A stretch of DNA of 64,000 bases from Orbicella franksi. Its lineage: Eukaryota. Shown here in pieces: positions 1-64,000 of this stretch. Each line of letters opens with the position of its first letter. Within the stretch, counting starts at the first letter, position 1. A model generated the notes under the pieces. It saw only the letters and a program-made list of their open reading frames with translations. It was not told the DNA's origin and did not search any database. The DNA lies in contig OZ116709.1 in assembly GCA_964199315.1 (NCBI GenBank), positions 2,790,001 to 2,854,000 of the forward strand, given 5' to 3'. Both the position numbers and the translations under genes were made by a program.

Positions 1-12744: not shown

Positions 12745-14010
12745 AGTTACTTTTTTACGGCCAGGAGCCATTTCTGGGGTAGGTCAGTTTGCTGAAACGT
12801 TCTTAGGGGACAGTCACTTTAAAAGCTAGGATTACCGTAGTGGCGACACCACTTTTTTTTAACATATAGACACTTAAAGAATTTCGACCTCGCCTACCAG
12901 GGACACGTCGGGACTTGTGGAGCATGCAGTTCCTTTACTACGAGCAGATTCCAGAACTAAGGTTTGCTTATATCCGGCGCCATATCGCCGGACGTTCAGA
13001 AACAACTCTCCCCATTCTCTTGAAATTCAAAAACCTAGAGCACCAACTCTTTGCTCGGTCAGCTAGGACAACTATTTTTCACATAAAAACAAAACAAAAC
13101 AAAACAAAACAACCAGAAAAACCGTACTCTCAAAAGTAACATTAACTAAAACGCTAAAAAGTACTAGGCAATCATTCAGTGGAGAATTGACACCAAGCCA
13201 AGGACTCTCTCAAAGTCCTTCGCGGTTTTTGGTAGTTCCGGCTCGAAGGACTAACACGAGCTCCTCTCTCTCGCGCTTTTACAGCCCGGGTGTTTAGCAC
13301 CGCAGAAATTTTCTCGCTCCGAGCCCGACTTTCACAGCTCTTCTTGTAAGTCAAACAAGTCTAGTGAGACGAACGTAAAAGATTTGCAACGTTTATTCAC
13401 TTCTTATAAATTTTACTTTTTTCTCACTCCAAAATATCATGTCTCTTTTCTTTACGGACATTTGTTTCCCTCCATTACGCTAATTGCCGTTTCTTTTAAA
13501 TGGCTGCTAATTTTCTTTTCAGTGGAAACCTAATCTCAAGGAAATTCCCCACCGAATCTTAGATTGAAACGGACGAAAGAAGGCGGAAGGGGATGCTCTT
13601 TTCCTCTGAGGTTTATGTTCGAATCCCCTTTCGCTCTCCAGTTTTTGCACTTGCTAGGCAGATTAGAGATTTTTCGTATCGAAAGGCAAATTTAGTCGAT
13701 AGAGATGGGTAAGGAGAACTTGTCTAAGAAGAGGGACGAGGAAAGGGGAGAGGGATTGAGTAGGAAAGGGGGTTGTAACTGTGGGGTACGTTGGATGTTA
13801 TTCCCTTTCTACCTGTGACAACCGAGAATGTACTACAGTATTTGTATTTCCTAAATCATCGCTCAGGAATTTGGGGGTTTATATACAGATACGCCTCGAA
13901 TCGAGCGTTATATCCCCACTCAGTGAACAAAGCGGTTGAACAAGTTCTTCTGAAGATGTGATCCAATTGCTCTACTCAAAACTTGATCAAGTGTTTGACG
14001 TTACACTAAA

Positions 14011-17000
14011 TTAGCTACTCTTCTCCTCTTTCTCTGTCTTCTCGATATCGTTTATCAAGCTTGCTATCTCATGAGCCAAGTTCTTAGTTTTGTTTATATC
14101 GGTCTCGCCTTTGTCAGGCTTCATTATCATCTGCCTTCGGTGAGCTGGCTGAAGCGGAAGATTCAGAGGTATTCCTTCTAGCATGGCGACCTGCTGAAGA
14201 TTACGTGACTCTGCCAGTAAGCGGCCTGCCTCCTGCATGATCCTGGACCGGCGTATGGCGTGTGCTTCCTCGATCTGCGCCCGCCTAGCCTCCAGCACTT
14301 GGTGGTTGGCTTCGGAGAACACCCGCCGCACTTTGGCTTGTTCTGCTGCGCTCATGGTGTCATAACCTGTTGGGAGCAAATGCCAAAACGCTCAGTCAAC
14401 GAGCTAGCTTTGTAAGAGTTATACTGGGGGGTGAGGGAAGCTCACGATGCATCTGACTTCTCCGACCATAAGACCTAGAGCAGTCTTTTGATGGAGAGCG
14501 AAAGATGCGAAGTGGATCTTCGAGAGACAATTAATCGACATCGAACGTTTATTTCTACCAAACCATCCTGCAGCTTCATATCAAAGGAAAGCAGATACAT
14601 CAGTCACTGGGTGATCAGTCATAAAACTGACGAAACCCTCTGTCCGATAATAAATCGATCCCGCGGTTTTCGTCATAGATGTTGCTTAGCAACATTCTAA
14701 ACTCTTGTGACGTCATACTGACGTTTCAATTGCTGACTGAGTTGAAAGCCGTTGGAGCGCTTCTTCTAAATTTTCCCACATCCGACTGTTTATGTATGCA
14801 GCAATATGGAAGCCAGCACACGGAATTAACCCCTTCTCCTGGTACTACCTGAAATATATGTCAGCCATCGAGATAAAAAGCGTTGGATTTTGAGAAGCTA
14901 TTCCTTCATGCGAGAGTTCCACCGATAACAGACAATAAGCAAAATACAACGGGCTTTACAACGTCTTGATGTAAAACACATAAAGACACAAATGGTTTAA
15001 CAATTCCCGCAGGCGCTACTGTAGAATCCTGGCTCTTTTTGTTCAATGGGAAAAAAACTAGAACACTCCGAAAGTTGTGACGTCAGCTGGGGTTTCTCTG
15101 GGAAACAAACCTTTGACAAGTGGCCCACAGTCGCACTGAGGACAAGATCCGGGAACCTTAACAATCCTACACAGGGAGGGGCACTCTGGTAAAACGTTTG
15201 GACACTCTGCAACAGGACAGCACAGGTACAGTAACACAACTTACAAATCTCTTTAAGACAAGTTCCAAATTAATTCAGTGTTTTGGATCATAAGGTGGAC
15301 AAGATTTGTCATCTTTCTTTCTTCAAATTTGATGTCGTGTTTGAATAATCTAGTAAGCTTAAAGTATAGACAATAGTGTAAATTAAGAAAGACCATGTTG
15401 AAAAATTTAGCCGTAATTTTGTCAAGTTCGATGTTCATTATTCGGTGTAACCAAGCATTCTAAGGTTTCTCTACCTCAGTAGCTTACCTTTTTGAGTTTC
15501 ACTTCAATTCGAGGTTAATTGAGTGCATCACAAGATTAATACTTAACACGTATTAAGTATTATTTTAGAGAGCTTAGATATACGAATTTCCTCTACACAG
15601 GAGCGAGCTTGAAATAATATTTCTATAGATAAGTTAGGACGTTTCCTTTAAGACGAAGGTTGTTAACGAGACAATTTTATTTACCTTTTCTCTCAAATTA
15701 TTATTTTATCAGTTATTATCGTAGATAATAGTTAGCTTTCAGTAAAGTTAAACACTGTAAAGCCCTAAATGGACAGTTAAAAAGCCAGAAGTAGCCTTTT
15801 CCAAATAGTTATGATATTATTACGATCATTATTTATTATGAACCACATGGTTGCAGTGAAAGGGGTAAATTTTATCCGCACCCTAGTCTTTTTGTGTTAG
15901 TATAATAATAGTATCTTTGCACAGTAAAGTCAACACATCATTAGAACACAACTAGCTTTGTTTATTTCTCTCACCGTATCGAGTATATAATAATTAAATA
16001 ATTCTCTGTAATAGCCGCACAAATAACTTCCTAGTAAGAAAATTAGTACCATTCGAGAGTGTTACAGTTAAAACCTTCCGTGCTAAAACACAGAGGAATT
16101 ATTTCTAAGGAAAAAATAACTTTTAGAACATTGTTATCCGGAAACAAAGAGTCATGCAGAATGCGCGTTACATGTTGCTATTTGTCTGTTTTGGTTTAGT
16201 TTCATTATTGACGAAGATAAATTGTAAAAGAGGATGCAAAAACTACAACGCTGATAACAAGAGCTTCGTTTGAAGATTTAGTGGAGGACTGAGTGATCAT
16301 AAAGTGTGGCCGGTCTATCTGCATTTTTCTTTCCCTGTTATTGCGCCTTACCACTCTTGTCTTTCGAAGAATCGTTTTTGCCCTTTGATTGATCTGCACT
16401 CCTTGTTCGATCTGTTCAAATGGAACAAAGGCAATTTAATGTTTGCTTGGTTGCTCGAATAACGTTCAAATAGTTTTGAATAACGTTTAGTAAATGATTG
16501 CTGACTGACTGACTGACTGATTGTGCTTGATTGATTGATTGATTGATTGATTGACTGACTGATTGACTGGATGGTTGGTTGATTGATTGGTTGATTCATT
16601 TACTGACTAATTGACTACCTGCCTGCCTGCCTGCCTGCCTGCCTGCCCGCCAGGCGGAGTGAGTGACTACCTGACTGACTGACTGACTGACTGACTGACT
16701 GACTGACTGACTGACTGACTGACTGACTGACTGACTGAATGACTGAGTGATTAACTGACTGACTGACAAAATGACGGACGGACTGACAGACTCACGGCCT
16801 GACGGAGTGAGTGAGTGAGTGAGTGAGTGAGTGAGTGGGTGGGTGGGTGGGTGAGTGAGTGAGTGACTACACTGAGTAAATGAATGACTAAGTGCATGAC
16901 TGACTAAATGACGAAGTCATTTCCTGAATGACTGACTGACTCGATGATTGATTCGGTCAAGTCAGGTAATGACTGGCTGGTTGGTAGAAAGACAGACAGG

Positions 17001-20000
17001 CAGTACTCACGTCTTTTGCAGATGTATCCCAGAGGCTTATAACAGTTGTCGTCATCCCATCTTCCCCAGTCATACCGCTGGTACATTATACCGCACTGTT
17101 CGTCTTTTCCGTCGTAGTGTTGGCCTTCCTTCCAATTCTGGTATCTAGCAAACACAAACGGAGCATGCGTTTTGCCAGTTTACACAGCGGCAAGGTGAAG
17201 AAAAACATGCGCACAAATCGAAAGATGTTTCTTTTTCGGTTTGGAGAGATATCAGTAGCAGATGTTTCATGACCGAGTTAGGAACTTTCCTATAACTAGA
17301 GAAACTCAGTTTTAAGGATTAGTAAAGTTCAGTTTAGCAGATCAGTGCAATCACCTTCCGCGTCATGTATACCATCATGCGAAACTTTGCACTCAAAGAT
17401 CAGAAGTTCTTTTAAAAATTAAACTGTACTTCATGTTTTGAGTAAGTTTTCCTTTTAATCGCCATGGCCACTGTCGGACACTACTTGAGGGCTTTCTGTA
17501 TGAATGGGACAAACTTGAGCAAGTTTGAGACGTAGGTTAAAAGATTTGACTAAAATGTCATTTTCAGCGCCTTTGGGTAGTTATGAAGCCTACGTTTCTA
17601 TTCCTGGAGGAATGGGACTTTAAAATGAGCAGTAGCCTGCTCACGTGAGTTTTATGGCACCTGATACTGAAATAAATGCCGTATTTACCTGTATCGCGAA
17701 CCGTCAATCCAGGACCACATTCTAACTTTCTCCTTGTATGACATACCAATCCACAGCTTGTTCACATCAGATGACTTGCGCAGCTGTTTCGTGATGAAGT
17801 CGTTTTCTTCATGCGTGTGAACACTCAGTAGCTCCGCATCGCAGAGCTTAAAGAAATAAATAATAAAAAAACTTAATGACGGTTCTTGCGCAGTTTTCAG
17901 TCACGGAAAAAAGGACTGACTTCTAGCATTAGTAACTGGGAAACTCTGGTTGCCTCTAGGAATACTCCACGATGAGAATCGAAGCAATCAGTACGGTTTC
18001 GCGCAGAGAATAACCGAAAGATCTCAGCATGTGTACTAGTCCTTCAACCGATAATTTCAGTGTATATGAAAAAAATCATTTAATGGCTCGTTTGTTTACC
18101 AACTGTACTTAGTGTTTCAACGTGCTAGTCCCTAACCATAACAGCGATTTGTATTTCTACCTTAGATGAGAAGAGCAAGGTCCGGAACTGGACTGTGATT
18201 TACCTTGCAGGCCCTAACAGAGTCAAACCAACTCTTTGTATCATCGGTTGATATTTGGTACTCAAACTTGCCATCTTCTCCCTCCATAGGAACAAAGTTG
18301 TCGCATTTAGCATAAATTGTATCTAAAAAAAAAGGTTAGGAGAACTCACAATTAACAATCAAAGAAAATCTCTTTATATCGCCCCCACCCACCCACCCAC
18401 CCACCCTACCCTTCCATTTACCTCCTCGAGTGATCTTCACTCTTGCAACATCGCCTGCGTCATCAGGCCTTAGAGCCAGCGTAAACTCGCCGTTTAACTT
18501 AAGTGGCTCGTCATTCTTCACATCTACCGCCCTGAGGACGATCCTCTTGTACTCGTCCCCAGGCTCAAGACGTGCATACTCTACTTGAGATTCATCAACG
18601 TCGAGCGTGGTGGCCGGGAGGATCTGGTCCGGACTGACCCTGACATGTCCTCCTGCGTGGTTTATAAGCTTCACGTAGAACCATCTGTTACCGGGTCCTA
18701 ATAAGGAATGAACATCACACATGAAAAAAAAAAAAAAAAGCGAAAAAGCTCAAGGAACATTACACGGTCTAGTTATGATAGACTTCGATAGTTTGCATTT
18801 TCGCTTTGCTGTTCGTAGGGAGTTTTATGGTCTGGAAGAATAGTCCCCAGTAATCTTTTGCACTCAAAACGCGCTCGGTAAAGAAATTTCTGTGTCTCTA
18901 TGCACCCGAACTTCAGCACTCCCTCGATAAGCCGTGTTCAGTGACCAATTTTATAACGGTGCTTGCAAATAGGAAAATGTAATGTTCAATGTAAGATAAT
19001 TTCTCTTGTTTGTTTGTAAACTTTATAACATAACCAACAAAAACATATAAGCAATAAAACCTCCAGGAATGTAGATGTTGTGGGAAGAGCAAATAAGTAA
19101 ATGAACAAAAGCTAAACCTTTTCTTTCCCCTTTACTCACTATAACCACCCAAAATATTTATCGGAGTTTTATAAAAAAAAAAAAACATCATCTACTGGTG
19201 CTGAGTAAAAAAAGGCATACATTGTGTACAGTTAGACAAGCGTTCAGTTTATTGTATTGACTCTTATCCGTCAGTTCTGTACAAGTTTTCTTTCCGTGTG
19301 TCGTTTAGGTAGACATTTTAGTGATAAAAACATGAAGCACTTGCCTAGACTCTTGACAATGTGTCCGTGTCTCGCATGCAGGATACCACTTCTTGAGTCT
19401 ACAGTTAACGAGAATACATGTACAGCGGAATCAGCAGAGAAACTCTCTATCAAACGTTTAACCTATACAACATGGATCTGCAGTATAAAATAGTGAGTCT
19501 GAATCTCGTTTCAGGCCATGAATGGACCGATAGAGAAAAACTGAAAGGAAGGAAAAAAAAAACACTGGTAGGATCTCAAGATTAGTAACAATAGTATAAT
19601 GGCTCTTTATTGAATAATCTTCGAGCAGTGTCTCTTTTCTCCTTGTTCACCAAGAATGTAGAGGAGAAACTGAAAAAAAGCGCGGAAACAAAAATTATCG
19701 CTCAGAAACTGCGTAAGAACTCCAGTTTTCGTGCGGCAAATTTTCCCTCTCCATTCTTCTTAACTTGAAGCTCAACTCAGGATTTTCATCTAGTAGGCAT
19801 TAAAGTAAAAGACCAAATAAGGTAACTTACGTTTACAGTCGACACGTACCGAAAAACTGGGAGAGAGCAACCAAGTTGCATTCTGTGAGGATTTTATCCA
19901 AATCTAAAGGAGCAAGACTTTGCTACACATTCTAGAACTTGTAAAGGCTCTGTAAATGGAGAGGTTCTACATTCTATTGAATCTCTTTCAGAAAAAATCA

Positions 20001-22844
20001 AGAGACAATTTCAATACTAATGCTGGTTCCAGTTTTCCACGCACGAAAAGACTGAGTACAACTCACGACTCACCTTCTCGTGACACGTAGGCCTCTTGTG
20101 TGTCGTCATAAGTGGTAGGCGTGACAATCAACGTACTCTCTCCGTTAAGGATCAGCGGCTTGTCTGTGTACTCGTCCACTGCTTTCAGAGTGATCTTAGC
20201 CTTTCTGTCAGTTTCGTTCAAGAGCTGATGGTAGACGAAGATTTCTCCGCTGCTTAGTACAGCACTGGGAAGGATCCTGTCGGCTTTTAGCTTGACTCGT
20301 GTTCCAACTTGGTTTACAACTTTCAAGTTCACCCATTTCTTTACCTCTGGAATAAAAAAAAAAGTATGTTGGTGTCACTTTGGTAAGCTTATACAACTTT
20401 TCTCACCAAATCGAGCGAGCGGCAAGGGACTTTCTCTGGGGTACTAGGCTCAGTTTCCTTCCCTTATATTTCTATGCAAATTCAAGACCACCAAATTAAT
20501 CTGAATGTACCCCAATATCTTCTTTTTTCGCGCCGAAGATTGAAATTTGCGCTATGCGCTATCGTTCTCGATATTATCATCGTTATGTTAGCTTTACACC
20601 ACAGATTTTCTTTCCAACAGAAACATTTTCCAGAAAGTCAAATCAAGTTCATCTCTTGCCTAGAGTATTTCTCGTAATTTCCGTCAGAGATTCGCAAATG
20701 ACCGACTTGCAGTAACGCGTAGTCAAACGATCGATGAAGCGAGAGTGTGCAGAATTACCAGGACATGACTTGACCGATTGCCCGCGCTCTGTCCTCGCAG
20801 AGACGCCGAATTTTGCAAGTTTTAAGGAACGACCATAACGAGACGATGTTCTAGCATCTTTCAAGCCAACCTATGTTCAGTCTTTGCATAAACTGTCAGT
20901 TGTCCAGGAAAAAAAAAAACTATGAAAAGTCATGGATTCCCCTACTTGGCTTTTGATCATGGTGACGTTGATGGTGGTGATGATGATGACGATGATGGCG
21001 TTTACGCGGTGAGTCTCTCACGAACACCTTGCTAACGGAGCCTGGGGCGAAGTCGCGCCTCGCTAGTTCACCAGTTGCTACATCAGCGGAGTCTTGTTGC
21101 TTCATGTTATCCAGATACTTCTGGTACACACCTCTGAAGTTTTTGGAATGTATAAGACCTACTAGGAAAAAGCACGTATCGAGTAAGTAACGCATCTTAT
21201 AATATTTTCTATTTTTTTCGAAAAAGAAACATAATTTCTATAACCACGTTAAAGCTGAACGAATTTGAATTATGCTCCTAAGAATAGTTCTTTTTGGCTT
21301 GGACGGTTTGTTTTCCCATCACAGACCACGTGATATTTTCTAGAGAATTGTTTTTTATCCATCTTAAATTTATTCATTCATATACACGAGAATTCTCAAG
21401 AGTATCATCGTATTGTCTGAAATGGGGCAACAAACCACTTAAGCTTATTTATTGTTTATTGTTCAGTTATTCCGACAAAATTATAAAATGTTAAAGTAAC
21501 CATGTTGTTAAAAACTCAAACGTGGCGATTTACGATACAAATAGATTAGATCAGGATAGTTCTCGGGGAGAGGGGGTAAGCGGGAGGGAGGCAATGATAG
21601 AAAATTAACAAGGCTGGTTGATTTCTATAGCATGAAGCGGCTACGAGTTTTTTTTACTTCCCCCTGGATAGGATGCTAGTCTATGGCAGATTACACGTTG
21701 CCCGAACAATTTGCCAAAACCCATTCTTACTCCTCGGTAAAGGAAGGCAATGGGAAAAAAGTGTCTTTCCCAAGGACATAACATAGAGTCTGACATTTCG
21801 CGTTATAATTAGCAGTATTTGGTAACAAAACAAAACAAACAAACAAACAAACAAACAGACAAACGCACCTAAGATGCGGTCAAACCACGGCCCCGATGAG
21901 GTTTCCGTGGACCGTCCATTTGAAACGTCAGCTGCAGAGCTCTCTGGAGTTTCATCATCTTGTTCTGTGGTCAGACAAAATTAAAATAATCTTCTAACAC
22001 CCTTTTATCCAAAATTCGACCTACTGGCATTACACATCTAATTACTGCAGGAATCTCTGAAGCCTGTTCTTTCAAGGAAATTGCGGCTTTTAATATTCAT
22101 AACTGGTTTGTAATTGTTCAGTTATAAAGCGTTCAATGAATGTAACTGGATAAAATGTTAGTTCATGGTTAAAAGAAGCCATAGAAAGGGAGGCGTTCCA
22201 GAGGCAATGAGATCTGCCATTTTTGGCCGGTATAATTAAGATACAAATAACATTTATTAAATTGAGAGTACCAACGACAATCCAAAAAAATACTATAAAG
22301 ATGTTCTTTACAGTGGCATCCCAGGAAAAAAAAAATGAAACGGAAATTGTGAACGTGAACGTTTAGAACAATTGTCGCCTTGAAATAGAATTGAAACCGA
22401 AACAAAGCAGGTTTTCCTGCAATTTTACAGGTGACAGCGACAAAGTCGACCATGTAAGAGAAAAGCCAAAACAACTGTCTGATCGAGTATTGCAGTGTTT
22501 CCTCACAATGAAAATTATGTAATTAATGGACAGAAAGCACAACATGAAAATTATAACTTAAATCAGCTGTCAGAAATTGGGGAATGTTTTAAAATACGGC
22601 GTTAGAACAAGAAATGGCTAAGCATGGACAATGATATTTGTTCTGGTAAGTGAGCAGCGTTAATGAGAAGCCACCCATTTCTTATGGCTTTCAAGTCCGT
22701 TACGAACGGAGTGTTTAACATGACAAATAAAAGTGTGATACGAAATAAGAATTAAAACACAATCGAGGATTTACCTGCAAGCACCAGGACAATAAACACC
22801 AAGCTCAGAATAAAACAACCAAGCACATGTCTTGCCATCTTCAT
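14011..22844 (-). CDS. Secreted mosaic protein: signal peptide, two unnamed ~90-aa modules, C-type lectin domain, antistasin-like Cys motif, helical tail
   Basis: Frame-consistent exons 22844-22775 (MKMARHVLGCFILSLVFIVLVLA), 21964-21869, 21161-20946 (or to 21022 plus 20870-20759), 20346-20074, 18697-18422, CTLD 18322-18204/17846-17689/17144-17011 (SWFDSVRAC..LLSVHTHEENDFI..LWIGM..WSWIDGS..C..GRWDDDNC..GYICK), 16411-16352, 15206-15111 (CPNVLPECPSLCRIVKVPGSCPQCDC), probable 14484-14446, and 14366-14011. That all exons form one transcript is inference. Confidence 0.72.
16495..17002. repeat. Compound tetranucleotide microsatellite (TGAC/TGAT/TGGT/TGCC/TGAG/TGGG blocks)
   Basis: Directly visible; lies in the intron after the last CTLD exon. 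Confidence 0.95.
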
Positions 22845-24458
22845 GGTTCAGAACCCGCCCTTGGAGTAAGTGCGTCGAACAAAATCGACCTCTTATGAAA
22901 AAAGCCGAAAATTTGACCACTTGAGATTTGCAAATATTACATCAGAAGGAAAGGGCGTATCAGGGTCAGCCCACCAGCCTCGAAATTTGACTGCATCTTG
23001 AGATTACTTGACCGGCTTGTCAGAGCGCCACCAATGGAGGACTCGTTCGTTTTTGTTTTGTTCCTCCCCTGACAGGGCGTTTCTCAAGGACAGGTACACG
23101 TGTTGCGAACTGTTCTATTAATAAGATCGTAAGTGGAAGGTTGATTGCTTCAAGTGGAACACTCGACGGTGATGACACCGCTATTGGAACCTTCGATCAT
23201 CGACTGCGTCGAACGTTTGATCACCGCGGTTTGTTTTGAATGTGTCCTCATCTGGTGAAAGGCAGTTACTGAACGCAGGTTTTCCAGGTCATAAAGCACG
23301 TAATAGCAATCAAGACACGCCCGAGGGTCTGGAGAGCCTGTAGCAGGTCCACCTATCCAAGTGCGATATTCTAGATAAACACTGTCTTTTCGAATAACTG
23401 ATTAGATACAAAAATCGAACGAAAAATCCGTAGTAAGAAATGTGGATCCGGCACTGGTTTTTTTTTTTCACATCGAGCATGTTATGAAAGCAATTGAGTG
23501 ACATCAGCATGTCCATAGACTGCGCAAAATAGATACAACTGAAAAAGTGATCTTTTTAAAATAAATATCAAGACAAGTCAACATATTCTCCTAAGAGCAG
23601 CATTAAGAAACACCATGGCGGAGACATTTAATTGCTTTCTTTCTTCAATGTGGCGAGCGAGACATTCGACGCTAAATTCATTTACCACTTCATTTACGCG
23701 GATCTAATATATTTTGAGGATATTCTCGTGACAAAGTAGACCAAACAGAGACAAAGGCGCGTTGAAGAGTTCTGCCAACCAATTTTGCAGATTACTTGAT
23801 TTCTGTGCCGATTTGTACTATTTCTAGGCGATCATTCATGTTTAAAAATACAAAAATTGTTGTCAAGCCTAGCCCAAACAAGAACGAGAATCACCAAGAG
23901 TGATCCATGAGAGTTGCATGACAGTTTTCCGTAAGTGTCAGCGCGGGAGTGGGGAAGAAAAGAGAGAAAAACTCTGCACGACTTTCAAGAAGAATTTGCG
24001 TTAACTAAAATTGCGCAACAGTCCACGAGTTGCTGATAGAGCAGATTTTCATGCCCAACAAAAGCCAGAGCTTGAACTCTTGTTGTTTCCATTTGGTCCT
24101 AATTGATTGTTCACCACTAACGAATCACACTATTATGCTTCACCCAGTCCAACAATCGCTTATCATCTCAAAGCTAAATCTAACCTGTGTTAACCACACC
24201 CCTCTGGGGTTACATCAGACTGGGGAGGGGTCTTATAATCGGAGAGAGTTTTGAGTCTAGGAATGGGAAGTCTTGTCACCAAGTAATACACACCCACCAG
24301 CAGTGATTAACACACAAGAATCATTTTTGTGGCTGACCTTTTATTAACCTTTCACCGAAATAACAAACATTTCACCATTTTGTATATTCGTGTTTTTCAC
24401 GGCTTACCACATTTGATTTTGGTAAAAGAACCATATTCCAAGTAAACCCTTTACTGTA

Positions 24459-27400
24459 TTACGACCGGCTTTGCTGCGTTGTGTCCTGTCCAAATGTCTT
24501 GGTTCTAAACACAAATGACACCGTGTTGCCAGCCTCTGTTACAGCATCGTCCTGTCAGAGAGATCGTGTTACGATCTTATTTTGAGACGCTTAAACATAT
24601 CGAGACCATAGGAAAGCTAACAAGGATTGTTATATAGCTGTAGTTTAGTTGAATCTAACGCGCGCTCTTATTGGTAGATTTATGGTCACATGGCAAAGGC
24701 TAAATCTAATTGTCGCCCCGGCGAGCGATAATTACACAAGACTGCTTTTCATGAAGACCGTGTCTAAAAATACTTAAAATTAAGACATTACTTTAAACTG
24801 TGGCGACTTAATTTAGATTTGAAATCGGTCAGTGAAGATGCTTGTCTTAGGTCTATAGATAAGTTGTCCCACAACTGAGCTCCGCTGTACCAAAAACTTC
24901 TCTTAAGATAATCAGTTCGAGGTTGTGGAAGAACTAATTTGTTTTCGGTATTCCTTAATTACTGGTCCCTAGGTAAACAGTTAATTTTGCTTTCCTCGAG
25001 ACCAGTAAATAAGTGGATAAGGTTTAATAGATCATAGGACAGCTAACAATGAAGGTTTTATTTTGTGCGCCAGTGCTCGGCAAGTGAAAGGAACTCATTA
25101 AGAAGGTCGAGTCCCGTGCTTTCATGTTACGGAATAATCTCTGGCGCTGTGGGAGAGTGACCCAAATCTGACTTAGCCTTCAGCTTCAGCAAATGAAATG
25201 CAAATGAAAAAGAAGGGAAGAGAGATCTACTAAGAAAAAGGTGCTTTTCCATTTAGAGTTCATTAAAATTACCCAATAGCAGCACAGCTATCAATGATGT
25301 GAAGGGCTGAGCACCTTTAAACACCAGCCATCTTGGGAAGAATTTAATGTTTATAAAACCTTACTACTGTACCCTTATTCTGCATTACCTCAAAGTCTGA
25401 GCCAGGAATGCTTGGAGATGAAAAGTGCTGCCAATCCATTAATTCTGCTATCGATAGAGTTTTCTAAAAAAAAACGTTTCAGAAAGTAAATTAAACTTGA
25501 TAATTGAAACCCTTGTTTTGCACAAAAAGATATTTCCAGGACTTATAGTGCGACTCGTCAAATTCTACCTCAACTTCGTCTCAGTCCATATAAACACTAC
25601 AAAGAACTCTGTCTGTAAGTGTCACAGATGTACTATACCTCACGCTCGGACAATAACAACTTTTTTATCGGGTAAAGATATTGTTTCCCGACTCTGTAGT
25701 AGACATAACAAGAAACGACCGGGCCCGGTACGGGGATGTTTAGGCACGTGACATGATTCACCCAAGTTCACGTGACAAATAGATTCTCGCCATATTCACT
25801 AGAGAAAGACGCTGTGGCAGCGTCGAAAGCTTGTTATCGTTAGAACATTGACCCTGCCTCGGTATTTCGTTTCGTATTAACTTTTTTTCATCTTTCTCGC
25901 GCGTTTTTCGGCGATTAAATTCACTTATTGTTCACACCTGGCTGCTGTTGTTATCACATCCCAGCTGACAGCGCCTGGTGGCGTGACGGCTTGATTGGTG
26001 ATTGGCTGCTGGCTCTGATTGACATTCCTCGTCACTTTCAACCTTGATAAAAAGCCAACAAAATGTTGTGGTTTAAAATAAACATCTGAAAAACATGTTG
26101 CAAATCATTTTCAATTCTCAATTCTTATAACCCGTTATTGGAATAATCGAAAGCGGTAAGAGTTCTCAAACAAGTTAAAACAAGTTATAACTTGACCCAC
26201 CTCTGACGTCACGCAGTTACACTGCAGGAGGTCGTGTGTAAGACACAAGGTGTTCTCATGTAGCGTGAACAAGTCCTGTGGGATCAAATAACAATCAATT
26301 AATACTAACGACTACGCTCCTTCCGCTAACAAAGAGACTAGGTTTGATTAGAACAGAGTCATTGACGATGGAGCGAAAACACATTGGCAACGACCTCTTT
26401 GTTGATCAAGGGAACAACTTGTGTAGTTTTCGCTTGGTGTCAGTTTAGTTTGCACTGCGTTACATGGTTCGTCACACAATGTTCTTCCCACATTGCGTGA
26501 CGACCCAAAGAGTAGTCTCTTACGCAGCCGTCATTTGGATCGTCATGCAACTTCTCTCTTCCACTAACGTTAGTTGGGGAGGAGAGTTGCTTGACAAACC
26601 AAATAGAGGCGGCGTAAGAGACTAGTCAAATAGCGGCTTAGCCTGGCCTTTGCATTAAATACAAAAACAACCGTAGTTAGTAGCATTAAGTAATTACCTT
26701 AAGATCCTCGCGGGAAAATTCAACTTTTACAGCCTCCTTAGCATCAGCCACTGTTCCACTCAGCCCTTGCTTGGCGGTTTGACGCTGGTATATCTTTTCT
26801 TCAATGGTTCCCTGCATTATTCAATCGAAGTGCTCTATGAGCAAACCCGTGATCGACATGAGCTACCTTTGCGTGAAATGGCATTACTCTTTTCATGAAA
26901 CAGCACCAGTGTTTTAAAAGGATAAAGCAAAGACCAAAGCTCCTTTACTGAAAGAAATGATTCTAACAGTAAAATTTTCCTAAGTGGCAAATTAGAGCCA
27001 GAAAAAAAGGCCTAAAATTAGACATAAGGCGGTTGAGATTAACTCTTCCCCAACAGTGAAAGTGTAGAAATGTTATACCAGCCTGATCTTTATCGTTCTT
27101 TGGCACGTCTGCTGACCGAGTTATTGACACTTAAAATATAGATGCCTTTGAGTAATTACCGTTGTCAAGAGACGATAAATATGAACTGTCTTTTTCTGAC
27201 CATCTCTCCACACTCTTGCCATTGACTGTTGAGTAAACAAAAACATGAATGAGGTCACTGAGACAAGTGGGAGAGGCTTAAGAATGCAGAAGACAAAAAT
27301 ACTGGAAGATAGAGCAGATGTATTGGCACGCTCTCATGTGAGGTGCCAACTGGGAAGCTGAAGCAGTTTTGCCACATGCGAAAAATTACAAATACAAACG

Positions 27401-30400
27401 AATACAAATCTTTATTCAAACCTGTATATCATTGGCTGGATTCCAGTCAATATCAAAGAGGACAAGCCTCGATGCTCCAATCAGATTCAATCCCACTCCA
27501 CCAGCTTTAGAACTCAACAGAAATACAACTGTACCACAAAAGAGAAAGCAGACATGTCAACACTGAGTTTATGAGGTCAATGTATTACAGAGAAGCTTTC
27601 CCACTGAAAAGCGTGGAGACAGTGTGTACTGAAGCCTTTTTCAACTTTTATTGGACTACTAGTAAGGATTGGGACGAGATATGGGCGCAGCGTCCATACC
27701 GGCCTTTTGCGTTCGGGTTCACGGACAAATACTCGTCTGACCCTGAGAGAAAAGAACGGCTGACAGCAGTCTAACCTTTATGGATCGGGGCATATATATA
27801 TATTTTTATGTTTATTTGTGTTTCATGCATACACATGGATTTAACAACTTGACTAGGGGTAGTGTGCACTGAACGAGGGTGACGTCCACTATTTTGCTGT
27901 GAACACGACTATGTACAGAGGGACCAGTAACATGAAACTTCGTTTTCACATCTATAAAGACATTCAATGTTATTAGTCATTAGAAATACTAATTTTGTTG
28001 TATAATCTGTCTTAGGGTTTCAAACGCTGAGGAGCATGTCCTCTCCTAACACCAAGACTTCATACTCTTCAACCCCGCAATCCTAAAGTCTTGAAACGAA
28101 AAATAGTGAGGGCCTCCGGGGGGTTTTGGAGAACAAGGGAACATGATCATTTATTTCAAGGGAACAGTGATATTTTTTCAATTATTTGAGGGAACAAGGG
28201 AGAAAAAGTGAAATTTTCAAGGGATCAAGGGAGCATGCTACCCCCCTTCCACCTTGGGAGGCCCTTAATAGTTCGAGATGTCGGGGGTTCGAGATAGCTG
28301 ATGGTAAGTGACTGAAAAAGTATATCCACGGGAAAATGAATTGTGTTCCAAATAGCGGGGAGCTGGAGATAGCGAGGTCAGTCTACTGTGTGTACAACTC
28401 TTAGTCCTCTAGCTACAGCTGCAATTAGGCACAATAAGAGTTAGAACATTTTTGCAGATCGGACATTTTCGAACCGAGTTCCGTACGTCCCTTGACGAAA
28501 GAAACACCTTTTTCGTCAATAGCCACCCCCACCCCCACACCCTCTATCAATTTTGAAGCACAGTTTGACGGCGCTGTCACGTGGTTACATCATTGGAAAG
28601 GGGGGAGGGGCGAAATATGAGGAGTGTAGGTAGGACAAATTACATTTGGACAGAAAAAGTTTTTTTTCTGGGCAGTGTCTCGACTACCTTTACCCCCGAT
28701 TGTCTGGATTATAATTTGAAAAGTAAGAAGCATACTCGGCGTTCTCATTTAGGAAAACTCAAAGTCCGGATTCAGCATCGTGCTGCCGCTGACGCAAAGC
28801 CTCGTATCGCGCTTTTAAAGTGAAATTATTACGTTACAAAGGGTTACACTAAGGATTACACTAAGGATTTAACAACACTTACAGATTTTGCAGTGCTTAT
28901 CATTGAAACGATCCACCAGTGATTGTCGTTTGCTTGTCGGTGTCTTACCATCCAGTCGAAGGAATTCATAACTTCTGTTCTCACAGAACTTTTGAAGTAA
29001 ATCAAGAGTCTGTGGAGCGAAAATGAAAACAAAAACAGAGAATCTACGAAAACAAGCCTTTCTCAAGGCATGCATTTCCAGGCTGAACAGATCCAGTTGT
29101 AGCTGGAAAATGACTGAGCACACTGGATCATGAAGAGACTGTAAAATTAGACTAATAAAGACTACAGCTGAGATTAAATGACAAGAACACATGACAAGAC
29201 TCGAAACAGAACTGTAATAAAACTACCAACGTACAGCAAAATCCCCGTTAAAACGAACAAAATCCAGAAATACAAACGCAAAATCTACCGCGATATAGCG
29301 ATAAAATGTCATCACGCAACTTTATTCGAATTGCGAAACAGATCAAGAAAGATTAAAGTCCTTCCATGCACGATCATGGTCCCCTTGTAAAAGGCTCTAC
29401 ATTCCGAATTTTCCACCGACAGATCATTCACTATATATCTGCCGCCTTAGAACACTATCTCAAAGGCATGCAAAGTGGTGTAACATTGTAATTGAAGGCA
29501 ACATGACAAAGATCATGGTTGTTTTAAAACAATCTCCTAGTGCGTAATGGTTAGAAACTATTTTTACCTGAGTGTAATTTGACACAAGCACCACTCTCTC
29601 TCCCTCGCGGTGTATCTGAGCCAGTATGTGACTAAGAACTTGAAATTTTCCTGAATGGTTTGTGGTGAAGTGGTCAGGATTGTAATCCTTGGGAAACGAA
29701 CGATCAAGGCCTTCAAACAAAGACGTGTCCTGAGTGTGAACAAATGATTAAAAGAAATAAAATCAGTATAAAAAGTATTACAACGGTTTAAAACGTATTA
29801 ACAAGACTAAAAAGTTAATTAGGGGGAAAGCGTCTCAGGATCCTGACAGCGACGCCACGTGAAGAAACCATTGTGAGAATGTTTGGAGTTGACGTAGAAG
29901 ACTGCCAGCAGCTCCAGTAGCTGTAGCCCTGCCGGTACAAGATCATCCTCCGCAGCGTCATCGAACAGGTTTATCACCTCAGATGAAAACCGCGAGGGCA
30001 GTTATAAGAAAAATAGCGCAGGTAAACCTCGCAGGGAGTCGGATTGAAGCAAAAAAGAGCGGCACCTCTATGAGCAGAAGGCGTGGGGAATAGCGGTTTG
30101 AGGGCAAATGGAGAATGTTTAGAAAAGCGGAAAGCAGCAGAAGCTCGCACACAAGACTTTCGTTTTCGCGCTCATTCCACATTTTAAGTCGCTTGCACAA
30201 GACAGCGTCTCAGGGACGACAAGTGCATGAAACGGACTGCATTTCCTCGTCGGATGTTATTTTCTTCTGCTTGGCTCGCGTAGTCTAGCGCTACAGAACG
30301 GGCGGTCCCGCGCGAACAACCAAAAGTTCCTCATGAATCCTGTCAGCCTGTACGTTATTCCCGCGTTATTCCCGCAGCAAAGAAACCCCCCTCCCCCCCC

Positions 30401-33400
30401 CCCAAACCTAGCAGCCATCAAAAAAGGACGTTAACGCCACAAAAAGAGCTCCCTAAATTTGATAACCAAATTGTTTCACTTACGCACCCACAGAGTACAA
30501 AAGTTTCTTTACAACCTATCCTTTCTTAATCTATATTTAACAAATAAAGAAGCCTAGGCCGTGTATTACACTGTGATAAAACACGACGGGCATTTGAGAA
30601 CACGAGGGAAATGTAGAAAACACTCGCCTGCGGCTCGTGTTTTCTACATTTCTCGAGTGTTCTCAAATGCCCATAGTGTTTTATCCCAGTGTAATACACG
30701 GCTTAGGCCTCTTCATTTGCTTTATGATATACGGGTAATGTGGCGACAAACAATAAAACACGCTTTTCTATGTTTTATACTCTGATAAAACATGGGTTTT
30801 CGACCAATCAGAGCACGCGCAGGGTCCTATCTATATTATAATTCAAGTTATGAGGACAAACATTCCATCTCTTTAGGCTACTACTAAATCAACATCCAAA
30901 CGTAAAGCTTAGCCTGAAATGACACACGAAACTCACCTCATCCATGTCCCAACTGTCAGCTATCTCTTTTGCCTCTTGGCATTGTGAATAAATGAGGCTG
31001 GGATCATTGCACAGTTTTTTTAAAGCACCAATGCACACCAAGTGTCGTGACCCTCCAAAGGAATATGACGTCAGACATGACCGCACAGCACGCGATGTAA
31101 GAAGATGGCGATACAGTGAAAGCTGAAGAAGACTGGGCCGACAGAACACGACTGATTCCACTGAGAGGAAGCAAGCGAACAAAGAAGTGACAAGCTATGA
31201 GTTAGCAAATATCTCTGACTGTCTATAAACCGCACTGACGCACACTCGTTGGGGGAGACTAGTTTTATAAGCTGCCATAAAGTTCTCCCGTTCCACCGTA
31301 AAACCAAGGCGGGGTAACAGGAAAAAGTTGCCTGAGTGTGGGTTAACCAATCACAGTAGCGAGATTTTCTTTCCAAAAGCCATTAAGAAAGATGGTGTTC
31401 GCGCTACATTTCTAGATCACTAGATGACAAAAATGTTTTTCTTATCTTATCTCTATTTAAAGGACTCGGACTACTCACAGGTTTTGCTAATATTGTAATA
31501 AGTACTTTACTTTTTTAATATTGTCAAGTGCTTAACGTTATCGTTAATGCGCTTACCTTTAGGAGGAAGATAGCGGCTGTTGACCTCTGCTGTCCGCCTC
31601 AAGAAAAACAAACTCGTCAACCTATTGAGCTAAGATACGAGAAAAAAGACAAGGAAAAAAATCTGTGAGCGAATTCATCTATTACCGAAACAGTATCGGG
31701 GATCGAAACGCCCAAAAGTTAAACTGCGTCAAAGAAACGAGTTTGTAGCTGCAGGGAACGTTTTCTAATCATGTACGATTCTAGGTCCAAACTGGCATTT
31801 TCAACCTAGAATATAAACTCAATCAACTGAATGCAGTAAAGTTTATTTTAATGTTAGTTTTGAGAATTTATCGGTGGATCAAGACAATATCCACTGATTG
31901 ATGATTATCTCTATTCTCATGTCCTCGTCGCTTCACGATATATGATACTGTAAGGAGAAAATAGCGGTTGATAGCTGTTGATTACCTCAGCAGCTCTAAA
32001 TTGACCCAGTAGTTTCTCCTCACTACTGGCATCAGGTTGCTGTCCCCGGACAATGGGTTCGTCGTACAACCGGCGAAAAGATGATTGTGTACCTAAAGAA
32101 ACAGGTATAACCATTAAACATACCAGTGGTGGATCTGGGAAATGGGCAGAGGAGTGTCGGGCACACACCCCTCCACCCTCCCCCACCTCCTATCTTTAGC
32201 TAAAAAATACGAGGGCCGAAGTGCTCTAAAATGTTCGACTTGTTGGGGTCTTTCTTCAGTCCCTGCCCCTTTTCGAGCAAGAATGGGCTCACTTTGACTC
32301 AAAGTTCCTGCCCCCATTTCCCCGCTCCACTCTCTGAATCCGTCAATCCGTCCTTTATCATTGTCTCGCTAACTCGCTAAATTCGTCGCGACCTTTGCTT
32401 TAAGCGCTTCTAATTTCCCGAATATCAAGTCAGCCATATGGAATGAAAATCACTGCCTTGTTCATGTCTAGTTTTTGTTGTTTTTGTTTTGTCACTCCAT
32501 CACTGGGTAAGCTGTGTTAACAACCTGAGGAAAACTTGAACAATGGTAAACGGTGCTATTATGACAAGAGGAAAGCCGCGACACGTCATTTTTCCTTTCC
32601 ATGCACAAATATGACACTAAGGAAGGCCTGATAATCAGGCTAAGATGAAACGTACCAAGAATCCCTGGATTACACACATCGATGAGTGAATGAAATTCTT
32701 TGAGGTCATTCTGTATGTCAAAGAAAGAATAGAAATGAAATAAACAGTTTGACCGTCTCCTCCTGTACTTATACCTGGTACAAGTGTGTAGGCTTGGGGT
32801 GAACCTAATGTAGTCGTCATTACTTACGGCAGTTAACTCTGAATCAGATTAGCAAAATACACGGGTTAGCTTCTTCAAGACAAAATTAGAACGTGAGAGA
32901 TAAACTGATAGTCTTGATCAGGAGAAAATAGCGGCCAACCTGCACTGGAGTTCCCGTAAGAAGAATCCGCCGCTTTGTCTTGAGCCCAGAAATCATCTGC
33001 AAGATGAAATAAAATCAAACTGATGCCCCACGAATCTTTTATTCCAAAGTGTGGGGATAGGATATCCTATTTTAAACAGCGGAATCAGAGAAAGAAGAAA
33101 AGCTAACAAAATTCCCAGAACTCACCGTAGCAGTTTTAATCGCGGTGTTTTTCAACCTGTGTGCCTCATCACAGATAACGAGTCCAAATTTGATGTCTCT
33201 GACTTCTTCTACTGAGCGTAGGAACATCTCATAGCTGATAATCATCACTGGATAAAGAGGACTGTTGATAAACTCCTGCAATAAACATTTAAAACTGTTA
33301 GATTAAGGCTGCGGTAGGATGACTCACCTACCACTACCATAGCCACTACCACTAGAATCATCTCGAAACTCGAAAGATGGACAGCCAGAGTCCAGTTCGG

Positions 33401-36400
33401 TGGGGAGGTGGATTTTTCATGTCCGCCGTCAGCTTTGGTATGAAATCCAAGAACGAGAGAACACTCGCCAGAAATACCTGTATTCAAACCTACGTTGTCT
33501 ACAAGAAATGCTCTGCTGTACTTTTTCAGGGAACAGTAGTTTGGAAATTTTCTGCCAACACCTTGAGCTGAACCACAATTCTTCACCTTGACTCTCTTGT
33601 CGGAGTTGACAGTATAGACTTTCAGCCTCTCGTTACCAAGCCACTTGCGGAACTCAGAACTCCAATTCTGGAAACGGCAAGAAAGAAAGAATTTAGCCAC
33701 GAAAAACCTTTCAACAACGTTCAGTAACTGACAGTAACAAAATAAGTAAAGAAGGCCTTTAGTAATGTGTCGAATGTCATCAATTATTGGTGACACAGTA
33801 AAAAGTAAACTTAAAAATACAATGGATAAAATATGCCATCCTGATATTTTTTTTCTTGGTTTTGTTCTAATCTAAAACGAAACTAATCATATGATACAGT
33901 TAAATCCCGCTAATTCGAGTATATTAAATTAGTCTTGGTACAAAATACCTTGACGAGACTTCCTGGTGTTATAATGAGTGTTCGCTTGATTGAAGGATGT
34001 CCACCGTACACGCCTTGTTTATGAAGCGTCCTGTTGTAAAACATCTCTTGAAAATCAATTTAACTTGTACGAGTATTGCAGAATATAAAAAAGAATTTCA
34101 AGAGCGTCGGCAAAATTACGGCGGAATATCTAAGTGCACGGTTTTGTTTAATCAGAGCGCGACGCGAACGCGAAACTTAAAATATTTGTCATCCACACCA
34201 GTGACCAACCTGTCTCACTCCCACCAAAAAATTGCAAAGTGGTGCAAGGCCTGTACACACCTATAACAAGAAAAGGAGTTCTTCGACAAATAAGAAAACT
34301 AGCAGTCTTACCATATCAAAGAAATGCACTGAAGAGTTTTACCCAGTCCCATATCGTCCCTAAACACAGAAAAAAGAAAACAGTTTCAGTATCAGGATGA
34401 AATACCGATAGCGTTACAATGTTCGTGACGATGCATTAATTTTAAAGTGTACTTTAGTAGTTAAGTAACGTTACCAGCCAAAAGCGCGCGAAATAGCCAG
34501 CCAGCAAGACATTCCCACGTCACGACCATGAAGCTATTTCGCGCGCGGTTTGGCACAGCAAACGTTGTAATCAATTTTCGACTGCTGATGGAATTCTTGT
34601 AGAAGATTCCTACGTGATCCCTGAAAACTGAGTAAGCAGGTGTTTGCTCTGAAAGCTAAACGTTCCGATTTGTTCACTTAGCTCCTAATCCAAGCGGAAA
34701 TGTAGCCTTTTAGAGCCAAAGATATGACTAATTTTCTCCGCCCTTCAGTTCCTTTTCTGATCGGTTTATTCAGTTTAGTAATCAGAATTTTGAGTCAATC
34801 AAGAGCAAATAGTATTTGGGTTGCACACTTCCTTTCACCAATCCATCACTTTTAACCGTTATATCGATTTATTTTTGCCTTTTCACACCTTAAGGATTGT
34901 GGGGTTGTTTTTGGATTCAACGCATTTAGTGGAAACACGTCATACCTCAGCGTACAGTCGTTTAGTGCAAAGACTTGCAAACAAAAACCCCGGCCCACTA
35001 AGTCTGATAATACTCACGCTAAAACTGCACCGTTTCCGTTGAAATTCCTTAACCCCATCACACACTCGTAAAGGAACACCACACCTTCCCTCTGATGGGG
35101 CCTCAGATGCTGCGACAAATGTGGGTCCACCACAACGTCTATGATATCCAGTCCCCCTTGATTGTGTTCGAGCTGTGTTAGGAATGAACAAAGTGCTACA
35201 AGTTAAGTGAAAACTAAACAAAGTGAGCCACTAAGGCAATCGTTAGTACACTGCCATATGTACATGTAAAATACTTCAACAGCGTAAGGGTCCGAAAGTA
35301 AGAAATAAAATTTCGTAGTTGTTCGCAAATCTCGAAAGTAACACACCCCCAAAAATAGCGGCCTCAAACGCAACTTTACTTTTCAGATACGAAACAACAG
35401 ATAAAACAAGCCTTTAATAAACTTATCTAGTTTTTCATTTAAGATAAGATGGGCGTTACTGTGTTCAATACGACGATGAATAATTTTCAACATGTTTTAT
35501 AGACTTTCTCGAAGTCCTCTCGTTCCTCTTCGCCGCCATCTTCGCACACGAGTTTTGAGCGTCGCGGACATTTCTCTCGCAACGAACTTGGAGTTCGAGC
35601 TCGACTAGTGAGCAAGTCCACTAAGTTTACTATATGGTCCAGAGACTGACCGCCTTAAATTTTTATCATGCAGTTGCAAACCCCCGAAAGTCAAACTAAC
35701 GATAGCAAAACGCTGCTAAATCCGAAAATACCGAGGGAAATTACCTACAGGACTTTACGGTAGTTTGGCGAGTTGATAGAGGAATTACGTAATCGCCATG
35801 GAAGGCGATGCAACTGACGTTTCGAACGTAAGCTCTTCATCAAAGCAAATTCAGAAGTTTGAACAGCGGTTACCTGATGAGAAGCACTGGGCCGAGGCAT
35901 GACAAGAGCTCCAGGGGAGTTGACGTCATGACGTGACGTCACAGCTTTCCGGGTTTCCGCTTTCACATCTGTCTTCACGTTGCAAACGAAAGGCTTGTGC
36001 AAACCTTGGTAAAGAATGCAACATGGAAGTTTTAGGAAAACGTTTGGTGAAATTTAAATGAGTTTGGTTTATGAGGTCGTCACACTATACGGGACATGTT
36101 GCGGGAACATGAAGGCGATTTTGGTTCATTTCTATGTTGTATCATGAACAGTTTGCAAGAGCAGTGCAAACAATGCGATTTGAAAATTAAGGTCATTATT
36201 TCACTGTTTCATGGAGCACGAATTCAAATCCGCTGAATTTCATGCAACATGTTACGGTGACAAAATTTTGTTCCGGCAACGGAATTTTTCCGCAAAAACG
36301 GACATGTCATGAGAGAAAAACTGTCCGTGCAACATGTTCCCTAGTGAATGTCGACCTATGGAGTCTTCGAATGCCCTTCCCACAATCAACCACATCTAGC

Positions 36401-39400
36401 CAATCACAACAAGCGCAAACAACGCAGTAAACCAATCAGGACTCGAGACAAAAACGTGCAACCAAAGCCAAGCGCGGGAAAACGGTCGTGCTTCTGATTG
36501 GTTGAAAAGAGTACTACGCTTAGAACTGGTTAGATGGAATAGGAAACTCGTTACACAATGAATCATGTGTTTACTTTGCCTACTGTCGAAAACCCCTAAC
36601 TGTGAGGGAAAATCGAAACGGCAGTGAAAAATCTCGCCAAATCGGCGAAAAATATATGTTGGAGAAAAAGCAGCGAGATCTTTCCGCGCCAGTTCCAAAC
36701 AGGTCTATTAGTGCTGGCGACCTCCTCGTTAATGTGGACAACAACCACCCTTTGAAGTCCCAAGGCTTTATTTGGTAAATGTATTAGGACAACATCTTCA
36801 TGCTGTCCAATTTGGAAATAATCAGCTTGCGAGCAGGCTCACCGTTGAGTCACAAGCGCAAGCGAAGCTCTGATCCGACGGGAGATAATATAATGAATTT
36901 ATAAATTTATCGGCGGGGTTCCGCTTTATTTTCATCTTTTGTGCAAAAATACACATTGTTCAAGCGCATCTTACCGACAGAAAGCAGATTAGGACTACGG
37001 CATATATTGCAGCTCAAAGACCTCAAAGCTCCCCAGCAATAGTACGCTTCGTTAATCGGTTATTATACAAGAGTGCAATTCCGATCATTGTTCTCATACA
37101 AGGAAATTTGATAAGTGAAAGTAACTGTTGACTTAGATAATGGATTATGGATGTCTGGTTGTCATGTAAAGTGCAACCGCATAACCGGAAACGAAGAAAG
37201 ATCGACTTGTCCTTTCAAATACATGCAACTGAGTTTCACTATCGGCATGGCTAATTCTGGACCACGCAGTCCTACACCAGACGACTTTGACTTGACCGCA
37301 ATACTAAAATCCGGTGTACCCGGAGGTTTTTGGCCGTCAGACGGTGTCGTGCTTGCTGTTGCTAGAGGGAAAGATGGAAAGATTGTGTCACGGAAGGTCT
37401 ACAAGAGCACGAGCACGCACGCTTACAAGAAATCTATCGAGGGGTTGGAGGAAAAGCCATTGCAGGGCGTAAAGGATTTATGCCTACTCAGCAACTTCTC
37501 ACCGTGTGGAGACTGTGCAGAAAAATTGTGCGAGTGGAGCGCGCAAAATGAGGGGGTGTGCGTGTCGATTCGCTTCGCTCATCTTCATAACATTCACGTC
37601 CGTGTGCACAAGGTCGCCGAGGATAACGCCCTAGGTTTGAGAAAGCTGGTGAAGGAAGGCGTTCAACTGAAGACTCTTTCAGATTACGACTGGCTGCAGC
37701 TGTTGATGATCGACCGGGGATTTGCCGCCAAGGATGAGTGGATCGCAAAGAGGAAGCAAGTGGACGAAAAAAATCAAAAGGATTTGGAGGAAATACTTCA
37801 GTCGACAAGCCTGGACGAGACACTGGAGAAGATGCGACTGTACTGAACAATTATTTAACATTTTAAGTTTCGAAACGGAACGTTAAAGTTAAACGAGTGA
37901 ACAATGAGTGTGAAAAGGAAATTTCCCAACCAAATGAACAGAAAAATTCAAATTTTAACTTATTGATTACGAACGCAGATGACCTCGGAGGACCTTATGC
38001 AGTGTGGAGAAGTATCATTTTCAGACTGGTGTTGAAAAACAAATTCAGTAGGAGTGGTAACGTCTAACGAGGTCAAGCGATGTTTAACCTCTTCCATTTG
38101 GAAGATTTTCATTCTCAATACTGAATCAAATTGAATTTAATAAAGTCTTTCTTAAAATTGAAATTCCCACATTCTGTGTTACGCTGGGATTTTTAAGAAC
38201 GGGCTGAAGTTAGGACAAAGCACCGCCTCTCCCATTGGAAAATCTGAACCCTATTTACAGACTTTATTACATGTCTGTAGATCCTGAATTTAAAGACTTG
38301 GTACTTTTCCTTGTTAAAAACAGAATGTTTGTAAATTTACTCTACACACACTTTAGTGTTTTTGTGGGTTTTTTTTACACACACTTTGTTTGTTTTACAC
38401 GCACTTTAGTGTTTTTGTGTTTTTTACACACGCTTTATAATTTGTTTGTTTAATTCTAACGCAAGGTTACGTCAATTAAGCACAAATTTGCGTTGACCCA
38501 ACTTTCTCCTTGTCGACTTTTCAAACAATTACAGGCATTAATCTTCCGGATACTACCACTTAAGAAATTGTTTGTTGAGCACGATTTGTACGAATCGAAC
38601 ACCTATCATAATTTTGCTCCATTTCAGTACTTTCGCAAAATTTGGCAGCACTCGGCCAGTACGTTCTTCCAGTACGTTCGAAATATGCTTATTTTATGAG
38701 TACAGAGATGGAAGGAAGTGCGCGCTCCTTTTCCGCAACATGGTGTAGTTGCTCCGGTCGAGGAACCCTGGATACTGAAGTTCGTCCTGTTCTGGCCCCT
38801 TAGTCTGGCGCTCTTTTTATACCAGTTGTTCAAAAGGTAAATATGTGCCGGATGTAAATCAGCACTTATCCACTGGATGGCGTTATCCAGCCTTTTAGAG
38901 AGCGAATTGCCTATTTTAGCAAATTTCTTTCCTGAAATTCTCCAAAAAAAAATGTCTAAATATCACAAAACATTTTCTAAATATCTCGAAACCCCCTCCT
39001 TATTATTGTGGCAAAAACTCGCCGATTTTGAATCTCTCTGGGCAAAATTTTAAAAGTTTTCTTGCACTATTTGACAAAACTTCAGGTTCAGTTGATTAAA
39101 AAGTATTGTAGTAGCACACCTGTTTGTTTAGAAGGTGGCCTGAAGAGTATGTGTATTACTGGAGGGGATGAGACTGCAGGTTGCTGAAAGCATTTCCCAC
39201 TTAGATAATCCTCAGCAGTTAGACAGCTCATAACCTGAGAGAAGACAACATGACATAGTCAGTACATGTGGTGGGACATGACAAAGAGGGTGGGAGGAGG
39301 TAAAGACATGGGGTATGGAAGTGATGTCTAAGGAAACTAAGGAAACTAAGGAAAAAGATGCCTCCATGTAGAATATTGCAGATTGACAGGGGTTTTCATT

Positions 39401-42400
39401 GACGTTTTTAGCAGGAAGGCAACTGGTTTTCATAGGCGGGCAAAATGTTTTGAACTGAACTTCTTTTTAGCAACACTTTCCTCTAGATGATCAGGTAGAC
39501 AAAATCATCCTGACAACCAGTCAATTTGCTCTGTGCCCGGATATTAGTGAAACCCCTGGATTGAAGAAAGTAAAGATCTCTTCAATAGAGACCTTGATTA
39601 GGGGGAAATTGATTCTGAAAACATCAACAGGATACCCAATTGTGACTAGTTATGCTGAAGTTTGGTATCCTAGAGAAGAAAGCACATATTTTGGGGTCAA
39701 TGTAAAACACTCCCAAGTCCCAAGTTTTTGCATCTTAGGATGATTAATAACAAAGGCCATAGCATAAAGTTTCTTCTCACCTCTATCTCTTTTCCACCAA
39801 TACAAAGCGTGTTCCCCTCCTGAAGAGATTCTAGTTCAGATGACTTGTAACCGGTACCTTTGGCAATCCTGAAAAATTCATATGTGACATATTATCTGTA
39901 CTTTCCACTCTCGTATCTTCATGAAAATGACTGACTATTTTCTTCCTTGTGCTAGAAAATGTGGCTCATAAGGAAGAGTCTTATTGTACAAGGCCCTTTG
40001 GTCCAAGAACACGTGGAATCTTGCTGCATGTGCTTAACAGAACAACTCCATGATAAATTACATTTAACTGCATTTAAATATCACTTGTAAGCATTGTGTC
40101 ACTAGTCCACTTACTCCTTTCCTTCCAGATCTTTCAAAGATGCAGTTCTCCCTTTTGTAATTAGTATACCTAAGTGTTGAATAAAATGATAAATAGCCCA
40201 GAAAAACTAAAACTGATCAGTGAGATCTGAGTCCATTGTTCGATTACTTTTCTCAAGGCCTTTTGAGAGGGTGTGATGGAGATGAGATCCTGATGGCAAT
40301 GACAATGCTAATGACAAAGAATGCATTGTAAGCAAAAACTGGATGCTACCAGCAATTACATTTTCGATTATATAGTTCAGTATGTCTAGATCCTCTGACA
40401 TTCTATATCTAAAATGAGGGCACTGGCCACTGGGTTTGAAGTTTTCCTTTCAAATTTTGACGAGTAGTTTAGCCACGCCTTGGACAAGCATCATTTTGCT
40501 TGCTTTATCTGTTTTATACTCATTTGACTTTAAGTCATCTCTGGATGAGAAAATCTTAACTCCCTTTTCTCTTCTACCCCCTGTTAATATTAAATACAAA
40601 ATTTCATTTTATCTCACAGCACCATATAATGCAAATTAATGTGCACAAAATATACTCACCATCTCCTTCCCACTTTTTATGCTAAAATGATAAAGAAAAC
40701 AACTTTTAATTAATGTTCCTCAGTGTAATTAAAGCAATTATTTACTGAGAACAATATGTAATGTTATGATTCTAATATTGATTTGTTACCTTTTTCTTTG
40801 ACATCTTTCCCCTGAAAAAAGAAAACCATTGTCAATGAATGTAACAATGAATGTCAATGGAGTCTTTCCTTGCAAAAACATGTATAATTCAATCAAAATG
40901 TTTAGAAGTTTCTGCACATTCTACATGAATTTCTGATCAGTAACTTACCAAACAACATTAAAATAGAGGTAAGTACTTTCCTTTCCATCAGAAATTGCTG
41001 AAAAAAATGACAAACTGCACTAAGAAACAAAAATAATAAGCACTTCAGTGATAACAAGGATGCAAGAGAAAACTTACCAGAAGGAACATTTTCTGTGGAA
41101 GAATGTTGAAGAGGGCATTTGAAAGGTTCTGACCTACTGGTCACTGGAGTGCGTGAAAGAGGTCTAAGGTTATTAACCTTTAATTTGTCCTCAGGTTTCA
41201 ATAAGTTTGCACAATTTGTTGGAATTGCACTATTTGTAGTGCCTTTAAAGTCATTTTCACTGGTGTAAGGACTTAGCATGGCTTGGTCAATCTCGGAAAC
41301 TTCACAACTGATTCTGTCACTGGGCATCTGAAAATTATATTCAAGGAAATACCTTGGTTACTGTACACACTACTGTAAGTAAACTGGGTTCCTCTCAAAT
41401 AACCTGTCAAACTTAATTACCACAAGAGTGAAAAATGTAATAAAGTAAATGACTGGACTGAAGGGAGTTTTCATTATGTGGAACAGGTACCTAGAGAATC
41501 CTGGGAAGAAGTTGACCCATATTTGGGTACAGACATTCACCAGACTCGGGTTATTTGAAAGGAGGACTAGTAACGCTATCCACCAGATAAATCACTATCC
41601 AGTGGATAGCGTGGCTTGTTTTGTTAACAGTTATCCATTGGATAGCAATTTGTTTGGTAGATAGCATTATCCTGACAGCCCTCAAACAAATGGGGCCAGG
41701 AGGAAGAACTGTCAAGCCTTTTATAATATGTTGAGTTATTATCACATTTTGATTGTTCTTGCAGTGCTTATGATCTGTAGTTCGTGTTGTCTGATCATCT
41801 GGGTGAGGGTAGTTCTGAAAAGAACTGTGGTTAATGAATGATGTTTCAACAACCTGAGTGGAAGTCATCTTCAGAGTAAAGTGAATAGTGTTAGTCGATT
41901 TCAGAACTATCCTCTCCCAGACAATCACCGGGACGATCACACAAGACGAACTGCTGATACTCCTGGTTTGTTCAAATTGTTTCCTATGTTACTTATGATC
42001 TATTGGAGGACAGATGCATGGACAATTTTTTTGTTTCTTTATTATTTGAAACAAGCAAATTCCATGTTGCCGTGCATCTATTCAGTGACAGATCATAGAA
42101 GATGTAAAAATGTGGTAAGTACATCAGTGACTCACTCACCTAATGAGTTGTGTTCCACTTTTTTGTTCTTACCACATTTTGATGACATCAGTGATCTATT
42201 ACTGAACAGATGCACGGCAGTATGGAATTTATTTGTTCATCTGATACTGTCTATAATCTATGTAGGGTTACACCATCTAGTCTAGAGCCATATTTCAGAC
42301 AAAAGACTGAGTGAAATTCAAAGACACTTTCTGAATGTCAAATATAGCACTGCAAGTGAATATACGAAAGATCATATATTTGAAGTGCGGAGAAAGATAT

Positions 42401-43322
42401 GAAGACATGATTGATCATCGCAGTTATACACAACTTGAGCAGTTGTGAAATTAAAGCCTGAAAAAAATTCAGGTCTGAACGGGATTCGAACGCATGACCT
42501 CTGCGATACATCAGTATTGCAGAGGTCATGGGTTCGAATCCCATTCAGGCCTGAATTTTTCTCAGGCTTTAATTTCACAACTGCTTAAGATGATCGGTCA
42601 TATCTTCAAATATAGCACTACTGGGCTCGAAAAAAGTGATGTCCAGTCGTCAAGGACAAGTACATTCTCCTTTTGGGCAAGTAACTTTTCACTCTCACTT
42701 GCCCCAAAGGCAAGGGATCAGGCAAGTCATCTGCCAACTAAATTGAAAAAAGAGCAAACTAGCCCAGGGCAGGCAAAATTTTAGAGCTACTTGTCCCAAG
42801 GGCAAGCTGGAATTCAAGTTTTTTTTCAAGTCCTGCCTTGGGGATATCAGTAAAAAATTTTTGTTTTCTCTTAAAAAAAACATTAAAATCAAACCTTTAG
42901 CTGACATGTTTCGCTACTATAACAAATGGACTGAGTTACTCGTTGAGTTAAGTTGAAAGAGCAATGTTTTCTCTTTTCTTCATGCACGTATCAGCTGTTT
43001 TTAAAACTACATGTAGTCTAAATCAGTGACTATTAATCTCGCAGGTCGCTTTTATATTCGTCCACAGAAGTCAAAAGGCAATCAAAAATTAGAAAGAACA
43101 AAATGTTACATTATTAACAGCGAAGTTATCAAAATTCAGCTGTGTTTTCGTTTATATGTAAGCTTGTGATGTTACCTGATTTGGATTTGATTGTTTGGCG
43201 AGCGAAACTGTTGTTGCACTCGTCGAGTTTCCTGTTGTATTTTCCTTGCTTCCAGCCAGAAACGGAGTGCAAAACTTCATTCTTTTGGCAGCTCTCACGG
43301 ATGGAGCCGCGGAACGCCGCAT
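24459..43322 (-). CDS. RAD54B: DNA repair and recombination protein RAD54B (SNF2 translocase), 28 exons
   Basis: Exons 43322-43176 (MRRSAAPS), 41327-41078, 40997-40949, 40811-40790, 40681-40660, 40169-40115, 39868-39781, 39234-39120, 36004-35874, 35172-35018, 34359-34312, 34030-33949, 33667-33587, 33275-33126, 32996-32940, 32710-32656, 32092-31986, 31629-31557, 31160-30937, 29729-29568, 29009-28883, 27528-27422, 27225-27160, 26811-26698, 26275-26201, 26042-25938, 25463-25389, 24551-24459. RAD54B-type VVWGKMSKKKHKKWEGD and GGKEIEVM, plus helicase motifs [57 protein letters not shown]. Confidence 0.95.
26513..26624. mobile_element. Short MITE-like element with perfect 13-bp TIR
   Basis: TAGTCTCTTACGC ... 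GCGTAAGAGACTA. Confidence 0.65.
28108..28266. mobile_element. MITE-like element with internal CAAGGGA repeats
   Basis: AGGGCCTCC ... GGAGGCCCT inverted ends; repeated caaggga(a/t/g) inside. Confidence 0.5.
30541..30840. repeat. Palindromic dispersed repeat (long hairpin 30553-30707)
   Basis: CCGTGTATTACACTG..GGGCATTTGAGAACAC..AATGTAGAAAACAC is inverted across a ~13-nt loop. Confidence 0.75.
34477..34554. repeat. Short inverted repeat in a RAD54B intron
   Basis: GCCAAAAGCGCGCGAAATAGC versus GCTATTTCGCGCGCGGTTTGGC. Confidence 0.6.
36073..36358. mobile_element. Harbinger-like MITE in RAD54B intron 8
   Basis: AGGTCGTCACACTATACGGGACATGTTGC is inverted to GCAACATGTTCCCTAGTGAATGTCGACCT. Confidence 0.55.
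37247..37846 (+). CDS. AID/APOBEC-like zinc-dependent deaminase-fold protein, intronless, catalytic Glu apparently replaced (HAY)
   Basis: 199 aa from MANSGPR; upstream in-frame ATGs at 37151 and 37223 are possible. H-A-Y at 37418-37426, [37 protein letters not shown] and a helical tail match the AID/APOBEC layout. AATAAA at 38139-38144. Lies antisense inside RAD54B intron 36005-39119. Confidence 0.85.
   Translation: MANSGPRSPTPDDFDLTAILKSGVPGGFWPSDGVVLAVARGKDGKIVSRKVYKSTSTHAYKKSIEGLEEKPLQGVKDLCLLSNFSPCGDCAEKLCEWSAQNEGVCVSIRFAHLHNIHVRVHKVAEDNALGLRKLVKEGVQLKTLSDYDWLQLLMIDRGFAAKDEWIAKRKQVDEKNQKDLEEILQSTSLDETLEKMRLY
38330..38440. repeat. Imperfect tandem repeat (TACACACACTTTAGTGTTTTTGTG-like)
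   Basis: About four degenerate units visible. Confidence 0.6.
38822..38900. mobile_element. Truncated copy of the CCAGTTGTTCAAA / TATCCACTGGAT MITE family
   Basis: Shares terminus and core with copies at 41540-41700 and 45881-46018. Confidence 0.55.
41540..41700. mobile_element. MITE, CAGGCCCGGTTGTTCGAAAGG family (degenerate)
   Basis: Similar along its length to 45881-46018; right end AACAAATGGGGCCAGG. Confidence 0.7.
41770..41975 (-). mobile_element. Penelope-like terminal-repeat fragment with decayed hammerhead-like core and partial inverted duplicate
   Basis: Minus strand CTGAAGA-TGACTTCCACTCAGGTTGTT-GAAACATC (41874-41840); TTCAGAACTACCCTCACCCAGATGATC occurs in both orientations. The family call is from recall. 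Confidence 0.5.
42050..42237. repeat. Palindromic dispersed repeat
   Basis: AATTCCATGTTGCCGTGCATCTATTCAGT..AAAATGTGGTAAG is inverted to CTTACCACATTTT..ACTGAACAGATGCACGGCAGTATGGAATT. Confidence 0.75.
42352..42605. repeat. tRNA-related fold-back repeat (arms ~76 bp, 42434-42589)
   Basis: Same GGGATTCGAAC..ATGACCTCTGCGATAC core as 3696-3761; flanked by TCAAATATAGCACT at 42338-42351 and 42606-42619. Confidence 0.8.
42620..42836. mobile_element. hAT-type MITE-like element
   Basis: CTGGGCTCGAAAAAA ... TTTTTTCAAGTCCTG inverted termini. Confidence 0.5.
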
Positions 43323-44006
43323 TGTATTAAATTATGATTAGATCTTTATGACATTCATGATTTTCATTTCACAAAAATAATTTGTCCTTCGCGCCACTGA
43401 GAGGCAGCCTCGGTTTGGTGTGGACTTCACCCCAACCCACCCCTGTAACTAATTTCACTTTTTGAAAGAAAATGGTGAAAATAAAAACAATATCAGAATT
43501 TAATTTATTTTTGATTGATTTTAACTAGTGATTATATTTAAGAAGCTTTCTTTAAGGTTAAAAATCCTGTTCGCTAGGTTTGCTTCTAATTTTTTGGCGC
43601 GCAATACTAAGGCACCGCGCCTCCTTTATGATGCGCTGAGCTATGCACCCATAATGCTCTAGGGTGGTGTGGTGGTCAAGCGCATATCAAAGCTGTTGTC
43701 GAGGCGGAATTTTTCGTGGGGCCTTTAGCAACAATTTCTCATATTTTTCAGCAACAAACTGTGAAATACGCCTTGAAAATCAAATGGAAATATCAGCAGG
43801 TTAACGATGGAGGAGGGTGTAAGTAAATTTCGGGTGGATGGCTTAGTTTAGCACATTAATTTTGTGATTGTAGTAAACGTTATTTCGGTTAGGAAAAACA
43901 ATATGGCGGCAAAATCGCGCATGCTCTGCCTCGTACGAAATTGACAGAAAATGTCATTTCCTCTCGCAGGATCATTTTGACGTCTCGCGTACGGGATAGA
44001 AATATT
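43323..44006. promoter_or_regulatory. Bidirectional promoter region between RAD54B and SRCAP/domino
   Basis: Divergent start codons 685 bp apart; locally more CpG; YY1-like AATATGGCGGC at 43900-43910. Transcription starts not determinable. Confidence 0.7.
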
Positions 44007-47000
44007 ATGTCAAACAAACACTTCACGGATGAAACTCCTCGAAGAAGAGTTCGCAGGACACCCTCTCACGACTCGGAAAGACATCACAGCAGCGATATTA
44101 AAGTAGCTAGACCACTGGACGTTACAGAAAATGTACCCACCTCACCATATTCCGAAAGGTCATTTCATTACATGGGACCTCATGGTGGTGGTACAGTTCC
44201 AAGTCCGACCCGATCTGTCCAACCTGTGAGCCCTCACAGAAACGTGAATTATCCTCACCATGCTTTCCAGAGAAGTTTTAGTCAACCTGTGGGATCCACT
44301 GGTGAACTCTCTCCACGATCACCCTTTCCTCATTCTGTTGTGTCACCTTCACATTATCAGTCTTCATCACCCATGTATGTTTCTCCAGCGCCTTCTCCTT
44401 CAGCTCCGCCTTCAACACCGTCATGTGCAACACCCAGTAGTGTTACCTATACCCTTTCTCGTGGACCAGGCTCAGTTAGCCCAAGAGGCTCTGGGTTAAA
44501 AACGCCAGAATTTTATCCCGGCTTACCTGACGGATCACAATTGAGTCCTGCAGATCCCAGTTTTCCAATGCCATATTCATCAGAACATTTTGCTAACCCA
44601 AGAGAACAGCAGTTTGTTTACAGCGGAGGAGGCCCTTCTCCTGGAGGTACAATTCATCATCTTGGATATAATACACCTCGTAGAACACCACCACTGCAAA
44701 GTCCCTCATTATTTCCAAATCAGTTATCACCTGGTGCAGTCACTTCTCGAAATCAGTCTGTATCAAGTCCTCAGGGTTCCATCAATCCTCATGCTGCTAC
44801 AAGTGTCAGTAGGACTCATGGAGTGCCAAGCAGAGCAGGTGATAAATCTGCTGGCTTGTCATCTGATTTTTCAGAAACTGCAAAATTACGACAGCTTGTT
44901 ATTGGATATTACAATGGAGAACTTGAAACATTAAAAGCTAATTTTCGGGAGAAGCTCCAGGAGCTCTATTTTCTTCAAACTGGAGGAAATATGATGGACT
45001 TCTTATTATGGAAGAAAAGACCAAGTCCCCAATTCCTTGCATTTCTCAATTCAAATCGACTAGATGACGCATCTGGAACAAATCCTACACTTTCAACAAT
45101 CACTGTCTCACCATCATCTAGGCTTCCTCAAAGCTTTATGTGGCCTCAACAACAGGCAGAATCAAGCACTGCTGGTACAGTCAACTATAATGCCTTGCAA
45201 AGGCAAGTTTATGAACAAGCTGGTCTTGATCCAAGGAAAACTGTGCCTGGCAATTTCAGTGCAAATCCTGGTTATAAATCGCAGTTGTCTGTTTCTGAAG
45301 GAATCGCACCTAATGTTTCCCCTTTTACTGGAAACCAGCCAATTCCCAGATCAAATGTGGTAAACACAGTTCCACCATTTTCACGATCAGTTTCTTTACC
45401 AAATCCTCCATTAGAGGCACATGTACCACCAGGACATGGTAGCAGTCATTTTGGGAGTGAGTCTGTAACAGCTCCACCAGTCCCTAATAATCACATGTCT
45501 GGTGTCAACACAGCACAGCCAGGAATGTCTAGTCCGACAATTTCTAATGGGCCTACTCCGCTTACTCATGGAGCAAGGACAACGTTGAACACTAGGGGTC
45601 AGTCCTTGTCAGCAGTAATTGAACATTCATTTAGCTCTCAGGAGGATATTGCTGTTGAAGCGAAAAAGGAGGCTGAGGTGCTCAAGAGAGTTGCTGAACT
45701 ACGTAAGGAGGGTATCTGGTCTTTGACTAGACTTCCTAAGGTTCAGGAAACAACGAGGTGCAAAGCTCATTGGGATTATCTACTTGAGGAAATGCACTGG
45801 CTAGCGACTGACTTTGCTCAAGAGAGAAGGTGGAAGAGAGGCATTTGTAAGAAGGTATGTTCAAAAAGGTAGTAAACCTTCAGGCCCGGTTGTTCGAAAG
45901 GTGGATAACGCTATCCAGTGAGCCTGGTTTGTTTTGTCAACACTAATGGTCTTATCCACTGGATGGCCATTCATCTGGTGGATGGTGTTATCCTGCCTTT
46001 GAACAACTGGGGCCAAGGGTTTAATTAAGTTTGGCAGACCTTTAAATACAGTAGATATCAACTGGGGCTGTGTGCCTGTAGATGTAAGAATTAATTATTC
46101 AATTTAAATGCATAAAAGACTTGATATCAGATTCTTTATCTTTTGCAATTTTACATGGAACATGGCTAATGAGAATACTATCACTATTGTAAAATCATTT
46201 GTAGATATCCAGAGCAGTCCTGAAGTACCACCAAGAACAGAAAAGCAAAGAGGTGAAGGCGGAAAAGGAAGAATCTGTTCGTCTTCGGAAAATTGCTGCA
46301 AGCATTGCAAAGGAAATCAAGCAATTCTGGTCTTCTGTTGAAAAGGTTGCTGTCCATAACTTGATGTTGTCTACATGTGTTCATTGTAAACTAGTGCTCA
46401 AATGACCAGCAGGTACTTCTTGGGGTCAAATAAATTGACCAGAAAACTCCAAATTCTCCAATACCTCCAAATTCTCAGAACTAATGTGTAAAATCCGTAA
46501 GGGAAATCCTTTTAGCTCAGCACTGATTGAAATTTTTGCCTTCCTTTTTGCTTTGTTTTCCTTGTTGATTTTATTTAAGAAATAGAAAACATGTGCCGTG
46601 TTTCTATCAAATTATAGAAAAGCAAATTATAACAACAGAGTGCATAATAGCAGGAGTCATTTCCAGTCAAACCTCTGTAGCTTTTGCCCAGGATCTGGAT
46701 TTTGTCTCAAATAGTGAGTGTCAGTAATAGCAGGGTGTCGGCAAGGGGAGAGTTTACTATAGTTGAATGATAAGACTGATAACAGAAAGAGGCACAACTT
46801 TTGTCTGAAACATATGATGGAGTCTGATATGTCTGATTTCACCCTCTATAGGTTGTTCAATACAAGGTTCAAAGCAGATTGGAAGAAAACCGGAAGAAAG
46901 CTCTAGACCTTCAGCTCAACTTTATAGTAGATCAGACAGAGAAGTATTCGTCGTGGTTGGCAGAGAGCCTTGCTGTTCCACCTTCTAGCGGCCCTGCCTC

Positions 47001-50000
47001 TGTGGTATCCGCTGGGGGTTCCTCTCCTGTCTCCTCTAAGCCTGAAACAGGTATGTGGAAATGTAGTGTAGCTGAGTTAAAACATTATAGTACAGCTTGT
47101 GTGTCTGCTGTACAGATGCGCAAGGGTCCATAGGCAGTGTAGACTGTATTAATTTGTCCATATTACTTAAAATGATAATGCATACTGTAGGACAAAATTG
47201 CTGTTTGGTGTTTGTTAGTGGGGTTTGGTTCTAAGAAAACTTGTTGCGTATACCACCTCACATTTGCATTCTTGATGAGCTATTTAAAAGGCTTTTCAAA
47301 TGGTTTTTTTGTCAATTCTCCAAAACATTTAAGTTCACTTTCTTTGGAGTAAATCTTCCTAACATAGGTTAGCTTACCAAGGAATGTGATTTACGCATGA
47401 CTTGAGAAAAGGATATAGGTAGTGCCATTTTTATTGATCTATCTCGAAGTTGTTAAAATGTAAACAATATCAGCAGCTTCTGAAGGTATTGTGCTTTGAA
47501 GGTGGTGACAGTGAGTTTGAACCCACTGAGGAAGCTGACGATGAGGAAACAATTGATGTCGAAGAAGCACAAGAACCGTCTGCCTCCAGAGAGAAGGAAC
47601 TTGAGCTTTTAAGGCAGGAAAGTGAAATTCCCCTGGAAAAACTGTTGGAGGACTTACCACCAGAGATGCTTGAGGAGAGAAGTGATGAAAGTGGTTCTGA
47701 AGAGAGTGAAGATTCATCTGCTGAAGATGAAAGTGAGGCATCAAGGTAAAAGATGAGCGGCATATAAATTTAGTTGTGTTTAAGATGTATTATTTATAGT
47801 CTCCACAGTTGACATGTCAATTTTTTTTATCTCTTGTATTACAGCAAAGAAAGTGATAATAGCGACATTGAAGTGGATGTTGAAGGCAACAATGACGAAG
47901 AGCAAGAAGCCAAGGAAAAGCAGAAAACATCACAGATACGGTAGACATTTTAGAAATAGACAACTTGTAGGGCTGCAATAATACATTTTTCTACGATACG
48001 ATATGCAACAACAACACATCCTGCAAATTGCGAGCAAATACATGTACTTGGCCACCTGCATGGTTTTACTATTTTGATCACAGGCTTACAATGGTGTGCA
48101 ACTGACAAGCGAAGCAGCAATGAATGTATTTTCTTTGTTTTTATTGCTATTCAGTGGACTAAATGCTTGTTTTTGTAAAGGCTTGTTATGGTTATTACAG
48201 ACTGAAAATTTACTCACTTCTTGACATATCGTGACTTTTTATTGTATCATTATTTTACAATATTCTTGACAACTATCAATATTTGTGTTGTGAGGAAAAA
48301 TAATGAGATGCATCATTGCAGCCCTACAAATTTGTGCCACCATTGTCAAAGAACTAGATAATTGTCTTCTTAATTAACATGCCATAGCTTAAAGAAAGAC
48401 GTTGTTCGTAAACAACACATGTCAGTAAGGTATCAAATGTGCTTGTTTTCCAGGCTTAATGAAATATAGTATATGGTAATGAGAGAATATGGTATAGACG
48501 ATCACAAATCCTCCTTATCCTTTGGTTTAAAATATTTTGTCAACTAAAACACACAGCTTAACCTGAAGGTTATTTTACCCCTGCCAGGAAAACCAGCGTA
48601 GATAAAGAGGCAGTGGAGGCAGATGAAGAGTTTATGATGACTGAGGGAGGTACAGAAGATGACGATGAACAAACATTGGAAGAAGAAGAGAAGATGGAGG
48701 AAGATCTTGATCACAAAGATGAGATTGACAACCTTCAGAAGGAAGGTAATACTTCAATCCAAATTCACATTTAGACATGGGTGTTGGTAAGGGCTGGCCG
48801 CCAGCTAATTTCACCTGCTGAAAAAGAACTTAAATCTGGCTGAAAAGACTTGTTAAGTTGAGAAAATCCAGCTAGGCTTGTTAATGAGCTGGTTAGTGTT
48901 TTCTTAGCTTCATCCCTGTTTAGGGCTGCTGAATAATATTTTGGGCTTCACAAAGTTTCTACTGGTATATGGCTTGCTAATGCCCTTTAATACTTTCTAT
49001 GTACAGTGTAAAGTCCTTTCAGTGGCCACTTGCAATTTCCCTGAGGATTTTTCTTTGACCTTAGGTTTTGCATTGCATGGCCAAGATAAACTGCTGCTAT
49101 AAAACCCATTAGCATTTTGTGACTTACATGTTAGTGGTTCCTGTCAGTAGTGACATGACATTAACCTATAATAGATTATTATTGCTGATGAATTCCTGTT
49201 GAGAGAATTAAAAGGGCTGTTAGTGCTTTGTAAGAGTCTTTTTGATGGGCTCAATACCTAGCAGGCTAAGATGTTTTCAAATGTTTCTACCTCAAGGTGA
49301 AATGCCCATTGAGGAGCTGATGAAGATGTACAGTGCTGCTGAAAACGAATCTACAGATTTGCAGAGTGACGAAGAGAGCTCACAAGAATCTTCTGAGGAA
49401 GGTATTGCAGAATAGGCCACTTTGGATATATTAAAATTCAGCTTGATAGTGAGGCCAAGAGAACACAAACAAAAGAAATGAATAAACATGTCATTCAATT
49501 TCTTTTGTTGGTGTCCTCTAAGCCTCACTGCCAAGCTGAATTGTGATATATCGAAAACAGTCTATTGATTGCCTTGTTCAAGGTTTGCAATCATCTCTGG
49601 TACATCTGATTCTCTTGTTTGCTTGTTTGTTGTAGAGTTGAGTGATAATGAAGGAATGGAGTACCTTGTAAAACAAGAGAAAGACAGAGCCAGTGAATCA
49701 CAGGTTTGTTTACTTATCTTTAGTACATGACAAATCAAAGTTTTATGCAGAGTTAAACAGCTAAGTACTGGGGATGTGCAGCTGGTGCTCTGCATTATTG
49801 TTTCTTGCTTTGAATGGATATTTAAATGAGATTTCTAGTGAGGATACCGGCATACCTTGCAACAAATTGTCGTTACCCATGGATCTTGAGTTTCGTGCTC
49901 TAAACCTTGCTTAATCCAATGAAGAACAAATGTATGCTGAGGTTAAATAGATAAACTACAGTTTAGCCGCGCTAATTCTAAGTCAGTTATTTCGAATTCC

Positions 50001-53000
50001 ACATTATTTTAAACTCGGAACAATTTCCTTGGATTTGCCCTTCCGTCATGTGCTATTGGCTATTTTGAACTCCTAATTTGAATTGTTATTCATTTCCTCT
50101 GAGAGTTTAAAATAGTGGGTTTAACTGTAATTACAAAAATGCTCCCTTTTTAAGACCGCATTAATGTATCAAAATAATTTTATTGTGTATTCAGAGTGCA
50201 GATTCTGATCCTGACCAAGAATTGACAGATGCTGCGGCAACAGCACAGAGCTTGCAACCTCGAGGATTCACTCTAGAAACCACTGAAGTGAGTATGAAGT
50301 GATAACTATTTAGTTTTGTGAATAAAAAAAAGTTAATTTGATTTAAATATTTTTCTGTCTCCAGATCAAGACCAAAGTACCCTTCTTGCTTCGTGGAACT
50401 CTGCGTGAATATCAGTTAATTGGTCTAGACTGGTTGGTAACAATGCATGAGAAGCATTTGAATGGTATCCTGGCAGATGAAATGGGTCTGGGCAAAACCA
50501 TCCAAACAATAGCATTGCTTGCTCACCTGGCTTGTGAGAAATGTGTGTGGGGTCCTCACCTTGTTGTAGTTCCTACATCTGTGATGCTCAATTGGGAGCT
50601 GGAGTTCAAGAAATGGTGTCCTGGGTTCAAGATCTTGACTTATTATGGTAGCCAAAAAGAAAGGAAGGCTAAAAGACAGGTATGCACTGAGCAGGATCTT
50701 GTTTACACTTCATTTGAGTTTTTGGCAGGTTACACTAGAGCACCAGTGCAAAGTTACGTGCTGGACACATTTGATTAACAAAAGTCAGATCTAGTTCTTA
50801 ACGCATGGAAGTAGACCGTGAAAAAATATTTGAATTTTGTATTGCTGAAGTTTCATGATTGTTCTCTGGCTGTCACTTTCTTTTTAATTAGAAAACTTAC
50901 TATCATTTTATTTATAAAAGAGACTATATACCGTATTTACAGGGCTGGACAAAACCGAATGCCTTTCATGTTTGCATCACATCATACAAGCTGGTTATTC
51001 AAGATCATCAGGCTTTCAGAAGAAAGAAGTGGAAGTACTTCATTCTCGATGAGGTAAGAGTATAGTAGGCGAAATCAGTTTCAGAATCGCAGCCACATTG
51101 TTAAGCAATCTTTCCGTGAGCTTTGATCATGTTTTAGATGAGGTTAAGAGTAAATGAATGAAAACAGTAAGATAGTCCTATCATTTGCCTCCAAACAGCA
51201 GAATGTAAATGTAGCACAGAAGCAAGTCAACCAACTCTCATTAATTTCTTTACCAACTCTCACCATCTTGTCAACAAACTTTCTGGCCCTCAAAAGCAAA
51301 ATGATCTTCCAGATGAAATTCAAAAGTTTGCTGATGATTCATCGATCATTTGCTATTAGGGAGTTTAAGAAGCTACGACGACGACGACGCCAAGGACAGT
51401 GTCAAATGAATTTATATTTTACCTACGAATCTCACGATACTCTTAAGTCATTTACTTTGTTTATCACTGTCAGAACTATCACAAAACTGAATCTGGGACA
51501 CAGTGATAAATTAGAAATAGAAATTTAAAAATGAGCCGTCGTTCATTGTTCATCTTCTTCAGACAATGCAGAATTTGGTCATTTTACCTTGTTGTTTTGC
51601 AGAGGACGGCAAAGAAATGTACCAAGAATTATAATGCACGTGCACAGCCATTGTTCTGCTTATTAAAACTTCTGTTTAGTGACGTTCCTGTTGCCGTTGC
51701 CATCATGGTTTCTTAAACTCCCTAATGTCACATGACGAATGGCACATTTCTTTTTTTCACCAACTTGCTTTATAAAAAGTAAACAAATATTGCTGTTTGC
51801 TATTTTCTTTCTTTTATTTGCTTGCATTCTAAGAATGAGTGTCTATCCTGTTGTAGGCCCAAAACATCAAGAACTTTAAGTCTCAAAGATGGCAGTATCT
51901 ACTAAACTTCAACAGCCACTGCAGACTGCTTCTGACTGGAACTCCCTTACAGAACAGCTTAATGGAACTTTGGTCGTTGATGCACTTCTTAATGCCACAT
52001 GTTTTCCAGTCACACAAAGACTTCAAGGAATGGTTTTCTAACCCTTTGTCAGGCATGATTGAAGGGAGCAGAGAGTACAATGAAGGACTCATCAAAAGAC
52101 TTCATAAAGTGAGTGTCAACAATTGTTTAAGCTGAGTTAAGAGATGTTTTAGCAGGCTAATAGTTGCATTTGGGTGATCAAATTTTGCTTGAATATGAAG
52201 GCCACTCAATCCAATATTGCGTAGTTCTTGTAACTGCGTGGTAATTTCATGTGGCCAACAGTATGAAACTCTTTTAAAACCCACTGTAAGGTGAGATCTC
52301 AGCCAATCAGTGGTTCCTGTCGAGAGCGACATTTATCATTGCCAGTTGTCAATTTTGTTACTTTTGAAGTTAGCTGTGTATAATTTTTACATGCACTTCC
52401 TCTTTGATTGCAACTATGGAAACATGATTACATTAAAACATCCTCCAATATGAAAGTTATCGCAAGTTTTCCTTAGAATGTGAACTGGTACCACTGTAAC
52501 AACTTTTGTGATGTTTATTGATTTAGTTTTAATTGTTTATGTCTGTAGGTTCTTCGACCATTTCTGTTGAGAAGATTGAAACTAGAAGTGGAAACCCAGA
52601 TGCCCAAGAAATATGAACACTTGGTCCGATGCCGCTTATCAAAGAGACAACGTTATCTTTATGATGACTTTATGTCTAAAACCAAGTGAGTGCCTAATAT
52701 AACATTTGCCATAAAACATAGTTGCCATAATCATTATCACTACTTTTAAATTCCAAATTAGCAATTGAACATTCGATGTGGTAGATGTGTTATCCTGACT
52801 CTATTGTGTTATAACTACTCTTTTTCCATTCAGTTTCTGAGTACCTTGCAGCACTGAGCCATTGAAATGCTCTTCAAGAAATCTTTTTTTTATGGGGATT
52901 CAATTTGAGGAAGGGAAGGGAGATCAAGGCAAACCCTCTGAGTTATGTCCCCTTGTGTCCCTTCCCCCTATAACATAAACTCAACAAAGCTATCAAGGCA

Positions 53001-56000
53001 GTATTGAGCACTTTTCCCCTAGGAGGCATAATTCTTGTAATCTTTTTTTATTATTATTTCTGGCCAACTGCTCTGTGACCAAGGTTCATCTCTAATCATT
53101 TGGTTTTGCATTGTATGGCCAAGATAATAAGCTGCTATAAAACCCACTGGCATGTGTACTTCAAGTGTCATTGGTTCCTGTCGGTAGCAACATACTATAC
53201 AAAGGTTCAACCTTTTCTTTAACACTGGGAAAAGTTGAGTAGTGAGTCAATGTAAGATATAACTCAATTTCTTCTTTTTTATTTTAGAACAAAGGAGACA
53301 TTGGAATCTGGTCACTTCCTCAGTGTTATCAACATTCTCATGCAACTCAGAAAGGTAGCCTTATTTTTGAAATAAATTTTACCTTGTTGTGAAAGAAAGC
53401 AAATATGAAATGTTAATCCATTGACTCTTATCGAAGACAGCTATGCAGACCAAATTTGCATGTGCCAGCTTAGAGCTCTCCTAATGTAAAAGTTACTTAG
53501 AACTGCAGCGTTTGAACGCATAATTTCTGAGGAATAAAATCAGGGCTGTCATTTAGGGCCCTAACCTGTAGCACCTGTAACTGCTGAGTAAGCTTGATTT
53601 TCCCTTGATGCTATGGGTGAGATTGCCTGTTGTCGATAGAATTCACCTATAAAGTAACAAATTTGCTATGGGTGTGGAGAATAAAGTTACATGTGACTAA
53701 AAATGTAGTGACAGCCCTGAAAGTGGTTGCATATAATGTACTATCCACGCTTAATAATACATTTTATTTTTACTAAGTGAATATCATGGACTTATCAACA
53801 TTGCTCATGCTGCTTAAATTGCTTTTCATTCTTAGGTATGCAATCATCCAGACCTGTTTGAGCCAAGACCAACAGTTTCACCATTCATCACAGAAGGCAT
53901 TGAGTTTTGTACTGCATCATTAGTGCTCAAAGCTTTGGAATATAACCCTCTTAAACAAATTAACTTTGGTTACTTGAACTTGTGTATTGCGGACATAGAA
54001 AGGACAGTAACGAGCTATGCTGCTTATCGTACGCAGTCTCTTCAAACACCAGCACAAATGATCATTGAAGTAGATTCTTACCCTGAACCAACAAGGCGTC
54101 TGGTTCCACCAGTAAAACCAAGAAGGATTTCATTGTCTGGTTATCCTGTGGCACCATTAACTGGTGTTAAGACCGACATTTCTAACAGCATTCATCCAAG
54201 TGGGCAACACATGCCAGTTGTGCCCCCTCCCCCTTACTCTGCACACCCACAACACAGGATGCATGGCACTACTTGCACACCAGGGAATCTTCCCTATGTC
54301 ACCCCTCCTGGTTGGTCACAAGACTTGCCAGGTTATCCACCACGCCCTGGTTATGTAGGATCATTACCAGGAAGAATGCCACCTGGAACTCCTGATGGAC
54401 AACAGGTACATGGTTATTCAACACGTCACAGTACTGGAACTGGTGGCAGCTATCCACCATCTAGATTACTTGTGGCTGGTTATGGAAGGGAAATGCCACC
54501 ACCTCCACCCTATCCAGGGCATGGTGCAGGATATGACTCTCAGCGTCAGCATATGGCAGTGACGCATCCACCATGGTCAGTATCAGTTCCTGTGACAGCT
54601 GGTGCCACTTCTGAATCACGGCAGCTTGTATCTGGTAGTACAAGCCTACCAGCAGTGCAGGGTCGAGCACCAGTGGCACCAACTGTCCAAGATGGTGTAG
54701 CAAATAGACTGTCTCATCCAGAACCAAAACCTTTGTCTGTGTCTCCAACCAAGAGGATCGCTCTTGATGCAAGCAAACCAACAATTCCAGTTCCTGCAGT
54801 CCAGCCCAACAAAGATTCCCCATTCTACATGGTATGTGTTAGCATTCAAACACCCTGGGAGAGCACAATCCTTGCAGCTGTTGTGCAAACCATCAGTGCA
54901 AAAGCTGTTATGTCTCTCATATTTTGGTGGTGATAGAAATATAATGACCTTTGTGATGGCAAGGAAAGCAGCAGTGTTAGCATAAGAATAATGAACTTGC
55001 TGGTTTTATGTAAAAATTGCTGTAAGAAGTGAAAGCATAACAAAATAAAATTGTGGCGACAGCCCATTTCCAAATTACCTTAATTAAGCCCTTTTCTCAA
55101 AGTGAGTCTTGATGCCCGTCCTGTCATATGAATAATGAAATTTCGTCACATGCAAATTATACTCATTTTCATTTGAATGGTTGTGCACCAGGTCTTGCTT
55201 TTGGTAAAGAGGCTTAGGGCAATTTTTATATGCTTCTGGCAAAACACTGGCAAAAAGGGGCCTTTAGATTAATTGTCCTCCCTGCCAGGGCTGCATGTGT
55301 GTCAGCACATGATGAGTGAAACTTCAGGTCCGTGTTTTTGAACAAAACTGTGATAGTTCTTGAAGTTCTGAGCTGACAAATTAAATGATGGTCAGAATTG
55401 TTTTGTAATTATCATGACAAAAAAGGTGACAAGTGCATGTAATTTTATAGGAGAGCCTTGCAGACAAAAGAGCTAAAGAAAGAAAACAGAAGCTTGTACG
55501 CATCGCACAAGTGAACAGTCGCCATTGTCATGCTCAACCAGTTTATGGACTGGACTTGGTCCAGGCTGTATCTGTAGTTAATGATGTGTGGCATACAGTC
55601 AGTTGTTGTGAATACTTGACAAGTGTGTTGAAGACTCCAGAGGACAGAGTGAGTGAAATGAAGGAAGCCATTAACAGGTATAATGAAGGTTTTTGATGTT
55701 TTGGTTGTGTTGAGGGAGGATGGGTAAAAGCAGGATTTTAGAGGTCAATGAATTTAGAGTCGTTAGAAAAATCCATAGTTCGTACTCAAACTCAGTATTG
55801 TACACTGTAATTACCCTAGCCATTGAAAGGGAAGCAGGTTTTGGGAGAGATGGTAATTAGGGGTGAAGGAGGTAAACTTAGCATAGGGCTCCAAAATATC
55901 TTAGGAGTGCATTATTCAACTGTGGTCTCTGAAGGGTACCATGCGTGTTTTGTGGGAAAAAGTTATTGGTACTAACAGCACATGATGAGTTTCAAACTTC

Positions 56001-59000
56001 AAAGGTCCGTGTTTCTGAATGACCTTGATAATGCAGAAGTTCTGAGCTGTTAACCTTAGTATAAGTTTCTTAAGAAGCAGAAAAAGCACTACAGGAAATC
56101 TCTTGCAACATTGGAGAGACTGGTCAACTACTGTGTTATTTTGATATTAGCCATTTAAACATCAACTCAAAGGTTTAATGGGATGAGGCTGGAAAACAAC
56201 GTAGAGAATATTAAGGTTGATTTTGGTTTAAACAAGTTAAATATTGAAGACTATGTTTTCTTTTTACAAGGTTTGTGTTTGTAATCCCTGCTGCGGAGGC
56301 CCCTCCCATCAAACTGCATGCATCCCATGTTCCGCCTTCTCACTTGGCAAATATGCAACACCTTGAAGAGAAGCTTCACAAGGAGCTGATGCCAAGGACA
56401 ACTTTCATGCATCCTATCACCAGGGGCATGAAAATGCAGTTCCCTGAAGTACGGCTTATTCAGTATGATTGTGGTAAGGATAAGGCAATATTTTTAGTCT
56501 TACCTAAAGTACTTGAGAGGCAACAAGAAATTAAAAAAAAAATCTGAGAAGAACAGGAGAACTCTGTTGCTCAAACAGAGGATCGAAGAGGTTAGGGTTT
56601 AGCACAGCTGGCTGTGGAATGTTGCTGCATGTAGTAAAACAGTCTAAATTGACTAGGGTAGGAAACATTGACAAGGATGCTTTTTTCGATGCAGGTAAGC
56701 TGCAAACTCTTGATCATCTTCTGAGGAGACTGAAAGCAGAAAAACACAGGTGAGAGAAACTCAGGTGCCCAAAGCAACAAACAGCACAATCCTATCAACA
56801 TCTCAGCTGTGTAAAATAACAAAATGTGAAGTGGACACTCCCTGTTATGTTTTTTGAGGGAGAGGAAGAATTTATAACAAGCATGAGGACTGCGCAAAAG
56901 GCTCATCTGTTAATTAATGTTGGCATTTTGTTTAATTAATTTCTGAACAGCATCAAAGGCTGTTAGAAGGTTTAACTGGTTAGATTTTGCATTAAAGATA
57001 AAATAAAAATTCCCATGCTCACCTCTTCCTCTCTTTTCTCTTTTTCAAGGGCACTGATCTTCACTCAAATGACCAAGATGCTTGATGTGTTAGAAAGCTT
57101 TCTAAATTACCATGGGTACATCTACCTGAGGTTGGATGGAACAACAAGAGTAGAGCAAAGACAGGTGAATCTTGTTTTCACTGACAAATACTCCATTCCC
57201 AACCCTGTCACCGTAATTGCAGGCAGGCAAGTACACCTTGAGACTTAAAACTCAATCTGTATTTGATTTTGTGTATTTATCCTTCATGTCAGGTCTTGAT
57301 GGAGCGCTTCAATGCAGATTCACGCATCTTCTGCTTCATCCTGTCCACACGCAGTGGTGGCCTTGGAGTAAATCTCACTGGTGCTGATACAGTCATATTT
57401 TACGACAGTGACTGGAATCCAACAATGGATGCTCAGGCACAGGACAGGTGTCACCGTATTGGCCAGACAAGAGATGTCCACATCTACAGACTGATCAGTG
57501 AGCGTACAGTTGAGGAGAATATCCTGAAGAAAGCCAATCAGAAAAGAATGTTGGGTAACATTGCTATTGAAGGAGGCAACTTCACCACAGCATATTTTAA
57601 AGAAGTAAGATGAAACACATTTGGACAAAATTTGTTGACGACAAATTCACAACAAACTTTGTCTATTCATTGCCACTTGCTTGGATAGATGTGCATAAGT
57701 GTTTTGTACGAAAGATTGAGCTCATAATTGCCAAGAGTAATGAGTATCAAATTTCTCCTTGTGACATAAATTCTGATAAAATTGTAAGAACCTTTTTGGA
57801 ACAACTATTCACTGTTTGGAGGTGTCCTGTTAAGGTAATTCCCCAGTATTGCATTGCGCATCCCTACTGCGCATAATTTCACGTGTGATTAGCGCGCGCG
57901 CATTAAAAAATGGCGGCTTTTTGTTTACAGCTGGACCTCGCCATAGAGGTAAATCGTCATTTTCTCGCAAAGGAGTATGGTGACCTATCATTTTTTTCTG
58001 TTGTTTTGAACTGAGTAATAAATTTCTCTGTGTAAAATAAATATGGACCAATTCTCAGTGGAGAACAAAAAGCAATCATCGGAAACGTGAAGTTAGCAAG
58101 CAATCGTGACTACAATCATGGTGCTATTATAAGGATTTATATGGGTATAAACAAGGTGCTGTTGCTCCTAGACAAACATGGGTACCCCTCATTTTTATTT
58201 CAAAATGTAAGTTCCTATAATATAAACAATCAATAGGCAAAGTTTCACAAAAATCTCAGTGCAGGTTCTATTTCAAGGGAATGACCTTAAAAGGGGCTTG
58301 GAATGAAGTGTTTGCTAGTGGCCTGTTGGCCAAGTGTCTTTGTGAGGTTCTGTTTATGTGAGGCTGCAGTCTATGACTATACAATGTATGCTGTGAAGGA
58401 GACAGGGATGTTGTCTTGACATACCCCAAGTTCTCTCAACTAAAATAATTAAACCAGATATAATATGATAATCAGTCAGGATAACTGATCTTTCCTAAAT
58501 TTTCTTTACTCCACAGAGTACTTTGAAAGATCTCTTCACTATTGAACCATCAGAACCTACAAACACCCAGTCAAGTGTTCCTAAGGCACCTCCCAGTGTT
58601 GACGTGGAGACAGGAGAAAAGTCTCAAGAAGAGCCAGAGGCATCTTCAGAGAATGCAGAAGTCAGTGGTGCGAAGGCTGGTGGTGGAAAGATGTCGCAGA
58701 CCCAACTGGAGCAGGTGAAATACATTCTCCTTTTCAATAGATTATTTTTGGTGGTCTCCATGAATAAATTTGTTTTGGGGTTGTCAGTTTAATTGTGATT
58801 TTACTTGTCATGACGGTGTATTAGGGGAGGGGATGTTGAAGGTGATAGTAAAGAGGGCAAAACCTTTCACTTAAGACCATTGCAATTTCTGACAAGTGCC
58901 AACAATTTCCAAGTTTATGTTTTTAAATTATATGACACAAGCTGTGATAATTATTCATTTCTGGCTGGTTTAAAATGCATTAAATGGATTTGTTTTGGTG

Positions 59001-62000
59001 GCAGCAAGTAATGTATTGTCAACCTTACTGGTCTGTGTTTTCGTATGACTCTTACATTACAAAACATTCTCACCAGTGTAAAAACATTAAAATCACTCTA
59101 AAAAAATTATGGAAACTAGCATTGATAGAGAAGAGTTTGAATCATTCTTTTGGTACATTTCAACTTGTTCAAGTGCTTTCTGATTCCTTTTTTTTTCTCT
59201 GTGTTTCAGGCATTGTTCAAGGCTGAAGATGAACAGGATGCTTGTGCTGCTACTAGAGCTAAGGCTGAACAGGCTGCTGAGTTGGCAGAATTTGATGAGG
59301 GAATCCCTTTGAGTGAAGATGGCAAAGTAAGTCTGAACGTATCCAGATGCTCTAGTTACCAGAGTTTCGGTCATGGGGGATAGTTCATGCACCAAAACTG
59401 CAAACAAAGTCGAGGAAGGGACCATTGAAAGTTTTGTGAAATACAGTGTGTGTTTTTCGTCTGACGAGGGTTGGAATTCGCCGCTTTACCTTACAAACCC
59501 ACTTCTCTTGGAGCAAAGGTTGAGAGTTGCTCTTCAGCTTATTAAATTAAGAGTTAACAGTGTCTTACAAACATTTATCCATTTGGCTTAAACCTTGTAT
59601 GTTTACAGTTAAATGTTAACAGTAGATATTCCACAGTCAATCTAAAATTTTGCCTCCAACTGCATTTTTCTTACAACTGTAGGGTTTACGAAAGGAAGAG
59701 GAACAATCAAAAGTGGAGGAAGAGCTGTCTGCACTGGAGAGCCAGGTGACAAGACCTGCCATCTCTGTTTATAATGAGAAAAATAGAATTCAGGGCAGTG
59801 AATACTGTGGATGGTAGACAGTATCTCAGTGCTCATTAAATGTGACTCTGATTACTGAATCAGCTTAAGGGATCCTTTCTTGTTGAAATCAAAAGAGAAT
59901 CAAATATGTTGACACCAAAAGTGTTATAGGAAAGACAATTTATGAGTTTATTGGAGTTTGTTCAACGTTGAATTTATACTTTCCCATTTCTCTTTAAGAT
60001 GTCTGCTGTGGAACGATATGCAATTCGTTTCCTTGAGTCATCTGGTAATTACATCACACTGGAACAAATAAAAGCAGCCAAGGTAAATAAAATAACTTTG
60101 CTGCAACTCTTCTTCTCTTCTAAAGTCAGAGGAGAGCCCAAGAATTTTGTTTTAAGGTTGGATTATTGGAGCATGGTATGTTTTGGTGAGGTTTTACGTT
60201 GCAAATTGTTTCTGCAATAGAAATATGTCAGAGTGATTTGGCTACTGTACATCTTATTTGATCAGCCCAGTCATATTATGCTCAGGGAAAAGTCAGGAAG
60301 CTTAAGTTGCAGTCATGCATGGCAAGCATGCTATTGCAATGTTCAATAGCAGGAAACCAGCACTCGTGGTGTCTTCAATTGTAACAATGCTAAATTAGGT
60401 TGTACTTAAATAAACACCACAGTGTCCAAACTGTAGTTTATTTTTTTTATAGGATGAGGTTGAGATGGCTAAGAAAGACTGGGAACTTGGTCACCTACAA
60501 GCTCTGAAGAAGGAAGAAGAGAAAAGAGCTGCTGAAGAAGAGGACGAGATCTTGTACACGTACACACGGGAGGAAGCTTTGCAGGTTAAAAAGAATAAAT
60601 CAAAGTCACGTAGATCTAGACCCAACAGCAGATGCTCTAGTAAGGGTTCCTCAGCTTCACAACAAACAAAAAAGAAAATTGATTCAGAAATACCAAGTAA
60701 GGAGGCTCAAGTGACTGTCAGGAACAGTTGCAGCAACAGTCGCACTTCATCTAGAGCTAGCAGCAGAAGTAGCAGCTGTAGTAGTTCTAGAAGAAATACG
60801 AGGAGAACTAAGTTTCCTGATGACATTTAGCTTTTGTCTTTGAAATTGCAAGATTATTCCCTGGGAAATTATGGTAATCTCCTGTATTTCAGGAAGCTAA
60901 ACAAGTAAATTTATTTCAGTACAAGTTACTTACTATTTGCTGCCCAAATTGATACAAGTAGCCTTAACTTACAAAGTTTAAAAGAAATCACTTGTCAGTT
61001 TTTTGAAGGAGAAAAATTGTTGGGTGGTTACAAAATGTTCTTTGTTTCAGCGAAGATTGCACAATGAAAAGAGATGTTTATAAAAAAAATATGACAGAAT
61101 TCAGTTTAGACAGTTATTTATGGAAAACATTCAATGAAATTAATTTTGCTTCAATTGTATGTATAAAGGAAACAGGCTGGAAAATGTAATAATGGGTGCT
61201 TTTGTTAAAAAAAAGTGCTGCAAAAACTTTCAAATAAACAGATGTTTGAAAACTAAATATTGCTGTGTTTGTCATTCTTGTATCTTCTCTTGATTGCAAA
61301 CTGGCTTCTAAATTGTCTTTTGAAACTGTTAAACTAACAAGCAGCAGTCTGCATGTTAGTTTGACATTTGCCAGTAGTTTTGGATGGCTGTACAGCGTTA
61401 GCATTGCCGACAAGATCATTGGTGTCCAAAGTTGTCTTGAAGTTGCCAAGATGTAACCTTGTGCTGGTCCATTTTTGCAGCAAATCCCGTAATTCACTAT
61501 GTTGATGGTGCTTTGGCTGGCATTTTTGCTAGTGTCTTGTTCATTGCCATGGCAGTGTTGCTTCCTCACTCCCATAATGCATGATTTTCGCACCATAGCT
61601 TACCATCCATCTCATCATTTTAACTCAGACTTTCATTTAAGTCATTTTTTTGTGTCTGTTGAGGATGTGATTTGGTGATAATGTGAGCAGATAAACTGCA
61701 CATAAATCAGTTACCTTATCACTCGCTATGTTGTTATTTTGTGTAGCTTTAGTCATTTCTTCCTTTACTGTATTGGAAAAGGTGCTGTATTCACACCTTA
61801 ATAGCAGAGGCTAGAATTGTTTCTGAAACATGCAGTAATTTTCATTAAATATGTCATATCGTTGACAACTTTAAATTGTTGCTGCTGCTCTTGACACCAT
61901 CCCCAAGCTTGAAAAGGGGGGGGGGGGGGGGTGTCTATTTCCCATTTCCGCATGCTAGCCTATGCCATCCAACCAATCAAGAGAAGGTTTAAAAATGACA

Positions 62001-63626
62001 GGCATTTCAAGGCACTTTGGAACCACTCTTGCTGAACAGCCATTCAGAGCCCTTTTCACCTCAAAAATTTCTATTAAACACCCATTTAGATTTTCCCATA
62101 AATTGCGGTTGTTGTTTTTTGCTGTAAACTGACTCTTTGATCTGTCACAGATAACACATGACATGTATGTGCACAAAACAAAACAAAATAAATAAATGCT
62201 AAACAAATTATGTAAATTTGGGTATTGAGGCTAGGAAAGTAAGAATCTGGTGACCAAGGGGATGTAGATATATGGGGGATGTATAAGTAAACTACAGATT
62301 CATCAAACTAGCAAGTACACTGTAAGATGTTTAGAGGCTTGTGCAGATAATTTGGAGACTGCATTCAGGCTAGCACATGAAAACAGATAGGCAAACATGA
62401 AAAGCAATCATGCAATCATGCCATCCAATGTGAGAGGTGCATCAGATGTAAGCAAAGAATTCTACACTGATGATTAAGTTCTAAACAAACATAGCAACCA
62501 GAATTCAGTCATTTCTTTCATGGGACATTGATGGTATTAAACCTCTCGGCAGATTAGCATGAAAACAAGACAACAGGGTCATCCTGCACTGTGTCGAATG
62601 ATGTGTTGACCTTATTGGTGTGCTTTGTTTACCAAAGTAATTATGTTATCAAATGTTCAACTTTAGTAACAGCTGTTGAATGAGTGTGTAGCAAGAGTAA
62701 TGCATATTCAACAAACAGGGGTTGAAGGGTGTGTGATGTGAACTGGTCACTGGTTGCTGCATTTTGCCTAATCTCAATTTGCCACTGGCTTCAGAAAATG
62801 TGTCAAAAAGTTATTGTTCTCTCCATTAGGTGTATGTAAATGATGCTACTGGTGAGGAAATGCCGGTTAGTGCTTTATTGTTACTTACACAGGTTTAGGG
62901 CAGATGTGGTGTCAAATTTGGACATCTTTATTTTACAGTTGAACAAAAACCTGATCTGCAAACCTTCCTTGAAATTCTGGGTGTTGTATGGGAGTTGGGG
63001 GAAGGGGATGTTCCCAGACTCTCCCCCCCCCCCCCCCCAATCCAATAATGGTCATGCCTTAAGTCCCATACAATATGTTGGGTGTACACTTTTCAAAATC
63101 TGTCTATCAGTCTACGTGCACAGTACATGGCATGAACCCTAGCAATACCAGGCAAATGGATTTTCAAAAGGATCATTTTACTGATCTAGGACAAATCAAG
63201 CACGACTGTTCTTGGATAAGTATAGTGTTAAGAATCAAAATTTTGAAGAAAACTTAACAGCAGTTTCCTGCAAAATGTGGGGACCAAAACCAAGAAACCT
63301 TCCGTGGAAAGGAAAGGGTAAAGGGTATGGCACATTTGGTTTTGCTGTAAGGAACAAAATAAAATTTGCATTTACAAAATAATCTGTGCACTAAAGCTGT
63401 TTACTTGGTTGGACTGGAAACCAATCTCACCTAATTTTGATAATAAATTACTAAAAACATTATTGAAAGTAAAGAAAATTGTCCTTTCCTAATTGTTGTA
63501 GATCTGGACCCCACCGACCCCTCCCCGAGATGGACAAGATGAGGTGTATGTTGATCCATGTCAAAATTACTTATATGACTCCACACCTATGGCAGCCAGT
63601 CGTCTGCCACCTCTGTATTTAACCAG
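44007..63626 (+). CDS. SRCAP: SWR1-family chromatin remodeller SRCAP/EP400/domino; 3' end runs beyond the window
   Basis: Exons 44007-45854, 46205-46345, 46852-47050, 47502-47745, 47845-47940, 48588-48745, 49297-49401, 49636-49703, 50195-50287, 50365-50679, 50943-51053, 51857-52108, 52549-52685, 53288-53354, 53836-54831, 55451-55677, 56271-56473, 56695-56749, 57050-57164, 57293-57604, 58517-58714, 59210-59326, 59683-59745, 59999-60082, 60453-60584, 63502-63626. HSA ([23 protein letters not shown]), [27 protein letters not shown], a split ATPase insertion, [41 protein letters not shown]. Confidence 0.95.
45881..46018. mobile_element. MITE, best-preserved copy of the family
   Basis: TIR CAGGCCCGGTTGTTCGAAAGG versus CCTTTGAACAACTGGGGCCAAG. 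Confidence 0.8.
49023..49158 (+). ncRNA. Box H/ACA snoRNA, paralog 1 (SRCAP intron 6)
   Basis: Hairpin TGGCCA..CCTGAGG/CCTTAGG..TGGCCA; H box AGATAA 49084-49089; second hairpin with pocket TAAAAC/TTCCTGTC; ACA at 49153 plus 3 nt; 136 nt. Confidence 0.85.
51357..51724. mobile_element. CMITE-like coral MITE with internal (GAC)n
   Basis: TAGGGAGTTTAAGAA ... TTCTTAAACTCCCTA, a perfect 15-bp TIR; trinucleotide repeat beside the left TIR. Confidence 0.8.
52200..52334 (+). ncRNA. Box H/ACA snoRNA, paralog 2 (SRCAP intron 12)
   Basis: GGCCAC..GTGGCC stem; H box ACAGTA 52258-52263; CTCTT-TTAAAAC-CCACTG..CAGTGG-TTCCTGTC-GAGAG; ACA at 52329 plus 3 nt. Confidence 0.85.
53061..53196 (+). ncRNA. Box H/ACA snoRNA, paralog 3 (SRCAP intron 13)
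   Basis: TGGCCA..TGGCCA stem; H box AGATAA 53122-53127; pocket TAAAAC/TTCCTGTC; ACA at 53191 plus 3 nt; 136 nt. Confidence 0.85.
53541..53719. mobile_element. MITE-like element with 11-bp TIR
   Basis: CAGGGCTGTCA ... TGACAGCCCTG; no target duplication seen. Confidence 0.6.
55303..55375 (+). ncRNA. SNORD18: Box C/D snoRNA, U18/SNORD18-like, copy 1 (SRCAP intron 15)
   Basis: Terminal stem CAGC/GCTG; C box ATGATGA 55309; guide GGTCCGTGTTT before D' TTGA; D box CTGA 55368. The guide is complementary to conserved LSU rRNA AAACACGGACC. Confidence 0.85.
55974..56051 (+). ncRNA. SNORD18: Box C/D snoRNA, U18/SNORD18-like, copy 2 (SRCAP intron 16)
   Basis: Stem AACAGC/GCTGTT; C box ATGATGA 55982; GGTCCGTGTTT-CTGA (D' 56015) matches the recalled U18 core; D box CTGA 56042. 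Confidence 0.9.
57834..58286. mobile_element. Non-autonomous TTAA-flanked element with GG termini (Kolobok-like)
   Basis: TTAA-GGTAATTCCC (57830) ... GGGAATGACC-TTAA (58290). Confidence 0.6.
60585..60830 (+). CDS. Putative alternative C-terminal coding extension (intron read-through) of the domino-like gene
   Basis: The frame stays open 81 codons past the 60584 donor: [16 protein letters not shown]...RRTKFPDDI*, basic and Ser/Arg-rich. AATAAA at 61233-61238. Confidence 0.6.
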   Translation, partial: VKKNKSKSRRSRPNSRCSSKGSSASQQTKKKIDSEIPSKEAQVTVRNSCSNSRTSSRASSRSSSCSSSRRNTRRTKFPDDI

Positions 63627-64000
63627 GTAAGTAGCACTGATATCAGATACTTGTACTTGGACAAAAACACATCAAGCAAACAAGATACTTTGAAGGATCA
63701 GGGAAGTTTACTAAGTGAATGATTTCAGTCAATTTTGTCTAAATTATTGTCAACAATATGCCAATAGGAAAAGGTTTTCGAAGGTTTTTAGATTTTGAAT
63801 GCAATTTACATATTTTAGATCATTTTGAAAGATGCTGTCAGGAAGCGTTGAGGAAGACTCTAGAAGTTGAGGGTTTAAAAATTTTTTCAGTTTGGTTTAT
63901 TTGATTCAGCTTGAAATAAAATTGCTTTACATACAGGCCACATCAAACTGGAAAGAGGACTGTGTACAAATCTATTGTTTACTTCAGAGACCAACTTCAG

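Follow-up and report, generated by a model that had tools for sequence, protein, structure and literature searches.

Animals part the deposition of H2A.Z (SWR1/SRCAP) from the acetylation of H4 and H2A (NuA4/TIP60) on closely related scaffolds. How they divide the two activities is an evolutionary question that is touched by a switch in a coral gene. Yeast and humans use separate genes, and flies, perhaps with other arthropods, use alternative splicing (PMC7239659). The fly DOM isoforms are identical to residue 2008; exon 11 supplies the end of DOM-B and exon 14 that of DOM-A (PMC7239659). The locus considered here lies in a window of 64,000 nucleotides from Orbicella franksi (contig OZ116709.1, positions 2,790,001 to 2,854,000), in which a preliminary description noticed a possible switch of the DOM-A/DOM-B type. 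The question is whether one coral gene makes both kinds of C-terminus and, if so, how old this arrangement is.

The window very probably holds most of a single SRCAP/EP400/Domino-type gene of a stony coral, with both RNA fates after exon B (Table 1). The N-terminal frame matches the Pfam families EP400_N (E=1.8e-11) and HSA (E=3.7e-11) and is also matched by oyster and crinoid Domino in tblastn searches. An HSA domain is located N-terminal to the ATPase, as is characteristic of the SWR1/SRCAP/EP400/Domino subfamily. The ATPase is split, with SNF2-rel_dom at 50.3-52.1 kb, Helicase_C at 57.2-57.6 kb and coding frames in the long insertion (53836-54930 and others). The N-lobe comprises open frames at 50347-50775 and 51857-52132, with smaller exons in between. 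Among solved structures, this lobe scores highest with human SRCAP (180 bits), followed by yeast SWR1 (154), EP400 (135), and then SNF2 and INO80; judged by its sequence, the coral ATPase is SRCAP-like. A six-frame search of the genome found no second SRCAP/EP400-type gene among the best-scoring candidates, whose remaining N-lobe matches are CHD1-, BRG1-, HELLS-, ISWI- and ERCC6-like. Exon B with its tail occurs at one locus in the genome.

Table 1. Features of the coral gene (positions are those of the window; values above 64,000 lie beyond its end).
Feature	Position	Strand	Basis or remark
N-terminal coding exon frame (EP400_N region and HSA start)	43893..45869	+	common to both isoforms
SNF2 ATPase N-lobe exons	50347..52132	+	both isoforms; Pfam SNF2-rel_dom E=8.7e-31, 4.5e-21
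Helicase_C (ATPase C-lobe) exon frame	57242..57610	+	both isoforms; Pfam Helicase_C E=1.9e-14
Exon A, 28 codons, phase 0, donor AAG|GTAAAT	59999..60082	+	RNA joint 60082 to 60453, four runs; translation
Exon B, 44 codons, last exon common to both isoforms	60453..60584	+	sequence; RNA contigs
Weak 5' splice site CAG|GTTAAA, doubling as codons Q-V-K	60582..60590	+	sequence
Read-through tail ORF, 81 codons (VKKNKSK...TKFPDDI)	60585..60827	+	sequence; conservation
Stop codon TAG, short isoform	60828..60830	+	sequence; stop at homologous place in six genomes
Short-isoform 3' UTR, 427 nt	60831..61257	+	RNA contigs
Poly(A) signal AATAAA	61233..61238	+	sequence; aligned across coral-like loci
Cleavage/poly(A) addition site	61254..61257	+	end of X1 contig; some 20 nt beyond AATAAA
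Conserved GU/U-rich downstream element (TGTGTTTGTCATT..TATCTTCTCT)	61264..61290	+	alignment
Microexon, 36 nt, phase 0, first long-isoform-specific exon	62830..62865	+	RNA joints, four runs
Exon C (IWTPPTPP...), long isoform, phase 0	63502..63626	+	sequence; RNA contigs
Exon D, start	63937..64000	+	RNA joints; in-frame translation; runs to 64011, beyond the window end
Later long-isoform exons	64546-64699, 64955-65005, from 65846 (SANT)		RNA joints; in-frame translation

The RNA evidence consists of assembled contigs of four runs, each from a different study (X1, X4, X9 and X11). All four show use of the acceptors at 60453 and 63502 and of the donor at 60584, which confirms the exon 60453-60584 as first described. 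No joint from the alternative donor at 60697, which had been raised as a possible true exon boundary, occurs in these contigs. The donor CAG|GTTAAA fits the consensus at six of nine positions, compared with 7-9 at three neighbouring donors (five of the six others checked). In the form CAG|GTTAA[AG], it is nonetheless invariant in six coral-like genomes, those being the window locus and five others. Exon B corresponds to about human EP400 residues 2189-2228 (a weak match, E=0.03, placed on full-length numbering), and the alignment of amphibian SRCAP extends only to the start of this exon.

The preliminary description joined the donor at 60584 directly to exon C. The phase-0 acceptor at 63502 is indeed used, but there is no direct joint; a microexon that had been missed intervenes, and in four of four runs the route is 60584 to 62830 and then 62865 to 63502. 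The microexon is 90-92% conserved in other corals and is homologous to the segment V[FY].S....E.MP of bilaterian long forms. Farther downstream, the exon from 65846 matches human EP400 residues 2377-2422 in the SANT/TRRAP-binding region (E=2e-7), and a polyQ frame is present at 72185-73141 (72.2-73.1 kb). This match and the polyQ exon bear out the proposal that the long form is EP400/DOM-A-like; Pfam detects no SANT domain in pieces cut from three downstream exon frames. Human EP400 residues 2312-2523 contact TRRAP (bioRxiv 10.1101/2024.07.30.605802), and all of these residues fall beyond the branch.

When exon B is read through, contigs extend from 60557 to 61257 (X1, X9), to 61248 (X4) or to 61908 (X11). 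The X1 contig carries 14 untemplated A residues after 61257, where the genome reads TATTGCTG. The read-through that was predicted from the open frame (an 81-residue tail, the stop at 60830 and AATAAA at 61233) is therefore a real transcript, and RNA ending at about 61.2 kb is found alongside the spliced joints. X1 and X9 show no coverage from the poly(A) site to the region of the next exon, and these empty bins rule out plain intron retention or DNA as the source of the read-through contig. Exon B has the marks of a composite terminal exon: a used donor that is read through, an intronic poly(A) signal, untemplated A residues and coverage that ends. Poly(A)-selected libraries contain 0.73-0.87 of the words sampled from the short-isoform 3' UTR, and the tail and UTR are present in such libraries of three studies. 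Contig k-mer depths of the read-through and spliced branches are 70/22, 76/17, 18/11 and 51/95 in the four runs, although contigs give no true isoform ratios. In X4, the two branches (76.4 and 17.3) sum to the depth of the upstream junction contig (93.9).

Contigs cannot give full-length molecules for Orbicella franksi. In another species, contig L021 holds spliced upstream exons and the tail in one mRNA. Similarly, contig P0020 from a related species, which maps to the Helicase_C frame at 57242-57610 with 91.5% identity, links the helicase C-lobe with the tail within a single mRNA. Summed from exon-sized frames, the short protein would have roughly 2,100-2,200 residues. It retains the EP400_N and HSA regions, the whole of the split ATPase and all segments that can still be aligned to vertebrate SRCAP, and it is without the SANT domain, polyQ and the residues that bind TRRAP in human EP400. 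The 81-residue tail contains 24 Ser and 22 Lys or Arg (pI 11.6) and has no Pfam match.

Five other coral-like genomes keep exon B, the donor, the stop, the GU-rich element, the microexon and exon C. The earlier suggestion was to check whether the frame stays open in other corals; it spans 70-81 codons in the five genomes and the window, with a conserved peptide, and the poly(A) signal is located 369-417 nt past the stop in all six. Conservation of the tail extends to at least 13 protein clusters. Its nucleotide identity of 0.72 compares with 0.31-0.36 in introns, and, in an alignment of the window with its four nearest coral-like loci, identity is 0.62-0.64 around the poly(A) site versus 0.31-0.36 in the rest of the intron. 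The nonsynonymous share in the tail is 0.41-0.65, compared with 0.79-0.80 expected if neutral, and dN/dS is 0.09-0.34 (binomial p 6.7e-8 to 0.023) at a synonymous divergence of 0.2-1.3 among the compared genomes. These substitution patterns indicate that the coral tail is under purifying selection, which suggests that the predicted peptide itself matters, beyond mere truncation.

It is conceivable that the read-through RNA is non-functional noise, arising from premature cleavage and polyadenylation or from a retained intron, and that its open frame is incidental. The donor is a weak one, coverage in X11 spans the entire intron in a manner resembling pre-mRNA, and chance read-through frames of 31-45 codons are open at other introns of the window. 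However, noise would not be expected to preserve the frame, its length, the stop, the poly(A) signal and the downstream element at such synonymous divergence, nor to give a dN/dS well under 1. Moreover, read-through after neighbouring donors is not conserved, yielding 1-45 codons in the window and, in other corals, 2-68 codons that encode unrelated peptides. In three runs out of the four, the read-through contig is also at least as deep as its spliced counterpart, and the stretch is found in poly(A)+ libraries. We regard noise as highly improbable.

The same boundary is found in named animal proteins, in which short forms read "..Q|VKK.." and long forms read "..Q|V..S....MP|W.PPTPP". Annotated short and long Domino forms split there in Biomphalaria glabrata, Mya, horseshoe crabs and ticks, and the two B. 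glabrata forms have 1,500 upstream residues that are identical save 4 mismatches. The short type is also present in Octopus, a crab, a tunicate and a transcript of the sponge Oscarella; the sponge and Octopus short forms contain HSA, SNF2 and Helicase_C. Many of the bilaterian short forms are gene predictions. The fly branch may lie at this boundary too, as the literature and an indirect motif link suggest: a DomB-specific primer (from PMC7239659) encodes NLWTLD, a conserved motif of arthropod read-through tails that occurs about 110 residues beyond the boundary in crustaceans. As in Drosophila domino, the coral isoforms come from one gene, have HSA and the split ATPase in common, and part ways only at the C-terminus. 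The long form has SANT and polyQ in both animals, and the unstructured tail of the fly short form is paralleled by a low-complexity tail in coral. In contrast, the DOM-B tail has 489 residues versus 81 and shows no detectable similarity beyond the first residues; for the coral short form, donor read-through and intronic polyadenylation are what is observed.

Because the branch point is common to many phyla, the switch is probably older than the cnidarian-bilaterian split. The preliminary description had ventured such an age, and the shared boundary in molluscs, chelicerates, a crab, a tunicate and a sponge supports it. The one-gene, two-isoform arrangement is thus probably ancestral to animals. 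The fuller proposal, in which an ancestral Domino switch (sponges and cnidarians included) was followed in vertebrates by a duplication and subfunctionalisation that left SRCAP and EP400 with one isoform each, is in our judgment about evenly balanced between right and wrong. The coral ATPase is nearest to SRCAP and the long C-terminus matches the SANT/TRRAP-binding segment of EP400, and the short form ends about where the alignment of vertebrate SRCAP with Domino/EP400 stops. Vertebrates differ in dividing the two roles between these paralogues, read-through at teleost-like EP400 loci meets a stop after about 8-60 codons, and the long C-terminus of human SRCAP is not alignable to the coral tail.

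Alternatively, the coral short isoform might be real and its likeness to DOM-B convergent or partial, if intronic polyadenylation at the exon-B intron arose more than once, or the short form might be a truncated competitor or a valve on the dose of the long form. Coral and bilaterian tails show no profile similarity above shuffled controls, and tails of different phyla cannot be aligned; that of the coral is short (bilaterian tails have about 90-1,900 residues) and is without the AT-hook-like GRP motifs seen in many bilaterian tails. Because the splice-donor consensus itself dictates part of the Q|V-K start that the tails share, their homology is only positional and compositional. Convergence would also agree with the view of Scacchetti et al. 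(2020) that the fly, yeast and human solutions are different evolutionary routes (PMC7239659). Nevertheless, repeated independent origin of one boundary in sponge, coral, mollusc, chelicerate, crustacean and tunicate is unparsimonious, and purifying selection on the coral tail argues against a role in truncation only, so this alternative appears unlikely.

The coral gene provides a DOM-A/DOM-B-type switch with RNA evidence outside arthropods, and a full-text literature search found no paper that extends the switch beyond them. If the ancestral reading is true, the switch is not an arthropod invention, and the likely evolutionary direction is reversed: the pair of isoforms would come first, and the two vertebrate genes would be the derived state.

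In the coral, the pre-mRNA takes one of two courses at exon B. The weak donor CAG|GTTAAA may be spliced to the microexon and then to the exons of an EP400/DOM-A-type C-terminus (W.PPTPP, SANT/TRRAP-binding, polyQ). Alternatively, the donor stays unused, and exon B serves as a composite terminal exon with the 81-codon tail, its stop and a 427-nt 3' UTR, cleaved at about 61254-61257. The choice may be a kinetic competition, with recognition of the weak donor by U1 set against cleavage 670 nt farther along. In Drosophila, DOM-A builds a TIP60/NuA4-type complex and DOM-B an SWR1-type complex. In the coral, the short form would organise an SWR1/SRCAP/DOM-B-type complex for H2A.Z exchange, and the long form one of the TIP60/NuA4/DOM-A type; in a switch of this type, ARP6 would be a partner of the short form, and the partners of the long form would be TIP60, ING3, E(Pc) and TRRAP. 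Perhaps the predicted tail supplies nuclear import or DNA contact. The coral short form also resembles yeast Swr1 in having HSA, a split ATPase and little beyond, and the long form adds an Eaf1-like SANT, whereas Swr1 and Eaf1, the scaffolds of SWR1 and NuA4, are separate genes and proteins without alternative processing. One donor and one poly(A) site would offer a handle to uncouple two chromatin activities in a cnidarian model. The secreted/membrane switch of immunoglobulin mu, although it concerns another gene and another biology, likewise sets a weak 5' splice site against an intronic poly(A) site to change a C-terminus.

The coral gene examined here has a donor, at the end of exon B (the last exon common to both isoforms), that can be spliced to give a long EP400/DOM-A-like protein or read through to give a short DOM-B-like one. 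The short isoform is very likely real, conserved and protein-coding, and made by intronic polyadenylation. A DOM-A/DOM-B-style switch had been proposed in the preliminary description, whose statements about the sequence all proved correct when the window was read again. The donor of exon B matches 6 of 9 consensus positions, and five of six other donors checked match 7-9. The tail is strongly basic (pI 11.6; of its 81 residues, 22 are Lys or Arg and 24 Ser), and one might speculate that its start serves nuclear import, DNA contact or phospho-regulation.

Features of the Domino-type gene and of a neighboring helicase gene (window coordinates; those above 64,000 lie past the window end)
Feature	Position	Strand	Basis or remark
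EP400_N + HSA	frame 43893-45869	+	Pfam; large gene seen from ~43.9 kb on
SNF2 N-lobe exons	50.3-52.1 kb	+	Pfam
Helicase_C	57.2-57.6 kb	+	Pfam
Exon B	60453-60584	+	preceded by polypyrimidine tract and AG; GTTAAA follows
Read-through tail	81 codons in frame after 60584	+	translation
Tail stop TAG	60828-60830	+	translation
Poly(A) signal AATAAA	61233-61238	+	sequence
Microexon, 36 nt, phase 0	62830-62865	+	used in 4/4 RNA runs; between exon B and IWTPPTPP exon
IWTPPTPP frame	opens 63502	+	good acceptor ahead
Long-form SANT-segment exon	from 65846	+	matches human EP400 2377-2422, E=2e-7
Gln-rich frame	72185-73141	+	translation
Helicase-type frames	27419-27544, 28899-29036	-	protein search; matched by P0020, the protein of an mRNA contig from another species
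RAD54-like frames	33075-33302	-	translation

The stretch 60453-61260 is present in 20 public runs, 8 of which are on record as RNA, and contigs of four runs from four studies (X1, X4, X9 and X11) were placed on positions 59901-65900. In each of the four, a contig begins within exon B at 60557, at a fork of the assembly graph, and crosses the donor, so that the proposed read-through transcript ending at ~61.2 kb is now observed. Their 3' ends lie at 61257 (X1 and X9), 61248 (X4) and 61908 (X11). The X1 contig ends in 14 untemplated A's, where the genome has TATTGCTG; they mark polyadenylation 16-19 nt past the hexamer. The intron from the poly(A) site to ~62.5 kb is without coverage in X1 and X9, which rules out DNA or plain intron retention as the source of the signal. 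In X11, which looks like total RNA, the entire intron is covered at lower depth. The k-mer depths of read-through and spliced contigs (70/22 in X1, 76/17 in X4, 18/11 in X9 and 51/95 in X11; in X4 the two branches together equal the 93.9 of the contig that spans the exon A-exon B junction) are crude, and thus allow only the conclusion that the short form is no minor species. The tail and UTR are also represented by 0.73-0.87 of sampled words in poly(A)-selected libraries of three further studies, and by ~0.3 of words even in single-end poly(A) runs as small as 2-3 million letters.

The spliced branch is represented in the same contigs by the joints 60082 to 60453, 60584 to 62830, 62865 to 63502, 63626 to 63937, 64011 to 64546 and 65005 to 65846 in all four runs, and by 64699 to 64955 in three (not X9). 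The preliminary description had joined 60584 directly to 63502. Both of these splice sites are real, but it had missed the microexon that lies between them. The direct junction was not seen in these contigs, which lose rare variants, and the microexon may occasionally be skipped. The long-form frame assembled from the exons stays open through ...SVFDRNGF...PDWLIHEDWALLQ, and a homologue of the microexon, V[FY].S....E.MP, occurs in EP400/Domino long forms of molluscs, chelicerates, echinoderms, tunicates and vertebrates, although it is skipped in some spider gene models. An alternative donor at 60697 had been considered as the real end of the exon. No joint leaves that site in the contigs of the four runs, and it is unconserved in the coral alignment. 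Just past the window end, in an intron between long-isoform exons (~65100-65500; 5200-5600 of nucleotide sequence L004), contig depth reaches 1,176 in X11, with many loose ends into differing sequences and several variant letters; the pattern suggests a multi-copy repeat or mobile element that is expressed.

The frame of exon B plus tail matches 17 protein clusters (E < 1e-14), most of them full-length, with 67-93% identity. Six genomic loci from five distinct genomes were compared (L015, L016, L019, L020, L022 and L023, the last two with the same protein), and one layout is found in these genomes: exon B, the donor CAG/GTTAA[AG], a tail, a stop, a poly(A) signal (AATAAA or ATTAAA, 369-417 nt past the stop), the microexon (90-92% identical) and exon C, which carries IWTPPTPP. 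As the proposed switch would have it, the read-through is kept open in other corals, for 70-81 codons in the five genomes. Nucleotide identity to the four closest genomes is 0.81 in exon B, 0.72 in the tail, 0.57-0.64 around the poly(A) signal and the GU-rich element just downstream, and 0.31-0.36 in other parts of the intron. For the tail, pairwise dN/dS lies between 0.09 and 0.34 (dS 0.2-1.3), the same range as in constitutive exon C. The nonsynonymous share of tail differences is 0.41-0.65, against a neutral expectation of 0.79-0.80 (binomial p 6.7e-8 to 0.023). Control read-throughs of exon A and of the microexon run for 2-68 and 10-33 codons, respectively, and give unrelated peptides. In spliced mRNA contigs from other species, exon B and the tail follow two earlier exons (L021), or Helicase_C exons are joined to four more exons and then to the tail with its stop (P0020, 401 aa); because the latter links helicase to tail, the short protein has a complete motor.

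In comparison with solved chains, the ATPase N-lobe is nearest to human SRCAP (180 bits), followed by yeast SWR1 (154) and EP400 (135). Downstream exons were also sought in the 20 kb past the window end, and the EP400 match there falls within the SANT segment (residues 2366-2433), a TRRAP-contacting part of the TIP60 structure (bioRxiv 10.1101/2024.07.30.605802). The gene therefore has the Domino layout, in which the motor is SRCAP-like and the C-terminus EP400/DOM-A-like. Pfam gave no match for the tail, nor for the SANT exons searched in pieces, and a search of the insertion exons against solved chains for the SRCAP ARP6-anchor segment returned a weak SWR1 match alone (E=0.002), which is uninformative. 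The genome has one locus for exon B plus tail, and no separate SRCAP or EP400 paralogue was found among its other N-lobe matches; candidate loci proved to be CHD1 and BRG1-, HELLS-, ISWI- and ERCC6-like genes, the latter four named by reading of motifs.

A profile of exon B plus tail was also searched against 1.8 billion representative proteins, and the 150 hits form two classes that part at the end of exon B. The long class reads ..Y.Y.R.D.YNQ/V[FY].S....E.MP/[IM]W.PPTPP, a pattern to which the coral microexon and exon C conform, and includes chelicerates (Tachypleus, Dermacentor, Parasteatoda), molluscs (B. glabrata, Mya, Crassostrea, Mytilus), Antedon, Lytechinus, Ciona savignyi, and shark and teleost EP400. 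The short class reads ..NQ/VKK[KNS]K... and continues into basic Ser-rich tails, ~90 to 1,900 residues long, in many of which GRP/GRGR motifs occur. It includes molluscs (Biomphalaria pfeifferi, B. glabrata, Bulinus, Plakobranchus, Mya arenaria, annotated "DOM-like", and Octopus vulgaris, NQVKKSKSKKNSGNK), arthropods (Limulus, Centruroides, three tick genera, three spiders and the crab Petrolisthes), the tunicate Clavelina, and the sponge Oscarella pearsei, with a complete 1,743-aa transcriptome ORF that has HSA, SNF2 and Helicase_C and reads ..SNKVKKKKKQ... The short and long proteins of B. glabrata are identical over 1,500 upstream residues but for 4 mismatches, and split exactly after ..KDESQ. 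Teleost-like EP400 genomic frames reach a stop 8-60 codons into the intron. Amphibian SRCAP is alignable to Domino only as far as the first residues of exon B; thus, the coral short form ends about where SRCAP similarity ends, whereas the long form adds an EP400-specific part. Two gene models, P0185 (Strigamia) and P0194 (Oppiella), continue into the tail for ~20-55 residues before joining the microexon, which is either a third isoform made via an internal donor or an annotation artefact.

A profile of coral tails scored bilaterian tails no better than shuffled tails, and the common V-K start is partly dictated by the donor consensus (GT then A). Common descent therefore rests on position, mode and composition, not on tail sequence: the position is identical across phyla, the composition similar, and the mode in each case an open frame running on from an unspliced donor. 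On these grounds, we regard it as reasonably probable that the coral branch point is the same ancestral one as that of the bilaterian Domino isoforms.

In the fly, according to PMC7239659, the DOM-B C-terminus lies in exon 11 and that of DOM-A in exon 14; its authors suggest that many arthropods may use this device, and describe it as an evolutionary route differing from those of yeast and human. Our full-text literature search found no paper describing the switch outside arthropods. Searches for homologues that started from the Domino proteins of Limulus and Biomphalaria yielded only chelicerates, other arthropods, vertebrates or molluscs but no fly protein, and the fly DOM-B C-terminal peptide, taken from a published repair template, had no match among the proteins compared. 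However indirectly, the DOM-B-specific region of the fly is tied to the read-through class by a hexapeptide, which is not a branch-point alignment: the reverse primer of the DomB-specific RNAi amplicon, as listed in Supplementary file 4 of PMC7239659, encodes NLWTLD, and SPRTRSRG..INLWTLD is the best-conserved motif in the read-through tails of Petrolisthes Domino (~110 residues beyond the Q/V boundary) and 13 other arthropod-like frames. A fuller motif, SPRTRSRG..INLWTLD..P.LPG, occurs in arthropod-like tails (P0199, P0200, P0059, P0106, P0127, P0143, P0152, P0154 and others) and may be a functional element of DOM-B-type tails; the coral tail, in contrast, is without it.

One pre-mRNA yields both products, and the poly(A) site lies 670 nt 3' of the donor. 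If the gene behaves as other composite terminal exons do, a race between splicing and cleavage would decide the outcome. The short form is without every TRRAP-contacting residue and retains the HSA, insert and motor. Fly biochemistry and human structures suggest that it could be the scaffold of an SWR1/SRCAP-type H2A.Z exchanger, and that the long form could be that of a TIP60/NuA4-type acetyltransferase complex; we give about even chances that the two forms build such distinct complexes in corals. The switch was probably ancestral to animals, and vertebrate SRCAP and EP400 would then have partitioned it.

Other genes are also present in the window. A second SNF2-family helicase gene occupies ~27400-33900 on the minus strand. 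Frames at 7683-8960, also on the minus strand, resemble the MYG1/UPF0160 family, to which they may belong, and frames at 781-3060 on the plus strand look like what we take to be a glycosyltransferase family 8-type gene.
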